From Vampirovibrio chlorellavorus (GTDB lineage Bacteria; Cyanobacteriota; Vampirovibrionia; Vampirovibrionales; Vampirovibrionaceae): a stretch of DNA of 64,000 nucleotides. Of the stretch, positions 1-64,000 are shown piece by piece. The stretch is taken from positions 14,004 to 78,003 of the forward strand of contig NZ_QFWH01000005.1 in assembly GCF_003149375.1 (NCBI RefSeq). The letters run 5' to 3'. Numbering within the stretch: the stretch's first letter is position 1; the number at the start of each line of letters is the position of its first letter. A model generated the notes under the pieces. The model saw only the letters and a list, made by a program, of their open reading frames with translations, was not told the origin of the DNA and ran no database searches. The translations under genes were made by a program, and so were the position numbers.

Positions 1-1
1 G

Positions 2-649
2 AATCAGGGCATTGCCGCCGGACGCAACGTTATCCTCCACGATGCCACCGTTTCCCAGCGTGTCAGCGCCGGAAACGAAGTAGCCCTTGAACATTCGGAA
101 GTCAAGGGCCTCATTGCACTGGGGGGGCACCTGGCGACGCTGGATGACAGCAAGGCCTCAGACATCCTCTTTTCCGAGAGAAATCAAACGATGGGCTCAG
201 GCATCATCATCGGCGGTAATAACAGTTCCACCGTGCGGGTGGGCCCCACCGGTCTTTCCGCCATCAACGGCTTTACCGTCAAAGGCGCCATGAGCCAGAC
301 CACGGTGATTACTCCGGAGCAAACCATCTATGTTAATGGCCGCAAAGTCTCCGGGGAAGGCCCAGTGAGTTATCAGGCCTATCAGGCCACCAACCCGGAA
401 GCACCCACCGTATATGGTCCGGGCTGGGATCCCTCGGTACTCTCCTCCTCTGCCCCAAAAACCGCTGCCCTTAGCAGTAAAAAGAAAGCGGAAAACAAAC
501 CGGTTGTGAATGTGCTGGAACTCCGCAATGGCAGTACCGTCAGTGGGCAAGTGCAGTTTGACAGTGGCTACGGAAAAATTGTGGTGTATCCCGGCAGTCA
601 GTTTCTGGGGAAAGTCGTTAACGGCTTTGTCGAGAAAAAGTCGCGCTAA
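2..649 (+). CDS. 3' portion of a larger secreted/surface protein of unknown function (reading frame is open from the window edge)
   Basis: Frame 2 is open from nt 2 with no stop until 649; the track ORF 191..649 is its C-terminal part. Gly/Ser/Thr/Val-rich, no recognisable catalytic motif. Confidence 0.35.
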   Translation, partial: NQGIAAGRNVILHDATVSQRVSAGNEVALEHSEVKGLIALGGHLATLDDSKASDILFSERNQTMGSGIIIGGNNSSTVRVGPTGLSAINGFTVKGAMSQTTVITPEQTIYVNGRKVSGEGPVSYQAYQATNPEAPTVYGPGWDPSVLSSSAPKTAALSSKKKAENKPVVNVLELRNGSTVSGQVQFDSGYGKIVVYPGSQFLGKVVNGFVEKKSR

Positions 650-795
650 TTTATAGCAGAAACCGCAACGAGACAGCTCATATCCTGTGGGCCCGAGTCT
701 GCTATCGGATTGCACTCCTGCCGATAGAGGATTTTCAAAAGCCTGAGGACTGCTATGCTGGGGCTTTGGGAATGTCGTTGGGAGCTTGATGATTA

Positions 796-1326
796 ATGAC
801 AAAGAAGCAAGAGCGTTGGCACGATAAAAAGCCGGATATGGCCAAAGCCATCCATTTTTTAGGCTCATTGCCAAATGAAGTCCAGACCATTATTGGCGAT
901 TGTGTGGTCAAAATCGCGGAAAAAGAATACAAGGTTTCCCAGTTAATGAACAACCTCAAATCGTTGGGCAGCGAAAAAATCCTTGGGCTCCACCAGTCCC
1001 AGAAAAAACGACGTAATTATGACAAAAACCCCGCCACCCACAAGGCGGTCAACCACGTCTATATATTACCCGAGAGTGATCAGGCCAAAATGACAAAGCA
1101 CGTCTTAAACCTGATGGATAGCGTTTTCTCCTACTTTGAAATTCATCAGTCCTTGAACGTGCCGCCAGAAAAAGAGACGCTTCAGAAGCTGGCCGATGCC
1201 TTTACGGAGGGTGGTCCCAAGCAGGCCACTGCGTTCAATAAAGCGCTTCGTCAAAAACTGACCCAAAACGCCAAGCCCGCGGAATATTTAAAGGACTCTC
1301 ACGGCGATTTGATTATTGGGCAGTAA
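796..1326 (+). CDS. hypothetical protein (paralog of the 19105..19722 product)
   Basis: 176 aa ORF. Clear colinear similarity to the 19105..19722 protein, for example MNNLKSLGSEKILGLHQSQKKRRNYDKNP...YILPESDQ aligns with INDLKSLGKDKALALYKSRARRRDYDLDP...MILEPSDQ. No family recognised. Confidence 0.55.
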   Translation: MTKKQERWHDKKPDMAKAIHFLGSLPNEVQTIIGDCVVKIAEKEYKVSQLMNNLKSLGSEKILGLHQSQKKRRNYDKNPATHKAVNHVYILPESDQAKMTKHVLNLMDSVFSYFEIHQSLNVPPEKETLQKLADAFTEGGPKQATAFNKALRQKLTQNAKPAEYLKDSHGDLIIGQ

Positions 1327-1365
1327 GTCACCCTGTCCATTGGATTAAATCACGCTGAAGGTCGC

Positions 1366-2805
1366 TCAGGGTGCGCCTTCTGTCTTGAGCCTGTTTCTCA
1401 CCGCAAGTAAAAACAGGCCCAGTGCCATTAATAATAAATAGGAATTCATCAGCACCATCCAGGACAGGCCGTGCAGGCCCATCAGCTGAAGCCCCAGCCA
1501 GTCCATGCCAATGCGCAGCGCTAACAAAACCACGCCAATCAAAAGCAAGGGGCGAATCAGGTTGAGGTTATAGAAGCAACTGCTCATCAAACGCCAGAGC
1601 GCCGTGTAGGGAACCATCACAATCAGAATCTGATAACACTGCGACACCAGCATTGTATTGTGAGCGGTGAACGCTCCCCGTTCGTACACGACTTTGATCA
1701 ACCAGGGGGCAAACACCACCGAGCCCACAATCAGGGGTAAACTCCACAACAGGATTTGGACACTGGCGCCTTTCAGGATGGCAAGCGCCTTTTCCAGATC
1801 CTGCTCGGAGCAGGCCTGATTCAGGTCTGCCAGTTTGACCATTTGCAAATTGACGACCGTAAGACTTCCCGCGATCAGAACACTTACGTAAGCGTATCGA
1901 AAGGCGCTGGGCTCGCCGGTGGGCAAAAAACTCAAAAAGTAGTTGTCCACCAGGGCCGTCAGTGAGAAAACACCCCAGGTCAGGCTGACCGGTATTATTT
2001 TTTGCAGGAAAGACGCTGACCCTTCCGTGCGCCAAACCCACCGGGGCCGGATTTTCAACCCCACACAGTACATCAACAATTCCACCAGTTGGGAAAGGGG
2101 CAATGCGATTACCAGCCCCATTGGTCCCATCATCTTCAATAAAAGCACAAAGCTGACAATAAATAGCAACAGGCTGGTGATTCGGGGAAGCTGGTAGAGT
2201 GCAAACCGTTTTTCCTGAATGCAGAGTACCCGAAACATTTCAGCCACCTGAAACATAAAGCAGGACGGCAGAACCAGCCAGGTCAGCAGTAGCAGGTGCT
2301 GTAACTTCTCACCGGACCAGCTTGGCGCTATCAGTTGTGCAATGGGTTGATGAAGCAGGCCAATGGCTCCCCCGACAAGCAGGGTAAACAGAATGGTGTA
2401 ATTGAGCAAGACGACTAATAGCCTTTGCGGCGAAAAAGGCGCGTCATGTTGATCTGTCTGAGCTGGCTGGTTGACTGGATGCGCCTGCTTTCGGCTGGAC
2501 TCTGCCGACTCACACTGAGCCACCGCCGGAATCAGCGCGCCGTAGCCCAACTGCTCAAAATAGCTTCTGGTAAATATCAGGATATTATTAACCAGCGTGT
2601 AGGCGTCCATGAATTGAGCCAGCCCCAGAAAGGCCGTCATCACAATTTCTTTTAAAAAAGTCAGCCCTACCACCAGAATCTGCAAGAGAGCGATTTTAGA
2701 GCCGCCCTGCCGGGACAGGGACGCTAACTTTTGCCAGCTACCCGGCGGCAGTTTCCGATAAATTGACGCTTGAAATTGTGTGAAGCGTTTCAGGTGAATA
2801 AGCAT
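1366..2805 (-). CDS. polysaccharide biosynthesis flippase (Wzx-like, MOP/MATE-like superfamily) membrane protein
   Basis: 479 aa, about 12-14 hydrophobic helices along the whole length. First gene position inside a polysaccharide cluster. Typical Wzx size and topology. Confidence 0.55.
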   Translation of the reverse strand: MLIHLKRFTQFQASIYRKLPPGSWQKLASLSRQGGSKIALLQILVVGLTFLKEIVMTAFLGLAQFMDAYTLVNNILIFTRSYFEQLGYGALIPAVAQCESAESSRKQAHPVNQPAQTDQHDAPFSPQRLLVVLLNYTILFTLLVGGAIGLLHQPIAQLIAPSWSGEKLQHLLLLTWLVLPSCFMFQVAEMFRVLCIQEKRFALYQLPRITSLLLFIVSFVLLLKMMGPMGLVIALPLSQLVELLMYCVGLKIRPRWVWRTEGSASFLQKIIPVSLTWGVFSLTALVDNYFLSFLPTGEPSAFRYAYVSVLIAGSLTVVNLQMVKLADLNQACSEQDLEKALAILKGASVQILLWSLPLIVGSVVFAPWLIKVVYERGAFTAHNTMLVSQCYQILIVMVPYTALWRLMSSCFYNLNLIRPLLLIGVVLLALRIGMDWLGLQLMGLHGLSWMVLMNSYLLLMALGLFLLAVRNRLKTEGAP

Positions 2806-2810
2806 GTTCG

Positions 2811-3587
2811 TTAATGACTAGCCGGATGACTGGCAGGGCTGGACGATCTTGAAATCAGTTTTCGGAGTGATCGAAAAAAGTAGACAGCGGTTTGACGCAT
2901 CAGCCAAAGCTCCAGCTTGACGCTCCAATTGGTAATGTACCAGAGATCCGCGTCTGTTTTTTCCTGGATCTGATCCACCGTGGGATTCGGGTTTTTCATT
3001 TGAGCGTAGCCGGTGATTCCGGGCCTGAAAAAGTGCCTGCAACTGTAATTCTGAACATCCTCATCACGGAACCGCTTTACAAAAACAGGACGCTCCGGGC
3101 GTGGGCCTATCAATGACATTTCGCCCAACAGAATATTCCAGAGCTGGGGCAATTCATCCACGTGCGTTTTCCGTAAAAAGCGCCCAATTGCCGTAATTCG
3201 CGCATCTCCCTCCTGCACCCAGGTGGGGCCTGTTTTAGCTTCCGCCTGATCCACCATGGTACGAAACTTGATCAGGGTAAACGGCTTTTCATAAATCGAC
3301 AATCGCTCCTGACGAAATAAGACCGGCCCCGGCGAGGTCAGTTTAATGGCCAGGGCAATCAGCACAAAAAGGGGGGCAAAAAAAACCAGTCCCAGGCTGG
3401 CAAGGATCACATCGAACACGCGCTTGAAACCATACCACCGACGATACTCCACAGAGGGGGTAAACGGCATGTATTCCAGCAAAAAGCGCTCCGAGGCCGC
3501 TTCTGGCTCAGGAAGGGAAGATTGCCTGGGAAATGATGACGGTTCCATCAAAAAAACAAACTCCTCGATTGGCCTTATGCGTTGCAC
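2811..3587 (-). CDS. bacterial sugar transferase (polyprenyl-phosphate glycosyl-1-phosphate transferase, WbaP/WcaJ C-terminal type)
   Basis: FKRVFDVILASLGLVFFAPLFVLIALAIKLTSPGPVLFRQERLSIYEKPFTLIKFRTM matches the bacterial sugar transferase (PF02397-type) signature. True start is probably an internal Met. Confidence 0.75.
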   Translation of the reverse strand: MQRIRPIEEFVFLMEPSSFPRQSSLPEPEAASERFLLEYMPFTPSVEYRRWYGFKRVFDVILASLGLVFFAPLFVLIALAIKLTSPGPVLFRQERLSIYEKPFTLIKFRTMVDQAEAKTGPTWVQEGDARITAIGRFLRKTHVDELPQLWNILLGEMSLIGPRPERPVFVKRFRDEDVQNYSCRHFFRPGITGYAQMKNPNPTVDQIQEKTDADLWYITNWSVKLELWLMRQTAVYFFRSLRKLISRSSSPASHPASH

Positions 3588-4603
3588 GCCTTGTCCGTAT
3601 AGTTCACCAAAGGCTCACCGGCCTGCAAAGTATCCCCGCAGGATCCCTTTTGACACCGGATGTACTCCACCACCTCCGCCAGTCCGTCTTTAAAGGCGAC
3701 GCTCGGGCAAAACCCAAGCAGCGTCCTGGCCTTCTCGATACTGGATAAAGAGTGCCGCAAGTCGCCCCGACGCTCCGGTCGATGCGCCACTTCAAAATTC
3801 TGGAACCCCAGCGCCCTTAAGCATTCAATCAAATCCAGCAGAGAGCGCTTTTGACCGCTTCCGATATTCAGAACCTCAAACGGGTACTGTCCGGTATTCG
3901 CTAGCGCCTTCAGGTTGGCTTGCACCACGTCGGCCACATTGACAAAATCGCGGGTCTGCTTCCCGTTCCCAAACACAGTTAAATTCCGGTTTGAGAGCAA
4001 GTTGCCAATGAATAACGAAATAACGCCCGCATAGTCAGAACTCTGACTCTGCCGGGCTCCGTAAATATTAAAGTACCGCAAGCAGGTCACCTGCATGTGA
4101 TTAAACCTGGAATAAAACTGACCATACTGTTCCCCAACCAGTTTACTGAGCCCGTATTGGGAGGCTGGTTGCGGCAGTAAGCCTTCGTGGCACTCCGGAT
4201 ACTCCACCGGCCCATACACAGCGGCACTGGAGGCAAACACCAGATGCTTGACCCCGGCTTGTCCTGCCGCCTCAAACACGTTGCCCGTCCCCAGAATATT
4301 CACCTCATAAGTACTTTGCGGATCCCGAACCGACTCAGACACGGAGGCAATGGCCGCCTTGTGAAAAATGATATCCTGATCCCGGCAGGCTTGCGTTAAA
4401 GCGGGCATGTCGCGAATATCACCCTGAATGAACTCAACCTTTCCGCCGTGCTGTAGAATGTTATGGCGTTTACCTGTCGATAGATTATCAAACACACTCA
4501 CCCGATGCCCCTCCGACACCAGGGCATCCACCAGATGTGAACCGACAAAACCTGCCCCGCCAGTGACAAGGCAGTTCATACCCGAACGTTCAGACTTCGT
4601 CAT
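3575..4603 (-). CDS. NAD-dependent nucleotide-sugar epimerase/dehydratase (SDR family)
   Basis: N-terminal GGAGFVGSHLV Rossmann motif and catalytic YxxxK (SQYGLSK). About 335 aa, UDP-sugar 4-epimerase-like. Confidence 0.8.
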   Translation of the reverse strand: MTKSERSGMNCLVTGGAGFVGSHLVDALVSEGHRVSVFDNLSTGKRHNILQHGGKVEFIQGDIRDMPALTQACRDQDIIFHKAAIASVSESVRDPQSTYEVNILGTGNVFEAAGQAGVKHLVFASSAAVYGPVEYPECHEGLLPQPASQYGLSKLVGEQYGQFYSRFNHMQVTCLRYFNIYGARQSQSSDYAGVISLFIGNLLSNRNLTVFGNGKQTRDFVNVADVVQANLKALANTGQYPFEVLNIGSGQKRSLLDLIECLRALGFQNFEVAHRPERRGDLRHSLSSIEKARTLLGFCPSVAFKDGLAEVVEYIRCQKGSCGDTLQAGEPLVNYTDKACNA

Positions 4604-4687
4604 ACTTTAACACCCAACAAGCACTTTCTTGACTCTACTTTGGTTCATATCGGCGAGGGCAGGGAAAACTTTAAGCCAATTTCAAAT

Positions 4688-5866
4688 TCAGGACGAATTG
4701 GAGCCCAGCAGATAGGAAGCAAGCGCCTGCAGCTTTTGACTGGCGTCGAAATGACGAGAAACAGAATCGCGGGCGTTCTGGCTCATTGACTGGCAATACG
4801 CCGGATTTTCTATAACCTTCCTCACCAGGGCGGTAGCGCCCTCCACATCGCCATGCTTCACCAGAAATCCGTTGCACCCTGACTCCAGTATTTCACCCAT
4901 CCCGCAAACGTCCGAAGCCAGCACAGGCACACCAGCGGCCATGCTTTCCAAAACCGAGTTGGGACACCCCTCATAATCGGTAAATAAAACCGTGAAATCC
5001 AGATCGCCATAAACTTTGGGCATATCGGCGCAATAACCCGCCATCCCAATGCGATCCGTAAAACCCGAGGCTTGAATCAGGCGCTCCAGATGGGGGCGAT
5101 CCGGGCCTTCCCCGATCAAGACCCCGTAAACGTGCGGAAATTCCCGGCATAAGGCGGTCATCAACTGAATGAAATAATCGTAGCGCTTGCCCGGCACCAA
5201 GCGGCCCACCATGCCAATTTTAAAAGCACCGGGTGGTCGCGCTTCCGCAAAGGGAGCGGTATCGGAGGTTAGAGACGCTGAGCGGTTGGCAAATTCCGCA
5301 ATCGGAATGCCATCGTGAATGGTGTGAATCCGATCCGGGCGACAAATGCCCCCATTCATCATCTGCCGCCGAATATATTCGGACACCGTGATGTAACGGA
5401 CGCCCAGCAGGGCCAACCCTCGATGCATGAGGTAAATCATTTTGAGTGTGCGAGAGCCCGGTGGCGCCCCCTCTCCCCGAATAATGGCAAACCGACCCGG
5501 AACCCTGCACAACCAGCTTGCCACACCACTCAACCCAATCAACTTGACCCCTGAGGCCAGTACCACATCCGGCTTTTCCTTGAGAAAAACCTTGATGATG
5601 AAAAAAAGCACCTGAAGTTCCTGCCAGGGCCGAATAGCCCGATCGATGAGAGGAGAGTAATACGTTTTCACAGGTAAGCCGTTTTGCGCAATCGTCTGTC
5701 CTAGCCAGGTCTTTTCCGCGTTGGAGATCAACACCGTTTGCACACCCTTGGCAACCAGTGCTTCCGCCAACAGAAACGTCTGCTTTGTACCCCCGCCGTA
5801 TAAATGCTCATGGGCCAGCAGGATAACTTTTTGGGCCTTCACTTCGGGCTTCACTCTGGACTTCAC
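4688..5866 (-). CDS. glycosyltransferase family 4 (GT-B, group 1)
   Basis: C-terminal EX7E-type motif ESMAAGVPVLASDVCGMGEIL. About 390 aa GT4 architecture. Confidence 0.75.
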   Translation of the reverse strand: MKSRVKPEVKAQKVILLAHEHLYGGGTKQTFLLAEALVAKGVQTVLISNAEKTWLGQTIAQNGLPVKTYYSPLIDRAIRPWQELQVLFFIIKVFLKEKPDVVLASGVKLIGLSGVASWLCRVPGRFAIIRGEGAPPGSRTLKMIYLMHRGLALLGVRYITVSEYIRRQMMNGGICRPDRIHTIHDGIPIAEFANRSASLTSDTAPFAEARPPGAFKIGMVGRLVPGKRYDYFIQLMTALCREFPHVYGVLIGEGPDRPHLERLIQASGFTDRIGMAGYCADMPKVYGDLDFTVLFTDYEGCPNSVLESMAAGVPVLASDVCGMGEILESGCNGFLVKHGDVEGATALVRKVIENPAYCQSMSQNARDSVSRHFDASQKLQALASYLLGSNSS

Positions 5867-7308
5867 GCTTTTCTCCCTGCCAATAGAAGCGGCAAATCCT
5901 GATCCAGCACAAAGCCTGCCATCAACCAGACATAAGCAGTTTCAATGGGAGAATAGAGCTTGTTATGAAATGCCCCGGTCAGGAAAAACACCAGAAAACC
6001 GGAGCAAGCCATGGCGTAGCGAACATTGTGGGACAATTGTTGCGTGCGCAGCGTCTTGAACAACAAGACAGCGGTTATCAACAGGTAGGGGGTGTAGTAC
6101 AGAACGGTACCGATCAGGCCAAAGACCGATAAGGCACAGGCCAGGGTGTCGTGCAGGTTAAAGTGAGCCAGTTGACGTTCCCGGAACATGCCATACCCAA
6201 ACAAAAATCGGGTAACGGTTTGAAAGCGCGTCACGTTCTCGAGATTGATGCCCGCTTGATAATCCTGAATAATTTTTTCCCGGCTATGGTTGCCCGACTC
6301 AATTTGACCCGGTGTAAACCGATTTCCCAATTCGGGCGTTGCGCACAAAAACAGCGCTAACGGCACTAAAACCAGCAGGCATCCCACCGTAAAATTTTTA
6401 AGCTGCCGCCAGCTTTGAGTCATCAGCAGCGATAAAGCTGCCATCATCACCACCAGACCCAGCGCCACAATGGCAATGCGGGTTTGTGTCATAGCCAAAA
6501 CCACCAGTCCCAGAAGGACGGTGGAAAGCCAGTAGAGCTTCCATTTTCCTTTAGACAAAACCAGCTGGGTGCAAATAAAGGTGAGGAACACCACGATAAA
6601 CGGTCCCAGTCGCGTGGGTAAACGCATAATGGAGGAGACCCGTATCATCCCCCCTGCTTGTATAAACTGGCACACGCCATACAACAGAATGCCATTGAAC
6701 ACCACACTCAGGCACAACAGAAAACGCTTTAAAAATAGGGGATGATTGACGTAAAGATCGTAAAGTAAACAGGGAATATAAATCAGCGGATAGACAATGG
6801 TAAAGCCCAGCAGGGAAGATGCCCCGCCCAACGAGAGCGCCGGAAATCCCGGATCGAATTGCATGCGATTGGTAAGTTGGACGGGTATTTCAACTGAACC
6901 CATGGCGATGGCCGTAAAAAAGTAGATCAGTCCCAGCAGCAGTAAGGGCGCGACCAAAAAACGCAAGCGGGTACTTCGCCAGCGTAGCATCAGATAAATA
7001 CAGTTGGGCAGCGTGGCGGCCATCAGGGCGGGAGCGCATAGCGCCGAAAAAGCGTCTCCAAAAAAAATGAGGAAAGTATAAATCACCAGACACAGTCGAC
7101 TGTTATTCCAGCTTAAAAACCAGAAAAACGGCACCACGGGCAGCATCAGGCCAAGCAAAAGGTGTATTTTGGGAGAGAGGCCAAGGGCGTCAATCAGGAA
7201 AGCGGATTGAAAAAAAGTAGCCCACAGCAACAGGATCACGACAGCGAACATTCCAAACAAAACCAGCGGAAATGCCTGCGTTTGAGTCAGCGAACGGGGA
7301 TGGCTCAT
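5863..7308 (-). CDS. O-antigen ligase / Wzy-like polysaccharide polymerase family membrane protein
   Basis: 481 aa with more than 10 TM helices and a large periplasmic loop near the C-terminal third. Start overlaps the upstream gene end (translational coupling). Assignment by topology and context only. Confidence 0.45.
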   Translation of the reverse strand: MSHPRSLTQTQAFPLVLFGMFAVVILLLWATFFQSAFLIDALGLSPKIHLLLGLMLPVVPFFWFLSWNNSRLCLVIYTFLIFFGDAFSALCAPALMAATLPNCIYLMLRWRSTRLRFLVAPLLLLGLIYFFTAIAMGSVEIPVQLTNRMQFDPGFPALSLGGASSLLGFTIVYPLIYIPCLLYDLYVNHPLFLKRFLLCLSVVFNGILLYGVCQFIQAGGMIRVSSIMRLPTRLGPFIVVFLTFICTQLVLSKGKWKLYWLSTVLLGLVVLAMTQTRIAIVALGLVVMMAALSLLMTQSWRQLKNFTVGCLLVLVPLALFLCATPELGNRFTPGQIESGNHSREKIIQDYQAGINLENVTRFQTVTRFLFGYGMFRERQLAHFNLHDTLACALSVFGLIGTVLYYTPYLLITAVLLFKTLRTQQLSHNVRYAMACSGFLVFFLTGAFHNKLYSPIETAYVWLMAGFVLDQDLPLLLAGRKA

Positions 7309-8660
7309 GGCGTGACTACGTTGGTATTGTCCAGAATGTACTTGATATTGGCCGCGGGCAAGGTGATGGCAGAGGCCGCCCCAAACGTGGATTTAATCCA
7401 GTGCTTCCAGTTTCCTTTGGACACAATCACGGAATCATTGGGAAACAGAATCATATCTTTCCTGGTGGCATCCACTTTTAAAGCCAGCATTTGTTGATTG
7501 GGCAGGGTTCTGGCCACAATAACCTGCCGGGGCTCCGCTTTATCAACATCAAGCCCGGCTTTGGCCAGCACGCTTTGTAAGCTCATCTCGGTAGGGCTTA
7601 ACTGGTACACATCCGGACGCGTTACATAACCGTAGACCCGAATGGGATAGGTCTCCTGCCCCAGATTGCTGTTTGCCAGCAGTTTCAGTACCTCAGGGTG
7701 ATTCCACTGAGCGTTTTCCAGTCGGGGAACGTAGATCACATCTTCCAGCCCCAGGGCAACATCGTTCGCCAATGCCCCGTAAGCCAGTAATTCAACAATG
7801 TTGGCCTCCACGCAAGAGGCGTTATTCAGGTTAAACACCCTTACATGGGCCAAATCCGCATCGGCCAGTAAACCGCCCGCTTTCACCAGGGCTGAACTGA
7901 GGTGGTAATCCAGTCTGGGCGGATTCACGCCAAGCGGTGTGATGGCGGAATTATCCTGCCCATCCAGTAGATACAGTCCGGGTTTTTTTACCGCTCCCAG
8001 AATATAAATGCGCTGCGGGGCAATTTTGTCCAGTGACACCGTCACTGCGGGATGACGCAAGGCGCTTGCGAATCCCTTGGTCAATACCGCAGTCAAACTG
8101 TCTACACTGTGATTGATGGTATTGACCTTACCCAACAAGGGCAAGGCAATGGTGCCATCGGGGGCGATTAAAAGGTTCCGAAGGGAAAATTCCGGATGAC
8201 TCAGCACCTGCAAGGAAATGACATCCCCCGGCTTTAAATGATAGTCCTGCCACTCGGCTTTGGCCACCAAAGGGTGATTCTCTTGATGACTGAGCGAAAC
8301 CGGATGAAAGCCTTTTTCTGGAGATGAGGCCGATGAAGCGGGCTGAGTGCTTTCCAGCGTTGCCTGAGGGTCGGACTTTGCATTTTGAGACAGGAGCTGT
8401 GTCCACCAGACCGAGAAGTCCTTGTCCGTCAGCACCACTGAAGAGGTGCTTTTCAGGGAACTCAGGGAAAGCGGCGCCGGATCTCGCTCCGCTTCCTCCA
8501 ATGAAAAACGGGTAACCGCGGACTCCGCATTCGCCTGCTGATGAGGCCCTTTCGCGGGCTCTGTGGCCATGGCGTTCTGCATGCCGAGCAACACCAGTGC
8601 CCCCCACACAGACAAGGCGGCTAGGGATTTTGGGACATTCTGTTTGAGAATCAACGACAT
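7305..8660 (-). CDS. polysaccharide export protein (Wza-like outer-membrane exporter: Poly_export plus SLBB domains)
   Basis: Signal peptide (ALSVWGALVLLGMQNAMA). The motif YHLKPGDVISLQVL...APDGTIALPLLGKV is a typical Poly_export (PF02563) signature. Confidence 0.7.
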   Translation of the reverse strand: MSLILKQNVPKSLAALSVWGALVLLGMQNAMATEPAKGPHQQANAESAVTRFSLEEAERDPAPLSLSSLKSTSSVVLTDKDFSVWWTQLLSQNAKSDPQATLESTQPASSASSPEKGFHPVSLSHQENHPLVAKAEWQDYHLKPGDVISLQVLSHPEFSLRNLLIAPDGTIALPLLGKVNTINHSVDSLTAVLTKGFASALRHPAVTVSLDKIAPQRIYILGAVKKPGLYLLDGQDNSAITPLGVNPPRLDYHLSSALVKAGGLLADADLAHVRVFNLNNASCVEANIVELLAYGALANDVALGLEDVIYVPRLENAQWNHPEVLKLLANSNLGQETYPIRVYGYVTRPDVYQLSPTEMSLQSVLAKAGLDVDKAEPRQVIVARTLPNQQMLALKVDATRKDMILFPNDSVIVSKGNWKHWIKSTFGAASAITLPAANIKYILDNTNVVTP

Positions 8661-8707
8661 ACGATATTTTCCAGCTCTGTTCAGGAAACGGCTTTTGGGG
8701 GAATTTT

Positions 8708-10777
8708 TTAAGGGAAAACAACGTTCCCGACAATCTGCTCCGGCTGAATCGACGACTCCAGAAACTTCAATTCCCGGACATCGCTGGCGGACTTTGAAAT
8801 CCCCAGAATGACGCCATCAGCGATATCCTCGATCAGGGCAACCCTATTCTGTCGTTCGATTGCCGCAGGCTGACCAGCGACAGGATTGCCACCGGTAGCG
8901 GACATCCACGGGTGCAGGAAAATCAGGTGAAAGCCCTGCTGTGCTTGCAGGTTTTTCAGGAAGCCGGGATCCAGAATATCTTCATCCACAGTTTCAGCGA
9001 GTAACTGGTAAAGATTCTCCTGGGTACAGGAGCGATACAATTCCAGGCGTCCCAGTTTGAGAACCAGTCGCTTATTGCGGAAGGGATTGAAGAGTGCAAA
9101 GCCATCCAGTTCTGCGGCCCGTTGCGTGAAATATAAAACCTTCAGCTCCGGATGCTTAAAGGCGTACAGCCCGCTCAATACACTGGCCAGATTGCCAGGG
9201 TGCCAGAACATCTCGGGCTTTTTACCGGAGCCATCCACATAAATGGGCAAGGCGCAACGAGAGTCCGCATTGTCAAACAGGGAAATAAACAACAGGGTTT
9301 GAATCCCTCGCTTGCGAATCTGAAGGGCGATACCCTGACCAAGGGCCGCAAGCTCCTCATACAAAGTTTCGGTGGTACGGGGCAATCTGCCGGAAAAACT
9401 GCCCAGTGAGAGGCCCGGTCTTTCCAGCAACGGAATACGAGGATCCAGAAATTCAGCGATGGCCACACTGGACAGCGCCAGAACCAGACTGGCCATCCCC
9501 CCCAGTATTAAAGTGGTTTTCAAGGAAATGGGAAATACGGCATCGCCCTGTTCCGGCTCGATGGGTGGCGTCAAAACCACAAAGGCACCCAAATTCAGTA
9601 GGCTGGCTTGCTCCAGTATGGTTTCCTGAATTTTATCCTGTAGCTTTTCCTCTTCGCTTTTCAAGGCGTTCAGAGCCAAGCGCAAGTCATCCATGTCCTT
9701 TTTCTCAAAAGCGACCGCTTTAAAGCCACTATCCAGCTGAGACAAAAAACTCTCGTAATAGGATTTTTGCTGAAGCAGGGCTGCCCGCTGCGTCGTCAGC
9801 TCGATGAGCTGCTTGCCAAACGTAACGTCCAAATCACTGAAGGCCTTGTCCTCTCCCACCAGTGCGGCAGGATGAATGTTCTGGCTGTAACTGGACTGGA
9901 TGCGCTGACCAATCAAACGCTCCAGACGTTGAATCAGATCTTCTTTCTCCAGTACCACCGGATAGCTGTCTGTAAAGGCGGATTTCAGTTTTGCCAGTTC
10001 TCCCTTTTCCATGGCCAGTTGCTTCTGCCAGATTTCCAGCTTGGGATCACTTTTAATACTGACCAGGCGCTGTACCTGTGCGGGAGACAATCCCAATATT
10101 CTTTCCAGGTGTTTGATCTGCTTTTCAGTGGCCAGAATTTCAGCACTGGTAGTGCCCAGCAACTGTGTAAAATTGCTTTTTAACTTAACCAACTCCGAGT
10201 TTTTTAGATCAATATCGGTGGTGCCGCTGGCAGCTTCCACCTGTTTCAGGTTTTCGGCCAACTGGTGACGATTTCTCTGCACTTCTGCCAGTCGCACCTT
10301 CAGGAAGTCGATCCCCTTCAGGCGGGTTTCCTGAGCAATGTGCGCCAACGCCTCCTCGTAAGATTTGAGGGTATGATCCAGCACTTTTTTGGCAAAGTGA
10401 GCCGAAGTATCCTGAAAATACAGATCAATAACCTTGGTAACCTGACTCAGCTCCGTACTCACGTTGCTGTCGGCTCTCAAACGTCTCAGCAACAGGTCCT
10501 GGGCCACGTCCTCCCGCTTGGGAAACTCTTTTCTCAGCCGACTCACCACTTTATCAAGCACCAGATTGGACTTTAAAATCCGGATATGATCCAGGGTGTC
10601 ATCATACTCGTAAGCCTGATACTGGTTTGGAATTTTTCGCTGAATATAAACGCTGGATTTCACCTCATACACGGGGGCGCTCAAAAAGTGAATCAGCACG
10701 ACCGTCAGAAACGAAAAACAGAATATAGCCGTTGCCAGCCAGCGATGGCGCTTTAAGACCAGAAAAATGGAGTCCAT
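8708..10777 (-). CDS. polysaccharide co-polymerase (GumC/Wzc-like chain-length determinant) with degenerate C-terminal kinase-like domain
   Basis: N-terminal TM, long coiled-coil periplasmic region, second TM, then a roughly 250 aa cytoplasmic domain. I found no canonical Walker A (GxxxxGK[ST]) in that domain. Confidence 0.6.
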   Translation of the reverse strand: MDSIFLVLKRHRWLATAIFCFSFLTVVLIHFLSAPVYEVKSSVYIQRKIPNQYQAYEYDDTLDHIRILKSNLVLDKVVSRLRKEFPKREDVAQDLLLRRLRADSNVSTELSQVTKVIDLYFQDTSAHFAKKVLDHTLKSYEEALAHIAQETRLKGIDFLKVRLAEVQRNRHQLAENLKQVEAASGTTDIDLKNSELVKLKSNFTQLLGTTSAEILATEKQIKHLERILGLSPAQVQRLVSIKSDPKLEIWQKQLAMEKGELAKLKSAFTDSYPVVLEKEDLIQRLERLIGQRIQSSYSQNIHPAALVGEDKAFSDLDVTFGKQLIELTTQRAALLQQKSYYESFLSQLDSGFKAVAFEKKDMDDLRLALNALKSEEEKLQDKIQETILEQASLLNLGAFVVLTPPIEPEQGDAVFPISLKTTLILGGMASLVLALSSVAIAEFLDPRIPLLERPGLSLGSFSGRLPRTTETLYEELAALGQGIALQIRKRGIQTLLFISLFDNADSRCALPIYVDGSGKKPEMFWHPGNLASVLSGLYAFKHPELKVLYFTQRAAELDGFALFNPFRNKRLVLKLGRLELYRSCTQENLYQLLAETVDEDILDPGFLKNLQAQQGFHLIFLHPWMSATGGNPVAGQPAAIERQNRVALIEDIADGVILGISKSASDVRELKFLESSIQPEQIVGNVVFP

Positions 10778-11184
10778 GGCTGTCCAGCTCTCCCAAATGA
10801 CCGTTCTTGAACCCTTCGCTTGGGAAAAACGCGCCGTAGCCCCGGCAGGCTAAAGAACGTTGTTCGGTCAATCACCGATCCCAACCGGTCATGTTCATAT
10901 TAGTCTCAAGCCAGGACAGACTTTATCCTTTAAATACAGGAGTTATTGGCGTCCCGCTCACAGTCCCCTGAATGGGGTACAGCCTCGCGAACAACCACCC
11001 AAGCGGGGCCGAATCGGGTAAAAATCCAAACGTTCGAAGATTTATCCTGCCAGTTCATTATTTTCACTTTTCAGCGTTTTAGTTTTTTTTCCAGCCTTTC
11101 AGCCCGAGACTGGAAACTGGCAAACAGTGCCAAAAGCGGGCCAAAACGCGTTTGGCAGGACGTGAATGGCTTAAGCGGGCCTGT

Positions 11185-11490
11185 TTACTTTTTCAGCCGC
11201 TTGTAACCCATATAGCTGGCGGATGACAAAGCGGCAACCGCGACCAGGGCCAGACCCGGCGTTTTTTTGGGGCCATTCCCATTACCATGTCCGTTGGCAT
11301 TTCCGTTTCCATTCCCGGGAGCCGCCTCCGCAGTGAGGGTAACGGCGCTGAGCAACAGGACGGTTACCGTACACAGCAAACCAGCGATTCTGAAAAATTG
11401 ATTCACAGCAATGCCTCTCATACTTATTTTACCCACAGAGAAATAAGAGTCCCTCATTTGAATGTTGATCCATGTTTTTATAAATGTCAA
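11185..11490 (-). CDS. small secreted Gly/Asn-repeat protein with C-terminal TM helix plus basic tail (candidate exosortase substrate)
   Basis: Predicted signal peptide ...LLLSAVTLTAEA, then APGNGNGNANGHGNGNGPKKTPGLALVAVAALSSASYMGYKRLKK ending at the stop. The track ORF starts at a TTG; the real start is probably the internal ATG near 11457 or 11421. Confidence 0.4.
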   Translation of the reverse strand: MTFIKTWINIQMRDSYFSVGKISMRGIAVNQFFRIAGLLCTVTVLLLSAVTLTAEAAPGNGNGNANGHGNGNGPKKTPGLALVAVAALSSASYMGYKRLKK

Positions 11491-11582
11491 TCTTTTTGCA
11501 GGATTTCCGATAAATCTTACCCTGTTCGAACTATTTAAAACGCGCTCATCCCCCTGAGAAGAGCCTCCGGAGCATTTACCCG

Positions 11583-13115
11583 GTGAAAATTTCTGATTTA
11601 CGAAAAAAATTAACTCTGGACGGTTTGTTACTGGCTGTCTTGCTGGTACTTCTCAGTCTGCCCGTGTTGACAAGCTGGCTGGAAACACTCTGGCAACGCC
11701 CGCTGGATCACAATTTAATTCAGCTGGGAGGCGCTATTGTATTGCTGTTTGCCCTCTTGAACAGCTTCAAGCGTGAGGCACTCAAAAAAGCCCTCACCGG
11801 GTCACCCCTTCTGAACACAAGCTGGATAGGCCTGGCTTTGTTAAGCGGGGTTCTTTTGGTGCACGCCCTGTTTGACTTTCTGCATATTAAATCGTTGTAC
11901 TGGATGAGCTATTTGGGAATACTGGCTTTTTCAGGCTGGACATTGCTTGGATTTCAGCGTTTCCTGCACTGTTTGCCGTACTTTCTGTTTTCAGCGTTTC
12001 TGCTGCCCGTGGTCAACGCGGAAATCCACACAGCCATCAGCCTTCCGTTGCAACTGGCTTCAACCTGGCTGGCCACCCAATTTTCCGCCTTGTTTATACC
12101 ACTCACCTACCATCAGAATATGATGTACATTAAGGGAGAAACTTTTGAAATCACCGCTGATTGCAGTGGCCTGCAGAGCTGGGTCGGGTTTATTTTCGCG
12201 GGGCTGCTCAAACATCTTTTTGAAGGGCTTCAAAAGCTGGAATTGGCTTTACTCATCCCCATTTCCCTGATTCTGGCCCTGTTTCTGAATAGTGTAAGGC
12301 TATGCCTGACCGCGCTGGTTGCCTACTTCGCCTCCGCCGATCAGGCGCTGGCCATCCATACCAATCTGGATTATGTGCTGCTACCCCTTGGGTTCTATCT
12401 CATCTGGGAAAGTGGCCATTGGCTCAAAGCCCGGTTCCCGGTCAAAGGGGAAGAACCGAATCCGGACAAAGCGCATCCCGCCTCTTCCGCAAAAAACAGG
12501 CTGATTACCGGAATCACGGCGTGTCTGTTCCTTTGCGTCATCGTGTTTCACTGGGTGGTGAACGTGCCACTGAACCACCCGACGCCAACGACTCTGAGCG
12601 TTCCCCATCATCTGGCAGACTGGCAGGGTTCGGAGCTGGCTCTATCGGAGGCCGAAAAAAAATCGCTGGCAGGGGCGCAAATTATCAATCGGGCCTATCA
12701 CCGCCCCAATCAACGGGTGTTGCTGACCGTGCTGCAAAGTGACTCTCCTGAATATATTCATAACTTTTGGGGATGTTTGGTGGGGCAGGGGCTTCAGCCC
12801 AAACAGGTGGCGCAGTTAAAGCTGACCCTGAATCAGCGGGTTTACGCCATTCCGGTCCTGCAGTATGAGTATGAGGGAAGGCAGTATTACGAAGCGCTCT
12901 GGTACCAGTGGGATAGCGGCATTACGGCCAGTCGGTGGCAATGGTATCAGGCGGTACTGCAATCCCGCTTTGGAAAACCACCCTCTGGCTGGAAGATTGT
13001 CACCGTCACCATGCCCTTACCGCTGCAGAACCCTACAGAATCCCGGCAGGACGATATCAGCATTTTGCAGGACTTTTCCGCGCTGATGCTTAAGACCCTG
13101 AGCCCAAATCCCTGA
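11583..13115 (+). CDS. exosortase family protein fused to EpsI-like C-terminal domain
   Basis: Polytopic N-terminal half with the exosortase-type motif ITADCSGLQS (conserved Cys) and downstream NSVRLCL (Arg). Soluble roughly 190 aa C-terminal domain resembling the exosortase-associated EpsI family. GTG start. Confidence 0.65.
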   Translation: MKISDLRKKLTLDGLLLAVLLVLLSLPVLTSWLETLWQRPLDHNLIQLGGAIVLLFALLNSFKREALKKALTGSPLLNTSWIGLALLSGVLLVHALFDFLHIKSLYWMSYLGILAFSGWTLLGFQRFLHCLPYFLFSAFLLPVVNAEIHTAISLPLQLASTWLATQFSALFIPLTYHQNMMYIKGETFEITADCSGLQSWVGFIFAGLLKHLFEGLQKLELALLIPISLILALFLNSVRLCLTALVAYFASADQALAIHTNLDYVLLPLGFYLIWESGHWLKARFPVKGEEPNPDKAHPASSAKNRLITGITACLFLCVIVFHWVVNVPLNHPTPTTLSVPHHLADWQGSELALSEAEKKSLAGAQIINRAYHRPNQRVLLTVLQSDSPEYIHNFWGCLVGQGLQPKQVAQLKLTLNQRVYAIPVLQYEYEGRQYYEALWYQWDSGITASRWQWYQAVLQSRFGKPPSGWKIVTVTMPLPLQNPTESRQDDISILQDFSALMLKTLSPNP

Positions 13116-13138
13116 AGCCAGATTCCTGATGCGGGTTC

Positions 13139-13408
13139 TTGATCATGAATTGGGCAAGGCTGCCTTATCCCTCACTGAATCAAGGAGACCCACCTGTGCC
13201 CGAGAAAAAGATGCCAGCTTACGCCCTGCTTTTGATGGCCTCTCTTGTGCCATTGGTTCTGGGGAGCGGGATACTGATCTTTCAGGCGCAGGCCAGAGCG
13301 CTGCTGCAGGCGATCGGTCTCGATCCCCTGTGGATAGGAACCGTGCTGGTGGGGACAGGCTTGATAGACATCGCATTGGCCGCTTTTCTCAAGAGCAGGA
13401 TCCAATAA
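13139..13408 (+). CDS. hypothetical small membrane protein
   Basis: ORF with two hydrophobic helices (ALLLMASLVPLVLGSGILIF; LWIGTVLVGTGLIDIALAAFL). No similarity recognised. Confidence 0.25.
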   Translation: MIMNWARLPYPSLNQGDPPVPEKKMPAYALLLMASLVPLVLGSGILIFQAQARALLQAIGLDPLWIGTVLVGTGLIDIALAAFLKSRIQ

Positions 13409-13588
13409 GCCAGAGATCTCCGGAAATACAGGGCCATCCGAGTCTTCTTCCCCAAAACCGATTTGAACCTTTGTAACATCCTGAGGACAAGGGTTTTGCC
13501 AGAGACGTTTGTTTGGTGTAGTTTAAAAGGGTTCAAGCAAGGGCTTTCTATTCAAGCCTTTCAAGTGGCTTCATTTACAACATAAAAT

Positions 13589-14020
13589 TTGCAGATTTCC
13601 ACCATGACCCGGATTGAAATCGTTCGTCCTCAACTGCCTGTAAAAAATAGCGGTGCCCCGGTTGCTCACAGGCAAAACCAGGGGCCAATAGCGGTTGATA
13701 CACTGGATTGGATCAGGCCCACAAACCGATCTGTCCACTTTCAGGGAAAACGCCCACAGACTGCCTCAACCGGACAGACAGGCCGCCAAACGCAGTCGCC
13801 CAAACCGCCCATGATCATTCACAAGTTGTTTGGCCAGCCCCGTAAAAACATGATGTGGACCTTGGGCTACAGCCTGGGTGGCGTTATGCTGCTGCCCATC
13901 CCCCCGGTGGCGACCGGCGCGTTTTGTCTGGCGCTGGTTCACTTTGTTTCGGCCACTTACCAGTTCCTGCAAGAAAAACCAGAGCCGCATATCAGCCCTG
14001 CCAACTCAAGCTCAAACTAG
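13589..14020 (+). CDS. hypothetical protein
   Basis: 143 aa ORF with one C-terminal hydrophobic segment. No recognised motif. Confidence 0.2.
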   Translation: MQISTMTRIEIVRPQLPVKNSGAPVAHRQNQGPIAVDTLDWIRPTNRSVHFQGKRPQTASTGQTGRQTQSPKPPMIIHKLFGQPRKNMMWTLGYSLGGVMLLPIPPVATGAFCLALVHFVSATYQFLQEKPEPHISPANSSSN

Positions 14021-14157
14021 AGACAATCAGGCTACAGGCCCCCTCTTCAAGCTCTGTTTTCAGGCTTCCGGCGGTGATATACTAATCCTGATGTCAGTCC
14101 GTTGCCGGGCTGGCCCCGGTCAGGCCGCACGGACAGAAGTACGGGATCCGTTTCAGT

Positions 14158-14757
14158 ATGCTGGATGTTCATTTTTGGGAAAATCGCTACATCACCCAGA
14201 ACACAGGGTGGGATTTGGCGGGCCCTTCTCCGCATTTTGTGGCACTGATCAAGGCGCCACCGGCATTCTTAAAACCGGGCGCTATGGCCGTTTTGGGTGC
14301 CGGGCGTGGTCACGATGCGGCCCTGTTTGGGCAGAACGCCTTTCAGGTTAGCGGCTTCGATTACGCCAGCAGCGCCGTGCAGGAGGCCCGGCAGCGCTAT
14401 GGCCAATGGGCTGATTTTCACCAGAGGGATATTTTTACGCTGGGGCAGGCAGACACCCCCTTTGCCCATCAGTTTGATTATGTGCTGGAGCATACCTGTT
14501 TTTGCGCCATTTTACCCAAACAGCGCCCCGACTACCTGCAAACCGTCACCCGCCTGCTCAAGCCGGAGGGCTATCTGATCGGCATTTTCTGGGAGCATGA
14601 GGAAGCCGATGGGCCACCGTTCAGCACCACGCTGGAGGCGGTTCAAGCTCTTTTTTGCGATAGCTTTGACATTATTTCCGTGGAGGAACGTCAGCCCGCC
14701 AGCAACCGCCGTGGTATCGAACGCCTGATGGTTCTCCGTCGAAAAAAGGAACTTTAG
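14158..14757 (+). CDS. SAM-dependent methyltransferase, thiopurine S-methyltransferase (TPMT) family
   Basis: N-terminal FWENRY...TGWDLAGPSP TPMT-type motif and a glycine-rich SAM loop (VLGAGRGHDA). Confidence 0.7.
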   Translation: MLDVHFWENRYITQNTGWDLAGPSPHFVALIKAPPAFLKPGAMAVLGAGRGHDAALFGQNAFQVSGFDYASSAVQEARQRYGQWADFHQRDIFTLGQADTPFAHQFDYVLEHTCFCAILPKQRPDYLQTVTRLLKPEGYLIGIFWEHEEADGPPFSTTLEAVQALFCDSFDIISVEERQPASNRRGIERLMVLRRKKEL

Positions 14758-14876
14758 AGCGCCCGGTGCGCAAAAGCGGAGAAAGTCCCTACAATAAAAG
14801 GAGTGATCTGGAGTCAGGTTCATTGGCCCTGCCAATTTGGCCTGTTTCCACAAATGCTCTGGGAGTGTCGACCAAA

Positions 14877-15626
14877 ATGTCATTTAAGCAAGCAAGTCAA
14901 AAGCGCCACGTATACCTTCTGGCCCTTTTTACCCTTTTTGTCAGTGCCAGTTTGAGCGGTTGTGAACTTCTGGAAAAACTGCCCTTCCTGCCCAAAGGAC
15001 AACCTGCCTCTCAAAGCGCAGACGGATCGTCCAGTTCCGAGCCGGGCAAGGCGGATGCAAAGTTCATCAAAAGCCATCTGGACGCGGGCAACAGCAAGGC
15101 CAAAGCCGGTGACTGGGCCGGAGCCACTGAAGAATTCAAGACCGTTCTGGCCGCGGACGCCCGCAACGTTCAGGGCCATGTGCAAATTGGCTGGGCCTAT
15201 GCCGAGCAGAAGATGTGGGACGAGGCCCAAAGCCATCTCATCAGCGCTGTAGCCCTGGAGCCGGGCAATGCCGGAGCCCATGCCAATCTGGCCTGGGTCT
15301 ACGCGGAAAAGAAGCGCTGGTCAGACGCTCAGGAGCAGGCCAAGCGGGCTATTGATCTGGATCCCAAAAACCCTTACCCGCACGCTACCCTGGCTTGGGC
15401 GTATCAATCCTCCAACCAGCACGATTTAGCCATTGCTGAATATGAAAAATCACTGGAACTCAACCCGAATCTGGACAACTCCCGGGTGGCATTGGGCATT
15501 GAATACTGCAATCAGGGTAACTTGCCCCGGGCCAAAGCCCAGCTTGAGAAATTAAAAAGTCTGGGGTCACCCAAGGCCAGCGAGGTAGAGGCCCGCATCA
15601 GCAAGGGGTGTGCCCGAAAGCCCTGA
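14877..15626 (+). CDS. tetratricopeptide-repeat lipoprotein
   Basis: Lipobox LSGC after a hydrophobic signal. Repeated W..A..Y......A/AI..DP.N TPR-like units. Start taken at the ATG at 14877 (the ORF track extends upstream to 14766). Confidence 0.6.
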   Translation: MSFKQASQKRHVYLLALFTLFVSASLSGCELLEKLPFLPKGQPASQSADGSSSSEPGKADAKFIKSHLDAGNSKAKAGDWAGATEEFKTVLAADARNVQGHVQIGWAYAEQKMWDEAQSHLISAVALEPGNAGAHANLAWVYAEKKRWSDAQEQAKRAIDLDPKNPYPHATLAWAYQSSNQHDLAIAEYEKSLELNPNLDNSRVALGIEYCNQGNLPRAKAQLEKLKSLGSPKASEVEARISKGCARKP

Positions 15627-16527
15627 GTCTCTGGACTTCAGCAAAACCCTGAAATACCAGCCTTTGAAGCAAGGCCGTTTTTATCGCATAATTGGATTCA
15701 TTCCATTTTATTCTATTAAGGAACTGTGCGCCGTGGGTGAGTCTTTGAATAGTGAGTCAACGGGGAAGTCCAGCGCCTCCAATCCCCACCCGGATGTGAC
15801 GGGACGGTATTACATCCCCGGCTTTCCCATTGGGGAAGGGAAAACCGACTATGAGAAGTATCTGCGCACCCTGGAGTTGCTCAACCTGCAAAAAACACCG
15901 GCTGAAACAGTCAGCCCCGATGAACTCCTGTTTCAGGTAACCCATCAGGCTTCCGAGCTTTGGATGAAACTGATGCTGAAAGAGTTAAAAGCGCTGATAG
16001 AGGCCATGAACGAAGACAGCCTGTGGGCTGCTTTGAGGAGCTTGCGGCTGGTACACGATTGTCAGCGGCTTCTGATTCAGCAGGTGGACTTAATCGGCAG
16101 CCATATCAGTATTGTGGAATACGGAAAAATCCGACAGGTACTGGGGCAAGGCAGCGGCATGGAGTCGCCTGGCTTCAACTGGCTGCTGGAAATGGCCCCG
16201 AAACTGGGAGAGGCTTTTGAACAGTTGCTGACTCGCCACCAGATCAGCGTTCGCCAGATTTACACGGATTATCACAATCATCTGGAATTGCACACGCTGG
16301 CCGAGGCGTTGATGGACTTTGACGATCTCTTCCACAAATGGCGGGCCCATCACTTGGCGCTGGTGGCCAGAACCATTGGCACCGAATCGCAGTCCTTAAA
16401 GGGTCTGGCCACTCAGGTGCTGCAAAAAGGGGTTAAAACCCGCTTTTTCCCGGAATTACTGGAATTGCGAAGCACCCTGACCAACGAAAGCGGTCTGGCC
16501 TATGGTGGGCAGCCCTTATCCAGCTAA
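15610..16527 (+). CDS. tryptophan 2,3-dioxygenase family protein (TDO-like)
   Basis: YEKYLRTLELLNLQ and DELLFQVTHQASELWMKL match the conserved TDO helices (YxxYLxLxxLLxxQ; DEhLFIxxHQxxELWxK). The ORF 5' end overlaps the upstream gene, so the true start is probably GTG near 15733. Confidence 0.6.
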   Translation: MPESPESLDFSKTLKYQPLKQGRFYRIIGFIPFYSIKELCAVGESLNSESTGKSSASNPHPDVTGRYYIPGFPIGEGKTDYEKYLRTLELLNLQKTPAETVSPDELLFQVTHQASELWMKLMLKELKALIEAMNEDSLWAALRSLRLVHDCQRLLIQQVDLIGSHISIVEYGKIRQVLGQGSGMESPGFNWLLEMAPKLGEAFEQLLTRHQISVRQIYTDYHNHLELHTLAEALMDFDDLFHKWRAHHLALVARTIGTESQSLKGLATQVLQKGVKTRFFPELLELRSTLTNESGLAYGGQPLSS

Positions 16528-16780
16528 ACCGCAACCTGGCGGGGAGTCGTCAATCCTCCCGAACAGCGAGGAGGATTGGATGCTGATTTGGAAAGGAATC
16601 TCCCGAGAAACAGAGAGTGTACCCGGTCGTTGAGCAAGGCCCGACCAACCCACGCCTGCGACCCAACCAGACATTCCGAACAGTGCAGTGATATTACCCA
16701 GCATTTTGGAACGGGAGGCCTTTCAGGGGCGTTCTCTCGTTTCAAAACGATTGTGTCAAAACGGTGGCGTCCCTGAAAAC

Positions 16781-16812
16781 AGAAAAAAGCCCTATTGGCG
16801 GGGCTTTTATTG
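16781..16812. terminator. bidirectional intrinsic terminator hairpin between the TDO-like gene and tRNA-Val
   Basis: AAAAAAGCCC-TATTGGCG-GGGCTTTTATT: GC stem flanked by an A-run and a T-run. Confidence 0.4.
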
Positions 16813-16848
16813 CATGGTTGGAGGTTTTATTTGTTTAGTGTAATAAAG

Positions 16849-16923
16849 TGGTGGGCGCAGTAGGACTTGAACCTACGACTTCCACCGTGTGAAGGTGGCA
16901 CTCTACCGCTGAGTTATGCGCCC
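16849..16923 (-). tRNA. tRNA-Val (anticodon CAC)
   Basis: Reverse complement folds as a cloverleaf: acceptor GGGCGCA/TGCGCCC, D-stem ACTC/GAGT, anticodon stem CCACC/GGTGG with loop TTCACAC, T-stem GTAGG/CCTAC, loop TTCAAGT, encoded CCA. Confidence 0.85.
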
Positions 16924-17020
16924 GACAGTCAGAAAGTTTTCTTTCTTGCGTTTTAGTATATGAAAAAGACTTGGGGACAACAAGCATCAACTTTTATTGT
17001 CTCAATAATATTAGGCAAGG

Positions 17021-17148
17021 CTGCCTTCACAACACATTATTAAAACTGCGTGCAGCTCAGACAAACCTATGGTGCTTTGGGCAAAGATGCCAACCTGAAT
17101 TTTTAACTCGCTGTCCTCCATACAGTTACAAACGTGTTGTGAAGGGAT
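17021..17148 (+). repeat. copy A of a roughly 130-160 bp structured intergenic repeat (conserved core, copy-specific self-complementary outer stem)
   Basis: Outer inverted repeat CCTTCACAACAC ... GTGTTGTGAAGG. Core TAAAACTGCGTGCAGCTCAGACAAAC ... GGCAAAGATGCC ... TTTTAACTCGCTGTCCTCCATACAGTTACAAACG shared with copies B and C. Confidence 0.75.
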
Positions 17149-17190
17149 CATTTCCTAAAATTGGATGTGTATTTGCCCTGCCCGCCCCCA

Positions 17191-17457
17191 CTAAAAAGCC
17201 GAGTCTGACTTCATCGCGCATTGCTGTAAAAGGGCTATCCGTCGCTCGGTTCGCTGGGTAGCGCCTTCCAAAGTATCCGCCAAAGCCTGTTCCAGCGGAA
17301 TATTTTGTTGATCCGCCAGCGCCCGGGCCCTGAAAATCAGCGCTATAATCCCTTTTTCGGGCTTGCGGGCGTCAACCCGTTTGAACAGGGCCTCCAGCTG
17401 TGCCCAGTAGGCTTTCTCCAAGGGGCTTAACGTTGTATAAAAACCGGAAATATCCAT
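17191..17457 (-). CDS. hypothetical protein
   Basis: 88 aa ORF, predicted helical. No recognised motif. Confidence 0.3.
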   Translation of the reverse strand: MDISGFYTTLSPLEKAYWAQLEALFKRVDARKPEKGIIALIFRARALADQQNIPLEQALADTLEGATQRTERRIALLQQCAMKSDSAF

Positions 17458-17603
17458 AAAATGGCCTTTTTCTTTTGAGATTTGACTTTTTAAAGCCCGG
17501 GGAAAGCATTTTCAGTAAATCGCCTTGAGATGCGGATTCTGGTCTTCAGGTTTCCAGATTATGGCCGAGACATAATCCATACACAAACCATGGGAGGGCT
17601 AAC

Positions 17604-17702
17604 ATGACTTGTCAGTGCTGTGGGGCCTATATCCCGGCTGGAAGCTATCACTGTGTACAGTGTGGCGCGCCCATCCTGCAACCGGAACCAGAGACCGGGT
17701 AA
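17604..17702 (+). CDS. 32-aa zinc-ribbon mini-protein (not in ORF track)
   Basis: ATG preceded by GGGAGG at -13..-8. Translation MTCQCCGAYIPAGSYHCVQCGAPILQPEPETG has two CxxC pairs spaced for a zinc ribbon. Confidence 0.3.
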   Translation: MTCQCCGAYIPAGSYHCVQCGAPILQPEPETG

Positions 17703-17815
17703 GCGCCTCTGAAATGTAAATCTGAGACGCAAAAAAGAACAGTGGCGCTCTTCAACAAGGCCACTGCTCTTCTTCATTAAAAAAACCAGACGCAATGAAA
17801 GGTTCAGGGGGGCAC

Positions 17816-18898
17816 TTACTCCGCGATGGATTTGCCAGCGGATTTCAAGTCCCGGAACGCCTCATCCAAACGGGCAATAACGCCCTCTTCCCCTGTGCGC
17901 AGCCACTTGCGGGGATCGTAGGCTTTCTTGTAAGGGGTATGGGTGTCCGGGTCAATCTGATACTGAAACGCTTTGGGGTTGGCCATCACGTACTTGCCCA
18001 CTTCATGGGCAAAGGCGAACTGCAAGTCGGTATCAATATTCATTTTGAACACCCCGTAGTTCAGGGTTTCCTCAATTTTGGCCTGTTCCGACCCGGAACC
18101 ACCGTGAAACACCAAGTTCAAAGGATTGGGCCCGGTTTTGTGCGTGGATTCCACCAGAGCCTGCGAATTTTTCAGGATTTCCGGGCGCAGTTTGACGTTG
18201 CCGGGTGCGTAAACCCCATGCACGTTCCCGAAAGAAGCGGCGATGGAGAAGAACCCGAGGGGCGACAAACGCTCGTAGGCTTGCAGCACATCTTGCGGCT
18301 GGGTGTAGAGGTTGGGATTATCCAAGTCGTCATGCTCAGAGCCAATGCCGTCCTCTTCGCCACCGGTAATGCCCAGTTCAATTTCGATGCTCATATCAAT
18401 GGCCGCCGCCCGCTTTAAAATCCGGGCGGATTCCGACAGGTTGAACTCCAGCGTCTCTTCGGACAAATCCAGCATGTGAGAGGTGAACAGGGGGCGTCCG
18501 GTTTGTTGATAGTGGGCTTCCCCGTGGGTTAGCAGGGCTTCCACCCAGGGAATCAGCTTTTTATTGGCGTGATCGGTATGCAGGACCACACAAACCCCGT
18601 AGTGTTGGGCCATCAGGTGAACATGCTGAGCCGCGGAGACCGCCCCCAGGACTTTGGCCTGAAAGGAGTCCGGGAAGCCTTTACCGGCGTAGAACTCCGC
18701 CCCGCCGTTGGACAGCTGGATGATGACATCGGATTTATTTTTCCGGGCCGCCTCCAGCACAGCGTTAATGCTGTTGGTTCCTACCACGTTGACGGCAGGC
18801 AGAATGTATTTTCCAGCCTTACAGGCCTCTACCAGGGTCTGATAATCCTTTCCGGAAACCACGCCCGGCTTTAGCTTGGCTTGAGTGGCAATGCTCAT
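17816..18898 (-). CDS. fba: fructose-bisphosphate aldolase, class II
   Basis: 360 aa. Class II FBA-type TIM-barrel sequence with conserved His/Asp-rich metal-site segments (LHTDH, FHGGSG). Confidence 0.85.
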   Translation of the reverse strand: MSIATQAKLKPGVVSGKDYQTLVEACKAGKYILPAVNVVGTNSINAVLEAARKNKSDVIIQLSNGGAEFYAGKGFPDSFQAKVLGAVSAAQHVHLMAQHYGVCVVLHTDHANKKLIPWVEALLTHGEAHYQQTGRPLFTSHMLDLSEETLEFNLSESARILKRAAAIDMSIEIELGITGGEEDGIGSEHDDLDNPNLYTQPQDVLQAYERLSPLGFFSIAASFGNVHGVYAPGNVKLRPEILKNSQALVESTHKTGPNPLNLVFHGGSGSEQAKIEETLNYGVFKMNIDTDLQFAFAHEVGKYVMANPKAFQYQIDPDTHTPYKKAYDPRKWLRTGEEGVIARLDEAFRDLKSAGKSIAE

Positions 18899-19104
18899 GT
18901 CAAAATCCTCTGATCAACATCATGACGGTCATTGGATTATTTTCTTACAAAAGCCGCCATTGTCACCCCGCCAAGTGTCGTAAATCCGGATTCTCACTGA
19001 CCAGTCCTCTTTCCGGCCAGTCCTCTCTCCCTCCTTCCGATCCGCGAACACCGCAGTCGGCCCGTCTCTTCACAGGCTCGTGCTCCAGAAGTAAAGGGGG
19101 GCGG

Positions 19105-19722
19105 CTAATTTTCCAGGCAAATGCGCATGCCGGTATCCTGATCGGTGATGGCCTCCGTGGCATACGGGCTGGCTGTTTTGTCCCCAAATCCTGCCTGCGT
19201 CGCCCGGGAGGTGGGTTGTGGGGTGGCCGGGGGCGTCTTTTTCATGCCGGAAAAGTATTTATGGAATTTCCCGTGGATGATTGAAAGCAAATCCTGAGCC
19301 TCGTGCAATCCGCCCTGCACGTAGGTTCCGGTCAATCGTTCCACGATGGTTAGCTGGATTTTTTGCGAGTAGACCTGGCATAAGTCCATAAACTCTCGCA
19401 CCACCCGGATCATATCGTTCACTTTCACGGCCAGAAAAAACTGATCCGAAGGCTCCAGAATCATTAAATAGTTCATCGCTTTGGACAGGTACGGGTCCAG
19501 ATCATAGTCACGGCGTCTGGCCCGGGACTTATACAGGGCCAAAGCCTTGTCCTTGCCCAGACTTTTTAGGTCGTTAATGCGAATGTGGGCATTGAAGTCA
19601 CTTTCAGCGATTGAACACATCCCCTTGGCCAGAATCGAGCGGATATCCCCGGAAAACCCGAATAGAGAAGTCACGGCCTCTTTGACCGTGGGGTTTTTCT
19701 CGTAAAAACGAACATGGGTCAT
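19105..19722 (-). CDS. hypothetical protein (paralog of the 796..1326 product)
   Basis: 205 aa. Colinear similarity to the 796..1326 product over about 110 aa (LKSLG...RRRDYDLDP...ILEPSDQ) with a divergent C-terminal tail. Confidence 0.55.
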   Translation of the reverse strand: MTHVRFYEKNPTVKEAVTSLFGFSGDIRSILAKGMCSIAESDFNAHIRINDLKSLGKDKALALYKSRARRRDYDLDPYLSKAMNYLMILEPSDQFFLAVKVNDMIRVVREFMDLCQVYSQKIQLTIVERLTGTYVQGGLHEAQDLLSIIHGKFHKYFSGMKKTPPATPQPTSRATQAGFGDKTASPYATEAITDQDTGMRICLEN

Positions 19723-19782
19723 CTTGCTCTAAGATTCCATCGTTCAGGGGAACACGACAATCAACGGTGTCAACAGCAAAAT

Positions 19783-19862
19783 CGGGTAGGAAAGTTCTGG
19801 TTAGGAAAGCTCTGACGATAGAGAAGTCTGACGGTAGAGACGTGCTAAATCGTAGGGAAGTA
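19783..19862. repeat. five tandem degenerate 15-16 bp direct repeats with (G/T)TAG(G/A)RAAG core
   Basis: GTAGGAAAGTTCTG / GTTAGGAAAGCTCTG / ACGATAGAGAAGTCTG / ACGGTAGAGACGTGC / ...CGTAGGGAAG, located in the promoter region of 19105..19722. Confidence 0.5.
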
Positions 19863-19963
19863 CTAATACAAATGGACCAGTCTTACTATTTCTAAACACC
19901 CGGTTCCCCATATCCAAAAATTATTGTGTTTTCCTCAAAACCCAATGCACGGCTCTGCTCGCC

Positions 19964-20752
19964 TTAAATCAGGCCTGCGCCCAGCAACAGGCCGTAAGCC
20001 ACCAGTAAAATGCCCACAACCGTCTGCATCCAGGACAAGGTCACTTTTTGCAGCCAGCGACTGCCCAGCCAGGTGCCCAAAAAAGCGCAAGCCATGGCCC
20101 AAAGCAGCAACTGCCACTGGGCTGGAGTCTGGAGCAGCGCCTGATGCCCCTGAGTCAGGGTAAACCCATACACCCCAATGCGGGCCACATCCACCAGAAC
20201 CGCGGCCAGCACTGTTGTCCCGATGAAAGCCTGCTTGTCCAGACCGAGTCGAATTAAAAAGGCCGAACGAAACGCCCCCTGATGGCCGGTCAAACCGCCA
20301 AAAAAACCGGACAACGCCCCACCCAGGGGAACCCACTGCCGGGACAGGGTCAACGCTCTGAATTTGGGGCTTAACTCCAGACTGGCAAAGACAATCATCA
20401 GCAAGCCGATGGTGAACCGAATCGGCGTTACCTGAAACCACTGCGCTTGCCAGAGGTATTGGAACAACGGGGGGAGCGCATTCAGGTACTGAAGCAGAAA
20501 AGCGCCTCCAAAGGCGGCCAGAACGGCAGGCACCGAGAACCTCAGCAACACCCCGGCATGGGCGTGTCTGGCAAACAACAGGGCCTTTAGCAGGTTGTTG
20601 GCCAAATGTACGATGGCCGTGGCGGCAATGGCGATGGGCGGATCAAAAAACACCAGAAACACCGGCAGCAGCAGGGTGCCCAGCCCAAAACCGGAAAACA
20701 GGGTGAGCAGGGAAATCAGCAGGGTTAAACCACCCACAATCAGGAAAGCCAA
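19964..20752 (-). CDS. TauE/SafE family sulfite-exporter-like membrane permease (DUF81)
   Basis: 262 aa, 8 TM helices in two 4-TM halves. Gly-rich motifs (LSGFFGGLTG) typical of the family. Confidence 0.65.
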   Translation of the reverse strand: MAFLIVGGLTLLISLLTLFSGFGLGTLLLPVFLVFFDPPIAIAATAIVHLANNLLKALLFARHAHAGVLLRFSVPAVLAAFGGAFLLQYLNALPPLFQYLWQAQWFQVTPIRFTIGLLMIVFASLELSPKFRALTLSRQWVPLGGALSGFFGGLTGHQGAFRSAFLIRLGLDKQAFIGTTVLAAVLVDVARIGVYGFTLTQGHQALLQTPAQWQLLLWAMACAFLGTWLGSRWLQKVTLSWMQTVVGILLVAYGLLLGAGLI

Positions 20753-20958
20753 TGGAAAACACCTCCCCTTGATGATGATGAACGCCTACTGTAATACAAA
20801 CCCCATCACCCTTGCACGGGCAGCCAAGATCCGCCTGAAAATGCAAAAGGAAATCGATGCCGCTTTGACCGCATGATAAACATTGCCTGTTCTGGCAATA
20901 GGCGCGCCCTGTATCAACCGATATAATTCCAGATTGGGATGATTAAGGGTTCATTGTT

Positions 20959-21159
20959 ATGGAAATTCGTCACACACGCTGTCCGAACTGCGGGAAACTG
21001 TCTGTGGTCACGCAGGACATTGAGGTCCTGTGTGATTCCGCGCTGCTGGTAAAACTGGAGAACCGCATTCAGCGTTGCTGCCAGCAATGCGGCTGGATGG
21101 ACTTTCTGGACATTGACCTCGATAATCCCCCGTCCGCTGCCTCCACCACCCACCGATAA
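20959..21159 (+). CDS. small zinc-ribbon protein, hypothetical
   Basis: 66 aa with CPNCG ... CCQQCG Cys pairs. Confidence 0.35.
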   Translation: MEIRHTRCPNCGKLSVVTQDIEVLCDSALLVKLENRIQRCCQQCGWMDFLDIDLDNPPSAASTTHR

Positions 21160-21211
21160 CGATCGCTCCCCAGTTCGGGCAGTAAATCCCACCACAAAAA
21201 GGGAGATGGCT

Positions 21212-21430
21212 ATGGAACCGGAATCCGCTCACCTGATTTTACCCGCCAACCTGTATCGGCAATTCAGCCGTTTGAAAACCATGGGCCAGTTTCAAAGCGA
21301 TGCGGACGTGTTGCAAGCCAGCCTGACCGCGCTGGAGCAGCAGTGGGCACACCACCGCCTGGAAAGGGCTCACGGCAGAACCCCCTACATGTCCCGCCCT
21401 CCCATGAGTATTGAGGACTATGACACCTGA
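21212..21430 (+). CDS. small ribbon-helix-helix-like (ParD/CopG-type) protein, hypothetical
   Basis: ATG at 21212 lies 6 nt after GGGAG. 72 aa; the AHLILPANLYRQF beta-strand then helices (LQASLTALEQQW) resemble RHH antitoxin folds. The track ORF extends further upstream. Confidence 0.3.
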   Translation: MEPESAHLILPANLYRQFSRLKTMGQFQSDADVLQASLTALEQQWAHHRLERAHGRTPYMSRPPMSIEDYDT

Positions 21431-23397
21431 GCGGGCCAATCCACGATGCCATCGTCCGCCGGGTCCGCCGGGTCCGCCGGGGCGTCATTCCCTCGGGCTC
21501 TGGACAGGCACAGTTCGGATGCCTGACGGACTGTGGGCAAAATCTGTTCCTCCAGAAAGCTGGCCGCCGACTGGCAAAAGGTTTTAATCACCTTCTGGGC
21601 CTTCAAGGGGCCATCCGGTAGCGTTAAAGTTTCCTGAAACTGCTCCCGATACGCTCGCATTTCATGAATCAGCAAATAGGCGGCAAAGGGGGCTTCCGAA
21701 AATCGGGTGTAAATGGCCTGATTCACCCCCAGGGTCAGGTTGGCCAGCTTCCGCAAATCGGATTGATTGCGGCCCGCCAATCGTCCCTGCTCTTTTAAAA
21801 AGCGGATGTGACCGATCAGTTCCACCTGCAAATCCTGAATCGCTTTGTTCAGGGACTTGGCCCGACCCTGTTGCGCTTCCGCCGTCCATGCCGGTGGCTG
21901 GGACAGGGCGTGGGGCTGCTTCCAGCAGGGCCACTGACCCACCCAGCGCTGTAAGTCCAGCAGCGGGAAGCCTTCGATATGCGCGCCGCCCAGGGAGGCG
22001 TTCCACAGTTGCGCAGGTCGTTCGCTTTTGGCGTTCAAGGCGGCCATCTCTTCCAGATGAATCAAGAAACTCTGGTAGGACTGCAAGGTGGGCAGTGGCT
22101 TGCCATCCTGCCCCGGCACGGTGGTCAGGTCGTAAGGGGCGGTGTACAAGCTCTCGGAGGCTTCCAGATCCAGCTGCCCCTTCTCGTTCAGGCGCATAGC
22201 GACGCCACCGGCGTACACCTGATTGTGAGGAAAGGCCAGATCCTGCCCGACCAGCGCAATGGGATTACAGCCCATCCGTTGGGCCATCTGGAAGCCAATG
22301 ATCGACACGGTACCCCCGCCGCCCAAACGGCAATGCTTGCGCTGCAAGGCCTCATCCAGAAAATCCACAAACTGCATGTTATTTTGAGCCAGCATCAACA
22401 GCTTGCCCCGGCTGGGCATGTCAAACACAGCGGGCTGGGTAAAGGGGCTCATAACAAAGGTGATCTGCTCCAGGTAGGCGTCTGGCAAGCCATGCACCTG
22501 CTCCTTCATGCCGTTGGCGTCGTAAAACAAGGCGAAATCCGGGGTAATGCCGTGATCGTGTAAACGATGCAAAGCCCCGCCTACGGCAATCAGCACCACG
22601 GCATCAGCCAAAGCCCGAACCCAGGGTAGGGCCGCATCCAGAGACGGCCCCCGGGATATGACCAGGGCGGGCTTGTCTGTAAAAGAATCCACCAAGTCAT
22701 CCAGAGTGGGCATGGCGGCAAAATTCGGGGCGTTGCCAAAGAATTGCTGAATCCATTTCTGGTGGAAGTGCTGGCCCGTTTTAAAGTCCTGCACCCGAAA
22801 CAGTTCCATGCGGGTAATCTGCTCCATCAGCGGCTGAATTTCCTGAGCCAATAAAGCGGCACTTCCCCGCAGGGTTAAAATATCCAGCTTGTATTGACTG
22901 TAAAGTTTTTTACGCAAGTACAGCAAAAAGTCCTGCTGATCGCAGAACAGGGCCACCCGGGGCAGCGACAGCAAATGGGCCAGATCCACGTTTTCCAGTA
23001 CAAAGCGCAGCAAGGCCGCATCCGGCTCATACACCACCATCTGACCGGGGCTTTTTTCACTCAGGGCCTCCAGCAGGTACCCCAACCCCAGACCCAGCAC
23101 CACATGCACCCGATCCGCCACCAGGGTGGCCTGTTGGGCAATGACCGCCTCCGCCTCACTCAGTGGGCCCTGAGGATCATGCAAGGCCACCCCCCGGTAC
23201 AACAGGGTGTAGCCGCCATCCGGACAGGGGTTCAGCTCAAACTCGGTGATGGGCGATACGGCCCGCAACTGGTCCACCGTCGCCGCATGCTGGGCATGGG
23301 TGGATAACAAGGCCTGACAATTGGATTCAAAATACATAGGGGCCACCCTCGTTGCTGGCTGTGGGCACTGCTTCAGTTTAGCGTCCCAAACCGGCAA
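21418..23397 (-). CDS. DUF115 / MptE-like (Maf, motility-accessory-factor family) putative glycosyltransferase
   Basis: Central segment ALVISRGPSLD ... GGGGTVSIIGFQMA ... ALVGQDLAF matches the conserved Maf/DUF115 core. 659 aa with additional N- and C-terminal helical regions. Confidence 0.55.
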   Translation of the reverse strand: MPVWDAKLKQCPQPATRVAPMYFESNCQALLSTHAQHAATVDQLRAVSPITEFELNPCPDGGYTLLYRGVALHDPQGPLSEAEAVIAQQATLVADRVHVVLGLGLGYLLEALSEKSPGQMVVYEPDAALLRFVLENVDLAHLLSLPRVALFCDQQDFLLYLRKKLYSQYKLDILTLRGSAALLAQEIQPLMEQITRMELFRVQDFKTGQHFHQKWIQQFFGNAPNFAAMPTLDDLVDSFTDKPALVISRGPSLDAALPWVRALADAVVLIAVGGALHRLHDHGITPDFALFYDANGMKEQVHGLPDAYLEQITFVMSPFTQPAVFDMPSRGKLLMLAQNNMQFVDFLDEALQRKHCRLGGGGTVSIIGFQMAQRMGCNPIALVGQDLAFPHNQVYAGGVAMRLNEKGQLDLEASESLYTAPYDLTTVPGQDGKPLPTLQSYQSFLIHLEEMAALNAKSERPAQLWNASLGGAHIEGFPLLDLQRWVGQWPCWKQPHALSQPPAWTAEAQQGRAKSLNKAIQDLQVELIGHIRFLKEQGRLAGRNQSDLRKLANLTLGVNQAIYTRFSEAPFAAYLLIHEMRAYREQFQETLTLPDGPLKAQKVIKTFCQSAASFLEEQILPTVRQASELCLSRARGNDAPADPADPADDGIVDWPAQVS

Positions 23398-23441
23398 GGG
23401 CCTCCCTCAGGCAAAGGACTCCCCCGAACGCCCAAGGACGA

Positions 23442-24101
23442 TCAGCGCATGGCCTTGCGCTCGCCAAACCCGGGGGAGGTTTCCGGCAAGCCTTTATACC
23501 CCGGACTGGAGCGCACGAAGGCTTCCAGCGTTCCCGCCTTTAACTCTTTTTCCAGCCGGTTTTCCCGATCCACCAGGGGATGCGTGCCTTCGGCCAGTTG
23601 GGCCAGCGCCGGATTTTTGGCTTTCAGGGCCATCCATACAGTGGCCTCAAATCGCCAGCTTTCCACCTCTTCGCTCAGGGAATTTTCGGCGTCATCGTGC
23701 AAGGCCTCGTGGGCAATCAGGGCGGCCAAGGCCTCCGGCGGCGCCTGACGGTGTTTTTCATTCACAAAAATCACCTGATCCCCCTGATTGCTCATCCAGC
23801 TCAGGGCGTCATAATTCTTCAGGCTTTTGTTCAGCAGACGCATGTCCTTAAACACTACCCGCACCGGTTTGCTGACGATCTGGCGCAGCGACGGTTCCGC
23901 TGGCCCTTCGGTCATCAGCTGAAAGGCCTTTAAAATGCTGTCCTCCCGGGTGCAGTGCAGTAGGGCGGTTAAGCTGTAGCGGGTCTGGGAAAAGGCGGGA
24001 GCCAGGCCATCGGACACCGCCAGACTCAAGAAGATGAGGAGTGAGCAGGCCACCTGTATGCGGGACAAGGGTGACACGGAAAAAACAGGCGCGGTTGGCA
24101 T
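23442..24101 (-). CDS. hypothetical secreted protein
   Basis: N-terminal signal-like segment ACSLLIFLSLAVSDGLAPAFS, then an acidic/helical domain. No recognised family. Confidence 0.35.
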   Translation of the reverse strand: MPTAPVFSVSPLSRIQVACSLLIFLSLAVSDGLAPAFSQTRYSLTALLHCTREDSILKAFQLMTEGPAEPSLRQIVSKPVRVVFKDMRLLNKSLKNYDALSWMSNQGDQVIFVNEKHRQAPPEALAALIAHEALHDDAENSLSEEVESWRFEATVWMALKAKNPALAQLAEGTHPLVDRENRLEKELKAGTLEAFVRSSPGYKGLPETSPGFGERKAMR

Positions 24102-24268
24102 GGCAGTCTAAGCCCCCAATTGGGTGAACGCTACTTTAAAGTGTGCGCAAAATATTGCGATTCTCTATGGAATCGGCGATTTCAGAAAATCTTGAATCCC
24201 ATTTCAAAAAGATCGGGCAGGTGACGGAACCCCCTCCGCTTGGGGTGGCCTGTCTGGCATTTCACTTT

Positions 24269-25492
24269 TCAGAACAGGTACAACCAGCGTAGTACCAGCC
24301 ATCCTCGCAGTCGGGACTGGAAAAACTGAAAAAATCGGGGTTGATGTCCGGTGTAATAGCGCTCCACCAGCCGAATGGCCGTCGCCACACCCGAGGGTGT
24401 GGTTGCTTCCGCATGTTGCAGCACGGCCAGAGACCGGGCGTACCAGCGCGCCAGCCCAATCGCTACCCCCGCCATGGCCACCAGCGCTTGCGCCGAGCCT
24501 CCCGAGGCCAGTAAGCGATTCCGGGTGAGGAGGTTGTAGACAAAGGCTTTCAGCAGGCGCTCGCCCTCAGGCGACCAGCGAACCCGGCCCATATCCTTCA
24601 GGGGCAAGGGCTCTCCAAACAGGCGGGGATCATGGTACAGTTCCCCGCTGAGCAGTTGAAACAGGCTGAAACTTTGATAGGGCTTGCGTAAAAAGTACAC
24701 TAGTAGCGTCTGTTGCCGACCCGCCCAACCCCATGGCATACGGGTGGAAGTCGGTCGCCCGGTATTCGATCGCTGAGCGGTTAAGCTGGCCTGCACCCGT
24801 GACAGGGCTTGATCCGCCGTGCAGTCCTCCGACTGAAACCAGTCCTTCCACTCGGCCCGCAGCCTCTGTAGCGATTCCCAATCCGTTTGCCGAAACAGGG
24901 TTTGCCACACCCGGGCGGGCATGGTTTGCACATCGGCCAGCCATTCTTCCGGCGTACGGTCCAATCTGCATTCCGACTGGCCTTCTGGCAGAGAGGGAGC
25001 CGCAAGGCTTGTGTGTGCCGGCCCTGAAGCCTGCTCCGGTGCCTGCCTCTGTGTCTCAACCGGTGTCTGCCCTCGAGTCTGATCCACTGGCCGGGGCTGA
25101 ATGGGCCGGAAGGCCAGCAGCAATTTTTCCGAAACCGACTTGCAAGCCGCCGAGGTATCGTGAATGGTGGCGCCATTGGGGGCCTTGACCGTGGCAAAGG
25201 GGAAGCGCTGGCACTCATGCGGCTTCAGCGCCAGTCCTTCATGGACTTCCACCAGACAACGTCGATCCGCGCCTAAAAATACGCACACGTTCTCATCGGT
25301 GAGCGGAATGCGGTACATGCTTTCGGACTGGCGCTGTAATTGGCGTCCAGTTTCCTGCAGCCTTTCCTGTACCCAGGGCTTTTGCAGCAAGGCTTCCGCT
25401 TTTTCCGCCTCAATGGGGATGTTCCAGCTACTGCAACACTCCCCGCACAGCTGACACTGAAAATAAACGGCCTGATTTGAGTCCTGATTCAT
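24269..25492 (-). CDS. YkgJ/UPF0153-type Cys-cluster (putative Fe-S/Zn-binding) domain protein with long uncharacterised C-terminal region
   Basis: N-terminal YFQCQLCGECCSSW ... CVFL ... RCLVEVHEGLALKPHECQRFPF matches the CxxCxxCC...C YkgJ pattern. Pro/Gln/Thr-rich linker, then a unique roughly 230 aa domain. Confidence 0.5.
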   Translation of the reverse strand: MNQDSNQAVYFQCQLCGECCSSWNIPIEAEKAEALLQKPWVQERLQETGRQLQRQSESMYRIPLTDENVCVFLGADRRCLVEVHEGLALKPHECQRFPFATVKAPNGATIHDTSAACKSVSEKLLLAFRPIQPRPVDQTRGQTPVETQRQAPEQASGPAHTSLAAPSLPEGQSECRLDRTPEEWLADVQTMPARVWQTLFRQTDWESLQRLRAEWKDWFQSEDCTADQALSRVQASLTAQRSNTGRPTSTRMPWGWAGRQQTLLVYFLRKPYQSFSLFQLLSGELYHDPRLFGEPLPLKDMGRVRWSPEGERLLKAFVYNLLTRNRLLASGGSAQALVAMAGVAIGLARWYARSLAVLQHAEATTPSGVATAIRLVERYYTGHQPRFFQFFQSRLRGWLVLRWLYLF

Positions 25493-25506
25493 ATTCCCTT
25501 ATGATA

Positions 25507-25663
25507 CTAGAAGGTGAGCATCCCTTCCCGACCCGTTTCTAAAACTGCGTGCAGCTCAGACAAACCAATGGAGTTGCTCCTGGCAAAGATGCATCGCGTC
25601 AAGTTGAACTCGCTGTACTCGGACAGTTACAAACGTATCGGGAAGGGATGCTCACCTCCTAGA
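25507..25663 (+). repeat. copy B of the structured intergenic repeat
   Basis: Outer inverted repeat CTAGAAGGTGAGCATCCCTTCCCGACCCG ... CGTATCGGGAAGGGATGCTCACCTCCTAG. Core CGTTTCTAAAACTGCGTGCAGCTCAGACAAAC ... TGGCAAAGATGCA ... TTGAACTCGCTGTACTCGGACAGTTACAAACG. Confidence 0.75.
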
Positions 25664-25693
25664 GTTATGTAACCCCAAGGCTGGAAATGACCC

Positions 25694-26476
25694 ATGTGCC
25701 CGCTGTTATTTGAATTATCTGGTATCAAAATCTATGCCTACGGAGTATTGGTGGCCTTGGCCTTTTTGGTGGGGTTCGCTTTCATCGCCCAAAGGGCCAA
25801 ACAGGCCGGGGATCGGGTGGATGATTATACGGAAGCCCTCATCTGGTTTATTATCGCTGGTATTGGCGGGGCCAGACTGTTTTATTTCATCTGGTTTCCA
25901 GCCCAGTTTTTCAGCGATCCGCTGGGCTCCATCCTCAGTAAGGGGGGATTAGTTTGGTATGGCGGTGTCATTGGGGCTTTTTTAGCCATGGCCATTTACA
26001 CCCGCCTGAGAAAAATCCCCCTGTTGCGCTTTGCCGATATTGTAGCCCCGGCGGCCGCTTTGGGTTTGGCCATCGGACGGATCGGCTGCCTGCTGGCGGG
26101 CTGCTGTTATGGAGCCCCGTGCGACTTGCCCTTGGCCATCCATTACCCCTTGCAACACGAAACCCACGGCTTGGCCGTGCATCCGGCCCCGCTGTACGAA
26201 ACAGTGCTGATGGTGCTGGTCACCTTCGTTTTGATCAAGCTGGATCGTAAAAAACCGTTTGAGGGTTTTACCACCTGGTGGTTCTTTATTCTGGCGGGCA
26301 TAGTGCGTTTTGCGCTGGAGTTTGTGCGAGGCGATCAACTGGTGTGGAGTCAGGAATTACACATTAGCGCCTCTCAGTGGGTGAGTCTGGGGGGCATCGC
26401 CCTAGGCGCTTTCATGCTGGCCTATCTCTCCCGAAAAAAGCAATCCTCTGCCAAACAGCCCCCCGCCTTGGTTTAA
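25694..26476 (+). CDS. lgt: prolipoprotein diacylglyceryl transferase
   Basis: 260 aa polytopic protein with Lgt signature regions (YGVLVALAFLVGF..., GGARLFYF, WYGGVIGA, GRIGCLLAGCCYG). Confidence 0.85.
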   Translation: MCPLLFELSGIKIYAYGVLVALAFLVGFAFIAQRAKQAGDRVDDYTEALIWFIIAGIGGARLFYFIWFPAQFFSDPLGSILSKGGLVWYGGVIGAFLAMAIYTRLRKIPLLRFADIVAPAAALGLAIGRIGCLLAGCCYGAPCDLPLAIHYPLQHETHGLAVHPAPLYETVLMVLVTFVLIKLDRKKPFEGFTTWWFFILAGIVRFALEFVRGDQLVWSQELHISASQWVSLGGIALGAFMLAYLSRKKQSSAKQPPALV

Positions 26477-26608
26477 GATTGATTCCAATGTTATAAAGCG
26501 GCAGGATCATTGCTGGCCCTTCTGTTTGCCATTCGCACGTAGGTGGGAATGACAAATAGCCAATGGGATGACTTTGCATTTTTTTGATGTCGGCCCATGA
26601 AAATCTCT

Positions 26609-26751
26609 GGCAGGTTCCGTTTACACCACGTTTCTAAAACTGCGTGCCGCTCAAACAAGTTGTGGAATTTTTTTTGGCAACGTTGCCAAGCTCAAGTTTT
26701 TTAACTCGCTGTACTTAAACAGTTAGAAACGTGGTGTAAACGGAACCTGCC
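26609..26751 (+). repeat. copy C of the structured intergenic repeat
   Basis: Perfect outer inverted repeat GGCAGGTTCCGTTTACACCACGTTTCTAAAACTG ... CAGTTAGAAACGTGGTGTAAACGGAACCTGCC. Core with central palindrome TTGGCAACGTTGCCAA and TTTTTAACTCGCTGTACTTAAACAGTTAGAAACG. Confidence 0.75.
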
Positions 26752-26867
26752 AAATCTTTTTAGCCGGGGAGGGCTGCTGGAGGGGGCACAGAACGAGCGG
26801 CAAGCTCTCCCCCCCAGTGGGGGTAACAGAGGGCAAGGTCCCCTGAAAAAGAATTGAATTGAGTAAG

Positions 26868-27371
26868 CTATGTGGAGAGATACAAGAGAGCCGTAACACT
26901 GGCGGCAATGGCCTCTTGGGTGCCCACGGGCGGAAACTTCTCGGCGGTTTTGGCCTTCACGCTCACGCAATCGACCGCCAAATCCAGCAACTCGGCCAGC
27001 TTTTCCCGGATGTCTGCCTTGTAAGGTCCCAGCTTGGGCTTCTCCAGAAAAATAGTGACATCCACGTTACCCGGTCTGTAGCCAGTGGCCGTTACCAAGG
27101 GCAGAGTTTTAGCCACAAAGGCGCTGCTGTCCATGCCCTTGTATTGATCATCAGACGGGGGGAAGTGATCACCGATATCCCCCAGCGCACAGGCCCCCAG
27201 TAAGGCATCAATCAGGGCATGCAAAACAACATCCCCGTCGGAATGGGCCTCACACCCCACGGGGGACTCCACCTGAATCCCCCCAATCATCAGTTTTTGA
27301 CCGGCCACCAGCCGATGCAAATCGTAGCCCTGCCCAATTTTAAAGGGAAGTACCGTGCCCATTCCGGTCAT
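26868..27371 (-). CDS. ispF: 2-C-methyl-D-erythritol 2,4-cyclodiphosphate synthase
   Basis: 167 aa. IGQGYDLHRL ... HSDGDVVLHALIDALLGA ... GDIGDHFPPSD conserved IspF metal/substrate motifs. Confidence 0.85.
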   Translation of the reverse strand: MTGMGTVLPFKIGQGYDLHRLVAGQKLMIGGIQVESPVGCEAHSDGDVVLHALIDALLGACALGDIGDHFPPSDDQYKGMDSSAFVAKTLPLVTATGYRPGNVDVTIFLEKPKLGPYKADIREKLAELLDLAVDCVSVKAKTAEKFPPVGTQEAIAASVTALLYLST

Positions 27372-27373
27372 CG

Positions 27374-28189
27374 TTAGGCCCGCAAGGGCAAGTGGCCCAA
27401 CACAAACTTCTCAATGGCCTCGGCCACCCCATCCTCGTGGATGGTGCGGGTCACAAAATTGGCCTTCTCTTTCACATAATCCGGGGCGTTGCCCATGGCC
27501 ACCCCAACGCCGGCATGCTCAATCATAGACAGATCGTTGCCCTGATCGCCGATGGCCATAATTTCATGCGGCTCAATGCCCCATTCTTCGGCCAGCGTTT
27601 TTAAAGCGTTCCATTTGGAGGCGGACACATCGATAATTTCGCAAAAGTTTGAACGAGAGCGACAGAAGGACAGGCGCCCTGCAAAATGGACGCTGAGATG
27701 GGCCAATAAAATATCCAGCCGTTCATCGTCAATAACCATAATCTTGGTGGGGTCCTGGGTCATGCTGCCCAGCAGATCCTCGGTGAAAATAGGTTCCACC
27801 CCGGCGGCCTTTTGATAGTAACCGGCATGGTGGTTGGTGGGATGCGTCCACAGCCGATCGTCCATGTACAGGTTAATGTGGTAGCCATCGGTCACCAGTG
27901 TTCGCATGACCTCTTGAGCCAAGGGCAAAGCAATGGGCGTATGAGAGCGCAAGGCATGGCCATCGGCGATATCTCGCACCATGGCCCCCTGGTAGGTTAC
28001 CAGCGGCTCCACTACCCCGATTTGCCGGGCAAAGGGCAAGGCCGAACTGAACATCCGCCCTGTGGCAATGACCACCCGCACCGAAGTTTCGGTGATCAGG
28101 TGCTTTAAAAGCCTCAACAGGGATTCGCTGATTTTGAGCTGATCGTTGACGACGGTGCCGTCCAGATCCAGCGCTACCAATTTGATCAT
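27374..28189 (-). CDS. Cof-type HAD-IIB family hydrolase (sugar phosphatase-like)
   Basis: N-terminal LVALDLDGTV (HAD motif I) and C-terminal GDQGNDLSM (motif IV). 271 aa. Confidence 0.8.
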   Translation of the reverse strand: MIKLVALDLDGTVVNDQLKISESLLRLLKHLITETSVRVVIATGRMFSSALPFARQIGVVEPLVTYQGAMVRDIADGHALRSHTPIALPLAQEVMRTLVTDGYHINLYMDDRLWTHPTNHHAGYYQKAAGVEPIFTEDLLGSMTQDPTKIMVIDDERLDILLAHLSVHFAGRLSFCRSRSNFCEIIDVSASKWNALKTLAEEWGIEPHEIMAIGDQGNDLSMIEHAGVGVAMGNAPDYVKEKANFVTRTIHEDGVAEAIEKFVLGHLPLRA

Positions 28190-28230
28190 GGCTTTATCAT
28201 ACTATTACGGCCCCGGAAGGCCAACCGATT

Positions 28231-28635
28231 TTAACCGTTATACCTGTCGTAATCAGCAACAGGATCTTCAGCGTCTTCATCCTGCCAGCGTTTGGCGATT
28301 TTGAACAGTTCATCCATAGCCGTTAACAATTCCTTACCCCGATCGGTCAGTCCATAAGTCACCTGGGGCGGGATACTGGGCACATGCTCCCGATACAAGA
28401 TACGGGCATCCTCCAGCAGGCGAAGCCGCTCCGTAAGGACCTTGGCGGATAAGCCCGGAATGTTGCGCTTAAGCGTACCAAAACGCTGCGGCCCTTGCGA
28501 GCAAAGCACCCACAAAATGTAGCAGGTCCACTGACCCATAATCAGGCGGAGTAAAGAGTCCATGGGGCAACCCGACGGACTGGGGGGCAGGATGGGTTTT
28601 AACGGTCGCTGGGGCATGGGGGCATCATTCACCAT
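28231..28635 (-). CDS. HxlR-family winged-helix transcriptional regulator
   Basis: CPMDSLLRLIMGQWTCYILWVL...GPQRFGTLKRNIPGLSAKVLTERLRLLEDARIL matches the HxlR/YodB-type HTH signature. Confidence 0.75.
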   Translation of the reverse strand: MVNDAPMPQRPLKPILPPSPSGCPMDSLLRLIMGQWTCYILWVLCSQGPQRFGTLKRNIPGLSAKVLTERLRLLEDARILYREHVPSIPPQVTYGLTDRGKELLTAMDELFKIAKRWQDEDAEDPVADYDRYNG

Positions 28636-28665
28636 AAACTGAGCGGTGCAGGAAAGCGTGCTGAA

Positions 28666-28764
28666 AGTAAAACCAGTTACTTTGAAGTGCCTACTTTTCT
28701 AAAGGAACTTGTGGGTTTATACTGCAATGCAGTTACTTATAGTAACCAGATTACTCTAAGTAAT
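28666..28764. promoter_or_regulatory. three palindromic operator-like sites (RTTACT-N3-6-AGTAAY) in the HxlR / 28832 divergent promoter region
   Basis: AGTAAAACCAGTTACT (28666..28681), GTTACTTATAGTAAC (28732..28746), ATTACTCTAAGTAAT (28750..28764), plus CTGCAATGCAG between them. Confidence 0.4.
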
Positions 28765-28831
28765 GAGATTTGAAAAGAGATCGACCAAAACCCAGTGATC
28801 CATCAGTCAGACTTGAAAGGACACCCACCTC

Positions 28832-29296
28832 ATGAGTACGACGACTGTTTCTGAGCAACTCAAAACATTGGCCAAGGATTTGCGCAAGGACTACCCGCGT
28901 AGTCCCCGGGAGACTTTGGGCGGATACGTGATTGCTGGAAGAATGCTGGACAAGTGCCGGGCCGTGCTGAATGGCACCAACGGCGAATACCACTTCAATT
29001 GCCCGCTGGATAGAATGTTTTTCGACTTTGCGGGCATTGACGCCGATGAGTTCAAAGCCTTTGTGGCCACCGGCGCTTCCGATGCCGCCGTGGGCGAATG
29101 GATAAAGCAGCACGCCAGGCAGAAGGAGCGTTTGGACGTGGTGAAGTGGAACAATCAGCATCGCTACAGCACCATTAAAGAGTTGCCCGATAACCTGCAA
29201 CTGTTTATGGAAGATTACATTGCCGAAGTGGTGCCCCCGGGCAAAGTGGTATATCACTGGTTTGACGTTTACGATTTTGAAGAAAAGCGGCTTTAA
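28832..29296 (+). CDS. hypothetical protein (DUF-type, divergently paired with HxlR regulator)
   Basis: 154 aa soluble ORF with conserved-looking YPRSPRETLGGYVIAGRMLDKCRA segment. No function recognised. Confidence 0.45.
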   Translation: MSTTTVSEQLKTLAKDLRKDYPRSPRETLGGYVIAGRMLDKCRAVLNGTNGEYHFNCPLDRMFFDFAGIDADEFKAFVATGASDAAVGEWIKQHARQKERLDVVKWNNQHRYSTIKELPDNLQLFMEDYIAEVVPPGKVVYHWFDVYDFEEKRL

Positions 29297-29494
29297 AAAC
29301 GGCTTCAGGAATCCGGCAAGTGCCCTGCTGCCCGTGAGACATTGGAAGACATTGGCGGGTTTGCTCAACCCAAGGCTTTGGCTATCATGACACTGCTTTG
29401 CGGCAAGCCCGCCAACTCTCCCTCCATCCGAAAGTGCCCGGAAACGACGTAAGAAAAGTTTGAATCACTCCAATTTGAAATGCTTGCTCATTAA

Positions 29495-30661
29495 TTGAAG
29501 GGAAAAATCATCATGGCCCAAATGCTGACCAATCACCTGGATCCACCGGCGTTCAACCTGAGTCTGCCCCTTTTGAAAAACTTTGCCGTGGAAAAATTAC
29601 AACCGGAGTGGCACGATTGGAAATGGCAGTTCCGCAACCGCGTGACCAGCCTCGAAGCGCTGAAGCAATTCATTCCGGTAACGACTGAAGAAGAAAAAGC
29701 CTTTCAGGCCGCCGGTAAAAATTTGCCCTTTGCCATCACCCCTTACTATCTTGATTTAATCAATCCCCACGATCCGCAAGATGCGATTCGCAAGACCGTG
29801 ATTCCCCGCATGGCCGAGTTTACAACCACTGCCGCCGAAATGGTGGACCCCTGCGGAGAGGACGGCAGCATGGTGGCCCCGGGTCTGGTGCATCGTTACC
29901 CGGATCGGGTGCTTTTTCTGGTCAACGAGACCTGCTCCGTATACTGTCGCTACTGTACCCGCAGTCGGCTGGTGGGCAGTGGTAAGCACGAAGTGGATTT
30001 TTCCGCCGCTTACGAATACTTGCGTAAGCACCCCGAAGTGCGGGATGTGCTTATTTCCGGTGGCGATCCGCTGGTGATGAGTGATGACAAGCTGGAAGGC
30101 ATCATTCAGAATTTGCGGGCCATTCCCAGTATTGAAATTGTGCGGCTTGGCACCAAAATTCCGGTGGTGTTGCCCCAACGAATCACCGATGAACTGGTCG
30201 ATCGCCTGAAAAAGTACCATCCCTTTTTTATGAGCATCCATTTTTTACACCCCGATGAAATCACCCCGGAAGTGGAAGCGGCCTGCAACAAGCTGGCCGA
30301 CGCGGGCATTCCCACCTTCAGCCAGACCGTCTTGCTGAAAGGGGTGAACGATGATCCGGCCGTGATGAAAACCCTGATGCAAAAACTGCTGAAGCTGCGG
30401 GTACGCCCCTATTATATTTACCAATGCGATCCGGTGCAGGGGACCGCGCACTTCCGTACCAGCATTGCCAAGGGGCTGGAAATTATGGAACACCTGCGGG
30501 GGCATACCACCGGGTACGCCATTCCCACCTACGTGGTGGACGCCCCCGGCGGTGGTGGCAAGATCCCCGTGTCGCCGGATTATATTGTGTCCCGAGAGCC
30601 CGGCAAAACCGTGCTGCGGAACTACAAAGGCGATGTTTACGAATATCTGGAAGAAGCCTGA
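29495..30661 (+). CDS. KamA-family radical SAM aminomutase (lysine 2,3-aminomutase-like)
   Basis: Radical SAM cluster motif CSVYCRYCTRS (CxxxCxxC with the KamA-type Arg). Length about 380 aa and C-terminal conserved Cys/His region consistent with KamA. Confidence 0.8.
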   Translation: MKGKIIMAQMLTNHLDPPAFNLSLPLLKNFAVEKLQPEWHDWKWQFRNRVTSLEALKQFIPVTTEEEKAFQAAGKNLPFAITPYYLDLINPHDPQDAIRKTVIPRMAEFTTTAAEMVDPCGEDGSMVAPGLVHRYPDRVLFLVNETCSVYCRYCTRSRLVGSGKHEVDFSAAYEYLRKHPEVRDVLISGGDPLVMSDDKLEGIIQNLRAIPSIEIVRLGTKIPVVLPQRITDELVDRLKKYHPFFMSIHFLHPDEITPEVEAACNKLADAGIPTFSQTVLLKGVNDDPAVMKTLMQKLLKLRVRPYYIYQCDPVQGTAHFRTSIAKGLEIMEHLRGHTTGYAIPTYVVDAPGGGGKIPVSPDYIVSREPGKTVLRNYKGDVYEYLEEA

Positions 30662-30681
30662 CCCCTCACCCGTCACGCGAA

Positions 30682-30714
30682 TCCCTCTCCGGCTTTGGCT
30701 GGGGAGGGATTTTG
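30682..30714 (+). terminator. intrinsic terminator after the KamA-family gene
   Basis: TCCCTCTCC-GGCTTTGGCT-GGGGAGGGA hairpin followed by TTTTG. Confidence 0.5.
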
Positions 30715-30873
30715 TAAATAAATTGTAATGATTTCAATTCAAATTTGGTTTAAATGTTTTTATACAAGCATAAGGGATGACACACCATTCGCCACACGCA
30801 TTCAGCGACCGGCTTGGGCCGGAGGCTTTGGAATCACGGCGACAGTAGGGGACAGTGGGTTAACAATAATAAG

Positions 30874-31188
30874 GGGGAATACGATATGCCAATGATGGTT
30901 GGGAATGCTTCCAAGGGTTTAAAAATGCTCAAAGACGTTTTCAAAAAAGGTAAAGATGGCGTTATTAAAAGCAAGAAAACGGGTGAGTTACGGTTTAAAC
31001 CCGGATACGGTGAAGTCGCGGGTAAGGCAGGCGCTCAAAAACTAGGCGGTATTGGGAATGCAATTTTAAGAAACCCAAAAACCACGCTGGCCGTGGGGGC
31101 TGCCGCACTGGGCGGCGCTTACCTGTACAGCCAGTCGGGCAGCTCGGGCGCTAATGCTACCGGTCAGCAGACCTACGGCTATTACTAA
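30874..31188 (+). CDS. hypothetical small basic/Gly-rich protein
   Basis: ATG at 30874 preceded by AAGGGGGAA RBS. 104 aa with a Gly/Ala-rich hydrophobic stretch (TLAVGAAALGGAYLY). Confidence 0.3.
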   Translation, partial: GEYDMPMMVGNASKGLKMLKDVFKKGKDGVIKSKKTGELRFKPGYGEVAGKAGAQKLGGIGNAILRNPKTTLAVGAAALGGAYLYSQSGSSGANATGQQTYGYY

Positions 31189-31520
31189 TCTAGCACTGTA
31201 TCTATTAGCCTCCAAAAGAAGCGGTCTGAGCAATTGGGCCGCTTCTTTGGCCATGGGCCTGTTGGGCCTAATCGGTCTATTCCCGACTTGTCCGGCCAAA
31301 GCACCCATGCACGTGCCCGAAAACTCCTGCCGAGCGAAACGTAAAGAAATATAAAGCATTGCATTGAGTTTCTTGAAACTCTGCCGATGATATCCTATAG
31401 GTAAACCCTTGGCAGAGACTGGCGAATTTGAGGCGATAGAATTATCCATCCAGATCTCATTCCTGAATCGTCCGTCCAAACGCCCGTTATTGGGTCATTA
31501 CAGAGAGAAAGTTTCGGAAC

Positions 31521-32147
31521 ATGCGCCTGCTGAGATACCTTTGGCCAGTGGCCCAAAACCAGGCCGCCCCGACAGGTTTTACCCTGGCGGAATTGTTGAT
31601 CAGTTTGCTCATTCTGGCGGAAATCGCCACCTTTTCCATCCCCAAAATCCTCAGCACCCAGCAGGATGCCCGCAAAAAAGCCATTTTCAAGGAATGCATC
31701 GCCACATTGTATGAGCTCAATACAAAGGCCAGGATGGATCTCAGCGCTAACGTGGCCACGCCAGCTTTACAGAGACAGTTTTTTAGAAACAACCTGAATT
31801 ACGTGAAGGAATGTGCCACCAATCCCGGTTTGGAAGGGTGTCTGGAAGTTGGCGCACCCTATTCGGATCCCGGGAATGCTTCCGCCTTTGTGTTGCCGAA
31901 TGGAGCGGTGCTTACCAGTATAAACGGCCCTCCACTGCCCAGTGCAGAGTCGGTGGGCATTGACTGGAACGGCCCGGCTGGCCCCAACACCTTTGGGGAC
32001 GATATTATATCAGTGACGGTGTGCTACGGCCCCAGCGCCTGTAACGGTGGTATTGGCCCGATTCTGATGGGGCCGACTGGCCCAGGTGCCATAGGACCAA
32101 GCGGCAATCTCGAAAGCGTGACTCTGTGGACAGAAATTTTTAACTGA
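31521..32147 (+). CDS. prepilin-type (type IV pilin / pseudopilin-like) protein
   Basis: Leader then G|FTLAELLISLLILAEIATFSI: canonical prepilin peptidase site with Glu at +5 and a hydrophobic helix. Confidence 0.55.
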   Translation: MRLLRYLWPVAQNQAAPTGFTLAELLISLLILAEIATFSIPKILSTQQDARKKAIFKECIATLYELNTKARMDLSANVATPALQRQFFRNNLNYVKECATNPGLEGCLEVGAPYSDPGNASAFVLPNGAVLTSINGPPLPSAESVGIDWNGPAGPNTFGDDIISVTVCYGPSACNGGIGPILMGPTGPGAIGPSGNLESVTLWTEIFN

Positions 32148-32193
32148 TTTTTAACTAAGGCAGCCTTGCCTCAGTTAAAGCGGGTTCAGGCGG

Positions 32194-33852
32194 TCAAGGC
32201 TTCAGGCGCAACTGGTCAAAATCCGGCAAGTTCAGCGAATTAATGGTAAGCCCCTGAAAGCGTGGCTTGACCAGATAGGTTTTTTCGGTGGCGTAAACCG
32301 GAATAATGGCCGTATCCAGCTCCAGTAACAAGCGCTGGGCCTGATCATACAATCGTTGCCGCTGCTGAGGGTTTAAGGTGGTCACGGCCTGCTGCACCAG
32401 GGCATCGTAACGGCTGTTTTTCCAGCGGGTGTGGTTGTTACCGCTATCAGACAAAAACACGTTCATAAAGCTGTCGGCGTCCGGGTAATCCACAAACCAG
32501 CCCAGCCGGAAGAGTTGCGGCGGATCTTCATCCAGCTTGCTCAGCAACACTTTCCACTCCATGTTATCCAGCCGCACATCCACGTTCAGGTTTTTTTTCC
32601 ACAAATACTGGGCGATTTCCGCTTCTTTCTGGATGTCATAGAGGGTCTGAAAACTTAAATGCACCGTGGGAAAGCCCTTGCCATCGGGATAGCCCGCCTC
32701 GGCCAGCAATTGTCTGGCTTTTTGCGGGTTGTAACTCAAGCCCATGTGGGGGTTATAGCCCACCAGCCCCGGCGTGATCCAGGAGGTCATGGGACGCTGC
32801 CCGCTTTGCATCAGGCGGGGGTAATAACTGCGATCCAAGGCGTAGGCAAAGGCCTGCCGAACTTTGGGGTTGTTGAACGGCGGCTTTTGAACATTGAAGC
32901 CAAAGTAATTGATGCGGTGCAGCACCGTGCTTTCGCAGTCGGGACTCTTGCGCAAACGGCGCACATCGAAGGAGGGAATACTGGTGGTGGTCTCGATAAA
33001 ATCCAGTTCGTTGTTCTCGTACATCACCACGCTGGTGTTGGCGTCGTTAATCATGTACATGTCAATGCCCGCCACTTGGGGGCGTTTGGCTGGCGCCGAC
33101 TCATAAAAATGCGGGTTGGGCACCAACCGGATCTTTTCCTCGTGCGTCCAGTCGGCCATGCGGTAGGCCCCGTTGCTTAAAAAGTGTCGGGCCTCGGTAA
33201 AGCGTTCCCCGTAACGAGTGACCACGTCCCGCCGCAGGGGCAACATGACCGGGGCCGCCGCCAAATCCAGAAAAAACGGGGTGGGGCGCTCCAGATCCAC
33301 AATCAGGGTATGGGCATCCCGGGCATGCACCCCCACCTGGGCAAAATCCTTGATTTTACCCTCGTAGTAAGCCTTGCCGTTTTTCAGCTCATACAGAAAA
33401 AACACGTAGGGGGCCCCGGTGGCCGGGGTCAGGGCCCGCTGCCAGGCGAACAGAAAATCATCGGCGGTCACGGGTTTGCCGTCACTCCAGCGGGCGTTTT
33501 GCCGCAGGTGGAAGGTGTAGCGCAAGCCATCCGGGCTGACCTCCCAGGACTGGGCCATGGCGGGCTGTGGCTTCATGTGGGCATCCAGTTGGGTGAGGCC
33601 CTTCATCAGGGGCAGCAGGACGGTAAAGGAGGTCAGATCATCGGTCTTGGCCGGGTCTAAATCGGGCGGTTCGGTACCCAGATTCATACGAAAAATGGAA
33701 GCCCCCGGGTGTCTGGACTGCTGGGCAGTTCCCCCGCAGCCAGCCACGGTCACCAGCAGCAGGAGGGCGACCAGAAATCGCCCGAATCGATACCGCTTAT
33801 GGCCGAAAGGAGTCACTGCAAGCCTCTCAAATATACCGGATTGAAAAGTCAA
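32194..33852 (-). CDS. ABC transporter substrate-binding protein, family 5 (oligopeptide/dipeptide/nickel type), lipoprotein
   Basis: Lipobox LVTVAGCGG. 552 aa, with family-5 SBP conserved regions (for example FHLRQNARWSDGKPVTADDF, VGYNPH). Confidence 0.75.
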   Translation of the reverse strand: MTFQSGIFERLAVTPFGHKRYRFGRFLVALLLLVTVAGCGGTAQQSRHPGASIFRMNLGTEPPDLDPAKTDDLTSFTVLLPLMKGLTQLDAHMKPQPAMAQSWEVSPDGLRYTFHLRQNARWSDGKPVTADDFLFAWQRALTPATGAPYVFFLYELKNGKAYYEGKIKDFAQVGVHARDAHTLIVDLERPTPFFLDLAAAPVMLPLRRDVVTRYGERFTEARHFLSNGAYRMADWTHEEKIRLVPNPHFYESAPAKRPQVAGIDMYMINDANTSVVMYENNELDFIETTTSIPSFDVRRLRKSPDCESTVLHRINYFGFNVQKPPFNNPKVRQAFAYALDRSYYPRLMQSGQRPMTSWITPGLVGYNPHMGLSYNPQKARQLLAEAGYPDGKGFPTVHLSFQTLYDIQKEAEIAQYLWKKNLNVDVRLDNMEWKVLLSKLDEDPPQLFRLGWFVDYPDADSFMNVFLSDSGNNHTRWKNSRYDALVQQAVTTLNPQQRQRLYDQAQRLLLELDTAIIPVYATEKTYLVKPRFQGLTINSLNLPDFDQLRLKP

Positions 33853-34061
33853 CCAATTGGGGTCTGTGCTTGTACCCCTATCATACCTTATGATGATGAG
33901 AGGCGGTTCTATGACGCTGTGTGTTTCACGCAGGCATTATTACCACGCCGGTTTTACATCAAATCGCTCTATCGTTTGACAGACACCGTCCATTGCAGCG
34001 AAGCCCTTGACACCGGAACCCTTCCACACGTTTTCAGGGCAAACCATTCGGGAGGCGACAA

Positions 34062-36620
34062 TTGGGATTACAGATTCGCTATGACAAGTATTCGCTGATC
34101 ATTGACGGCCAGCGTACCTTTATACGCAGCGGGGCCATGCATTACTTTCGCCTGCCCAGTCAGGCGCTTTGGCAGGATCGGCTCTTCAAGCTGAAGGCGG
34201 CAGGCTATAACGCCGTGGATTTGTATTTCTGCTGGAATTACCACAGCCCGGCCCAAGGGGTGTACGATTTCACCGGCATTCGGGATGTGCAGGAACTACT
34301 CAAAATCACGCAGGAATTGGGATTATTCGTCATTGCCCGGCCGGGCCCGTACATTAACGCGGAATACTCTGGCGGGGGCTTCCCCGGCTGGCTGCTGGCC
34401 AAGCGGCACTTGCCCCTGAGAAATCGACGGGAAGGGGCCTTTGAGTGGTCGGAGGAATATATGGCCTACGTCACCGAATGGTGGCGGCAGATCATACCGT
34501 TTATCAACGCGGCCCCCAACGTCATACTGATGCAAATTGAGAACGAGTACGCCACGCTGGAAGTGGAGCCGGATTACATGCGGGCCTTGTACGATCTCAG
34601 CCGCCAACTGGGTGTGACCGTGCCCCTGTTTCATAATGACTTGTACGTGGCGGGCCTGTACGAAGACATTGTGGATATTTATGCCTTCGACAATTACTCC
34701 GTAACCCAGTTTGAAACCGACTGGCGGGAGATGCCCGAGGTGTTTCAGGTGCTGGATCACGTGGAAGATAATTTACGCCCCTTTTGCCAGAATCGCCCGC
34801 TGATGGCCGCCGAGCTTCAGGCGGGCTGGTTTGGCACCTGGAGAGGCTACAAGTATCAGGAAATCACGGAAACCCTGGGTCGGGAGCATATTGCCCTGTC
34901 CACCAAAAGCCTGTTGGGGCAGGGGCTCACCATTTTTAACCATTACAAGGCCATTGGGGGTACCAACTGGGATTATACCGGCAGCATCGAGACTTACACC
35001 TCTTACGATTTCGGGGCCCCCATTTCGGAGACGGGCCTGAACACTGAGCGCTTGTTCGAGAGCAAGGCCCTCAACTACTTTCTGGAGAGTTTTGATCTGA
35101 GCGCCACCGAGCGGGAGGTGGATTTTCCGCTGCCCCTGTCCCACCGGGAGTGCTTCTACGCCTGTCGCTCCGTGGTGGGAGACACACAGGCCCGCTGGCT
35201 GTTTTTACGCAACCTGACCTACGAGCCCGCCACCCTGACCGTGGCAGAAGCATACCCGGTTACGGTCAATGCCTTTGAGGCGCAAATTCTGCCCCATCAG
35301 GTTCCCTTGCGCTGCGGATACCGACTGGCTTTCAGTACGGTGGAAGCCCTTCACCAGAACGAATCGCTGCTGATCCTCAAGGGCGATCGGGCGGCCACGG
35401 TCACACTCAGCCAGAACGGTCACTCGCAGCCCTTGACCGTGGAGGGCGACTCTTTGCCAAACGGGGTGGAGATCCTGAGTCAGGAGCCAGAAGCCGTGAC
35501 CCTGTACTGCCGGGAAATGCGGGATCAGGAGGCTTGCCAAGTCCAGATTGGCGCATTGACCCTGATTTTCCTGAGTAAGGATCTGGTGGATACCTTCTGG
35601 GTGGAACCGGAGGGTCATCTGGTGTTTGGCCCGGAGGCCCGACTGCCGGATCGCCAATATGGCTTGCTACTGGGGAAAACCCGGTTCTGGAGTACCGATC
35701 CAACCGCCCGGGCTCTACAGGCCCATGTGCTTGAGGCGGCTCCTCCGTTGCCCGTACCTGCCTTGCGGGACTGGCACATTTTCAATGAAGCCCCGGAGCT
35801 GACTGAATTCGAGACACTCAAGCCGGGCTTTGTGCCCGTCAGTCCTCACGGGCTGGACTTTGACAGCAACGGCATTTATGAAGGCTCCGCCTGGTATTGG
35901 GTGCCACTGGGCCGTCAACGACCCGAAACCCTGACCCTCGACGCCCGTCATATTTGGGCCGTTTATTTCAATGGGCAGCGTATCGGGCATGGGCATCAGC
36001 TGGTGGTCATTCACGGTATGGCCCATGCCGAACCTGTGGAAATTCCCGTGCCAGAGTCTCTCTGGCGGCCCAATCAGGACAACGAACTTTTGATCTTCGT
36101 CAATGGGTTGGGGCATCCCAAGGGGTTTCATGATGACGCCCAATTGCCGCAGGGCTTGCTCAGCCTATCGGTGGATGGGGTATCACAGCAGCCGTTCTGC
36201 CATATTCGGCAAGAGACCTTTAGTCGGAGTGCCTCATCATCGACCGAGAACGCTTTGGCCACGCTGGAAGGGTTTGAGGTCAGCCCGATCGTCTTGATGC
36301 AAACCCACTTTATGCTACCGGATGATCAGGGCTGTGAGACCGCATGGGGACTCAAATTGCAGGATGTGGACTTTGAGCGCATCAATATTTATCTGAACAA
36401 TGTGCTAATCGGCCGGTACTGGCGGGATTGTCGTCGGCAAGAAGTGTTTTATTTGCCCACTGGTGTTTTAAAGCAAGGCGCTGATGAGCAGAATTTGCTG
36501 GCATTGGTTTTGATCAATTTCGATCCGCCCATCGATAAGACCCGCTTGTCGCTACAGCCCCATCAGGTGGCCTTGTATCCGTATGCCACCTTGCAGAAGG
36601 CTTTACACCGAGCCGATTGA
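34062..36620 (+). CDS. glycoside hydrolase family 35 beta-galactosidase
   Basis: N-terminal IDGQRTFIRSGAMHYFRLP...LFKLKAAGYNAVDLYFCWNYHSP...PGPYINAEYSGGGFPGWL...ILMQIENEY is the GH35 catalytic signature (acid/base Glu in NEY). Confidence 0.8.
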   Translation: MGLQIRYDKYSLIIDGQRTFIRSGAMHYFRLPSQALWQDRLFKLKAAGYNAVDLYFCWNYHSPAQGVYDFTGIRDVQELLKITQELGLFVIARPGPYINAEYSGGGFPGWLLAKRHLPLRNRREGAFEWSEEYMAYVTEWWRQIIPFINAAPNVILMQIENEYATLEVEPDYMRALYDLSRQLGVTVPLFHNDLYVAGLYEDIVDIYAFDNYSVTQFETDWREMPEVFQVLDHVEDNLRPFCQNRPLMAAELQAGWFGTWRGYKYQEITETLGREHIALSTKSLLGQGLTIFNHYKAIGGTNWDYTGSIETYTSYDFGAPISETGLNTERLFESKALNYFLESFDLSATEREVDFPLPLSHRECFYACRSVVGDTQARWLFLRNLTYEPATLTVAEAYPVTVNAFEAQILPHQVPLRCGYRLAFSTVEALHQNESLLILKGDRAATVTLSQNGHSQPLTVEGDSLPNGVEILSQEPEAVTLYCREMRDQEACQVQIGALTLIFLSKDLVDTFWVEPEGHLVFGPEARLPDRQYGLLLGKTRFWSTDPTARALQAHVLEAAPPLPVPALRDWHIFNEAPELTEFETLKPGFVPVSPHGLDFDSNGIYEGSAWYWVPLGRQRPETLTLDARHIWAVYFNGQRIGHGHQLVVIHGMAHAEPVEIPVPESLWRPNQDNELLIFVNGLGHPKGFHDDAQLPQGLLSLSVDGVSQQPFCHIRQETFSRSASSSTENALATLEGFEVSPIVLMQTHFMLPDDQGCETAWGLKLQDVDFERINIYLNNVLIGRYWRDCRRQEVFYLPTGVLKQGADEQNLLALVLINFDPPIDKTRLSLQPHQVALYPYATLQKALHRAD

Positions 36621-36636
36621 CTACTAAACTAGAAGT

Positions 36637-37005
36637 ATGACTGTAATCCCCAACTTTATTTTAAAGCGCATGTACAAGGCCGGGAGTTTGCGTCGGGTGC
36701 CGGAGGGTGTCGGCTTTGACATCATCAATAACCTGGGGCCGGGACAAATCTCGCTGGTGCAGTCCATCAAGCTGAATGATCAGGTTTATGCCGCCGAGCA
36801 TCTGGTACTGGTTATCAATGGGGAATCGGTGGCCGCCACCACCATTCATGAGGACAATCCGGCCACTTTTTTCCTGAATCAGGTTATTACCTGTGTCATT
36901 CAGGACACTCAACTGGTGGCAGGGAGGTATGACTTGACGCTGGAGTTGGTGAGCCGGGAGGCTGGTAAGGTCAGCTTGTCAATCAGCGATACGTTGGCCG
37001 ATTAA
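36637..37005 (+). CDS. hypothetical protein
   Basis: 122 aa ORF directly downstream of GH35. No motif recognised. Confidence 0.3.
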   Translation: MTVIPNFILKRMYKAGSLRRVPEGVGFDIINNLGPGQISLVQSIKLNDQVYAAEHLVLVINGESVAATTIHEDNPATFFLNQVITCVIQDTQLVAGRYDLTLELVSREAGKVSLSISDTLAD

Positions 37006-37271
37006 ATCGGTGGTTCATTCGCAAGAGAGGTAGATCTGTCGGGGGATCCTGTTCGGGGAGCGATTTTGGGTTGCTTGGCTTGGGGCGATGATCCAAGATT
37101 GGGTGGCATCAGGATGGGTTACAGGCGACTAGAACTAATGTTAGTGGCTTTTGGGGGATTGGGAGCTTGAGAAGACTTGCAAGGAAGATCGTTCGCCCAG
37201 AGGGTCGTTAAAAGAAGTTAAAAACACTTTGAATTGGGCGATAGATTCTGAAAAATACAGAGCAAAATCGC

Positions 37272-37300
37272 TTGACTCTGGGATACCATTTCAGTATCTT
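37272..37300 (+). promoter_or_regulatory. candidate sigma70-type promoter for tRNA-Glu
   Basis: TTGACT, 17 bp spacer, TATCTT; ends about 20 nt upstream of the tRNA 5' end. Confidence 0.35.
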
Positions 37301-37320
37301 ATATGAACTCGCTTCTACAC

Positions 37321-37393
37321 GCCCCCATCGTCTAGAGGCCTAGGACACCTCCCTTTCACGGAGGCGACGGGGATTCGAATTCCCCTGGGGGTA
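37321..37393 (+). tRNA. tRNA-Glu (anticodon UUC)
   Basis: GCCCCCATCGTCTAGAGGCCTAGGACACCTCCCTTTCACGGAGGCGACGGGGATTCGAATTCCCCTGGGGGTA: cloverleaf with anticodon loop CTTTCAC. Very similar to the proteobacterial tRNA-Glu scaffold. CCA not encoded. Confidence 0.85.
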
Positions 37394-37411
37394 ATTATTT
37401 TTACATTTAGC

Positions 37412-37445
37412 ACCTTCGACCAATATGTCGAAGGGCTTTTTGTAT
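37412..37445 (+). terminator. intrinsic terminator downstream of tRNA-Glu
   Basis: CCTTCGAC-CAATAT-GTCGAAGG stem-loop followed by GCTTTTTG. Confidence 0.6.
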
Positions 37446-37600
37446 GTGGTGACTGAGACCCACGGCCGGTTTGTACTCAATCTTCCTATGGTGTGCATAG
37501 TCTGGCTCAGGGTTAATGTCAACCTTGTCCTTTAATCCGATGCGGATGGTATGATTCGGCGTATTCTGGTGGGGATGCTGACCAAAGGAGTCCGCTGCCA

Positions 37601-40234
37601 ATGAACAGCCAGAAATCCGAAAAGCAGACAGCAACGAACAATCCCGAGCATCGTCTGGCCTATTTCCGGGCATTGGCCTGCATGTCAGTCGCCGCGGTTC
37701 TGAAGAAGCTGAAAACCGAGACCATTGGCTTGACGGACGCCGAAGCTCAGGCGCGACTGTCTGAATACGGACTGAACGAGATCACTCGAGAACAGCGTCA
37801 TCCCTGGCTGATTCGCTTGATGATGCTGTTCAATAGCCCCTTTAATTACCTGTTAATGGTGCTTGGCCTTCTCTCCTACGTTAGCGGTAATCGATCGTCC
37901 GCCATTATGATTGCCATTATGGTATTGCTGAGCGTCCTCTTGCGCTTTATTCAGGAATCCCGATCCAATCGGGCGGCGGAAGAACTGCAAGCGCTTGTTA
38001 CCAGTCGGGTTAATGTGCGCAGGCGTCATTCCGGGGAGGATACGCAGGGCGCTTCGCAGGAAATCCCCCTGAACAATCTGGTTCCGGGCGATATTATTAC
38101 CCTGGGCCCGGGGGATCTCATTCCTGCCGATGTACGGTTGATTGAAGCCCGGGATTTGCATATTAACCAGTCCGCGCTCAGTGGGGAAGCCTTTCCGGTG
38201 GAGAAGAAAGCGGAACCGGATGGCCATACAGCCGGTAGCCTGATTGATCTGGGCAATCTCTGCTTTATGGGCACCAGTGTGGTCAGCGGCATGGCTGTGG
38301 CCGTGGCGCTGGCAACCGGCGATCAGACCTACTTTGGCAATCTGGCAGCGAAAATTGTGGAAGATGAACCGCCCACGAGCTTTGATCAGGGGATCAACAA
38401 GCTGAGCTGGCTGCTGATTCGCTTTATTACCGCCATGGTGCTGGTGATTTTTCTGATTAACGGGCTGACCAAGCACGACTGGCTAACCGCCTTGCTCTTC
38501 GCCCTGGCGGTTGGCGTGGGGCTGACACCGGAGATGCTTCCCATGATCCTCATCACCAACCTGTCGCGAGGGGCCATCGCTTTGTCGAGGCAAAAAGTGA
38601 TCGTCAAACGGCTGGCCTCCATCCAGAATTTGGGCGCTATTGACGTGCTATGCACTGACAAGACCGGTACCCTGACGCAGAACAAGGTCATTCTTTATCG
38701 GCATCTGGACCTGCACGGCCAGGAAAGTATCGAGGTTCTGAAAGCGGCGTATCTCAACAGCTATTTTGAATCAGGCCTGAAGAATCTTTTGGATGACGCC
38801 ATCATGGCCCATGCCGAGCAAGATGACGCCCTCAACATTGAAAGTGATTACGTGAAGGTGGATGAGATTCCCTTTGACTTTGAGCGTCGCCGCCTTTCCG
38901 TGGTCATTGCCCGGGAGGGCAAGCATACGCTGATCTGCAAGGGGGCCATTGAGGAAATGCTGAGTGTCTGCGTGCGCATTCACGATAAGGATCGAGAATA
39001 TCCCATTACCCCGGCAATTCGGGCGCAAATCCACAAGGACATCCAAAAGCTGGGTGAGGAGGGTTTTCGGACGATTGCCGTGGCTTGCAAAAATATGGAT
39101 GTGCCACAAAAAGCGTACACGGTTGAAGATGAGCAGGCGTTGACCTTGCTGGGATACATCGCGTTTCTGGATCCGCCCAAGGAAAGCACAGCGCAGGCCA
39201 TTTCGGCGTTAAGTCAGCTGGGAGTCACCCTTAAAATACTGACCGGCGACAACGAGTGGGTCACCCGCAAAATCTGCACCGTGGTGGGCTTGCCCATTCA
39301 GGGCATCCTGCTGGGGCGGGATATTGAATCGCTGAGTCCTGAGCAACTGGCCGAGCAAGCGGAACACACCACCATTTTTGCCAAGCTGACCCCTGAACAT
39401 AAAGAGCGGGTGATTCAGGCGATTCAGCAAAAAGGCCATGTGGTGGGTTTTCTGGGCGACGGTATCAACGACTCTCCCGCCTTGCACCGGGCCGATGTGG
39501 GTGTTTCCGTGGCAAACGCGGTGGATATCGCCCGGGAATCAGCCGATATGATTCTGCTGGAGCAAAGCCTGCTGGTTCTGAAAGACGGGGTGATTGAGGG
39601 GCGCAAGGTGTTTGGCAACATTATCAAGTACATTCGCATGACCACCAGCTCCAATTTCGGCAATGTGTTCAGCATGGTGGGGGCCAGTTTTCTGTTGCCG
39701 TTTTTGCCCATGATGCCCATCCAGATCCTGGCCCAGAACCTGTTGTACGATATTTCGCAGACGGCCATCCCCTTTGATCGGGTGGATGAAGCGTTTCTGG
39801 CCCGGCCCCATCGCTGGGAAGTCCCCAATGTGGAGCGATTCATGCTGACCTTCGGTCCGGTGAGTTCTATTTTTGATTACGTTCTTTTTGCCGTGATGTG
39901 GTTTGTCTTTCAGGCCAATACGGAACCTCGGCAGGCACTGTTCCATACCGGCTGGTTCATTGAAGGATTGCTGTCGCAAGTGCTGATCGTGCATTTCATC
40001 CGCACCGCCAGCATTCCATTCCTGCAAAGCTGGGCCGCTCCACAATTGCTGGTGATGACTGGTCTCATCATTGCCGTTGGCATTTACTTGCCGCATTCTC
40101 CGCTGGCCCCGTTTTTCGGGTTCGTAACGCTACCCGCTCATTATTTTGCCTGGCTGGTGGGTATTCTGGCCGCCTATTTTGTCCTGATCCAGGTGGTCAA
40201 GCGCTGGTTCATCGGGAAGTTCGGCTATGACTGA
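37601..40234 (+). CDS. mgtA: magnesium-translocating P-type ATPase
   Basis: 877 aa. DKTGTLT phosphorylation motif, TGDN and GDGINDSPAL hinge motifs. 10-TM topology and length typical of MgtA/MgtB. Confidence 0.85.
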   Translation: MNSQKSEKQTATNNPEHRLAYFRALACMSVAAVLKKLKTETIGLTDAEAQARLSEYGLNEITREQRHPWLIRLMMLFNSPFNYLLMVLGLLSYVSGNRSSAIMIAIMVLLSVLLRFIQESRSNRAAEELQALVTSRVNVRRRHSGEDTQGASQEIPLNNLVPGDIITLGPGDLIPADVRLIEARDLHINQSALSGEAFPVEKKAEPDGHTAGSLIDLGNLCFMGTSVVSGMAVAVALATGDQTYFGNLAAKIVEDEPPTSFDQGINKLSWLLIRFITAMVLVIFLINGLTKHDWLTALLFALAVGVGLTPEMLPMILITNLSRGAIALSRQKVIVKRLASIQNLGAIDVLCTDKTGTLTQNKVILYRHLDLHGQESIEVLKAAYLNSYFESGLKNLLDDAIMAHAEQDDALNIESDYVKVDEIPFDFERRRLSVVIAREGKHTLICKGAIEEMLSVCVRIHDKDREYPITPAIRAQIHKDIQKLGEEGFRTIAVACKNMDVPQKAYTVEDEQALTLLGYIAFLDPPKESTAQAISALSQLGVTLKILTGDNEWVTRKICTVVGLPIQGILLGRDIESLSPEQLAEQAEHTTIFAKLTPEHKERVIQAIQQKGHVVGFLGDGINDSPALHRADVGVSVANAVDIARESADMILLEQSLLVLKDGVIEGRKVFGNIIKYIRMTTSSNFGNVFSMVGASFLLPFLPMMPIQILAQNLLYDISQTAIPFDRVDEAFLARPHRWEVPNVERFMLTFGPVSSIFDYVLFAVMWFVFQANTEPRQALFHTGWFIEGLLSQVLIVHFIRTASIPFLQSWAAPQLLVMTGLIIAVGIYLPHSPLAPFFGFVTLPAHYFAWLVGILAAYFVLIQVVKRWFIGKFGYD

Positions 40235-41096
40235 AGAACAGGCACGGAAATATCCGTTTTGGGCCTGGCTCAGGGGCTTGTTTCAGAAAGTCAGTGCGGA
40301 TGATTGTCAGGGGCTTGCCGCCGAGGTGGCCTTTAACATGATTCAATCCCTTATCCCGGCCACGTTTTTCCTGATATCCCTGTTCGGTCTGTTGGGGCAG
40401 ACCAGTGTTTTTTACGCTCTGAGCGTGGACTTTATCGATGAACTGGCCCCGGCGCACACCGGCAGTCTGTTGCTTCATCTGCTTGACGCCACCATTCGGG
40501 GTAGCACCACTGGACTGACGCTGGCGGGGATGATGATTACGTTGTGGTCGGCATCCGGGAGTGGCGGTGTCATTGTCAAGGGTCTGAGACGTGCCTACGG
40601 GATTCCGGAAAAAGGCTTTCCCTTCTGGTACACGCCGATGGTATCCATTGTGCTGGTGTTACTCCTGGGCCTGATGCTGGTGGTGGCGATTTATCTCATT
40701 ATGTTTGGCGATGCCCTGATTTCCTGGCTGCATGGCCGCTTCCACTTGCCCTTCAGCGCCGTGACCCTGTTGCGTATCAGTCGCTGGCTGGTGTTGGGCT
40801 GCGGCATTACCGCCATCACCACTCTGACGTACGCCCTGATTCTGCGCCCCAAAACGGGCGGGTTTCGCTGGCGGGTCAGCCTGCCGGGCGCTGTTTTTTT
40901 TCTGATAGCCTGGGTCAGCGTGTCAGAGCTGTTCAGTCTGTACATCAACCACTTGCACCAGTTTAACCCGGTTTACGGAGCGCTGGGAGCCCTGATCATT
41001 CTGGTGACATGGCTTTATTATTCGGCGCTGATTTTCTTTGTGGGGGCTGAAATCACCGCCCGGAGAGCAGGGTCTGCGGATAAAATCGGATTTTAG
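40227..41096 (+). CDS. YihY/BrkB (virulence factor BrkB / RNase BN-like) family inner membrane protein
   Basis: 289 aa, 6 TM. N-terminal LAAEVAFNMIQSLIPATFFLISLFG matches the YihY family. Start overlaps the mgtA stop by 8 nt. Confidence 0.7.
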   Translation: MTEEQARKYPFWAWLRGLFQKVSADDCQGLAAEVAFNMIQSLIPATFFLISLFGLLGQTSVFYALSVDFIDELAPAHTGSLLLHLLDATIRGSTTGLTLAGMMITLWSASGSGGVIVKGLRRAYGIPEKGFPFWYTPMVSIVLVLLLGLMLVVAIYLIMFGDALISWLHGRFHLPFSAVTLLRISRWLVLGCGITAITTLTYALILRPKTGGFRWRVSLPGAVFFLIAWVSVSELFSLYINHLHQFNPVYGALGALIILVTWLYYSALIFFVGAEITARRAGSADKIGF

Positions 41097-41252
41097 GAAA
41101 TGATGAAAATCGGGTTAAAGTTTTTGGCAAACAGAACGATGATCCATGAAAGAGTGTTTAAAATAGTTATATCCGTTACAGGTAAAACGCGTTGGTTGAA
41201 TGTTGAATAATGTAACTCGAAGTAACTCGAAAAGCCGATTGGTGCCAATCCT

Positions 41253-44200
41253 ATGTCTACAATAGGGTCTAAAACAGGCAAAGCTGGTAAAGCCGGATTT
41301 CAGTGGACGCAATTGTTGAAAGTTGCCGGTCGCTTTCCCGTGAGGGGTAAGGGATACGGGCTGGCCATGCTCATGGTGTTTTTGGGCACCACCATGGCCA
41401 TTGGCGCCTCTTTGCAATTAATGAGTGGCCCTTTATCAGCCATTGTCATGGGCAGCGCCAGCCAGAACCGTCTGGCGGCGGAAGAACTGGCCAAAAGTGG
41501 ATTGAGGGCGGTGACCGGCCAGCTTCAGGCTTACTACAATGGCGGGCAAACCATTTCCGCTGGCCTTTCTTTCAACTCTACCAGCGCCCCGGCTTACGTT
41601 CTCATGCCCCAGAGTCCCGACAGTCCGGCTGGAGCGACCCGCTCTGTTGGTTCTTACACCAGCCGGGTTAGTTATGTGAATGGCAATACCCTGCTGGTTA
41701 TGGTAACGGCCACAGTGGGGAGCAGCCAGTCCAGCGTCAGCCAGTTATTGACCCTGACGCGGGACGCTTACCCAATGGCGTTCAACAACATTACAGGTGC
41801 CACCGCCGCTTACGGCTTGCGTCGATTAACCAGCAGCGCCGCTATTACCCGGGCCATTCGGGTACGACGGGGCAGAGACAATGCCGAAACGGACATTGGC
41901 TTTTTACCCAACGGCGATTTGGACATACCCGCCTTGATGACTTTCCTGAATGATGGTCTGACCACTTACCCCAAACCGCTGGATCGGGTGACTGGCGCAG
42001 TTCGGGCTTATAGTTTAAGGAAAATCAACACTGCCTACACGGGCAACGCCATTATCGTCAGGCGCAGTAGCGATGATGCCACCACCAACATAGGCTTTTT
42101 GCCCAATGGCGATTTGGATGCGCCCGCCCTGCTGAGCTTTTGCAAGACGGATAGTTGCTTTGTAACCGCCTGGTATGACCAGAGCGGCAATGGCCGTCAC
42201 GCCACCCAGACCACCCTGGCCGCCCAACCCCGCATTGTGAATGCGGGCGCGCTGGAGATGATCAATGGCCGGGTGGCCCTTCGATTTGATGGCGTGGATG
42301 ATACCATGCTTGGAGCCACCAACAATACAGCCAACAGTTCTTTTAATCTGGTGGTGGCTCAGGTGGACGCCGGGGCCAGCATCACTTTACAAAGCAAAGC
42401 CACTAGCGGTACGTCTGGGACTGGTGGTCAAAAGTATTTGCTGAGCCCTCCCAATGCGGGGGCCGTCAACGCGGGGACAGGAATCTCGCTGGGGGAAAAT
42501 GGGGCGGGTGTCTATGAGCATGGCAATAGTTACATGCCCTGTCTTGCAAATTCGGTCATAAGCCCCAATAGCAACGATGGCCTAGTCGTATCGTACAACT
42601 ACATCAACAAGCAGCCTTTTCTCTTTATCAATAGTAAACTGGTGGATGTGGGGTTCACCTCTCCCCGGGCCGATTTAGCGCTTCCTGTCCATGTCGGCGG
42701 CCCGCCGCCAGTTCATGCGCCCTACGGCTATTTTAAAGGAGCTGTGGGGGAATGGATTCAATACCCTACTAGTTTAACCACCGCCAACCGGCAAATGCTG
42801 GAGAACGATGAAGCCCGATATTATGACCTGACTCTGGCTGATCCGGGGTATACCCCACCGCTGGTAACCGTACCCAGTGCCACCGCCGCTTACGGCTTGC
42901 GTAGATTAATTACTGACAATACCGGAACGACTGATGATGATAAAGCCATTCAGGTGCGTCGTAGCAGTGATAACACCACCCAGATTATTGGTTTTGACCC
43001 CAAAGGAAATCTGGATCTTGCAAACTTGTACAAGTTTTGCGGGGCTGGCAGTTGTTTTGTCTCCATCTGGTACGATCAAAGCGGGAACAACCGGCACCTG
43101 ACCCAGCCCACCGCGGCCAACCAGCCTCGCATTGTGAATGCCGGGGTTTTGGATACCATTAATGGGCGACCTGCCATGCGTAACATAGGAAGCCGGATTT
43201 TGCTGGGGGCGGGTGCAAATCTCATGGCGGGAACCGGTGGGTGGTGGTATTCCACTATACTGGCCGACTATGGCAGCGTTGATACTGCGAACTTCCTGGA
43301 TCGTAACCCCGCCGGCAACAGTAATCCAATTGTGGGGTTAATGAAGGCTTCCGGGAAATTTGGGATTGTGACACGCCGGAATGATGGAACCAATCAAACT
43401 GTGCGGACAGGTTCTTATACCATTCCCAGTGATGGTACGGGTCAACTGGTTTCCTGGCAACGAGTCCGAGGGGTCGAATATACCTTGTTTGTCAATGGCC
43501 TGGTGGATGCTTCCACACCGGATACCGATACGGATATTACCCCACAGGGAGTGGCTGTTCTGGGGCATAATGAGATTGGTTATTATCCCGGTGCCAGTGC
43601 GGCCATGTCAGAACTGATTATTTATAACACCAGCGTTACCACCGCCACTCGGAACCGTCTGGAAGGCAATCAAATGGCCTATTACAACATCAACAATCAG
43701 GAGCCGGACACCGGTTTTGTGACCACCTGGTACGACCAAAGCGGCAATGGTTTCAATTTTATGCAAGGCGAGCGGGAATTACAGCCGGTGATTCGGCTGG
43801 ATAGCAAAACGGGCCGCCCCACCATTCAGTTTAATGGCTTAAACAATTACATGGCCACCGGCACCACCCTCAACTTTACCGGTACCAATGCCCGGGCACT
43901 GGTGGTGGCCAGTATGGACGGTTCTACTGGTAGTGCTGGCAGGTTGTTTGGTGGTAAAAAAAATTCGGACGTCTACGATTACGCCACGCCTGAATCGGTT
44001 TCCTTCCTGCGCCGTTACGGCGCTACCAATCAACTGTTTAGTTACCGAAATAACGCCACGCTGGGCATATCTCCGGCCTTTACCCTGAACCAGCCCTTTC
44101 AGGCCACCTCTGTTTTTAATGGCAGTTCCCATCAAATTCGCGTTAATGGAGTCAATGGTACCTCTGTAGCCAGCAGCGGCTCCTTTGGCATCAACCAGCT

Positions 44201-44345
44201 CTGGCTGGGCGGCGCGCCTTTTCTCTTTCTGGGGGATCTCTGGGCCGGTGGGGTCAGCGAGATTCTTCTCTATCCCAACGCCATGAACGCGGTCCCATTG
44301 GCGCAGCTGGAGCAGGATCAGCGCAGTTACTATGGTACCCCCTGA
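41253..44345 (+). CDS. large surface protein with N-terminal hydrophobic (PilX-N-like or signal) segment and at least three LamG/concanavalin-like lectin-type repeats
   Basis: Repeated modules A(Y)GLRRL...AI.VRRSSD....IGF.P.G.LD...L..FC....CFV..WYDQSGN..H.TQ......QPRIVNAG (three or more copies). The D.SGNGNH motif is characteristic of LamG_3-type domains. Confidence 0.5.
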   Translation: MSTIGSKTGKAGKAGFQWTQLLKVAGRFPVRGKGYGLAMLMVFLGTTMAIGASLQLMSGPLSAIVMGSASQNRLAAEELAKSGLRAVTGQLQAYYNGGQTISAGLSFNSTSAPAYVLMPQSPDSPAGATRSVGSYTSRVSYVNGNTLLVMVTATVGSSQSSVSQLLTLTRDAYPMAFNNITGATAAYGLRRLTSSAAITRAIRVRRGRDNAETDIGFLPNGDLDIPALMTFLNDGLTTYPKPLDRVTGAVRAYSLRKINTAYTGNAIIVRRSSDDATTNIGFLPNGDLDAPALLSFCKTDSCFVTAWYDQSGNGRHATQTTLAAQPRIVNAGALEMINGRVALRFDGVDDTMLGATNNTANSSFNLVVAQVDAGASITLQSKATSGTSGTGGQKYLLSPPNAGAVNAGTGISLGENGAGVYEHGNSYMPCLANSVISPNSNDGLVVSYNYINKQPFLFINSKLVDVGFTSPRADLALPVHVGGPPPVHAPYGYFKGAVGEWIQYPTSLTTANRQMLENDEARYYDLTLADPGYTPPLVTVPSATAAYGLRRLITDNTGTTDDDKAIQVRRSSDNTTQIIGFDPKGNLDLANLYKFCGAGSCFVSIWYDQSGNNRHLTQPTAANQPRIVNAGVLDTINGRPAMRNIGSRILLGAGANLMAGTGGWWYSTILADYGSVDTANFLDRNPAGNSNPIVGLMKASGKFGIVTRRNDGTNQTVRTGSYTIPSDGTGQLVSWQRVRGVEYTLFVNGLVDASTPDTDTDITPQGVAVLGHNEIGYYPGASAAMSELIIYNTSVTTATRNRLEGNQMAYYNINNQEPDTGFVTTWYDQSGNGFNFMQGERELQPVIRLDSKTGRPTIQFNGLNNYMATGTTLNFTGTNARALVVASMDGSTGSAGRLFGGKKNSDVYDYATPESVSFLRRYGATNQLFSYRNNATLGISPAFTLNQPFQATSVFNGSSHQIRVNGVNGTSVASSGSFGINQLWLGGAPFLFLGDLWAGGVSEILLYPNAMNAVPLAQLEQDQRSYYGTP

Positions 44346-44404
44346 CACCTCAGGAGATCTTCACCATCAAGCCCTTTAACCGGAGTCGTGAGGACAAGCA
44401 GCCA

Positions 44405-45343
44405 ATGGACGTCGAGACGCCGCTCAAGCAGGCAAAGCCACTCAAAAGGGCTGGCAGGGGGCTTTCCCTGCTGGAAGTGCTGCTGATGATCACCCTGCTT
44501 TCGGCCACCATTCTGCCCTGCGCCCTCATGCTGACCCGAACCGGCCAAAACGCCCGCGATGTGTACTTGCAGTCCACCCGCAGCATTCTACTCAACAGCC
44601 TGCAGGACGAACAGACTGTCGATCGGAATAATTATGCCTACACGTCTGTTGGTATGAATACCGACACCAGCGAATCCGGGCAGGTCATTCCCTGGCGCTC
44701 CGTGGTGGATGTGACCAATGCCGGGGCTTCGGACAGCTTCCAGAAAACCGTGTTTTATTACCTGTACAACACCGCTGCCGATGCGGCCAATGCCCCCCGC
44801 TACAGTACCAAAGTTATCCAGACCCGAAACACCCTGCGGGTTCGTTTTGACTCTCTACAAGCAGGCTACATGGACTCCTCCGGGCAGTGGTGGAACCCCT
44901 GGGTTCTCTACAATGGGGCTGCCATGGTGCCCGGCATTAATAACGCCAGCAGCGTGTATACCAATTATCCAGCCCAGGCCATCACTAACCTGCCCTCTCA
45001 CCGGGATGCCGATATTTACCGGGGGGGCTGGTATCGTAACGGTGCATCAATCACCTATAGCGCCCCGGTTTCCACAGGGTTATACACGGTCAAGTTGTAC
45101 TTTGCTGATAATTCAGTCGCATCAACACGACTCATGGATATTGTGATGGAAGGAAAGTTAATGAATCCGGGTAATCCATATTTTGCCCCCCCATATTGTG
45201 GCAGCCAGAGTTTTTGCGCCAACGTGCAAATGTTTGACGTGATGGTAACCGATGGCAATCTGGACATCACCATATCTCCCAACAGTAACACGGTCAATGA
45301 CGATCCCTATATTCAGGCGCTTTCCATTAAGAAAAGGACTTAA
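44405..45343 (+). CDS. prepilin-type protein with C-terminal malectin-like carbohydrate-binding domain
   Basis: AGRG|LSLLEVLLMITLLSATIL prepilin cleavage motif (Glu +5). C-terminal YTVKLYFADN...RLMDIVMEGKLM...FDVMVTDGNLDITISP...DPYIQALSI resembles the malectin fold signature. Confidence 0.5.
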   Translation: MDVETPLKQAKPLKRAGRGLSLLEVLLMITLLSATILPCALMLTRTGQNARDVYLQSTRSILLNSLQDEQTVDRNNYAYTSVGMNTDTSESGQVIPWRSVVDVTNAGASDSFQKTVFYYLYNTAADAANAPRYSTKVIQTRNTLRVRFDSLQAGYMDSSGQWWNPWVLYNGAAMVPGINNASSVYTNYPAQAITNLPSHRDADIYRGGWYRNGASITYSAPVSTGLYTVKLYFADNSVASTRLMDIVMEGKLMNPGNPYFAPPYCGSQSFCANVQMFDVMVTDGNLDITISPNSNTVNDDPYIQALSIKKRT

Positions 45344-45347
45344 CCCC

Positions 45348-46970
45348 ATGGCCTGCTTTCAGCGTTTGACGGTTCAAAAAAGACTGCCCGGCTTAACCCT
45401 GGTGGAAATGCTGATTGCCATGGCCCTGATGGGCTTTGTGGTGCTTTCCATGGGGAACTTGCTCTTTGGGGCCAATCTCCGCTCCGTCTCCCTCAACGAG
45501 CGGTTCAAGCTGGCCAGCGAAGTGCATAGCCTGATCGATGACATTCGGGAGGATTTGCACCGGGGGGCCTACATCAGTCCCAATTCTTTCCGCAACCGGT
45601 TGGAATACACCACCTACGATTCCAGTACCGGGGATGCGGTCAAAAAAGTCTACGGCATCTGTTATTACAGCAGCGTGCAAACGGCCAGCACCGATACCAG
45701 CTGTCCCTTGCAGCAGTCGGGGGGCACGTTCCCCTACATCAAACGTTCCGACGATGGCGGGGCCACCTGGGGCTCTCCTTACCGCATTTCCGGCTTTAAC
45801 AAGTACCGGCTGGTTAATGCCAGTGGGCCCCGGTTTTTGTTTGCCCAGTCTGCCAACAATTGTATTGATTACGTGGATAATAACGCCAACGGGGTGCTGG
45901 GAAGCGGCGACACCACCCAGACTCAGGTGAGCTGTGGCACCGCTGCAAACTCATGGTTCGGGGCGACCGCCAATTCCTTAAACCCTACTTACGCCAGTAA
46001 AGTGATATTGAACAACTTTAACTTCACCACGGGCACCGGAAGGCCCGAGACCCTGCGAACCCTGCCCCAGTATATTTTTATCGCTGCCCCGCCCGGCCCG
46101 GTGCGCAGCAATCTGGCGGCGGTGTCCCCGGGGGTGAAAGACACCCAACTGGTCCAGTCTTTTTCCTTTGACAGTACGGTCAATAACATGTGGCCCGCTG
46201 GCTTCAACACCGTGGATTTGGCCTGGGACGCCGCCCATGATCGATTAATTATCGGCAGTGACTCGCATTCAATTCTTTACACCACCGAGCGCAACGGGGT
46301 GTTTATTAATCAGCCTTACGCCCTGAATGACGGCAAATATACAGCCCGAGGAGTGGCCATTGAAGACGACGGTAACACGCTTCACGCCATTAGCAATACC
46401 ACCAGTGAACGCTATCATCGCTATAACCTGAACAGTATCAGCCCCCTGACCGAAGTGGCGGGCGGGGCCAGCGCCACCTTTGTAACGGCGCAGTCCAGCA
46501 GGCTTTTTATGGCTTTTGATCCCAAGAACCGACGCCTTTACATTACCCGGGTGGATAATGACGGATTTTTCAAAATCGTGGAGTTGAACGGCCCGGACTC
46601 TACCGCGCCCCAGACCGAAACGGGTAACAAGTGGCAATTGCCCAGCGCCATCGCAACTTCTTCTCAAATAGGCGGCTTTGAAATTGAGCCGACCACGGGT
46701 GATTTTTTAGTTGTGCGCGATCAGGTCTATGCGGCCGGTGGCAATAACTATCTGGATCTCTACCGCATTCCTCGCACTGGCAGCTACAGTCTGGCCATGG
46801 CTCCTTATTTATCAATCAACCTGACCGATTTGGGCAGTACGGCCACCGGAACCGCTGGCCAGTTTGGGTTGACGTATGATGCGGCGCTCCATCGCCTGTT
46901 TTTGGCCGACAATGTGAGCAAAAGAATTTATGAAGTGGCCCCGGTCAAAATCATCACCCCAAGGACTTGA
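45348..46970 (+). CDS. prepilin-type protein with large C-terminal (propeller-like) extracellular domain
   Basis: LPG|LTLVEMLIAMALMGFVVL prepilin motif. Start at the ATG at 45348 immediately after the upstream stop. About 480 aa C-terminal domain with repeated blade-like segments. Confidence 0.5.
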   Translation: MACFQRLTVQKRLPGLTLVEMLIAMALMGFVVLSMGNLLFGANLRSVSLNERFKLASEVHSLIDDIREDLHRGAYISPNSFRNRLEYTTYDSSTGDAVKKVYGICYYSSVQTASTDTSCPLQQSGGTFPYIKRSDDGGATWGSPYRISGFNKYRLVNASGPRFLFAQSANNCIDYVDNNANGVLGSGDTTQTQVSCGTAANSWFGATANSLNPTYASKVILNNFNFTTGTGRPETLRTLPQYIFIAAPPGPVRSNLAAVSPGVKDTQLVQSFSFDSTVNNMWPAGFNTVDLAWDAAHDRLIIGSDSHSILYTTERNGVFINQPYALNDGKYTARGVAIEDDGNTLHAISNTTSERYHRYNLNSISPLTEVAGGASATFVTAQSSRLFMAFDPKNRRLYITRVDNDGFFKIVELNGPDSTAPQTETGNKWQLPSAIATSSQIGGFEIEPTTGDFLVVRDQVYAAGGNNYLDLYRIPRTGSYSLAMAPYLSINLTDLGSTATGTAGQFGLTYDAALHRLFLADNVSKRIYEVAPVKIITPRT

Positions 46971-46992
46971 TCCGCTGCAAGACCCTGCGCGG

Positions 46993-48480
46993 TTAACGCC
47001 AGCCCCCTCCCAGCGCGCGATACAGATCCACTTTGGAGCCGATTAAATTCATTTTCAGCTCCACCAGTTCCTTTTCGGCATTGAGTTTTTCTTCTTGTGT
47101 CAGCAACACTTCCACATAATCGGCCTTTGCGTATTGAAATAAATTATTGGCAATAGTGACCGAGTCATCCAGTAAGCGCACTTCTCTTTGTTTTGTCTCG
47201 TAGCTTTGTTGTATGTTCTTGATGTTTAACATTTGATTCAGCACTTCGGTATAAGCCTGTAGCAGGGTTTGCTCGTAGTTCAGCACCACCTGTGTTTGAT
47301 AGGAGTCCGCAATGGCGATTCGGGCGATGATGGCCTTTCTGTTGATAACAGGAGCCGTTAAATCCCCCATTAAATTGTAGACCAGGGATTTTGGATTGAA
47401 TAGCAATGCGGAGCCAAACGCTGAAAAGCCAGACTTGGCGTTAATACTCAGGCTGGGATACAAATTGGCCTGGACACTTTTTAGATCCAGTTTCGCCGCC
47501 TTGATGGCAAATTCGGCCTGACGAATATCGGGCCTGTTTTCTAACAGTTGCGTGGGAACACCGACCTGTAATTCGTCAACCTGCATGGTCATTAATTTTT
47601 CGGAGTTTCTGGGAATGGGGGCACCATCATACAAGCCCGATAAAAACTTGAGGCGATTCTTTTTTTCAACGATCTTTTGACTGATTTCAAACCGTTGGCT
47701 TTTGGTTTTCAGCAACTGTGCTTCAAACCGGTTCACTGCCAGGTTATTGGCTTTGGCATATTCCTTCAGCAACTTCATTTTAAGAAAGGCTTTTTCCTGA
47801 ATTTGAATGTTTGCATCCACTATCTTCAAGGAATTATCCAGGGCCATCAATTCATAATAACAGCGGGCGATTTCAGCGACCAATCGTGAGATAAGATAGT
47901 TCCGGCCTTCGTATTGGGCCATTAAACGCATTCTGGCCGCGTCTTTGGCGTTCTGTAACTTTTTCCATATATCCACTTCCCAGGTCATGTTGGGGCCTAT
48001 GTTCAAACCCAGATTGCGGGAATTCAGATCGTTCCTGTCAATAATTTTGTCTAGCACCCCATCCCGTGTGTTTTTTGACACAGCATAGTTTTCAATGCCC
48101 ATCCCCAGGCCCACTTTGGGCAAGTATTCGGCTTGTTTCTCCTTCACCTCATTCCGGGCAATCTCGATATCCTGCAAAAAGATATTGAATTCCTGGTTGT
48201 TTGACAGGGCTGTTTCGATGAGACGAATCAGGTAGGGATCGGAGAAAAATTCCCGCCAGCTGATATGAGCGGCGTTCTCCACTCCTACACTCTCAAAGCC
48301 GTCCGGGTTCTGGGAATCGCTGGACTGACTGTAGCGATACTTGTCAGGAACGTTAAATTTGGGCTCTTTTTGAACCAGATTGAGGGGGTGAAACCAGGAT
48401 CGCGCAAGCACAGGCTCTTGCGTGTTCAATACAAGGAGCGTTAGTGCCGATAGAAAGCCAATTATTTTTATGAACTTCAT
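46993..48480 (-). CDS. efflux transporter outer membrane factor (TolC/NodT family)
   Basis: 495 aa, signal peptide. Two internal repeats of coiled-coil/beta-barrel OMF architecture. C-terminal LYRALGGGW typical of NodT-type OMFs. Confidence 0.75.
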   Translation of the reverse strand: MKFIKIIGFLSALTLLVLNTQEPVLARSWFHPLNLVQKEPKFNVPDKYRYSQSSDSQNPDGFESVGVENAAHISWREFFSDPYLIRLIETALSNNQEFNIFLQDIEIARNEVKEKQAEYLPKVGLGMGIENYAVSKNTRDGVLDKIIDRNDLNSRNLGLNIGPNMTWEVDIWKKLQNAKDAARMRLMAQYEGRNYLISRLVAEIARCYYELMALDNSLKIVDANIQIQEKAFLKMKLLKEYAKANNLAVNRFEAQLLKTKSQRFEISQKIVEKKNRLKFLSGLYDGAPIPRNSEKLMTMQVDELQVGVPTQLLENRPDIRQAEFAIKAAKLDLKSVQANLYPSLSINAKSGFSAFGSALLFNPKSLVYNLMGDLTAPVINRKAIIARIAIADSYQTQVVLNYEQTLLQAYTEVLNQMLNIKNIQQSYETKQREVRLLDDSVTIANNLFQYAKADYVEVLLTQEEKLNAEKELVELKMNLIGSKVDLYRALGGGWR

Positions 48481-48520
48481 AGGGTTTTCCTGATTTTTCT
48501 GGTTCCGTGTTTTCTACTGT

Positions 48521-51500
48521 TTAATCCGGTTTGCTGATTTGCCGGGAGGTTCTCAGTTTGCGAATGAGTCGCCTGAACATCAGCCTGAGTATTTTGAACT
48601 GTGTCTTGTTCCTGGCTTTTTTGCCGACGATTGCTTCTGTCAAGGTGGTCTGCGTTTCATCCTGCAGTAGCTTTTTTCCGTCGACCAGGGTTGCAAACGC
48701 AAAATACAATCCGGGGATGATGACGATGCCAATCAGGGTCCCGGAAATCATGCCGCCCATGGCGGAAGAGCCCAGCGTTCTGTTTCCCACCGCGCCCGCG
48801 CCGTGCGACAAGACCAGTGGCAGGAGTCCGGCTATAAAGGCGAAGGAGGTCATCAAGATCGGCCTGAAACGCATTTTTGCCCCTTCAAGCGCAGCCTCCA
48901 GTATGGATAAGCCTTCATTGCGCTTTTGCACCGCAAACTCGACAATCAACACCGCGTTTTTACCCAAAAGCCCGATCAGCGTGATGATCGCGATCTGTGC
49001 GTAGACATCGTTTGCCAACCCCATGAGCTTGAGCATGAAGTAAGACCCAAAAATCCCGATGGGCAGGGATAATAGCACGGCCAGGGGTAATACAAAGCTC
49101 TCGTACTGAGCCGCCAAGACCAAGTAAACAAATAGCACCACGATCAGGGAGATAACGGCAAATTCATTTCCTCGCTTGGCCTGATCGTATGAGAGATCCT
49201 CCCAGGCAATATCGTAGCCTCTGGGGAGGGTTTTCAGCGCCACGTCTTTTATGGCGTCAATGGCATCGCCCGAGGTGAAGTTATTGCCGGGAAAGCCCCG
49301 AATGACCGCCGAGTTATAGAGGTTATAGCGGGTAATTTCATTGGCCCCCTGTGTTTTCTCAGTGGTCATAAAGGAGCTGTATGGAACCATTTCGCCGTGA
49401 TCGTTCTTGACAAAATAATTGTTCAGGTCATCCAGATTCCTTCTGTACTCCGGTGCGGCCTGGGTGAACACTTTGAAAAAGCGTCCAAACCGGATAAAGC
49501 CCTGCTCGTAGGAACCGCTGATGAGAATATTCAAATTTTCCATGGCGTTGTTGATGGATACGCCCTTTTGCATGGCCAATTGGTTATCTATTTTGATTTT
49601 GTATTGCGGGTATGTGGCGTTGTAAAAAGTAAACAGGCCTCGAATTTCTTTTCGTTTTTCCAGATTGCGCATAAACTCCTGAGTGACTTTTTCAAGTTCC
49701 TGGTAATTGGTTTCACCCGATTTGTCGAGAAGGCGCAAGGAAAACCCGCCAGAGGTACCGAAGCCGGGAATGGCAGGTGGTTCAAAAAATTCCACCTTGG
49801 CGCCCAGGGCCTCGGATTTTTTCTCCAGCGCCTCAATGATGTCATGCACACTCTCTTTTCTTTCTTCCCAGCTTTTCAGGTTGATCAGGCAGGTGCCGGC
49901 GTTGGAGCCCCTACCTTCCGTCATAATCTCATAGCCCACCATTGAGGTGACGGATTCGACCCCCTCTACTTTTTCGGAAATTTTTTGTAACTGACTCACG
50001 ACCTGGTTGGTATATTCCAGGGTCGAGCCGGGGGGCGTTTGCACAATCGCGTAAATGGTGCCTTGATCTTCACTGGGTACAAAGCCTGAGGAGACGATTT
50101 TGTTAAAAATAAAAATCCCGATTGCAAATAATACGATAACCCCGAAGGTGATGACACGCTTGGTGACAATTTTATCCAGAAGCCACATGTAGCGTTGCGT
50201 CAATTTATCGAAAAGCACATTGAATTGATCGATCCCGCGTTTCAATAAATTCCTGGATTTTTTGTGGCTGGCGTGTTCGCCGTGACTGTCATGATTGCCG
50301 TGGCTGCCATGATTTCTGAGAACCATCGCGCACAGTACAGGCGTCAGGGTGAGCGCCACTAACCCCGAAATGATAATGGAACTGGCCATGGTAATGGAAA
50401 ATTGCCTGTAAAATACGCCCACAGGGCCACTCATAAAGGCAATCGGACAGAATACGGAAATCATAACCAGGGTGATGGCAATAATGGCTCCCCCCAGTTC
50501 CTTCATGGCTTTTTGGGTGGCAGCGTAGGGAGAGAGTGTGGGATCTTCCTCCATTTTACTGTGGACGGCTTCTACCACCACAATGGCATCGTCTACCACA
50601 ATCCCGATTGCCAGAACCACCGCAAACAGGGTAATCAGGTTGATGGACATTCCAAATAGAAGCAGCACGAAAAAGGCGCCAATCAGGGAAATGGGTACCG
50701 CGATAATGGGAATGATGGTAGATCGCCAATCCCCCAGGAATAAAAATACCACCAGGGTTACCAAAATAAACGCGTCTCTGATGGTATCCACTACCTGCTC
50801 AATTGAAGCGTCCAGAAATTTGGAAACATCGTAACTGTATTTGACTTTGATGCCGTCTGGAAAATCTTTTTCAAGCTCTTTGATCTTTTCCTTGATATTT
50901 TTGATGACGGCCGCCCCATTGCTGTTGGGTGTTTGCTTCAGTATGAGCGAGGCGGACGGCTTGCCATCCAGCGTGTTATAGATGTCATAAAATTCGCTTC
51001 CCAGTTCAACTTCGGCGACATCCTTGAGCTTGACCATTTCTCCAAACTCGGAACTTTTGATAATGATGTTCTCGTATTGCTTGGGCTCATTGTAGCGACC
51101 CTCATAGTCAAGAACGTACTCCGTTGCCTGGGCTTTTTTCCCGGAACTTTGACCCAACCTGCCGGGACGGGCAATAATACTTTGTTCGCTAATCGCCTTG
51201 ACCACTTCTTCCGGAGAGATGCTGTAAGCCCTCAACCTGTCTGGCTTTAACCAAATTCTCATGGAGTAGGTCCGGGTACCCAGCAAGCTGGCGTTGGCCA
51301 CCCCGTTTATGCGTTGAATTTCGGGAATCAGCTTGGTGTAGGCGTAATTAAAAAGGTATTTTTGATCGATATTTTTGGATTCAGAATATAAATCGATGTA
51401 CATCAACATGGAGGGTTGGAGCGGTAATAAGATGACACCCTCTCGTTGCACCAACTCGGGCAGAGAGGTCATGACCCTATCCACCCGTGTTTTCACGTTG

Positions 51501-51814
51501 ACCACGGCCTGGTTTGAATCGGTTCCGGGTTCAAAAACCAGTCTCAGCGTCGCCTCACCGGCACTGGTCGCGTCGGAGGCCATATAACGCATGCCCGGAA
51601 CGCCGTTAATGGCCGCCTCTAGCGGAATTAAGGTGGATTTTGTCAGGACATCCGCACTGGCGCCCGGATAGGCAATGAAGACGTTGACCACTGTGGGCGC
51701 GATTTGTGGAAACTGTGAGATAGGCAGTTGCTGAATGGAAAGACAGCCCAAAAATACGATAAATATTGAGATGACCAGACCTAAAACCGGTCTTTTAAGT
51801 ATATTCTGAAACAT
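48521..51814 (-). CDS. RND efflux pump permease (AcrB/HAE1-like) with His-rich insertion in the TM6-TM7 cytoplasmic loop
   Basis: 1097 aa, 12 TM with two large periplasmic loops. N-terminal MFQNILKRPV...FIVFLG...QLPISQFPQIAPTVVNV matches AcrB. Insert VLRNHGSHGNHDSHGEHASH at about 50255..50330. Confidence 0.85.
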   Translation of the reverse strand: MFQNILKRPVLGLVISIFIVFLGCLSIQQLPISQFPQIAPTVVNVFIAYPGASADVLTKSTLIPLEAAINGVPGMRYMASDATSAGEATLRLVFEPGTDSNQAVVNVKTRVDRVMTSLPELVQREGVILLPLQPSMLMYIDLYSESKNIDQKYLFNYAYTKLIPEIQRINGVANASLLGTRTYSMRIWLKPDRLRAYSISPEEVVKAISEQSIIARPGRLGQSSGKKAQATEYVLDYEGRYNEPKQYENIIIKSSEFGEMVKLKDVAEVELGSEFYDIYNTLDGKPSASLILKQTPNSNGAAVIKNIKEKIKELEKDFPDGIKVKYSYDVSKFLDASIEQVVDTIRDAFILVTLVVFLFLGDWRSTIIPIIAVPISLIGAFFVLLLFGMSINLITLFAVVLAIGIVVDDAIVVVEAVHSKMEEDPTLSPYAATQKAMKELGGAIIAITLVMISVFCPIAFMSGPVGVFYRQFSITMASSIIISGLVALTLTPVLCAMVLRNHGSHGNHDSHGEHASHKKSRNLLKRGIDQFNVLFDKLTQRYMWLLDKIVTKRVITFGVIVLFAIGIFIFNKIVSSGFVPSEDQGTIYAIVQTPPGSTLEYTNQVVSQLQKISEKVEGVESVTSMVGYEIMTEGRGSNAGTCLINLKSWEERKESVHDIIEALEKKSEALGAKVEFFEPPAIPGFGTSGGFSLRLLDKSGETNYQELEKVTQEFMRNLEKRKEIRGLFTFYNATYPQYKIKIDNQLAMQKGVSINNAMENLNILISGSYEQGFIRFGRFFKVFTQAAPEYRRNLDDLNNYFVKNDHGEMVPYSSFMTTEKTQGANEITRYNLYNSAVIRGFPGNNFTSGDAIDAIKDVALKTLPRGYDIAWEDLSYDQAKRGNEFAVISLIVVLFVYLVLAAQYESFVLPLAVLLSLPIGIFGSYFMLKLMGLANDVYAQIAIITLIGLLGKNAVLIVEFAVQKRNEGLSILEAALEGAKMRFRPILMTSFAFIAGLLPLVLSHGAGAVGNRTLGSSAMGGMISGTLIGIVIIPGLYFAFATLVDGKKLLQDETQTTLTEAIVGKKARNKTQFKILRLMFRRLIRKLRTSRQISKPD

Positions 51815-51831
51815 CGTGATAAAAATCTCAG

Positions 51832-52926
51832 TTAATTGGCATACAATTCCAGGTGATTGATGACAGCTTTGGGGTCTATCATCCTGTATTTAATTTTGTC
51901 CCCTTTGTAGATTTTGCTTTGTCTTTCAAGCAAGAACATTTCGTCCGGGCTAAGACCCGACTTGAGAATGAAGATATTGGGGGCCTCCTCGGCCACTTCA
52001 ATCTCGCGCTCGTGGAGGACGCCATTTTTATCGACTACCAGTACAAATTTTTTGTCTAATATTTCGAATGTTGATTTCTGGGGAATAATGACAGCGTGTT
52101 TGATTAACTTTGGCCACAGGATAGTCCCGGTTTCTCCGTGACGCAAGAGTGTACGGGGATTGTTGAAACTCGCTCGAAATGCAATGTTTCCCGATGTATT
52201 GTTAAAATCGGACTCAATCGTTTCGATCGTTCCGGCTTCAGGGTACAGGTCATTGTTGGCCAGCTTCAATTGAACGGTCTGGGCAATATTGTTCCGTCTG
52301 CGTTTCATATAGTCCAGGTAACGGGCTTCAGGAACGTTGAAATACACCCACATTCTGTGGTTATCACTCAACGTGGTCAGCAGATCTCCCTCATCCAGCA
52401 AACTGCCAATCCGGATGTCTCCGAACCTGCCAATCAACCCACTGAAAGGGGCCCGAATTTCAGTAAAACCCAGATGCGTCTGGGCCATCTCCAGTTCCGC
52501 CGAGGCTTTGGCTAATTTGGCGGCAGACATGGCCGCTTCACTTTTGGAAATAATATCTTTTTCCACCAATGCCTTGTTGTTCTTTAGCTCAATTTCAGCC
52601 AGATCCACTTCAGCCTCGGATTTATCAACATCGGCTTTGTAAACATTCGGCTTGATCTGAAAGAGCAGTTGTCCCTGCCGAACCAGTTGTCCTTCGTCTA
52701 CGAATTTTTTTTGCAAATACCCCTTTTCCAGCGAGCGCAGCTCAATATGTTGAATGGCTCGAATCTGGCAAACATATTCGTCATTCAGCTTCATATCCTT
52801 TACCAGAGGCTTGCTCACCTGATAGGTGTATTCTGGCTCCTTGCTTTCATGAGGCGCCTGACAGCCCGTTAAAAACAACGTGATTAGGGCACAGTGAATA
52901 AAAATGGATTTCTTGATCAGGTTCAT
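51832..52926 (-). CDS. RND efflux periplasmic adaptor (membrane fusion protein, HlyD/AcrA family), lipoprotein
   Basis: Lipobox LTGCQ. Coiled-coil hairpin plus lipoyl/beta-barrel domains typical of membrane fusion proteins. First gene of the MFP-RND-OMF operon. Confidence 0.8.
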   Translation of the reverse strand: MNLIKKSIFIHCALITLFLTGCQAPHESKEPEYTYQVSKPLVKDMKLNDEYVCQIRAIQHIELRSLEKGYLQKKFVDEGQLVRQGQLLFQIKPNVYKADVDKSEAEVDLAEIELKNNKALVEKDIISKSEAAMSAAKLAKASAELEMAQTHLGFTEIRAPFSGLIGRFGDIRIGSLLDEGDLLTTLSDNHRMWVYFNVPEARYLDYMKRRRNNIAQTVQLKLANNDLYPEAGTIETIESDFNNTSGNIAFRASFNNPRTLLRHGETGTILWPKLIKHAVIIPQKSTFEILDKKFVLVVDKNGVLHEREIEVAEEAPNIFILKSGLSPDEMFLLERQSKIYKGDKIKYRMIDPKAVINHLELYAN

Positions 52927-53131
52927 GCCAGTTGTTCCTTGTTTCGGTATTTAAATCAGATTTGCAAGGTGAGCCTGCGCCCTGCGAGATTTTTTGTGCA
53001 AATAGACTGGATTGCCTGAGTGTAAAAACGCAGGCCAAAGCAAAGAGCCGGTGTCTTTGCATAGTGACCGCTCTATATCTTTAATTGACTGAGGATAAAT
53101 ATCGAGAGTTTAGAACTGATAAGAATTGAGA

Positions 53132-53770
53132 TTATTTTACCTGGGGTCGCTTAAGTTTAACGTCGTTATTTTGAGAGACTTCCATTTGCTCACCTTGAAG
53201 TTCATCCATCATTTCCCGCAGGGTCGATGCGTTGAGCCCGCCCATGGAAAAGAAGAACATCAGGATTAAATTGCCGGTTAGCAAGGTTTTTTGGAGATGG
53301 TGCAACCGATCCAGCAAACGCCGTTTATCATAGATTTTAAAGAAATCCACCCGAGCGACTTCATCAATATTTTTTTTGGCCTTGCGGATATCCCGCTTAA
53401 TGGAGACCACTTTATTCGGATCCTTGGCCTGCTCAGCGTGTTGTGTTTCAAGCAGCGCTTCCAATTCACTGATGAACGCTTCAATTTGCCGGTAATCCGC
53501 CATGCGCTCATTCCGAAAAATATCGATTACCTTGTCATCCGGCAGATTTTCAAACCGATCGACCTGCATGACAATGGCTTCACCGCTTTCCTGCTCCACT
53601 TCGGCGGCTAGCCAGCGAACCGTCTCCACGCAGTCATCGTTGTAGGGTAAAACATGAACACCCAGCTTGGGGGAAATGGCACCCGACTTGCGTAATTTTC
53701 GCCAAATGCGAACCCTGGAGGCTGCCGTGAGATTGGAAGGCAATGAGTAGGAAAAAACGAGCCATTTCAT
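53132..53770 (-). CDS. ChrB N-terminal-domain-like protein (chromate-resistance regulator family)
   Basis: N-terminal MKWLVFSYSLPSNLTAASRVRIWRKLRKSGAISPKLGVHVLP follows the ChrB N-domain pattern (WL.L.YSLP...RV..WRKL...GA......V.VLP). Confidence 0.45.
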   Translation of the reverse strand: MKWLVFSYSLPSNLTAASRVRIWRKLRKSGAISPKLGVHVLPYNDDCVETVRWLAAEVEQESGEAIVMQVDRFENLPDDKVIDIFRNERMADYRQIEAFISELEALLETQHAEQAKDPNKVVSIKRDIRKAKKNIDEVARVDFFKIYDKRRLLDRLHHLQKTLLTGNLILMFFFSMGGLNASTLREMMDELQGEQMEVSQNNDVKLKRPQVK

Positions 53771-54078
53771 CGTGAGACTCCTTAGGAGAGACCTTACTTT
53801 TGCAGCACGAAAATTTTGCGCAGAGCTGGGACAATGGTTAATGTAACAGGTGTAACATATTTGCGCAACTGTTAAACATCCATTTATGCGTATTGGAAAA
53901 TAAGCAATTAAAAACAGACAAATTAGAAGGCAAGTTATAAATAGGAATTTTCGGGCCCCGCTATGGTGACAGCCTGTTGTGCCGTCTCCCTTCCCTTTCC
54001 TGGTTTATCAGACCGGGTTTTGGCTTGGGATGCTGTGAAGACGGCTTTTTCTCGGACTGTGACTACTAACGGTAATTG

Positions 54079-55368
54079 TTAGAAGAAGCGCAGCCAGCTG
54101 TTGGGATGCCGTTTTTTCAGGGCGGCGTATTGCTGAATCAAAGGGTAAGACATGAGCAGGCAAGCTGCGGCAATTAGCCACACCCATCCAATGTCCGGCA
54201 CACTGAACTTTTCCCCAGCAGAAGGTGGCCACAGTCGGGCTGCTATGAAGGCTGCCCCGTGCAGGAGGTACAAATGCAGCAGGTAGTAAAACATGGACAC
54301 ACGCCCAAACTGGAGTAGCACGGTTGTGACAGCGTTTCGGGGGCCTTCCAGCCAGCCCAGCGCCAGGCAGGTTCCACCCACTGTCATCAGGGTGAATAAA
54401 AAGGAGGGCGGGTATTTGGTCAGGTTGACAAAAGACATCAGGGTTTGCAGCGGCTGGCCCGCAGCCGGGGTAAACAGACCTGCTTCTCCGTAGAGGTTGC
54501 CCCACCGGAGGATGGCAAACCCCAATAGCAGCGCAGTCCCTCCCCAAAGCAGCCAACGCTTTCGTTGCCGGGCGGGGATGGTTTTATTAAACAAGGGACC
54601 CGTCAAAAAACCGGCGCTCATCATGCCAATCCAGGGAATCAGGGGATAGGAGGTCCGTATTTTGAAAGTGTCGGTAATGGGAATCAGGTTGCGCTCATGC
54701 AGGATGGAGCAGAGAACGTGTTGCGGGGTGCCTTCCATAAAATGAACGTTGTCCAGCAACGGATGAGCGGCAATCAGCAAAGCGGTGATCAGGATCTGCA
54801 GGGGGCGAGGGAGCCATATCATTCCTGCCAGGGCGATCATGCTCATTCCGATGGCCCAGATGACCTGCAGGTACAAGGTGGTGGGGGGGACGATAAACGT
54901 CCAGGAAACGTTGATGAGGGTGATTTCCAGCAAGATGAGAATAAAACCCCGTGTGATGAGGAACTGGCACAAGTCTTTTTTGCTGAGGCCCGGTTTTTGG
55001 CTGTATAGATAAGCGGAGACCCCGGCCAGAAAGACAAAGGTGGGGGCGCAAAAATGGGTCAGCCAGCGGGTAAAAAAGACTTCGGGGGGCAGGCAGCCCA
55101 CGCACAGCGGATCAGACAGGGAAATCCGTTTAAAGAAAAACTCACGGGCGTGATCCACGGTCATCAGGGTGATGGCCAGCCCTCGCACGATGTCGATACT
55201 GTTTATTCGGGACGTGGAATCGGGAGAGGCTGATGGCAAAGCGGGAATCCTTTCGCTTGAAGTCGAACTTTTTTTGGGGGGATGATGGGCCAGTCGCTGC
55301 AGGGTAAGCACGGCGCAGGGGAAACACGCCATGGAAGGGCTGCCACCGGGGCGCTCTGGTATCGCCAT
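54079..55368 (-). CDS. DUF1624 (HGSNAT-like) membrane acyltransferase family protein
   Basis: SIDIVRGLAITLMTVDHA motif, then about 10 TM helices. N-terminal roughly 60 aa may be an over-extension of the ORF. Confidence 0.5.
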   Translation of the reverse strand: MAIPERPGGSPSMACFPCAVLTLQRLAHHPPKKSSTSSERIPALPSASPDSTSRINSIDIVRGLAITLMTVDHAREFFFKRISLSDPLCVGCLPPEVFFTRWLTHFCAPTFVFLAGVSAYLYSQKPGLSKKDLCQFLITRGFILILLEITLINVSWTFIVPPTTLYLQVIWAIGMSMIALAGMIWLPRPLQILITALLIAAHPLLDNVHFMEGTPQHVLCSILHERNLIPITDTFKIRTSYPLIPWIGMMSAGFLTGPLFNKTIPARQRKRWLLWGGTALLLGFAILRWGNLYGEAGLFTPAAGQPLQTLMSFVNLTKYPPSFLFTLMTVGGTCLALGWLEGPRNAVTTVLLQFGRVSMFYYLLHLYLLHGAAFIAARLWPPSAGEKFSVPDIGWVWLIAAACLLMSYPLIQQYAALKKRHPNSWLRFF

Positions 55369-55529
55369 GCCGCAAGATTGCTGGCCAGACGATTTTTGCG
55401 ATTTTGGGGCACGCTCTATTTTTATAGCGTTTTATTTTAACGCTTTATTTTAACATTGTTGCATTTGAAGATGAAGCCCTGCGGACTTTCTTTGGGGAGC
55501 GGGCGTGGATCGGACGAACCCGCCAGTGA

Positions 55530-57449
55530 CTATCTGGCCGCCAGGGTGGGTACGGGCAGCTGAATTACAAACACCGAGCCTTGGCCCGGGCTGCTGGTGG
55601 CCCAGATGTGGCCGTTGTGTCGTTCCACAATCCGGTGGCATATGGCCAGACCAATGCCGTTGCCGTGATAAGCGCTGGACTTCCCGTGCAGGCGCTCAAA
55701 GGGTCGAAATATTCGTTCCGCCTGACTTTGAGAAAAGCCAATGCCGTTATCACGCACGGATATCTGGCACAAGTGGCGCTCGGGATTGATGGCCTCAATT
55801 TCAACCTGCGGCTTCTGTCCGGGCGGCTGGTATTTAATGGCGTTTTCCAGCAGATTCTGGATTAGCAGGGTCAGCTGTTCCCCATCCCCATAGACCTGAA
55901 CGAGTTGCTTGATTTGGATGACGGCCCCTGTTTCCTCGATTAAATCCGATAGCGTGGTGATAACGCGTTTTAAAATGGGGGAAAGATCAATCAAATCAAA
56001 GGCCTGGGCCTCAGTGGACACCTGCGACAGCGATAATAAATCTGAAACCAGACTTTGCATGCTTTCCAGCGATGCATGAATCCGACCCATCAGGCTGTAG
56101 GTTTCCGGGTCGAGCTGGACCTGCAGGCGGGGCCGGATCATTTCGCAAAAGCTCTTGGCTTTTCTCAGGGGCGCCTGCAAGTCATGGGAGGCAATGGCGG
56201 CGAATTGTTCCAAATCCCGGTTGCTGATGGCCAGTTGCCTTTGGCTGCGCTCCAGAGCCTCTTGCATCTCCTGCAGCTCGTGGATGTCCGTATTGGTGCC
56301 AAACCAGCGTATGATCTCTCCGTCAGCATTTTCAATGGGCATCGCGCGGGACAGAAACCATCGATACTGTCCATTTTTAGCCCGTATGGCCACAGTCGCC
56401 TCAAACGGGGCTTTGGTATGGCTGGCAAGCCGGATGTTCTCCACCAGCGCCTCGGCCTGATCTTCCCGAATGAACGAAGTCCACCCCCAGCCTTGAGACG
56501 CCTCCATGGTCGAGCCGGTGTAGTCCAGGTACGGTTGATTCAGCCAGAATCGGTAGCCTTCGGCGTCGGCCATCCATGCTTGCTGGGGAATGGAATTGGC
56601 CAGCGCCCGCCAGGTGGACTCATTTTGGGTGATAACAAACTCTGCCTGCTTGCGCTCGGTGATGTCGATGACATACCCGATATAACCCTGAAAATCTCCG
56701 TTGTCAGTGGTCAAAGGAATGCCAGCTTCGGACATGTAGCGGTACTCACCATCTTTTCGTTTTAACCGATACTCCAGCGAGATTTGCGCACGCTGGTCAG
56801 CGGCCTGCAGGAATGCCTGTCGCACACTCTCTCGCTCTTCCGGGTGAATTTGGGTCAGCCAGCCTGATGACAGGAGTTCTTCCGGGGTGAGGCCGGTAAA
56901 TTCTTGCCAGGCCTGATTAAGATAAGTCGTGTTCAGGCTGGCGTCCGTCAGCCAGATCATGACAGGAACGCTATCGGTGACGAAGCGAAAGTGGGCCTCA
57001 CTGGTCTCCAGCCTCTTCTGGCTTTCAATCAATTCGGCTTCTTTCTGTTTTAGCTGCGTAATATCCTGGATCACGGCCAACCCCAGCGGGGATTCCGTGG
57101 CATGGTCCGCCTCGGTGTGGGTGGGCGGTTTAACCAGTGAACAGGAAATATAAACCCAGACCCAATCTCCCGATTTTCGGATATAACGCTTTTCCAGCTC
57201 ATAGTTCTCGATTTCGCCCTTAAAGAGCCGTGCGGCCTGCTGATCATCAACGGCCAGATCATCCGGATGGGTAATACTGCCGAACGTGCGCTGCAACAGT
57301 TCAGATTCGGTATAGCCGGTAATTTGGCAAAGTCGGGGATTGACACTGACAAAATAGCCACTGGTATCTACCAGTCCCACACCTGCGCAACTTTGCCTGA
57401 AAATGGCGTCAAGCAAGGACCCGGACTCATACACTGGTGGGATAATCAC
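55530..57449 (-). CDS. multi-PAS sensor histidine kinase
   Basis: Several PAS/PAC units (for example HPDD, WLNQPYLDYTG), HisKA with phospho-His (AAIASHDLQAPLRK), and HATPase_c (NLLENAIKY...GNGIGL...GQGSVF). Confidence 0.8.
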   Translation of the reverse strand: MIIPPVYESGSLLDAIFRQSCAGVGLVDTSGYFVSVNPRLCQITGYTESELLQRTFGSITHPDDLAVDDQQAARLFKGEIENYELEKRYIRKSGDWVWVYISCSLVKPPTHTEADHATESPLGLAVIQDITQLKQKEAELIESQKRLETSEAHFRFVTDSVPVMIWLTDASLNTTYLNQAWQEFTGLTPEELLSSGWLTQIHPEERESVRQAFLQAADQRAQISLEYRLKRKDGEYRYMSEAGIPLTTDNGDFQGYIGYVIDITERKQAEFVITQNESTWRALANSIPQQAWMADAEGYRFWLNQPYLDYTGSTMEASQGWGWTSFIREDQAEALVENIRLASHTKAPFEATVAIRAKNGQYRWFLSRAMPIENADGEIIRWFGTNTDIHELQEMQEALERSQRQLAISNRDLEQFAAIASHDLQAPLRKAKSFCEMIRPRLQVQLDPETYSLMGRIHASLESMQSLVSDLLSLSQVSTEAQAFDLIDLSPILKRVITTLSDLIEETGAVIQIKQLVQVYGDGEQLTLLIQNLLENAIKYQPPGQKPQVEIEAINPERHLCQISVRDNGIGFSQSQAERIFRPFERLHGKSSAYHGNGIGLAICHRIVERHNGHIWATSSPGQGSVFVIQLPVPTLAAR

Positions 57450-57610
57450 GGTTAAACTCTACTCATTTCATAATTAAACGACTAACCACTTGCTGCCTAG
57501 TTATAATCAATTTCACTGATTTTAACAAGGTTGTGTCAAAAATAAATTACACACATAGACAATGTGGTAAAAAGTATGAGCAAGCGGGATCGTGGAAGGA
57601 TTGAAGTTTA

Positions 57611-57664
57611 GAGAGATTGTAGTAAGGCAGGTTGTAGTAAGGTAGATTGGAGTAGGACAGATTG
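57611..57664. repeat. three tandem 15-16 bp direct repeats (TTGTAGTAAGG core) in the divergent promoter region
   Basis: GATTGTAGTAAGGCAG / GTTGTAGTAAGGTAG / ATTGGAGTAGGACAG. Confidence 0.5.
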
Positions 57665-57696
57665 CCGTCATCCGTTTTTGGCTAGCAACAAAATTC

Positions 57697-58137
57697 GTGT
57701 TGCGGTTTTATACCAGTACTTGTCCATTTCCAAGCCTGCAAATTGCTTTGCCAGAAAGGCCAGTCATTATGCTGTCCGTATTACCGTCCAACATTCCCCG
57801 CCCCTTGGCGGACTCATCGTTTCCCCGCCCCGCGAGAGGGGTTCAGCCAATGCTTGGCCCATTGTCCCGGAACGCTGCCCCATCGGGCGACGACCAGTTC
57901 ACGCGTTTGCCTGCCCCGAATGCCCGCACTAAGCCTGTGCAGTTCGGTGGTGGCGGTAAGGCTATGGCGTTCGGCACGGGCGGTCTGGCCACAGGGGTTC
58001 TTTTGTGGCCACTGAGTCTGGTGGTCGGTCTTTTCGGCTTGATTATCCATCCCTTACTGCCCATCGCCGCGCTTATGGGTGTCGCTCCCATTGGGCTATC
58101 CATCTGGGGCGCTATATCGGGCTGGAAAAGTAAATAG
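57697..58137 (+). CDS. hypothetical small membrane protein
   Basis: C-terminal Gly-rich hydrophobic helices (LATGVLLWPLSLVVGLFGLIIHPLLPIAALMGVAPIGLSIWGAISGW). Start uncertain (alternative Met at 57769). Confidence 0.3.
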   Translation: MLRFYTSTCPFPSLQIALPERPVIMLSVLPSNIPRPLADSSFPRPARGVQPMLGPLSRNAAPSGDDQFTRLPAPNARTKPVQFGGGGKAMAFGTGGLATGVLLWPLSLVVGLFGLIIHPLLPIAALMGVAPIGLSIWGAISGWKSK

Positions 58138-58316
58138 AGTCCAAAGTAAATTAAACCCAAAGTAAATAGGGCCCAAATCCAGTAAAGCCCCTGCTTGGCA
58201 TAGACGGCAGAGAAGAGCGTCCCCCCTGAGCCGGTTTCAATCAGCCCTGATTTTGGCTTGCCCCGGGATTTTGGTCTGCCCTGGCTGCTCCGGTTGGCAG
58301 TTTCAATCCCCGAGCC

Positions 58317-59135
58317 CTAGATCAGGAAGCTCTTGGCTCCGAATTGCTCTTTCTGGACGGCAAGATGAGGGGCTATCATGGCGTAGCTACTGGCCAAGCC
58401 TTCCAGGGTGGAGGTTTCAATGGCCAGATGGATCTTTTGGGGCAGTAGGGCCAGATGGTTCAGGAACCCGGGCATGTCAATCAGGCCTTTTTCAAAGGAA
58501 TCATGGCTATCCAGCGCTCCCCCGTTGTTGTGGGCGTGGATGTAGGCCACCTGACTCCCCAGTTCTTGCAGCCAGTCAATGGGAGAGAGTTTGGAAAAAA
58601 TATTAATGTGCCCGATATCCACGCAGGCCTTGAGATGGGGCGAGTTAATCCGGCTGAGCAGGGCGTGAATGGACTCGGGACTGTCATCAAGAAAGTTTTC
58701 AATCACAATGGTCAGGTTGGTGTCCCGAACCTCTTCCTCTAATAGCCTTTCCCAAAAGTCAGTCACCTTGTTCAGCCACATGTAAGTGGCATTGGCGGCC
58801 CTGTAAATGGGGGTCCACTGGGAGTGAAAGACCAGATAGCGCACATCCAGCGCCTTAGCCACCTCAATGGCCTGTTTGTAGCGATGCCGGGACACTTTCA
58901 GGATTTCCGGGTCCAGGCTGACCACGTTGGTGTCAAAAATAGGGCCGTGCATGGAGAGAATGCCCCGAAAATCCTTCAGCAGATGACGATAACGGAGGAT
59001 CTCCTGGTGTCGGTTGTCCAGGTTTTCCACGTGGTAAAAGGTCGGAATTTCATAGTCCAGCCCGTGAGTCAGGGCGAATTGAATTCCGGCTTCAAGCGCT
59101 GGGCCTTTGGGGGCGGCAAATATCCGTTCAATCAT
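58317..59135 (-). CDS. sugar phosphate isomerase/epimerase (xylose isomerase-like TIM barrel) family protein
   Basis: 272 aa; metal-binding-type segments (VIENF, CVDIGH, HAHNN) typical of the AP endonuclease 2 / xylose isomerase-like fold. Confidence 0.65.
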   Translation of the reverse strand: MIERIFAAPKGPALEAGIQFALTHGLDYEIPTFYHVENLDNRHQEILRYRHLLKDFRGILSMHGPIFDTNVVSLDPEILKVSRHRYKQAIEVAKALDVRYLVFHSQWTPIYRAANATYMWLNKVTDFWERLLEEEVRDTNLTIVIENFLDDSPESIHALLSRINSPHLKACVDIGHINIFSKLSPIDWLQELGSQVAYIHAHNNGGALDSHDSFEKGLIDMPGFLNHLALLPQKIHLAIETSTLEGLASSYAMIAPHLAVQKEQFGAKSFLI

Positions 59136-59523
59136 GGGCTGTTCTCAATTGGCACGTTCATTGCGTGGAGTGTTGAGGGTCTTCAGCGGCGCTGACTGTG
59201 GCACTACGGAGCAAAAACACAGATGCGGGGTCAGGCGCCTTTAAAGCAAAGAAAGTCTGTTATTTCTTGACAATCCCAATTTAACTTATTATGCCCGTTT
59301 TGGGGAATGGATTGCTCCCCTATTTCGAGGAATCCAAAAAACGGAATGCTCAAGGCCGGACCCAGCGAACTGGGACGCTGGGGTACCCTGGAAGCGAAAA
59401 TGGAGATTGCGACTCAGGAGAAGGGCCTGCGAGCCGGGAGAGGAGCCTCTTGTGGTGTGTTTTGTTGCTGAAAGCGGAGGCCGCACTGGCCAATCGGATC
59501 GGGCAAAAATGGTATGATAGAAA

Positions 59524-59898
59524 ATGTTGCCTGACGGGAGTTGTTGGATGGATTTGTCCAATCGTTTTTTGCCGGACTGCGTTGTGGTGGACGTGATAGA
59601 CGATAAGTTCGGCTATCCCAAGACCATGGTCTTGAAAAACCATGTCGCCAAGTTGCTTATGGAAGGTCACCGGCATGTGGTGCTAAATTTGTCACAGGTG
59701 CAGACGCTGGACAGTTTTGGTATTGCCGTTTTAATTTCCTTGCTGAAGCTCTGCCGGGAAATCAAAGGCAATTTGACCCTGTTCGGGTTGAATAAGCAAG
59801 TGTCCAATCTCATGGAAATAACCCACATGGATCGGGTGCTGGATATCTGGGAATCTGAGGCGCAGGCCATCAGTCAGGTGCGCGCAGCGCAGTCCTAG
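59524..59898 (+). CDS. STAS-domain protein (anti-sigma-factor antagonist-like)
   Basis: 124 aa. VVLNLSQVQTLDSFGIAVLISL...GNLTLFGLNKQVSNLMEITHMDRV matches the SpoIIAA/STAS fold with the conserved Ser (DSFG) phospho-site region. Confidence 0.65.
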   Translation: MLPDGSCWMDLSNRFLPDCVVVDVIDDKFGYPKTMVLKNHVAKLLMEGHRHVVLNLSQVQTLDSFGIAVLISLLKLCREIKGNLTLFGLNKQVSNLMEITHMDRVLDIWESEAQAISQVRAAQS

Positions 59899-59937
59899 TC
59901 CATAGTCTGGACCCCCTGGTCCGGGAGGTCTGGCCTT

Positions 59938-62838
59938 TTAAGGGGTCGGTTGCGCTTTAACGCCTTGGGGATAGGGGATATGCGAGCCCGGGTTTGGCCG
60001 GTTCAGTGCCGCAGGGGGTGTGAATCCGGGTGGCTGGGGCCGGTAGGGCTGAAAGGGAAAGCTCTTGGGTGGAGCCTGAGTGCTGAAGGGGCTTACCGGC
60101 GTGAAGGCTGGTACAGCACTGCTGGCCGGTTTAGACAGGGCGTTGAAAGTCGGCTGCAGGGCGGGTGATGGTTTGGGCCCTGCTGGGGCGGGAGCCGGTT
60201 TTTTGGGGTAGCCGGGCTGAGGCGCGGATTTTTTCTCCAGCACTTTCAGCAGACCATAGGAAGATCCCGCAAACACGCCCAGCGCCACACCGCCGACGGT
60301 GGCAAAGCGGCTGAAGTGGTTCATGTGTCTCAGGCCTTTCAGGAATGGCAGGGTGGTTTTGTCCCAGGCCTGGGATAGAACGGCCAGTGCTGGCAAAGTA
60401 CCCAGATAGCCAGCGTTGACAATATCCTGCGCTGTGCCTTTTTGAGCCACCAGCTTTTCCTGGTAGGGTTGCAGGACTTTGTTGTCAAAGCGACTGGCCA
60501 GCCAGCCGTAGAAGATGAAGTTAAGCCCAACCGTGGTCAGAATTTTGGGCCAGGTGCCGTTTCTCTGGATTTTATTCACCGCGGACTTGACCATGTGGCT
60601 TTGCAGGCCATCGGTGATCAGGCTTTTAATGGTCCATTCCGCGCTTTTAACCTTTTGGCCCAGCTGATTCTCAATGGTGTGCAGATTCTTTTCGTTCAGT
60701 ACTTTTTTCAGCAGGGTTTCCAGGCCCTCTTCTTTCGGGTTGGCGAGCGGGTTGCCGAAGGCATCGGTGTTGGTGAGTTGTCGAAACAGCTTGCCCCGGA
60801 TTTTTCCGGCTTTCAGGGCGAGTTGCTCTTCCGGGCTGAGCGCGGCCAGTTTGCTGTCCAGTTGGGCTTTCAGGTTCGGACAGAACGAGTCGTTCAGGTG
60901 GCTGTAATCCATATCACCGGTCAGATGCGCCCAAATGGTCTTTTTGACCTTGCCCATCACCGATTCCACGCTGTGTTGTTCCAGATCCTTGACCGCCCCG
61001 GTGGCGCTGGACATTTTGGGTAAATGCTGACCCAAATCCTGGCTTAAATGCCTGATTTCGCCATCATCCAGCCAGTGGCGCAAGCCCATATCCTGCAAGC
61101 GGGCTTCCAGCAGTTTCCATTTCTCCACGGGCTGACCTTTGAGGGGGCCGTCGGTGTAGCGGGGCAAGTGTTCATAAGGTAATTTGTTGACGTCCTCAAA
61201 CGCGGTTTTTACTTTCTTCTTGACCTGCAGTAGCAAATCGGCGCCCAAATGCTGCCAAAGGCTGTCCAGCATCATATTTTTGATCTGGAGGCTTTTGGAA
61301 ATGGTTTCAAACCAGCTTTCAAAATGTCCCAGCTTTTTGTTCAGCTGGTTCATGGAAATATATCCCCGGGGCTTGTGGGGCCGCTCGCCTGGATTGGTCA
61401 GGAAGGCTTGCAACCGGCCTTTTTCATTTCGGAATTCATCTTCCCAGTTGCGCCATACTTTTTCGTTTTCTTTCGCCCATTCTTCCTGAAACTTCAGCTT
61501 TTGATCCTGATTGCCCTGCTGCTTTTTGCTTTTATGGATGCCCTGCAGGATGGTTTGCAGCGTCAGGTTATCCCGTTTGATGCGATCCTGAATGGCGTTA
61601 TGATCCAGCCCTTCTTCCTGCATCCGTTTCAAAATATCCTGGTTGGTGGAGGCATGCCAAAAGTCGGTCAGGGACTCTTTTTTGTAGAGAAACTGCAAGT
61701 TCTCGATTTCCTGAATGCCCTTGGTAAAGGCTTTTTCCCGCTGATCCAGAGGCAGCCTGCGCACTTTTTCAGCCAGATTGCGTAAATCGGCTTTTCCTTT
61801 GTGCTGCAGGCCATGGAGCTTGTTGATATAGAAGCGCATGCGATCGGACACAATGTCGGACATTTCATCCACGGCGCTGAAGGGATTCTTTGGGGCCAGG
61901 GCTTCCGGCAACTGGAAGTTTCGAGGTTCAATGAGGCCTTTGGGCTTCAGGACTTCCGCTTTGGGTTTTAAAAAGTTGCTTTCCAGATAGTGCTGAAAGT
62001 TCAGGTTGCGATCCAGGTGGTTGATGAGAATACCCAACTGCTCCGTTTTGAGTAATTGAACGGATTGGTGGATGTGGGTTTTCAGTGTTTGTTTGTCCGG
62101 GTGACCGGCGGAGAGCTTTTGAAAGAGCGTTTGCGTTTCCGCCTTGGCCAGGGCTTTGTTGTCAATTTTGGCGATGCGTTCCAAATCAGCCCGATGGTTA
62201 CCCAGTTTGGCCGTTTCCGCAATAAACGCTTCCACCTGAGAGCCATTCTCCGGGTTGAGCGGATGGGTGATGAGCTGGCGCAGGGTGTCATAGAGCGGAG
62301 AATTCTTGTCCTGGAGCGCCTTGATTTCATTCAGGGCTTCTTCCTGCAGTACTTGAGGCACCAGCTCGGCGCTGTTGCGGATCAGGGTGCCCATCATCTT
62401 TTCACGCAGCGCTTCGGGCAGCTCGGCATAGTTCCAGGCCCGTGGGTATAACGCGGTGGAATTCAGCAGTTGGGCCGTTTCAGTTCGCGCGGCGGCGACC
62501 CCATTCCGGGCGGGGGCCGTCTCATTCCGGATTTCCACCGTGTCAAAGGTGGGGATGACCCGCTTCTGCCCCAGCTTGGTGTTCAGGGCATGCAGCTCCA
62601 GGGCGTTGGTCAGCAGGGGCATGGTGTAAAACCGCTCGGTTCCCCGGAAGCCCATTTCGGTCATATAGGTGCAGGCCATGACCATGCCGAAGTCCCGGAA
62701 CCAATAGTCCCCTTTGCGCTCGGGGTTGGTTTCATGAACCCGATAGGCACCCCGGCCCGCGTAGCCCAGGTTGACTGACTGGGCCAGCGCCCGTTGGGCC
62801 CAGGGATTCAGCTGCATAGCCATGGGAAGCATACCCAT
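59938..62838 (-). CDS. large hypothetical membrane-anchored protein (helical, K/E/Q-rich, C-terminal TM helices and Pro-rich tail)
   Basis: 966 aa. Long predicted-helical charged region, two hydrophobic segments near residues 790-860, C-terminal low-complexity P/A/Q tail. N-terminal region resembles the upstream 363-aa protein. Confidence 0.45.
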   Translation of the reverse strand: MGMLPMAMQLNPWAQRALAQSVNLGYAGRGAYRVHETNPERKGDYWFRDFGMVMACTYMTEMGFRGTERFYTMPLLTNALELHALNTKLGQKRVIPTFDTVEIRNETAPARNGVAAARTETAQLLNSTALYPRAWNYAELPEALREKMMGTLIRNSAELVPQVLQEEALNEIKALQDKNSPLYDTLRQLITHPLNPENGSQVEAFIAETAKLGNHRADLERIAKIDNKALAKAETQTLFQKLSAGHPDKQTLKTHIHQSVQLLKTEQLGILINHLDRNLNFQHYLESNFLKPKAEVLKPKGLIEPRNFQLPEALAPKNPFSAVDEMSDIVSDRMRFYINKLHGLQHKGKADLRNLAEKVRRLPLDQREKAFTKGIQEIENLQFLYKKESLTDFWHASTNQDILKRMQEEGLDHNAIQDRIKRDNLTLQTILQGIHKSKKQQGNQDQKLKFQEEWAKENEKVWRNWEDEFRNEKGRLQAFLTNPGERPHKPRGYISMNQLNKKLGHFESWFETISKSLQIKNMMLDSLWQHLGADLLLQVKKKVKTAFEDVNKLPYEHLPRYTDGPLKGQPVEKWKLLEARLQDMGLRHWLDDGEIRHLSQDLGQHLPKMSSATGAVKDLEQHSVESVMGKVKKTIWAHLTGDMDYSHLNDSFCPNLKAQLDSKLAALSPEEQLALKAGKIRGKLFRQLTNTDAFGNPLANPKEEGLETLLKKVLNEKNLHTIENQLGQKVKSAEWTIKSLITDGLQSHMVKSAVNKIQRNGTWPKILTTVGLNFIFYGWLASRFDNKVLQPYQEKLVAQKGTAQDIVNAGYLGTLPALAVLSQAWDKTTLPFLKGLRHMNHFSRFATVGGVALGVFAGSSYGLLKVLEKKSAPQPGYPKKPAPAPAGPKPSPALQPTFNALSKPASSAVPAFTPVSPFSTQAPPKSFPFQPYRPQPPGFTPPAALNRPNPGSHIPYPQGVKAQPTP

Positions 62839-63929
62839 CAGTGGAGCCCTCCGGGAAGCGTGGCGCCGGGAAGGGCGGATGGGTTGCTATGGCGGCGGTG
62901 ACTCACATAACTCTGAAAAAATTGGATGGGGGGAGTGGTGATGCTACTTGGGTTGGAGGGAAGGGAACTGTTGGTGAAGGGACTCTGAGGGGGGTGGGTT
63001 TTGGCCAGGATGGGGTTTTTGTGAATTTGATCGGGAGGAAGGTTCTTGTTGCCTTCAAAGTCCTTGTCTAACGGAGAGATGACTTTGTTGACGATATCCA
63101 TGGCCACCCCGCCGATGAAATAAATGGTGGCTCCAACGACAAGCCCTGTAGATAAAAGGTTCCAGCCATTTATTCGTTTGAAAAACCGGGGGATCTCTTT
63201 TTCGATGGCCTCTTCCATCGGGGTCAGGATGTGGGGAAGGGGCTTGTTGTCGGCAATGGCCTTGGCGTTTTCCTGTATCTTGTGATGAAGGTCTCGATAT
63301 CGCTTTTTAATGAGATCGGTTTTATTGGCGTCCAGCCAGGAGGACGCCCACAGCGCTTTTTTACCCTTTCGGGCGCCTTTCAGCTCGTCATTGCTGATTT
63401 TGATACCGGCATCTTGCAGGATATCCAGGTAATCCACGTCCATGCGCCCGTGATCCAGGAATTTTTGCAGCCCGGACATTTCCGAGGAGAGATACCCTTT
63501 CTGCCGCATAAACGGGTTGAAGAGCAGGGTATTCACCCCGTAATTCTCACTTTTGGCCAGGTTTTGCAGCAGCAGGGTCATCATCCAGATTACCGCGTTT
63601 CGGCCATTGGTTTCCCAGGGGTGCTTGTCGTCCTTGATGGCGTAATAGCCTTGCAGCAAGTAAACGCCCAACAGGGTTTGCACCCGACTGGCCATATCCT
63701 CCAGGGATAAACCGCCCCAGCGGATGTCGTTGTTAAACAGCTTGCCCGCCAACAAACGATTTTTGACGAAGCTGGCAAAACGGTACCCTCGAACCACCGC
63801 CTCCTGCGGTACCTCTGACCTGGCCACTTTGGCAAGGCCAGTGCCTCCAGATCCAAAGCGCAGGGGGATAGAATTCCCTTTGGACCATCTGGACGGCAAG
63901 GTAATACTGTTTAGCGTTGTCGTTACCAT
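62838..63929 (-). CDS. hypothetical membrane-anchored protein (paralogous N-domain to the 59938..62838 product, TM helix, Pro/Ser-rich tail)
   Basis: 363 aa. GYYAIKDDKHPWETNGRNAVIWMMTLL resembles GYAGRGAYRVHETNPERKGDYWFRDFGMVMACTY of the downstream protein. TM (LLSTGLVVGATIYFIGGVAMDIV), then P/S-rich tail. Stop overlaps the downstream start (ATGA at 62838). Confidence 0.4.
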   Translation of the reverse strand: MVTTTLNSITLPSRWSKGNSIPLRFGSGGTGLAKVARSEVPQEAVVRGYRFASFVKNRLLAGKLFNNDIRWGGLSLEDMASRVQTLLGVYLLQGYYAIKDDKHPWETNGRNAVIWMMTLLLQNLAKSENYGVNTLLFNPFMRQKGYLSSEMSGLQKFLDHGRMDVDYLDILQDAGIKISNDELKGARKGKKALWASSWLDANKTDLIKKRYRDLHHKIQENAKAIADNKPLPHILTPMEEAIEKEIPRFFKRINGWNLLSTGLVVGATIYFIGGVAMDIVNKVISPLDKDFEGNKNLPPDQIHKNPILAKTHPPQSPFTNSSLPSNPSSITTPPIQFFQSYVSHRRHSNPSALPGATLPGGLH

Positions 63930-64000
63930 AACACCCTAGTAGCTAACGAGCTTGATATTGCTATCAATAACGGTGAAGGAGGAAAGTTGCTCGTTTGTAC

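Follow-up and report, generated by a model that had tools for sequence, protein, structure and literature searches.

A conventional Maf/DUF115 glycosyltransferase gene in Vampirovibrio chlorellavorus, probably a relocated copy in a lineage with scattered motility genes

Characterised Mafs work on flagellin in the cytoplasm, ahead of its export (PMC13317340; bioRxiv 10.1101/2023.12.03.569772). The locus considered here raises the question of what a Maf may be doing away from flagellar genes: within the 64-kb stretch of DNA analysed (hereafter the window), Pfam scans of the long non-overlapping open reading frames reveal no flagellar or nonulosonate (NulO) genes, as a preliminary description of the same DNA had noted. 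That description proposed that the Maf, together with two upstream genes, might form a glycosylation module acting on a non-flagellar target, for instance the pilin-like proteins encoded elsewhere in the window. The three reading frames and two mini-ORFs on which it was based were all found where it had placed them, and the features of the locus are as follows.

20959..21159, plus strand: mini66, 66 aa, zinc-ribbon-like (CPxCG...CCQQCGWM), leading a pair of genes that converges on Maf
21212..21430, plus strand: mini72, 72 aa (ALYRQF.RLK ... YMSRP....EDYDT), with a 3′ end overlapping the Maf stop by 13 nt
21418..23337, minus strand: Maf-family (MAF_flag10/DUF115) glycosyltransferase, 639 aa, ATG at 23337
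21418-23397, minus strand: maximal Maf reading frame, 659 aa from a TTG at 23397
23442..24101, minus strand: p219, predicted exported small zincin-like protein, 219 aa
24170..24195, minus strand: putative σ28/FliA-like promoter element TCAAGATT-N10-GCCGATTC, situated some 70 nt before the ATG of p219
24269..25492, minus strand: p407, cytoplasmic cysteine-cluster protein, 407 aa, PF03692 CxxCxxCC
25513..25656, no strand: MITE-like or long-hairpin insertion of 144 bp with perfect 19-bp inverted repeats at its ends (GGTGAGCATCCCTTCCCGA), lying between lgt and p407
25694..26476, plus strand: lgt, prolipoprotein diacylglyceryl transferase (PF01790, E=1.8e-57), divergent from p407

When considered from the sequence point of view, the 639-aa protein is clearly a conventional member of the Maf/DUF115 family. 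The earlier assignment to this family holds, with the MptE-like domain PF01973 located at residues 218-390 of the 659-aa frame (E=1.7e-33, 116.2 bits against a gathering cutoff of 34.6), and a 639-aa protein that is 100% identical to it is named [quoted passage not shown]. The core motifs GPSxD, GGGTxS, GQDLA and NASxGGA are present, the first three as GPSLD, GGGTVS and GQDLAF, and are common to a flagellin-flanked Maf of Butyrivibrio (25% identity, E=7e-23, residues 79-508); most core residues are invariant among 19 homologues, including GPSL, VS and GQDLA, and T343 is nearly so. The protein is organised into a Maf N-terminal domain, a central glycosyltransferase domain (approximately residues 200-470) and a helical C-terminal region. 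Its description as a 659-aa protein with unique extensions had to be revised in two respects: annotation and orthologues support M21 of the longer frame (ATG at 23337) as the true start, and the N-terminal part aligns with a known structure, the family profile matching the N-terminal domain of PDB 5MU5 (E=4e-18, Maf residues 78-275 on 5MU5 residues 124-326). PF20157 by itself scores 19.9 bits, under its cutoff of 23.5. The C-terminal extension of about 170 aa does stand, as it finds no match beyond Melainabacterial homologues.

Thus, the window Maf resembles known Mafs in its catalytic domain and motifs (GPSxD/GGGT/GQDLA), in sharing the same N-terminal domain, in its length (639 versus 666 aa for 5MU5), in the presence of multiple paralogues per genome and in having relatives in NulO clusters. 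It differs from them in the absence of adjacent flagellin, flagellar or NulO genes, in its Melainabacterial C-terminus, in having no TPR domain, unlike Maf-1, and in having no co-directional GlfM gene, unlike Maf-2. PseD (NCBIfam NF050051) was rejected as its identity, since the score of 66.1 bits against a curated cutoff of 670 makes it a relative only. GlfM is helical, has about 89 aa and is encoded immediately 3′ of a short (about 440 aa) Maf-2, in the same direction (bioRxiv 10.1101/2023.12.03.569772). This arrangement was rejected for the window, where the Maf has 639 aa with a C-terminal domain and the downstream small genes all lie on the opposite strand, which also disqualifies mini72 as a GlfM-type partner. 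The mini-genes are nevertheless real genes, as judged from their protein-level conservation in at least five genomes: mini66 has orthologues of 68-85% identity and mini72 of 39-86% identity in the same five relatives. The view of mini66 as a zinc-ribbon mini-protein in a unit convergent on Maf is borne out by its CPxCG motif, its orthologues and a weak Zn_ribbon_3 match, whilst mini72 belongs to no Pfam family.

Separation from flagellin proves to be general among the loci sampled from the lineage. No flagellin was found within 10 kb of any of about 24 distinct Melainabacterial Maf loci, with the same probe recovering three flagellins around the Butyrivibrio Maf as a positive control; there is thus nothing special to the window in this respect. 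Among the orthologues of the window Maf, no flagellin, flagellar or NulO gene lies within 10 kb, and Mafs beside such genes occur only in the deeper relatives L024, L025 and L026, plus L030. The Maf flanks in L024/L008, L025 and L026 encode NeuB, Epimerase_2, DegT and CTP_transf_3 proteins, so that deeper-branching relatives carry Maf within NeuB/NeuC/DegT/CMP-synthetase clusters. In a neighbour-joining tree, the cassette and aro-linked Mafs, none of which has a NulO gene within 10 kb, are nested in a basal grade of NulO-linked Mafs, and both reference V. chlorellavorus genomes contain a second Maf paralogue. Judged by these sequence relationships, the window Maf is a relocated descendant, one of two V. 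chlorellavorus paralogues. The ancestral state, as seen in the deeper-branching members, would be a Maf inside a NulO biosynthesis cluster, which in the Vampirovibrio clade would have been duplicated and relocated, with one copy landing beside an older lgt<>p407->p219 unit.

According to its genome paper, V. chlorellavorus, which swims with a single polar flagellum, carries every gene required to build one, distributed among more than 10 loci (PMC4451040). The host is thus flagellated according to the literature, with the flagellin gene itself not seen here, and the Maf is a known kind of enzyme in a lineage with dispersed motility genes. Since Mafs lie away from flagellar genes in all sampled relatives, flagellin is still the likeliest target, and the reading that we favour, with reasonable though incomplete confidence, is that of a conventional Maf directed at flagellin in a scattered-gene lineage, encoded by a relocated copy beside lgt<>p407->p219. 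By analogy with characterised Mafs, the enzyme would most likely O-glycosylate the cell's own flagellin on Ser/Thr in the cytoplasm, most likely with a CMP-activated ulosonic acid as donor, and the glycosylated flagellin would then leave via the flagellar type III system. The proposal of a non-flagellar target consequently fares poorly: the host has a flagellum and a scattered gene set (PMC4451040), the Maf-flagellin separation is lineage-wide, and related Mafs sit in NulO clusters or between flagellins. Of the two circumstances that the preliminary description expected for an ordinary flagellin glycosyltransferase, a flagellar gene set elsewhere in the genome is reported in full, whereas the usual Maf context beside flagellin was not found.

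The nature of the sugar donor is a related matter. Mafs can donate Kdo where NulO is unavailable (bioRxiv 10.1101/2023.12.03.569772), making Kdo a possible donor here. An explanation built on this capacity holds that the Vampirovibrio paralogues lost the NulO pathway and that what they now attach to flagellin is Kdo, drawn from the CMP-Kdo of LPS synthesis, or some other sugar. It agrees with the presence of LPS and lipid A genes, with the lack of NulO genes around the cassette- and aro-clade Mafs, and with the absence of any V. chlorellavorus or Vampirovibrio sp. protein from the best 120 relatives of Melainabacterial NeuB, even though NCBI-named proteins of two Vampirovibrio genomes surfaced in other searches. 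However, that absence concerns the top 120 hits, among which a PseI-type synthase, with its identity of about 30%, would not show up; we regard this explanation as unlikely. The missing Vampirovibrio NeuB also counts against a flagellin-directed Maf, as do the failure to recover a flagellin gene of V. chlorellavorus and the lack of an explicit fliC row in Table S3 of the genome paper (PMC4451040).

The gene immediately upstream of Maf encodes p219, previously described as a secreted unknown. Export is supported by a hydrophobic helix at the N-terminus, which runs up to a conserved AFS|QT; the protein is not featureless, as it contains an invariant HEAxH motif (H131-E132-x-x-H135), followed by Glu144/145/152 on the next helix, and its predicted fold is zincin-like. 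Modelling thus casts p219 as a predicted exported HExxH zincin-like protein, and it was compared with minigluzincins and small HExxH zincins such as proabylysin, selecase, Wss1/WLM, YbeY and the M48 protein BepA.

Upstream of p219, an alignment of the p407-p219 spacer from eight genomes shows a single block of invariant positions, T.AA..TT-N10-G.CGA.T. Sites were scored against the σ28 consensus TAAAGTTT-n11-GCCGATAA (PMC2859248). Consensus matches at the conserved position are found in four orthologous loci, two with 15/16 (L006, L013) and two with 14/16 (L003, L029), while the window's own site is degenerate (12/16); shuffled controls over 563 kb contain 0 and 0.3 sites of this quality. These orthologous sites upstream of p219 resemble the σ28 (FliA/SigD) promoters of late flagellar genes (PMC2859248) in matching 14-15 of 16 positions and differ from them in a spacer of 10 instead of 11. 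Taken together, p219 is putatively transcribed from a conserved σ28-type promoter. Maf starts 44-104 nt downstream of p219, and the spacer contains no terminator or stable structure (z=0.42); Maf may thus be co-transcribed behind p219, which would place it in the late motility regulon. No σ28-like site of its own precedes Maf in any clade (best 9-12/16), and a conserved GCTAnnnT box upstream of Maf suggests, from sequence, a separate promoter; these points, like the degenerate state of the window's own p219 site, count against the favoured reading.

Pilin-like genes of these genomes, including the window's own at 31521-32147, stand behind the same promoter type, and the best sites lie before pilin-like genes and a glycan-initiation operon. 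Sequence evidence therefore points to a putative σ28-type regulon in the Vampirovibrionales comprising pilin-like genes, p219 and the glycan-initiation operon. The same motif occurs upstream of a flagellin in the Butyrivibrio (Firmicute) control. This type has not yet been seen upstream of Melainabacterial flagellar genes, an observation counting against flagellin.

It is here that a Maf with a non-flagellar target at the cell surface, for instance the type IV pilin-like proteins, has to be weighed. A promoter type shared by the pilin-like genes, p219 and possibly Maf, a window devoid of flagellar and NulO genes and the unusually large pilin repertoire of V. chlorellavorus (Table S3, PMC4451040) would all be in keeping with it, as would three Mafs in a metagenome-assembled genome (MAG) labelled Coleofasciculaceae. 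That oxygenic cyanobacterial family is non-flagellated. However, faulty binning or taxonomy probably accounts for the label, because the Mafs of this MAG nest inside the Vampirovibrionales clade, and the σ28-like type, being the canonical late-flagellar one, does not favour pilins over flagellin. Moreover, the globular part of a pilin is translocated, and known pilin glycosylation proceeds via periplasmic oligosaccharyltransferases, whereas Mafs are cytoplasmic. Finally, the organism is flagellated, all characterised Mafs in the cited literature modify flagellin, and homologues of the window Maf lie between flagellins or in NulO clusters; we therefore consider a pilin target very improbable.

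The flagellin-directed reading leaves the role of p407 to be considered. This protein was first described as YkgJ-type; the CxxCxxCC domain is indeed present (PF03692, E=1.2e-5, 26.4 bits against a cutoff of 23), whilst the generic YkgJ label gives way to a specifically FliB-like cysteine domain. The NCBIfam FliB model (NF038110) is the sole NCBIfam match for p407 and all seven orthologues, and a generic YkgJ protein encoded in that genome fails to match it. FliB is the SAM-dependent, [4Fe-4S] flagellin lysine-N-methylase of Salmonella, with eight conserved cysteines and an N-terminal CX4CX3CC motif (PMC8598068). In some flagellar glycosylation islands of Clostridium, FliB and Maf genes are known to be neighbours. 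The resemblance extends to the eight conserved cysteines of p407 (C13, C16, C19 and C20 of CX2CX2CC, plus C70, C79, C94 and C117), to a near-equal length (360-420 aa in the family versus 373 positions in the model), to a helical C-terminal half and to the lack of a relative of solved structure, p407 having none in the PDB by fold or profile. Structurally, p407 consists of an N-terminal cysteine domain (1-135), a disordered linker (about 140-185) and a confidently predicted helical C-terminal domain with an ERYYTGHQPRF motif (AF2 model, pLDDT 87, pTM 0.85). Nevertheless, p407 differs from FliB in scoring far under the family cutoff of 85 (33.3 bits over residues 11-143; p407 and orthologues together 28-36 bits, E 1e-6 to 5e-9, N-terminal 130-150 residues only), so that the match is not full-length, in its CX2CX2CC motif, in the C-terminal 250 residues, which show no detectable similarity, and in its partner, which is constantly lgt and not a flagellin gene; no FliB-type flagellin or flagellar locus was found for it.

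On these likenesses, one could envisage a flagellin-modification module with p407 as a divergent [4Fe-4S] methylase of the FliB type acting on lysine (or on sugar), Maf as the enzyme that adds the sugar and p219 as an accessory. Besides the Clostridium precedent, it would draw on the p407-p219-Maf order, retained in at least nine genomes down to 45% Maf identity, and on the most distant p407 homologue, behind which lie genes for a methyltransferase, a NeuB-family synthase and a KdsC/KDN-9-P-type phosphatase. Yet the block SBP-KamA-DUF5069-HxlR-HAD-ispF-lgt is likewise syntenic, so that the order may be mere inheritance, and distant p407 members score no better against FliB and do not bridge to it. 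In sequence comparisons, lgt is the deepest-conserved neighbour of p407 and apparently its oldest partner: the pairing persists in three genomes at 30-34% p407 identity with no adjacent Maf, the Mafs of one of them (L031) lying about 76 kb from p407, and p407 adjoins Maf only in the Vampirovibrio clade. Within the window, the lgt-p407 spacer has grown to 201 bp, against 48-50 bp in two relatives, around the insertion whose GGTGAGCATCCCTTCCCGA repeat occurs in the window only at the two ends of that insertion (0.03 expected by chance). Being exported, p219 cannot join cytoplasmic enzymes acting on flagellin before its export. With a p407-lgt pairing far deeper than that of p407 with Maf, and p219 extracytoplasmic where Mafs are cytoplasmic, the three-gene glycosylation module is not established, and its flagellin-directed form seems doubtful, if a shade less so than Kdo transfer. 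As a FliB-like, putative Fe-S/Zn protein, p407 may, or may not, have a role in modifying flagellin or its sugar.

In Melainabacteria, then, a missing gene neighbourhood is weak evidence on the target of a Maf, and caution is useful. Two uncharacterised families are worth keeping in view: the exported zincin-like p219, and the Melainabacteria-wide p407 with its FliB-like cysteine domain, paired with lgt and twice beside ulosonic-acid or Maf genes. A more far-reaching scenario, which we hold to be a long shot, would have the Vampirovibrio Maf paralogues, cut loose from the NulO cluster, join a FliB-like Fe-S protein and a σ28-controlled exported zincin in a lineage-specific system, one that decorates an appendage for motility or attachment (flagellin or, unusually, a pilin) using a non-canonical donor such as Kdo; if true, the cell surface would bear a modification peculiar to this predator, with relevance for how it attaches to prey. 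The putative σ28-type regulon bears on how V. chlorellavorus, an algal predator and a pest in commercial Chlorella ponds, assembles the apparatus with which it swims and attaches.

The open reading frames (ORFs) named in the preliminary description were found where it had placed them; they are listed here together with the neighbouring lgt:

21418-23337 (-), Maf, a DUF115/MptE-like glycosyltransferase gene (639 aa; maximal ORF to 23397, 659 aa)
23442-24101 (-), p219, an exported zincin-like protein
24269-25492 (-), p407, a Cys-cluster protein
25694-26476 (+), lgt, divergent from p407
20959-21159 (+) and 21212-21430 (+), two mini-ORFs

At 639 aa, Maf has a 100% identical counterpart at NCBI, a Vampirovibrio chlorellavorus protein annotated as [quoted passage not shown]. 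The 659-aa ORF begins with TTG and lacks an exact database match because the annotated protein begins at M21, the ATG at 23337, a start backed by orthologues. The assignment to the MptE-like/DUF115 family held in Pfam (116 bits), and the core residues of the motifs GPSL(D), GGGTVS, GQDLA and NASxGGA are mostly invariant among 19 homologues, the protein being a full member of its family. The "unique extensions" attributed to it were borne out at one end only. The family profile matches PDB 5MU5 (666-aa chain; E=4e-18), the Magnetospirillum Maf, in the N-domain and the first part of the catalytic domain, and residues 79-508 align with a Butyrivibrio Maf (25% identity, E=7e-23); the N-terminal "extension" is therefore the usual Maf N-domain, while the last ~170 residues are indeed unmatched outside Melainabacterial homologues. 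The Butyrivibrio gene sits between three flagellin genes, one of them confirmed against solved flagellins (E=1.7e-97). In Shewanella, flagellin recognition by Maf-1 and Maf-2 involves a TPR domain or GlfM, whereas the window Maf has neither a TPR domain nor a co-directional GlfM-like gene. The mini-ORFs converge on Maf as a same-strand pair, as described, and encode proteins conserved in at least five genomes; GlfM was rejected as their identity on grounds of strand and because the window Maf does not belong to the short Maf-2 type. Nothing points to a functional tie between them and the cassette, that is, the p407-p219-Maf order.

When the long, non-overlapping ORFs of the 64 kb were scanned with Pfam, no flagellar gene and no gene of a nonulosonic acid (NulO) pathway emerged, in agreement with the description; what the window does carry is an exosortase/EPS cluster along with several pilin-like genes and some housekeeping genes. 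The proposal of a glycosylation module acting on a non-flagellar target is nevertheless unsupported, since the organism is flagellated, its flagellar genes are scattered and flagellin is likewise distant from Maf in its relatives. V. chlorellavorus bears a single polar unsheathed flagellum, and all genes needed for it have been reported, listed in more than 10 scattered loci (PMC4451040). Flagellar genes elsewhere in the organism, named beforehand as speaking against the proposal, are thus essentially documented (PMC4451040). Moreover, none of the ~24 distinct Melainabacterial Maf loci fetched for neighbourhood comparison has a flagellin within 10 kb of Maf, and the same probe does detect the Butyrivibrio flagellins. 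The non-flagellar neighbourhood of the window Maf is consequently not meaningful. Table S3 of the genome paper, which does list flagellar genes, has no fliC row, and the terms "flagellin", "fliC" and "sialic" do not occur in its supplements (PMC4451040). The same table gives duplicate flagellar sets for strain NCIMB 11383, namely two fliPQR/flhB, two flgBC-fliEF and two motAB (PMC4451040); duplicate sets with no flagellin row may mean that there are two flagellar-type systems or that the annotation is incomplete.

The history of the gene is consistent with a conventional Maf. In deeper-branching Melainabacteria (loci L024/L008, L025 and L026), Mafs are embedded among genes for NeuB, a NeuC-type epimerase, a DegT aminotransferase and a CMP-sugar synthetase. 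In a neighbour-joining tree, such NulO-linked Mafs form a basal grade, within which the cassette clade, including the window gene, and a clade adjoining an aro operon are nested as derived sisters. Both reference V. chlorellavorus genomes have one Maf of each of these two clades. One relative (L005) carries three tandem copies, and a similar array was considered as the origin of the two paralogues; the tree rules this out, as it places each of the three L005 copies within the cassette clade. The simplest history is that a conventional NulO-cluster Maf was duplicated and relocated. The best reading is that of a conventional Maf, which would glycosylate flagellin while being encoded apart from the flagellar genes, as in all Melainabacterial loci sampled; involvement of the two adjoining uncharacterised families is possible, if unproven.

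Two observations concern the wider sampling. A metagenome-assembled genome (MAG) labelled as a Coleofasciculaceae cyanobacterium (DATNPJ01; L014, L020) has three Mafs nested within the Vampirovibrionales clade, as well as pilin genes with sigma-28-like sites. Coleofasciculaceae are oxygenic, non-flagellated cyanobacteria, and either the binning or the taxonomic assignment is probably at fault. Furthermore, a 205-aa protein without a Pfam family is encoded 1.7 kb beyond the window Maf (19105-19722 (-)); it has orthologues in L009 and L010 and two homologues (28-30% identity) in L021 (16742-17425 and 18374-19039), a distant Vampirovibrionales MAG, 6-8 kb from its two Mafs.

As for the donor sugar, the best 120 matches to a Melainabacterial NeuB, used as a probe for NulO synthases, include no protein of V. 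chlorellavorus or Vampirovibrio sp., which is weak evidence against NulO in Vampirovibrio because a PseI-type synthase would escape this probe. Among the nearest matches, the NeuBs P0236 and P0237 probably lie on the same contigs as the NulO-linked Mafs P0099 and P0098. Nothing on NulO in Vampirovibrio was found in the literature. LPS and Lipid A genes are present in the genome, and Mafs can donate Kdo where NulO is unavailable (bioRxiv 10.1101/2023.12.03.569772).

Turning to the neighbours, p407 is 100% identical to a V. chlorellavorus "YkgJ family cysteine cluster protein", and its CxxCxxCC domain was recovered by Pfam (26 bits). Its sole NCBIfam match, shared by 7/7 orthologues tested, is FliB, at 28-36 bits against a cutoff of 85 and over the first 130-150 residues only; an ordinary 156-aa CxxCxxCC protein of a related genome gave no FliB match. 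FliB is a [4Fe-4S], SAM-dependent flagellin lysine methylase (PMC8598068). The p407 family keeps eight cysteines, the number reported for FliB, whereas its motif is CX2CX2CC as opposed to CX4CX3CC (PMC8598068). In the confident AlphaFold model (pLDDT 87), a disordered linker joins a Cys-rich N-domain to a helical C-domain, and neither fold (Foldseek) nor profile searches returned a relative in the PDB. FliB is encoded beside Mafs in Clostridium flagellar glycosylation islands, and a Maf/FliB-like pair would therefore not be new in kind.

The link between p407 and Maf is weakened by the history of the synteny. The divergent p407-lgt pairing persists at 30-34% p407 identity (L031, L032, L033); in L031, p219 follows p407 with the Mafs ~76 kb off in a NulO cluster, and neither L032 nor L033 has a Maf within 10 kb of p407. 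In close relatives, synteny covers everything from the SBP gene through lgt, so the kept gene order may be mere inheritance. The most distant homologue (24% identity; L035, 10001-13919) is not beside lgt and is followed by genes for a SAM methyltransferase, a 293-aa NeuB-family synthase, apparently without a SAF domain, and a KdsC/KDN-9-P-type phosphatase, up to the contig end. This is a second, independent association of p407 with ulosonic-acid genes. Overall, it is conceivable, albeit rather improbable, that p407 takes part in the modification of flagellin or of its sugar. The lgt-p407 spacer of the window also contains a 144-bp insertion (25513-25656) bounded by perfect 19-bp inverted repeats; two other V. 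chlorellavorus genomes lack it, the window has no further copy of it, and it could be a MITE-like element or form a long hairpin.

For p219, Pfam gave no match and sequence searches against the PDB nothing useful; one distant homologue lies on a contig of only 1.3 kb. The p407-p219 spacer is poorly conserved save for one block, T.AA..TT-N10-G.CGA.T, which holds its sole cluster of invariant columns in eight genomes. The published sigma-28 consensus is TAAAGTTT-n11-GCCGATAA (PMC2859248). Scanning every position on both strands of the window and 26 loci (563 kb) against it (PMC2859248) gave five sites at 15/16 and seven at 14/16, compared with 0 and 0.3 in shuffles; a Butyrivibrio flagellin, preceded by a 13/16 site, served as positive control. 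Sites upstream of p219 score 15/16 in L006 and L013 and 14/16 in L003 and L029, the window site (24170-24195 (-)) reaching 12/16 and resting on orthology. The p219 of L031, with no Maf beside it, keeps a degenerate copy. Judging from these sequences, p219 appears to belong to a sigma-28-type regulon.

This promoter was rejected as Maf's own, no Maf gene having a site of its own. Maf lies 44-104 nt downstream of p219 on the same strand, with no terminator or stable structure between, and read-through is plausible; a generic search of 20700-25800 for sigma-70 promoters and terminators did not rise above background. A GCTAnnnT box conserved ~45 nt upstream of the Maf ATG, in the window spacer (23338-23441 (-)) and its orthologues, may represent a separate Maf promoter. 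A GAGGGAGG box is likewise conserved in the spacer, its orientation differing between genomes. A 14/16 sigma-28-like site at 21625-21652 (+), antisense in the 3' part of Maf with no ORF downstream, may be due to chance or be an antisense promoter.

Prepilin-type genes of L009, L013 and L029 have the other top sites 40-50 bp upstream, and weaker 13/16 sites stand ahead of pilin-like genes of the window and L020. Taken together, prepilin-type genes (G|FTLAELLI, PF07963) have sites 40-130 bp ahead, at 13-15/16:

Window 31521-32147 (+), prepilin-type gene; site at 31364-31390 (+)
L009 542-1243; L013 243-1032; L029 14186-14827; L020 4612-7339, prepilin-type genes with sigma-28-like sites

The arrangement is suggestive of pilin expression under the control of a FliA/SigF-type sigma factor in Vampirovibrionales. 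Another 15/16 site, TAAAGTTT-N11-GCCGATAT at 4647-4673 (-), lies 44 bp upstream of a glycan operon (4603-1366 (-)):

3575-4603 (-), NAD-epimerase/dehydratase, first gene behind the site
2811-3587 (-), Bac_transf phosphoglycosyl transferase
1366-2805 (-), MurJ/Wzx-like flippase

A lipid-linked glycan start module thus seems to share its promoter type with the pilin-like genes, and this operon could be a candidate Maf-independent route for pilin or surface glycosylation. The surrounding EPS/exosortase locus (1366-13115) comprises Wzz-like, Wza-like Poly_export, GT4, epimerase, Bac_transf, flippase and EpsH/EpsI exosortase fusion genes, and a STAS anti-sigma antagonist is encoded at 59524-59898. 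In L028 (1816-3164), a Gastranaerophilales MAG, a 14/16 site lies 39 bp upstream of the gene for a 427-aa protein without a Pfam family, ~7 kb from that genome's Maf homologue.

Apart from the conventional Maf, three side results are of some independent value: a family of exported zincin-like proteins (p219), a FliB-like family whose partner is lgt (p407) and, including the pilin-like genes, the sigma-28-type regulon for surface appendages that appears to exist in the Vampirovibrionales genomes scanned.

What the first reader, a model, noticed from the sequence alone, without database searches (positions are those of the whole stretch)
41253..46970. Three-gene prepilin-type locus encoding lectin-domain proteins (LamG repeats, malectin-like, propeller-like)
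Two ORFs have canonical prepilin peptidase sites (G|LSLLE, G|LTLVE). The first, 1030-aa product has a PilX-N-like hydrophobic start followed by at least three tandem roughly 100-aa modules carrying the WYDQSGNG(R/N)H motif of LamG/concanavalin-like domains. The second ends in a malectin-like sugar-binding domain. The third has a roughly 480-aa propeller-like ectodomain. Pilins or pseudopilins carrying large carbohydrate-binding modules suggest a pilus, or a type II secretion pseudopilus, used for glycan adhesion. A fourth prepilin-like gene lies at 31521..32147. No PilB/C/Q genes are in the window.
Basis: partly seen in the sequence, partly recalled or inferred. Interest (0 to 1): 0.6.

Follow-up and report, generated by a model that had tools for sequence, protein, structure and literature searches.

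The report
Sugar-binding minor pilin trio, algal predator
In a bacterium that preys on the green alga Chlorella, three neighbouring genes encode pilus-subunit-like proteins that each carry a different sugar-binding-type or propeller domain, so they are good but untested candidates for the part of the pilus that grips the sugar-rich algal wall.

Summary
The window is Vampirovibrio chlorellavorus. Genes 41253-44345, 44405-45343 and 45348-46970 sit 59 and 4 nt apart on the + strand.

- **Pilin signals.** Genes 2 and 3 have class III (prepilin) signal peptides. Gly-1 and Glu+5 are invariant or nearly so in 18 and 44 homologues.
- **Gene 1.** Its conserved N-terminus (basic leader, GYGL, hydrophobic helix) lacks Glu5, as PilX/GspK-type capping pilins do. 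A predicted helix plus beta-sheet follows. No PilX/GspK family match was found.
- **Gene 2** ends in a malectin domain.
- **Gene 3** is a large pilin module with a Ca-loop-like motif, followed by a five-bladed beta-propeller.
- **Distribution.** The set was found in Vampirovibrio and Melainabacteria genomes, in several copies per genome. One lectin module is swapped between strains.

Best reading: a tip-located set of modular minor pilins for glycan adhesion, probably to prey. This is inferred, not shown. It is a new variant of a known kind.

The parts
41253..44345 (+). ORF1, 1030 aa: PilX/GspK-like (no Glu5) N-terminus plus three GH54-like/LamG beta-sandwich modules. RefSeq WP_303674200.1 is called from M39 (992 aa), which cuts the conserved GYGL motif.
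41352..41762 (+). ORF1 aa 34-170: conserved G-Y-G-L plus about 22 hydrophobic residues, a long predicted helix (36-58, 63-96) and a beta-sheet (106-167). This is a putative pilin-like module with Met in place of Glu5.
   Evidence: G34, Y35 and G36 are at least 90% conserved in 29 sequences. AF2 secondary structure. hhalign places GYGL on the G|LTLVE of ORF3, probability 53%, E 1.4e-4. No PilX_N or GspK hit.
41799..41999 (+). ORF1 aa 183-249: an extra copy of the roughly 60-aa AYGLRR...IRVRR...DIGF...LD subdomain, without WYDQSGN.
   Evidence: 56% identical to the start of module B, E 7e-15
42000..42887 (+). ORF1 module B, aa 250-545 (WYDQSGNGRH at 307): GH54-catalytic-like beta-sandwich.
42888..43697 (+). 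ORF1 module C, aa 546-815 (WYDQSGNNRH at 606). The sandwich part (631-815) is a swapped cassette between strains.
   Evidence: The sandwich is 26-32% identical to P0004 and P0005, while the flanking modules are 83-99% identical.
43698..44342 (+). ORF1 module D, aa 816-1030 (WYDQSGNGFN at 826): LamG-like sandwich lacking the N-terminal subdomain.
   Evidence: best-modelled part of the AF2 model, pLDDT mostly 74-90
44405..45343 (+). ORF2, 312 aa: prepilin (19-aa leader, G19|LSLLE24), a PilV-like pilin module (aa 20 to about 150) and a C-terminal malectin domain (aa 181-305, nt 44945-45319). RefSeq WP_303674201.1.
   Evidence: G19, S21, L22 and E24 are invariant in 18 sequences. Malectin. TIGR02523 PilV is matched weakly (E up to 0.01, all below the family cut-off) by 11 of 18 members.
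45348..46970 (+). ORF3, 540 aa: prepilin (15-aa leader, G15|LTLVE20), a large pilin module (aa 16 to about 262) and a five-bladed beta-propeller (aa about 265-540, nt 46140-46967). RefSeq WP_303674202.1.
45861..45935 (+). ORF3 aa 172-196: an invariant Cys pair encloses D177-x-N-x-N-G-V-x-x-x-G-D188, an EF-hand/dockerin-like 12-residue loop and putative Ca2+ site.
   Evidence: C172, C196 and D177 in 44/44; position 5 N/D in 43/44; G182 in 43/44; position 12 D/E in 42/44. Pattern only; metal binding was not tested.
31521..32147 (+). Separate 208-aa prepilin gene (TG|FTLAEL), 9 kb upstream. Any link to the trio is unproven.
   Evidence: Prepilin-like genes lie at varying distances in related loci. 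The published genome table contains 36 occurrences of the term 'prepilin', mostly gene entries.

Best explanation
The three genes form an operon-like cassette of modular minor pilins in Vampirovibrio chlorellavorus.

**Proposed assembly (inferred).**
- The genome's prepilin peptidase processes ORF2 (PilV/GspI-like) and ORF3 (PilW/GspJ-like).
- The N-terminal helices of these two pack with the helix of ORF1.
- ORF1 lacks Glu5 and so behaves like the capping PilX/GspK subunit.
- Together they form a small complex that seeds a type IV filament and therefore ends up at its tip.

**Proposed function (inferred).**
- Each subunit carries a bulky non-pilin module: three GH54-like/LamG sandwiches, a malectin domain, and a five-bladed propeller.
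- The filament tip would therefore display several carbohydrate-recognition surfaces.
- The most likely use is adhesion to glycans, above all the sugar-rich wall of the algal prey.
- Paralogous cassettes and swapping of one lectin module would vary the specificity.

**Shown:** the gene arrangement, the signal-peptide motifs and their conservation, the domain identities at family or fold level, the phylogenetic restriction, and the mosaicism.

**Inferred:** processing, complex formation, tip location, glycan binding and the link to prey.
For: - **Arrangement.** The genes are co-directional with gaps of 59 and 4 nt, and ORF2 and ORF3 have Shine-Dalgarno-like sites.
- **Class III signal peptides.** They are conserved across all homologues of ORF2 and ORF3. 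ORF3 passes the Pfam N_methyl cut-off.
- **ORF1 N-terminus.** GYGL plus a hydrophobic helix is conserved in 29 sequences, with no acidic residue at +5. It aligns on the cleavage motif of ORF3. The model shows a long helix and then a beta-sheet. Loss of Glu5 in the capping PilX subunit is established knowledge, restated in bioRxiv 10.64898/2026.02.12.705559.
- **ORF2.** Malectin domain.
- **ORF3.** The propeller resembles binding platforms, including the phage phi11 receptor-binding protein.
- **Linkage.** ORF2 and ORF3 are adjacent in all 9 distinct related loci. ORF1 is adjacent in 6 of the 9, in three different gene orders.
- **Copy number and mosaicism.** Strain NCIMB 11383 has two paralogous sets. 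Compared with that strain, module D is 99% identical but the module C sandwich only 32%.
- **Assembly machinery.** The genome has PulO, PilB, PilC, secretin and PilT, and pili were seen by electron microscopy (PMC4451040).
- **Precedent.** The S. sanguinis PilA-PilB-PilC tip complex contains a glycan-binding ConA-like pilin (PMC9934059). Modular pilins are widespread (PMC8179133).
- **Prey wall.** Chlorella walls are rich in rhamnose, arabinose, galactose, uronic acids and glucosamine (PMC8759652).
Against: - No experiment bears on processing, assembly or binding.
- ORF1 matches no PilX_N, GspK or other pilin family. Its N-terminal helix is modelled at low confidence. The profile link to ORF3 is weak (probability 53%).
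- The matches of ORF2 and ORF3 to PilV, GspJ, PpdB-type and HpsC models all fall far below the curated cut-offs and cover only the N-terminal 70 residues or so.
- No FimU/GspH-like fourth subunit is in the cassette.
- The cassette is never next to PilB, PilC or PilQ in any locus examined.
- In 3 of 9 related loci ORF1 is not within 10 kb, so the trio is not obligatory.
- The ORF1 modules resemble a glycosidase catalytic domain more than any lectin, so an enzymatic role is not excluded.
- The ligand and the link to prey rest only on the organism's lifestyle.
Confidence: 0.5

Rival explanations
1. ORF1 is a working glycoside hydrolase, a GH54-like alpha-L-arabinofuranosidase or related enzyme, as its RefSeq name implies. 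The cassette would deliver or display an enzyme that attacks the algal wall rather than a lectin.
Against: Sequence and profile similarity stops at GH54 residues 20-118. The strands carrying D219/E221 (VDMEN) and D297 (GGDNS) cannot be aligned to any of the three modules. The only acidic residues invariant in each module are the D of YDQS and the E of the last strand, which are shared framework positions. No CBM42/AbfB arabinose-binding domain was found. Homologous modules in other family members pass the lectin-type Laminin_G_3 model.
Confidence: 0.12
2. The cassette primes a non-adhesive type IV filament. This could be a type II secretion pseudopilus or a polysaccharide-secretion or motility filament like the cyanobacterial Hps/PilX-EPS set. 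The sugar-binding modules would then handle the cell's own exopolysaccharide or secreted cargo.
For: 19 of 44 ORF3-family members weakly match the HpsC pseudopilin model, and 5 match GspJ. NCBI names one homologue GspJ. Photosynthetic cyanobacteria encode sets of a large PilX plus PilV and PilW linked to EPS and motility. The window also carries an exosortase/EPS locus at 1-13115. The genome lists several PulD, PulE and PulF genes.
Against: All of these matches are N-terminal only and far below the cut-offs, for example HpsC at 15 bits against a cut-off of 200. ORF1 has LamG/GH54 sandwiches, not the beta-solenoid that defines cyanobacterial PilX/HpsA. Modules totalling about 1,300 residues are hard to fit on a periplasmic pseudopilus; this last point is inference. 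No secretion or hps genes are adjacent.
Confidence: 0.15
3. The proteins are not filament subunits. They would be bitopic inner-membrane proteins, or proteins released into the periplasm or outside the cell, that merely use a pilin-like N-terminal anchor. Their role might be sensing or processing of imported glycans.
For: The cassette is never next to pilus assembly genes. A GH35 beta-galactosidase and a family-5 solute-binding protein (SBP_bac_5) lie nearby in the window. Pilin-like proteins with accessory domains and regulatory roles are described in cyanobacteria.
Against: Those regulatory pilin-like proteins lack the alpha1N helix. Here Gly-1, Glu5 and the hydrophobic alpha1N are invariant or nearly so in ORF2 and ORF3, which is the signature of subunits that polymerise. 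Minor pilin genes are commonly unlinked from the machinery; that is established knowledge.
Confidence: 0.1

Closest known systems
[quoted passage not shown]
   Different: S. sanguinis is a monoderm and uses vWA plus one lectin module. Here the organism is a diderm and all three subunits are modular: three GH54-like sandwiches, a malectin domain and a propeller. The large lectin-bearing subunit lacks Glu5. There is no detectable sequence homology.
Core minor pilin/pseudopilin priming complex: FimU-PilV-PilW-PilX in type IV pili, GspH-I-J-K in type II secretion
   Same: Two subunits with Glu5 and one large subunit without it are encoded side by side. The N-terminal regions give weak PilV-type (ORF2) and GspJ/PpdB-type (ORF3) matches.
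   Different: No family cut-off is reached. There is no fourth, H/FimU-like gene. The gene order is variable. Every subunit carries a large added domain. No PilY1 was identified.
Cyanobacterial PilX-PilV-PilW-FimT sets, including the HpsA-type PilX-EPS (bioRxiv 10.64898/2026.02.12.705559)
   Same: They occur in the same phylum-level lineage. They have a very large PilX-like subunit encoded next to PilV-like and PilW-like pilins, with several sets per genome. The bulky domain is proposed to replace PilY1 as the tip plug.
   Different: Their defining feature is a beta-solenoid inserted within the pilin fold. ORF1 instead has C-terminally appended GH54-like/LamG sandwiches. ORF2 and ORF3 carry malectin and propeller modules not described there. 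That study does not mention Vampirovibrio or Melainabacteria in its main text.
GH54 alpha-L-arabinofuranosidase B catalytic domain (Aspergillus kawachii AbfB, PDB 1wd3; Pfam PF09206)
   Different: The catalytic D219/E221 and D297 regions cannot be aligned. There is no CBM42 domain. The module is repeated three times and fused to a pilin-like N-terminus.
PilY1/PilC tip adhesins (C-terminal beta-propeller with a Ca2+ site)
   Same: A beta-propeller and an EF-hand-like Ca2+ loop motif are associated with the minor pilin set.
   Different: ORF3's propeller is five-bladed, of the YjiK/glutaminyl-cyclase type. It is fused directly to a pilin, and the Ca-like loop is in the pilin module. ORF3 gave no match to the Pfam PilC/PilY1 family (PF05567) among the families reported.
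Verru_Chthon cassette proteins A-D (TIGR02596 to TIGR02600)
   Same: These are multi-copy cassettes of prepilin-type proteins with a large partner, of unknown function. 12 of 44 ORF3-family members weakly match protein C.
   Different: The matches are below the cut-offs. ORF1 matches no NCBIfam model. The phylum is different.

Membership tests
Type IV pilin class (class III signal peptide) | Short basic leader ending in Gly, then about 20 hydrophobic residues with Glu at +5 | tested here: met
   ORF2 has G19|LSLLE24 and ORF3 has G15|LTLVE20. Both are conserved in 18 and 44 homologues. ORF3 scores 21.9 bits on N_methyl against a cut-off of 21.2. ORF1 has the Gly and the hydrophobic stretch but no Glu5.
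Type IV pilin class (class III signal peptide) | Long N-terminal alpha-helix packed on an antiparallel beta-sheet | tested here: met
   ORF3 model: helix 18-72, then strands, pLDDT 83. ORF1 model: helices 36-96, then sheet 106-167, at lower confidence. ORF2 was not modelled.
Type IV pilin class (class III signal peptide) | Cleavage and N-methylation by a PilD/PulO prepilin peptidase | not testable with these tools
   A pulO gene is listed for the V. chlorellavorus genome (PMC4451040 Table S3). Processing itself is unknown.
PilX / GspK capping minor pilin (ORF1) | Lacks Glu5 | tested here: met
   Met at +5. No acidic residue at that column in 29 sequences.
PilX / GspK capping minor pilin (ORF1) | Match to the PilX_N, GspK or cyanobacterial PilX (beta-solenoid) families | tested here: not met
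   No Pfam, NCBIfam or PDB-sequence hit for the N-terminal 180 aa, even at E up to 10. The model shows sandwiches, not a solenoid.
PilV / GspI (ORF2) | Score above the curated cut-off of TIGR02523 or TIGR01707 | tested here: not met
   TIGR02523 scores 19.4 bits against a cut-off of 52.2, over residues 18-90 only. 11 of 18 homologues match weakly.
PilW / GspJ (ORF3) | Score above the curated cut-off of the GspJ or PpdB-type models | tested here: not met
   PRK10557 scores 25 bits against a cut-off of 120. GspJ is matched by 5 of 44 members, N-terminal only. The large two-sheet pilin module is compatible with the family but was not compared structurally.
GH54 alpha-L-arabinofuranosidase | Full-length PF09206 catalytic domain | tested here: not met
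GH54 alpha-L-arabinofuranosidase | Catalytic nucleophile E221 and acid/base D297 (residue roles recalled from the literature on AbfB) | tested here: inconclusive
   The VDMEN and GGDNS segments of 1wd3 have no alignable counterpart in modules B, C or D. A structure-based residue mapping could not be made.
GH54 alpha-L-arabinofuranosidase | C-terminal arabinose-binding domain (CBM42) | tested here: not met
   No such Pfam hit in ORF1 or in its 28 homologues.
Laminin_G_3 / ConA-like lectin superfamily | PF13385 above its gathering score, or a ConA-like jelly-roll fold | tested here: met
   By sequence the window protein fails (E 0.14, 12.7 bits against 27.6). 13 of 29 aligned homologues match at E up to 0.1 (best 8.8e-19), and the fold matches neurexin LNS, laminin LG, pentraxins, CBM40 and PilC.
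Malectin (PF11721) | Score above the gathering cut-off | tested here: met
   27.5 bits against 23. 16 of 18 homologues are pre-annotated with PF11721. The family profile matches FERONIA malectin-like domains at E 4e-9.
Malectin (PF11721) | Carbohydrate binding | not testable with these tools
   Needs glycan arrays, ITC or a structure.
PilY1 / PilC tip adhesin | PilY1-type C-terminal propeller (Pfam PF05567) | tested here: not met
Hps hormogonium polysaccharide pseudopilins | NCBIfam HpsA-C equivalog cut-offs | tested here: not met
   HpsC scores 15.3 bits against a cut-off of 200. ORF1 matches no NCBIfam model.

The most novel reading that the evidence does not exclude
The cassette is the prey-recognition device of Vampirovibrio. 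In this reading, all three priming subunits of a type IV pilus tip have been turned into glycan-recognition modules. The GH54-like sandwiches would still cut or tightly clamp arabinofuranosyl-containing or related algal wall polymers. Cassette exchange of lectin modules and paralogous sets would determine which algae a strain can attack.
Probability: 0.15. Interest if true: 0.75.

Novelty: new variant of a known kind. Interest (0 to 1): 0.5.

Why it matters
How Vampirovibrio recognises and holds Chlorella is unknown. The genome paper only suggested pili, OmpA and vWA proteins in general terms. V. chlorellavorus also destroys commercial algal ponds, so an attachment mechanism is of practical interest.

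This cassette gives three concrete, expressible candidates for that step: malectin, propeller and GH54-like modules. It also gives a strain-variable module that could be compared with prey range.

For pilus biology it would extend the modular pilin idea from single subunits to a whole priming set. It would also offer a possible PilY1-free solution in which a propeller is fused to a pilin. If the proteins turn out not to be on pili, the locus is simply a lineage-specific set of surface glycan-binding proteins.

Tried and rejected
1. **A family for the ORF1 N-terminus.** Pfam and NCBIfam on the protein, Pfam on 16 N-terminal fragments at E up to 10, and a PDB profile search gave nothing credible.
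2. **Linkage to pilus machinery.** I looked in the window and in 9 distinct related loci with 10-kb flanks. None was found.
3. **Promoter and terminator scan of 40900-47300.** Counts did not differ from shuffled sequence, so the scan was uninformative.
4. **Rfam and tRNA scan of the window.** Only two tRNAs were found, both outside the locus.
5. **The 'HAG(I/L)VDME' motif.** In 13 of 28 ORF1 homologues it resembles the VDMEN nucleophile strand of GH54. I rejected it as evidence because it is absent from the window protein, is not supported by hhalign, and sits about 80 rather than 129 residues after YDQS.
6. **The genome scan.** The first attempt, with the 44-sequence alignment, failed for lack of a conserved stretch. 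It worked with 10 sequences.
7. **Faster divergence than the neighbours.** Against the closest strain the trio is 86-94% identical and the flanking genes 88-98%. Whole-gene divergence is therefore not distinctive. The signal is the module-level mosaic.
8. **Prior description.** Searches found no paper on these genes. The held supplements of the modular-pilin survey mention neither malectin, PF09206 nor Vampirovibrio.

Full report
**Source and annotation.** ORF1 is 100% identical to a protein of Vampirovibrio chlorellavorus, a non-photosynthetic, cyanobacteria-related predator of Chlorella. The exact sequences occur in two public assemblies with the same gene order. RefSeq names the three products piecemeal:
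- WP_303674200.1, 'arabinofuranosidase catalytic domain-containing protein';
- WP_303674201.1, 'malectin domain-containing carbohydrate-binding protein';

**Checking the observation.**
- Three + strand ORFs lie at 41253-44345, 44405-45343 and 45252/45348-46970.
- The gaps are 59 nt and 4 nt. GAGGA and AAGGA precede ORF2 and ORF3.
- ORF3 should start at 45348. Homologues, public gene calls and the ribosome-binding site all agree on this.
- A six-frame regex finds only three N-terminal prepilin motifs in the 64 kb, in ORF2, ORF3 and the 31521-32147 ORF.
- WYDQSGN occurs at aa 307, 606 and 826 of ORF1.
- The repeats are real but long. B (249-545) against C (543-815) gives 36% identity, E 1e-37. 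B against D (815-1030) gives 26%, E 1e-10. An extra 67-aa copy of the N-terminal subdomain sits at 183-249.
- No PilB, PilC or PilQ family is present in the scanned ORFs of the window.
- The neighbours are a P-type ATPase and BrkB upstream, and a convergent OEP-AcrB-MFP efflux operon downstream.

**ORF2.**
- In 18 homologues G19, S21, L22 and E24 are invariant. This is a canonical class III signal peptide, G|(F/L)SLLEV.
- Residues 18-90 weakly resemble PilV (TIGR02523, 19 bits against a cut-off of 52). 11 of 18 members match it, and JGI labels several homologues PilV.
- The C-terminus is a malectin domain: Pfam 27.5 bits against a cut-off of 23, and the family profile matches FERONIA malectin-like domains at E 4e-9.

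**ORF3.**
- G15, L18 and E20 are at least 90% conserved in 44 sequences. N_methyl passes its cut-off.
- The AF2 model is good (pLDDT 83, pTM 0.78). It shows helix 18-72, a pilin domain of about 190 aa, then an all-beta domain.
- There is no significant sequence match in the PDB.
- NCBIfam matches are N-terminal and below the cut-offs: PRK10557 in 39 of 44 members, HpsC in 19, GspJ in 5 and PilV in 6. NCBI calls one homologue GspJ.
- Inside the pilin module an invariant Cys pair (C172, C196) encloses D-x-N-x-N-G-V-x-x-x-G-D. This is an EF-hand/dockerin-like loop conserved in 42-44 of 44 sequences. It is a putative Ca2+ site, by pattern only.

**ORF1, N-terminus.**
- All 29 aligned proteins share a basic leader of 10-33 residues, then G-Y-G-L and about 22 hydrophobic residues. 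G34, Y35 and G36 are at least 90% conserved, and no acidic residue occupies +5.
- RefSeq's start at M39 removes this motif and is probably wrong.
- The model is moderate (pLDDT 70). It gives helices 36-58 and 63-96, then a sheet at 106-167.
- Profile-profile alignment places GYGL on ORF3's G|LTLVE, at only 53% probability, E 1.4e-4.
- No PilX_N, GspK or other pilin family is matched.
- ORF1 therefore works like a Glu5-less capping pilin on present evidence, but it is not a demonstrated member of that family.

**ORF1, modules.**
- Pfam finds only PF09206, twice, covering positions 12-87 of 315.
- A PDB profile search matches A. kawachii AbfB residues 21-87, including FCxxxxC...YDQSGNGNHLTQ.
- I recovered the 1wd3 sequence and aligned each module profile to it. 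Only residues 20-118 align. The VDMEN (D219/E221) and GGDNS (D297) segments do not.
- Catalysis is therefore unsupported but not excluded.
- 13 of 29 aligned homologues match Laminin_G_3 at E up to 0.1.

**Conservation and distribution.**
- A genome scan found the ORF3 family only in Vampirovibrio and Melainabacteria assemblies (8 loci). Two weak N-terminal hits came from Acidobacteriota.
- A search of 1.8 billion representative proteins returned roughly 35 full-length relatives. The other hits were propeller-blade repeats in giant proteins.
- ORF2 and ORF3 are adjacent in every locus. ORF1 is adjacent in most, in the orders 1-2-3, 2-3-1, or divergent. It is absent within 10 kb in L009, L011 and L012.
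- Strain NCIMB 11383 has two sets, L008 and L013. One 370-kb contig carries two ORF1 and two ORF3 paralogues.
- ORF1 is mosaic. Against the NCIMB 11383 protein, module D is 99% identical and B is 89-95%. The module C sandwich is only 32% identical and the pilin module 54%. Against P0004 only the C sandwich differs, at 26%.
- This pattern is typical of recombining adhesins and receptor-binding proteins.

**Mechanism.** The published genome analysis lists a PulO peptidase, PilB/PulE, PilC/PulF, PulD, PilT and many prepilin-type genes. It cites electron micrographs of pili and proposes pili as one attachment factor (PMC4451040).

Three lines from the literature bear on the model:
- Minor pilins I/J/K (PilV/W/X) form a tip complex capped by the Glu5-less subunit (restated).
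- S. sanguinis PilA-B-C forms a tip complex with a glycan-binding ConA-like pilin (PMC9934059).
- Modular pilins are widespread, and PF13385 fusions are among the commonest (PMC8179133).

Photosynthetic cyanobacteria encode PilX-PilV-PilW-FimT sets with a huge PilX. Its added domain is a beta-solenoid, and Vampirovibrio does not appear in that study's main text.

I therefore read the cassette as a modular variant of a priming set. It would place malectin, propeller and GH54-like sandwiches at a filament tip for glycan adhesion. Chlorella walls are rich in rhamnose, arabinose, galactose, uronic acids and glucosamine (PMC8759652).

Processing, assembly, location and ligand are all inferred. The rival explanations, namely an active glycosidase, a secretion or EPS pseudopilus, or proteins that are not filament subunits, are scored separately.

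**Verdict.** The locus is a new variant of a known kind (modular minor pilins) and is of moderate interest, mainly as a testable candidate for prey attachment.

Noticed in passing
window 46993-52926; L003 14843-19696; L013 14842-17638; L004 2997-6350: In four independent loci the pilin cassette lies within a few kb of a tripartite efflux or secretion system. These are OEP + AcrB + MFP in the window, OEP + ABC + MFP in L003, OEP + HlyD (+ MFS) in L013, and MFP + MacB + ABC ATPase in L004. It may be chance in genomes rich in such systems, or a real functional link.
   Followed up: partly
window 41253-41367: RefSeq starts ORF1 at M39 (992 aa), which removes the family-wide conserved GYGL motif and half of the hydrophobic helix. 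The 1030-aa form, or an internal TTG or GTG start upstream of 41352, fits the homologues better. No Shine-Dalgarno site is evident before 41253.
   Followed up: partly
window 43143-43697 (ORF1 aa 631-815) compared with P0004 and P0005: The beta-sandwich of module C is replaced by an unrelated-looking type (26-32% identity) in otherwise 83-99% identical proteins of other V. chlorellavorus strains. The pilin module is also replaced in the type strain (54%). Family members carry at least three sandwich subtypes in positions B and C, and one homologue (P0010) has 1300 aa.
   Followed up: partly
window 45861-45935 (ORF3 aa 172-196): An invariant Cys-Cys loop contains a DxNxNGVxxxGD motif like an EF-hand or dockerin Ca2+ site. 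It recalls the Ca2+ sites of pseudopilins and PilY1.
   Followed up: partly
window 1366-13115: An exopolysaccharide and exosortase locus: MurJ-like flippase, sugar transferase, epimerase, GT4, Wza-like Poly_export, a Wzz-like protein, and an exosortase EpsH fused to DUF3485.
   Followed up: no
L013 6840-8747 (V. chlorellavorus NCIMB 11383 contig_1): A 635-aa protein with 11 matched ankyrin-repeat stretches lies directly upstream of the paralogous pilin cassette. Ankyrin proteins in bacteria are often effectors aimed at eukaryotic cells, which is notable in a predator of algae.
   Followed up: no
window 59938-62838, 62838-63929 and 5863-7308: Large ORFs of 966, 363 and 481 aa have no Pfam family at E up to 0.001.
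   Followed up: no
window 34062-36620, 32194-33852 and 54079-55368: Glycan-related genes lie near the cassette: a GH35 beta-galactosidase, a family-5 solute-binding protein (SBP_bac_5), and a protein like the catalytic domain of HGSNAT heparan-alpha-glucosaminide N-acetyltransferase.
   Followed up: no
proteins P0037-P0120: The GH54-N plus LamG module of ORF1 also occurs in long surface proteins of other phyla. Examples are Bacteroidota proteins with a PF18962 C-terminal domain (recalled as the type IX secretion sorting tail), an autotransporter-associated beta-strand protein, and Paraburkholderia adhaesiva proteins. It therefore looks like a widely used extracellular module whose function seems uncharacterised.
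   Followed up: no

Follow-up and report, generated by a model that had tools for sequence, protein, structure and literature searches.

An overlapping gene pair of Melainabacteria predicted to encode unrelated membrane-anchored helical proteins of no known family

TonB and TolA are composed of an N-terminal transmembrane (TM) anchor, a Pro-rich spacer, and a folded C-terminal domain (TonB_C and TolA_III, respectively). The closest relatives of cyanobacteria without photosynthesis are the Melainabacteria, whose cell biology is, to our knowledge, essentially unstudied; lineage-specific adaptors are common in the cyanobacterial lineage. Melainabacteria possess SepF and lack FtsA (PMC8178401). 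In a 64,000-nucleotide stretch of Vampirovibrio chlorellavorus DNA, hereafter the window, we found two real genes, A and B, whose pairing and coupling are conserved, which have no known homologue, and whose products combine helical regions, TM segments, and disordered tails.

The two proteins share with TonB and TolA a membrane anchor and a long extended Pro-rich segment, predicted to be periplasmic, as well as a multi-TM partner encoded alongside. They differ from them by the C-terminal position of the TM segments, the predicted cytoplasmic location of the large domain, tails devoid of a folded end domain, and the lack of a Pfam match; with the Pro-rich segment as the only common element and tails disordered to the end, membership of the TonB/TolA group was rejected. 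The adaptors RodZ, ZipA, and cyanobacterial ZipN(Ftn2) offer a similar layout of cytoplasmic domain, single TM helix, and Pro-rich linker, with a housekeeping envelope or divisome logic, but A and B carry no HTH, DnaJ, or ZipA_C domain, show no sequence or fold similarity to these adaptors, and constitute a system of two subunits, one of which has three TM helices. Tail-anchored SNARE/syntaxin, KASH, and plant PDV1/PDV2 proteins likewise combine large helical domains in the cytoplasm with a C-terminal TM segment and a tail of short to medium length across the membrane. These are, however, eukaryotic and evolutionarily unrelated, the profile matches to syntaxin-1A are non-significant (E 0.14–0.56), and the seemingly conserved C-terminal Gly of A is accounted for by a Shine–Dalgarno (SD) sequence, as detailed below. 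The arrays of 4–5-helix bundles in vinculin, α-catenin, and talin also count among the closest known systems.

Gene A encodes the smaller partner (363 aa, 62838..63929) and gene B the larger one (966 aa, 59938..62838), both on the minus strand, like all features of the pair described below, and with base 62838 in common; the ORFs are exactly those reported in an earlier sequence-only reading of the window. A hypothetical protein of V. chlorellavorus matches B with 100% identity and is one of its 19 homologues (identity 27–100%). For A, 28 homologues were found, and its family comprises 98 clusters at E ≤ 1e-3 in an exhaustive HMM search of 1.84 billion representatives. Because both proteins are conserved, A and B are genes and not chance ORFs. 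With a score over the Pfam-A/NCBIfam gathering cut-off as the criterion of family membership, Pfam and NCBIfam gave no match for A, and the best scores for B, 12 and 13.5 bits, stayed below the respective cut-offs (25 and 50); a Pfam search with 81 A and 27 B family members returned only scattered single matches (E ≥ 7.8e-4). The sequence-only reading saw no similarity to a known family, and the Pfam, NCBIfam, profile, and fold searches made here linked neither protein with confidence to a characterised one. A lytic transglycosylase was rejected for want of an SLT/transglycosylase Pfam match, and a phage tail protein for want of a PHROGs match at E ≤ 1, the PDB matches to the XkdM/tube protein (E 0.37–0.41 over 34 residues) being noise. 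Anti-phage defence was likewise rejected, with no PADLOC match at E ≤ 1 and a housekeeping context. The description of A and B as a coupled, membrane-anchored pair of unassigned family is upheld. As judged from sequence, A and B form a real lineage-specific pair of Melainabacteria, predicted to be membrane-anchored, helical, and mutually unrelated, with no known family or solved fold.

Protein A has no signal peptide. Its N-terminal module is conserved, its middle is helical and charged, and a single TM helix near the C-terminus precedes the Pro-rich tail. The AF2 model of A reaches a pLDDT of 59 and is good only at residues 130–270. Conservation, hydrophobicity, and AF2 delineate at residues ~84–125 (63555..63680) two conserved hydrophobic helices with an invariant loop, K-HPWETNGRN, in which, among 81 diverse members, E106 never varies and conservation is at least 90% at T107, R110, and N111; the model places the helices at 76–99 and 104–124, with low confidence. 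This element may be a hairpin embedded in the membrane or a site that binds the partner. The TM helix (residues ~257–282, 63084..63161), assigned from KD, conservation, and flanking charge, corresponds to the single strong hydrophobic segment of A (residues 257–281, KD 1.86) and is followed by the conserved motif (V/A)(S/A)PLDxDF. In this region G273 is invariant, and R252 and D288 are at least 90% conserved among the 81 members. The tail (residues 283–363, 62841..63083) is disordered by composition and AF2 (pLDDT < 50), contains 17% Pro, and is predicted to be periplasmic; its length and sequence are both variable, with no conserved residue besides the C-terminal Gly.

The AF2 model of B has a pLDDT of 70.4 and a pTM of 0.66. 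The protein starts with a conserved Arg-rich module (residues ~15–82, 62593..62796), QRxLxQSxNxSYxxRGxYRV..RKGDYWFRDFGMVMACTYMTE, in which R29, R33, R41, D44, Y45, R65, and P74 are invariant among 27 sequences, distant ones included. It is probably not a TM helix, as distant homologues are not consistently hydrophobic there. The variable middle (residues ~83–740, 60619..62592), defined by AF2 secondary structure and alignment gaps, is modeled as bundles of helices of at most 41 residues with a β-hairpin insert at 92–129; short homologues lack about 200–500 residues of it, and B lengths range among homologues from 430 to 976 aa. The middle had been described as charged, helical, and coiled-coil-like. 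The first two properties are confirmed, B being almost wholly helical with 24–33% charged residues in the middle, but the third is not borne out by the AF2 monomer model: where a coiled-coil or intermediate-filament rod calls for long uninterrupted heptads, this model shows packed, loop-broken helices of at most about 41 residues. In the model, B looks like a chain of helical bundles and not like a rod. At the C-terminal end, KD, conservation, and hhalign define a three-helix membrane domain (residues ~762–869, 60232..60555), with W-P at its start and S..D(N)..(L/I)QP after helix 1. Its three hydrophobic segments (766–784, 806–824, and 842–868) are moderate, with KD values of 1.1–1.4 and a pLDDT of 63–73. 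In the 27 sequences D785, Q790, and P791 are invariant and W763, P764, and G778 at least 90% conserved. An hhalign comparison of B with distant B-like proteins gave probabilities of 97.4% and 98.8%. The tail (residues 870–966, 59941..60231) is disordered by composition and AF2 (pLDDT < 50), contains 30% Pro with scattered Pro/aromatic dipeptides, and is predicted to be periplasmic. The proposal that both proteins end in a TM segment and a Pro-rich tail therefore holds for both tails and for the single TM helix of A, but B has three hydrophobic helices instead of one.

In both proteins conservation is strong at the termini and TM regions and the middle is variable. Neither has an N-terminal hydrophobic signal. 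The TM helix of A is preceded by a positive flank (KR 3.31/DE 0.58, net +2.7) and followed by a negative one (KR 2.16/DE 2.81, net −0.65), and this positive-inside bias indicates an N-in/C-out orientation. The charge pattern of B also fits N-in with the tail out, but its topology is less secure than that of A because of the moderate hydrophobicity, the pLDDT of 63–73, and a tail start that is also positively charged. The bulk of A and B is hence predicted to be cytoplasmic, and the Pro-rich tails are plausibly periplasmic.

B comes directly after A in the window as well as in 17 of 17 fetched loci, counting only those with a complete junction (complete A 3′ end). Compared with the B profile, the genes downstream of A give HMM E-values between 1.6e-55 and 2.6e-9 and hhalign probabilities of 97–99%. 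The pair reaches distant ‘Ca. Melainabacteria/Cyanobacteria bacterium’ MAGs at 20–30% identity and with different flanks. Conservation in related genomes, on which the sequence-only reading had staked the pair, thus extends to distant ones. The flanks contain PFOR, LexA, RlmN, SmpB, YbaB, and ribosomal-protein genes, pointing to a housekeeping context and not to a mobile element, an origin further disfavoured by the negative PHROGs and PADLOC searches. Peptidase_M23, SpoIID, BacA, and RsmH/YggT were each found near the pair in one locus only, and the neighbour genes across the loci give no consistent functional pointer.

The two genes meet at a TGATG stop/start junction (62836..62840), the translational coupling site. 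The 4-nt ATGA overlap reported at 62838 is to be corrected: the sequence reads ...CAC TGATG GGT..., so that TGA and ATG have one A in common. A GGAGGG located 8 nt upstream of the ATG of B (62847..62852) forms the SD of B inside the Gly-Gly codons of A, an arrangement also present in related loci. A and B overlap nearly always among the fetched loci: the end of A and the start of B share a single coordinate in L001–L007, and the junctions found across loci are TGATG, TAATG, ATGA, overlaps of 8–11 nt, and a gap of 3 nt. The last codons of A contain an SD-like GGAGG, 6–15 nt upstream of the B start. In the window and eight further Vampirovibrio-type junctions, the Gly-Gly codons are GGAGG(G) or GGGGG(G), 8–12 nt before this start; looser fits are L020, where GGGAGG is read as Met-Gly-Gly, and L015, with GGAGGT 17 nt upstream.

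Two features of the pair lend themselves to other explanations at the protein level. The C-terminal glycines of A are frequent, with GG among the last eight residues, 2–4 residues from the C-terminus, in 38 of 81 A proteins against a 3% background and Gly at positions −6 to −2 in 68 of 81, and might be taken as a signal of the protein itself: an end for conjugation as in ubiquitin or Pup, a site of processing, or a docking peptide of the KASH/PDV type with which the periplasmic tail terminates. We regard this as highly improbable: the codons are the SD of B, GG placement follows the downstream start and no protein feature, and at junctions devoid of GG the SD-like run of purines is read in a different frame and yields EG, RG, or KG, while the other tail residues are not conserved. 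A ubiquitin-like or Pup-like protein, which calls for a nucleotide-independent Gly-Gly, was accordingly rejected, and the frequent GG is best read as an RNA-level mark of translational coupling, because its codons double as the SD of B. Motif hunters should be aware that a C-terminal ‘GG’ conserved in a protein family may stem from the ribosome-binding site of the following gene. The other explanation is that A and B are paralogues born by tandem duplication, with a common N-domain and a TM-plus-tail module, which would form a pseudo-symmetric heterodimer. Their layouts are indeed alike, each with a polar/hydrophobic conserved N-element, a variable helical middle, C-terminal TM segments, and a Pro-rich tail, and an acidic/Pro motif follows the TM helices in both (NKVISPLDKDF in A, DNKVLQPYQEKL in B). 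BLASTP aligns the TM regions at 30% identity, its best match (E 0.088), and hhalign gives a weak C-terminal alignment (E 0.005), but the two alignments disagree on register, and the hhalign probabilities for the two family profiles are 6.8% and 3.5%. The common N-terminal domain proposed earlier finds no BLASTP alignment, and the strings matched there reach a score of 16, below the shuffle mean of 17.9, with 72% of shuffles scoring as high; their ‘ETN’ is conserved in A only, E36 and N38 of B being variable. The number of TM helices also differs (one versus three). With similarity over the supposed common domain at chance level, a single family was rejected, common descent appears quite unlikely, and A and B are to be considered unrelated by sequence.

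As to function, we tentatively favour, at slightly less than even chances, a model in which A and B are unrelated subunits of one inner-membrane complex, an envelope scaffold or tether that would be a conserved housekeeping trait of Melainabacteria (Vampirovibrionia). The coupled two-gene operon would supply both subunits in fixed proportion. Devoid of a signal peptide, both would be synthesised in the cytoplasm and anchored in the membrane through their C-terminal helices, one in A and three in B, with the bulky helical-bundle domains remaining cytoplasmic and the disordered Pro-rich tails extending into the periplasm. The A–B interface and the working core would probably be formed by the parts with the highest conservation, i.e., the HPWETNGRN hairpin, TM helix, and PLDxDF motif in A, and the Arg-rich N-terminus, TM1, and SxxDxxxxQP motif in B, with the variable helical middles as spacer or scaffold. 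The most likely role of such a complex would be to organise the envelope as a scaffold, or as a tether between a platform in the cytoplasm and the cell wall or periplasm, with cell shape, division, and envelope integrity as possible settings. Topology, physical A–B interaction, and function are all inferred here, the last from architecture, which a channel or signalling device could share. A four-helix membrane bundle, made of the TM helix of A and the three of B, may be the core of a channel, transporter, or ion-driven energiser like ExbB/ExbD-TonB or MotA/MotB, with cytoplasmic helices regulating it and Pro-rich tails transmitting force or signal across the periplasm; we consider this option unlikely. 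ExbB/ExbD and MotA/MotB stators also pair a 1-TM subunit with a 3-TM one that carries a helical domain in the cytoplasm, encoded by overlapping genes, but A has no TM aspartate, and the pair shows another topology, no family match, and no periplasmic PG-binding or TonB-like domain. Neither a MotA_ExbB domain nor a conserved Asp in the single TM helix of the partner was found, and membership of the MotA/ExbB/TolQ and MotB/ExbD/TolR families was rejected. V. chlorellavorus is an epibiotic predator of Chlorella with an attachment pad whose composition is unknown (PMC4451040), and lineage-restricted proteins with extended tails could suit a predation device, such as part of this pad or a prey-contact structure. 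This is very unlikely, given that the pair lies among housekeeping genes, away from T4SS, flagellar, and pilus operons, that it is kept in the distant MAGs, and that the bulk of both proteins is predicted to be cytoplasmic with no secretion signal.

The pair could, with a rather small chance, be a lineage-defining trans-envelope linker: a heteromeric tail-anchored complex whose cytoplasmic helical-bundle platform would be coupled, mechanically or spatially, via two Pro-rich periplasmic tails to peptidoglycan or the outer membrane. It would be a bacterial analogue of LINC/PDV-type systems, built from two folds without known relatives and possibly replacing the divisome or shape adaptors absent in Melainabacteria. 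Because it co-occurs and is translationally coupled across the lineage, with no sequence or fold relative, the pair is a candidate lineage-specific core envelope component and a tractable experimental target. Defining both families, with some 98 clusters of A that each seem to have a B partner, would provide two new annotation models, which would be the main gain if the pair is an ordinary scaffold.

The STAS-domain gene noted beside the pair (59524..59898, plus strand; Pfam STAS 1.4e-14) is real and convergent, and is treated here as context only. It adjoins the pair in L001–L007, is close to it in L022 with one 119-aa ORF between, and lies 3.3 kb upstream in L017, while none is found within 8 kb in L016 and L018–L021. 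It is a conserved neighbour in Vampirovibrionales, with synteny in part of the lineage only. A STAS partner-switching module was rejected, since no HATPase_c or PP2C-type Pfam family occurs among the called flank genes of these loci, and since the STAS gene converges on the pair and its linkage is not universal. Translation of this gene probably begins at the second Met, giving a protein of 116 aa.

Gene A (62838..63929, minus strand, encoding 363 aa) and gene B (59938..62838, minus strand, encoding 966 aa), which lies 3' of A, were both recovered in a six-frame ORF list with exactly the coordinates of the sequence-only reading. The B protein shows 100% identity to a Vampirovibrio chlorellavorus protein annotated as "hypothetical" and has 18 more homologues with identities of 27–81%; A has 28 homologues (37–93%), and many of the A matches and B matches lie on contigs of equal size. 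As judged from the family alignments, A and B are genes and not chance ORFs, since both alignments contain conserved blocks, with strong purifying selection at defined sites. The A blocks are GGLSLED..GRLQT, K.HPWETNGRN, KSENYGVN, RMD.DY, KKALWASSWLD.NK, and IP.FFKRIN, together with a transmembrane (TM) helix followed by IVNKVISPLDKDF. B carries an N-terminal block, ...RKGDYWFRDFGMVMACTYMTE..., and a C-terminal block, NGTWPK...LNFIFYGWLASRFDNKVLQPYQEKLVA.KGTSQDIV; ten residues (R29, R33, R41, D44, Y45, R65, P74, D785, Q790, and P791) are invariant among the 27 B sequences, which include distant members. In both families, the conservation is concentrated on the N-modules, the TM helices, and the TM flanks. 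The database copy of B has 961 aa and starts 5 codons downstream, at MAMQLNP. The longer form starting at 62838 is probably the true one (region 62823..62838, minus strand), as B homologues keep an N-terminus of the type M-[SG]-x-L-P and a GGAGGG sequence is found 8 nt before the overlapped ATG.

On the minus strand, the A/B junction reads ...CTC CAC TGATG GGT ATG..., so that the single A at 62838 belongs both to the TGA of gene A and to the ATG of gene B: the previously proposed overlap is real, but it has the form TGATG (1 nt) and not ATGA. Related loci from other genomes (L001–L022) show various junction types, TGATG or TAATG, ATGA, 8–11-nt overlaps, and one 3-nt gap; despite this variation, a Shine-Dalgarno (SD) sequence and an abutting B start are constant. 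At the protein level, Gly-Gly occurs 2–4 residues before the end of A in 38 of the 81 aligned sequences, against a background of 3% per 8-residue window, and a Gly lies between positions −6 and −2 in 68 of 81. At the DNA level, the GG codons are GGAGG(G) or GGGGG(G), 8–12 nt before the B start, in the window (62847..62852, minus strand) and at eight more Vampirovibrio-type junctions. Two fits are less exact: GGGAGG read as Met-Gly-Gly in L020, and GGAGGT 17 nt upstream in L015. Junctions devoid of GG carry an SD-like purine run (AAGGAG, AGGAG, or GGGAGG) in another frame, resulting in EG, RG, or KG ends. Since the codons themselves form the SD of B and the purine run is frame-shifted elsewhere, the GG "motif" is, on the evidence of the DNA, the SD of B imprinted on the C-terminus of A. 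The recurrence of GG would also be expected of a protein-level signal, but the DNA speaks against a Pup-, ubiquitin-, or KASH-like one, and we regard any such role as extremely unlikely. The GG of A is thus an example of an RNA signal mimicking a conserved protein motif. The conserved SD and abutting start provide good evidence for conserved translational coupling between A and B, which would imply a fixed stoichiometry.

The pairing of the two genes, which the sequence-only reading had proposed to check, is strict in the DNA fetched around both close and distant family members: the same-strand gene after A is B-like in 17/17 loci that cover the whole 3' end of A, distant MAGs included. A B HMM matched the proteins encoded after A in L016, L017, and L019–L022 with E-values of 1.6e-55 to 2.6e-9, over both the N- and C-terminal modules, and hhalign comparison of the C-terminal membrane domain of B with those of distant B-like proteins gave probabilities of 97.4% and 98.8%. 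The B-like protein of L018 is the most divergent and keeps the invariant residues in the alignment. Lengths range from 430 to 976 aa for B and from ~310 to ~680 aa for A, the variation being confined to the helical middles and the tails. Apart from B, no gene universally linked to the pair was found in the neighborhoods of the fetched loci. An exhaustive search of 1.84 billion cluster representatives with the A-profile HMM (cut-off E<=1e-3) returned 98 clusters, 57 of them at E<=1e-30, with lengths of 140 to 681 aa. The few clusters with source names come from "Ca. Melainabacteria bacterium," "Vampirovibrionales bacterium," and unclassified "Cyanobacteria bacterium" MAGs; when GTDB was scanned with the two peptides of highest conservation, 8 loci were recovered, each belonging to Vampirovibrio, Vampirovibrionales, or Melainabacteria. 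A third, word-indexed homologue search with the broad A profile had reached saturation, adding one new protein only.

The absence of similarity to known families noted from the sequence was borne out by database searches. Pfam and NCBIfam gave zero matches for A and sub-threshold noise only for B, and neither protein had a match in PHROGs or PADLOC. A Pfam scan of the 81 A-family and 27 B-family members yielded isolated single matches, none recurrent (best E ~8e-4). PDB sequence and profile searches with both family profiles returned matches to the helical middles only, which we rejected as compositional (E>=0.004); examples are PDCD10, syntaxin-1A, and a coiled coil of designed sequence. The V. 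chlorellavorus genome paper (PMC4451040) does not discuss either gene. One A-family member, MBY0451161.1, carries the NCBI label "YppG family protein," which almost certainly arose as an artefact of the low-complexity, Pro/Gln-rich tail. Neither A nor B displays the defining features of any family considered; they are two unrelated orphan families, new by sequence and fold and restricted to the melainabacterial lineage. In general type, they resemble the familiar membrane-anchored scaffolds that carry Pro-rich tails; lineage-specific orphans are numerous.

Hydropathy analysis shows a single strong hydrophobic segment in A (aa 257–281, KD 1.86) and three moderate ones in B (766–784, 806–824, and 842–868; KD 1.1–1.4), followed by tails with 17% and 30% Pro, respectively. 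The suggestion of one TM segment followed by a Pro-rich tail in each protein therefore holds for A and for both tails, but not for the membrane region of B. The AF2 model of B, built from the family alignment (mean pLDDT 70.4, pTM 0.66), is composed of an N-terminal helical module, a β-hairpin insert (92–129), a middle part of packed helix bundles, three C-terminal helices (762–800, 804–823, and 841–869), and a disordered tail (873–966). The middle of B is helical and charged, as previously described; the monomer model does not show a long coiled coil, each modeled helix having at most 41 residues. The corresponding model of A (pLDDT 59, confident at aa 130–270 only) is all-helical, with a long TM helix (237–284) and a disordered tail. 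In A, two short conserved hydrophobic helices around the invariant HPWETNGRN loop (aa ~84–125) suggest either a hairpin embedded in the membrane or a buried interface. Neither protein has a signal-like hydrophobic N-terminal segment; the "hydrophobic" N-terminal stretch of B is probably not a TM helix, since it is non-hydrophobic in distant homologues. In the 81 aligned A proteins, the 15-residue flank preceding the TM helix averages 3.31 KR and 0.58 DE, and the 15-residue flank following it 2.16 KR and 2.81 DE; from the positive-inside rule, we infer that the N-terminal bulk of A is cytoplasmic and its tail periplasmic. The charges of B (net +1.65 ahead of TM1, close to 0 behind it, and a positive TM2–TM3 loop) fit an N-in, tail-out topology, less secure than that of A because of the basic start of the tail and the only moderate hydrophobicity of the helices. 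Vampirovibrio-like B tails (window 59941..60231) carry a recurring FQ[PS][YF] motif ("FQPY") and Pro-Phe dipeptides. The motif was found in 6 of 23 B tails, all closely related sequences, against 0.3 expected from shuffles; it is not enriched in A tails and was rejected as a motif common to both.

The layout is common to A and B, with a conserved N-module followed by a variable helical middle, a C-terminal TM region, an acidic/Pro motif, and a Pro-rich tail. This resemblance is what a pair of paralogues would display, and paralogy with a shared N-terminal domain had been proposed, but four tests all argue against it. BLASTP gave no N-terminal alignment, the best segment (E 0.088) lying in the TM region. 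Profile–profile comparison reached a probability of 6.8% with the family alignments and 3.5% with the 81-member A alignment, and the two weak alignments differ in register. Local alignment of the two N-terminal strings originally compared scored 16 (mean of the shuffles 17.9; 16 or more in 72% of them), and A 60–135 against B 10–90 scored 22, against a shuffle mean of 23.6. The "ETN" element is invariant in A, while E36 and N38 are variable in B. True paralogy is thus very unlikely, and the common layout reflects analogy or, at most, an ancient homology that can no longer be detected.

In Vampirovibrionales, the gene order is PFOR–LexA–RlmN–(small ORF)–A–B–STAS (convergent)–TIM barrel. A ShlB/Omp85-type gene is frequently close to the pair. 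Among distant loci, LexA–RlmN is retained upstream in L018 and L020, and STAS–TIM downstream in L022. Elsewhere, the pair adjoins SmpB/YbaB (L019), ribosomal-protein/SecE/NusG genes and Peptidase_M23 (L017:8395-9621), SpoIID (L020:13455-15281), or BacA and RsmH/YggT (L022:5911-6777 and 13672-14619). The cell-wall and division neighbors (Peptidase_M23, SpoIID, RsmH/YggT, and BacA), each seen once, are suggestive and may be due to chance. The STAS gene noted earlier (59524..59898, plus strand) is bona fide (Pfam, 1.4e-14; NCBIfam anti-sigma-factor antagonist, 3.2e-15). Its ORF has 124 aa from the first ATG, whereas orthologues have 114–116 aa; the second Met (MDLSNRF...) gives 116 aa, and the gene probably begins 24 nt after the first ATG. 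As it lies on the opposite strand and its linkage is not universal, it is not counted as part of the A–B system. The next gene (58317..59135, minus strand) encodes a xylose-isomerase-like TIM barrel (Pfam). A promoter/terminator scan of 59000–64000 gave the same result as shuffles.

The A–B operon is conserved and translationally coupled, and its products combine helical modules, a C-terminal TM region, and a disordered Pro-rich tail. A and B would assemble 1:1, or in another fixed ratio, as an inner-membrane complex, their helical bundles forming a cytoplasmic platform, the TM-proximal motifs PLDxDF (A) and S..D....QP (B) lying at the periplasmic face, and the tails reaching into the periplasm. 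An envelope scaffold or tether would be the most likely function, in analogy to TonB/TolA, RodZ, ZipA, and ZipN. Taken as a whole, this proposal is tentative, plausible but somewhat short of probable; confidence is far greater in its operon and complex part than in the scaffold or tether function. The TM helix of A and the three C-terminal helices of B could also form a channel or energiser core, which we consider unlikely. A predation-specific device, conceivable in V. chlorellavorus, appears very improbable, the pair sitting in the housekeeping chromosome and not in an island. Nothing unusual is evident so far in the mechanism of the proposed scaffold. Melainabacteria form a deep lineage, sister to cyanobacteria, about which little is known, and strict pairing across this lineage makes A–B a worthwhile target.

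Outside this region, the window is ordinary chromosome and contains genes for glycoside hydrolases and a P-type ATPase as well as an RND efflux operon. Between a PAS histidine kinase gene and the TIM-barrel gene, a 146-aa ORF (57697..58137, plus strand) that includes a stretch rich in Gly and is very hydrophobic in its C-terminal half has no match in Pfam or NCBIfam; a gene of similar size occupies the matching position in L006. The RND operon (46993..53770, minus strand) is complete, with an OEP outer-membrane factor, an AcrB-family pump (1097 aa, 1.2e-288), and an HlyD-type adaptor, and adjoins a gene for a ChrB_N-domain protein. A carbohydrate-active cluster (34062..36620 and 41253..45343, plus strand) encodes a GH35 β-galactosidase, a 1030-aa protein whose catalytic domain is arabinofuranosidase-B-like, and a malectin-domain protein, consistent with the prey-wall-degrading repertoire described for V. 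chlorellavorus.
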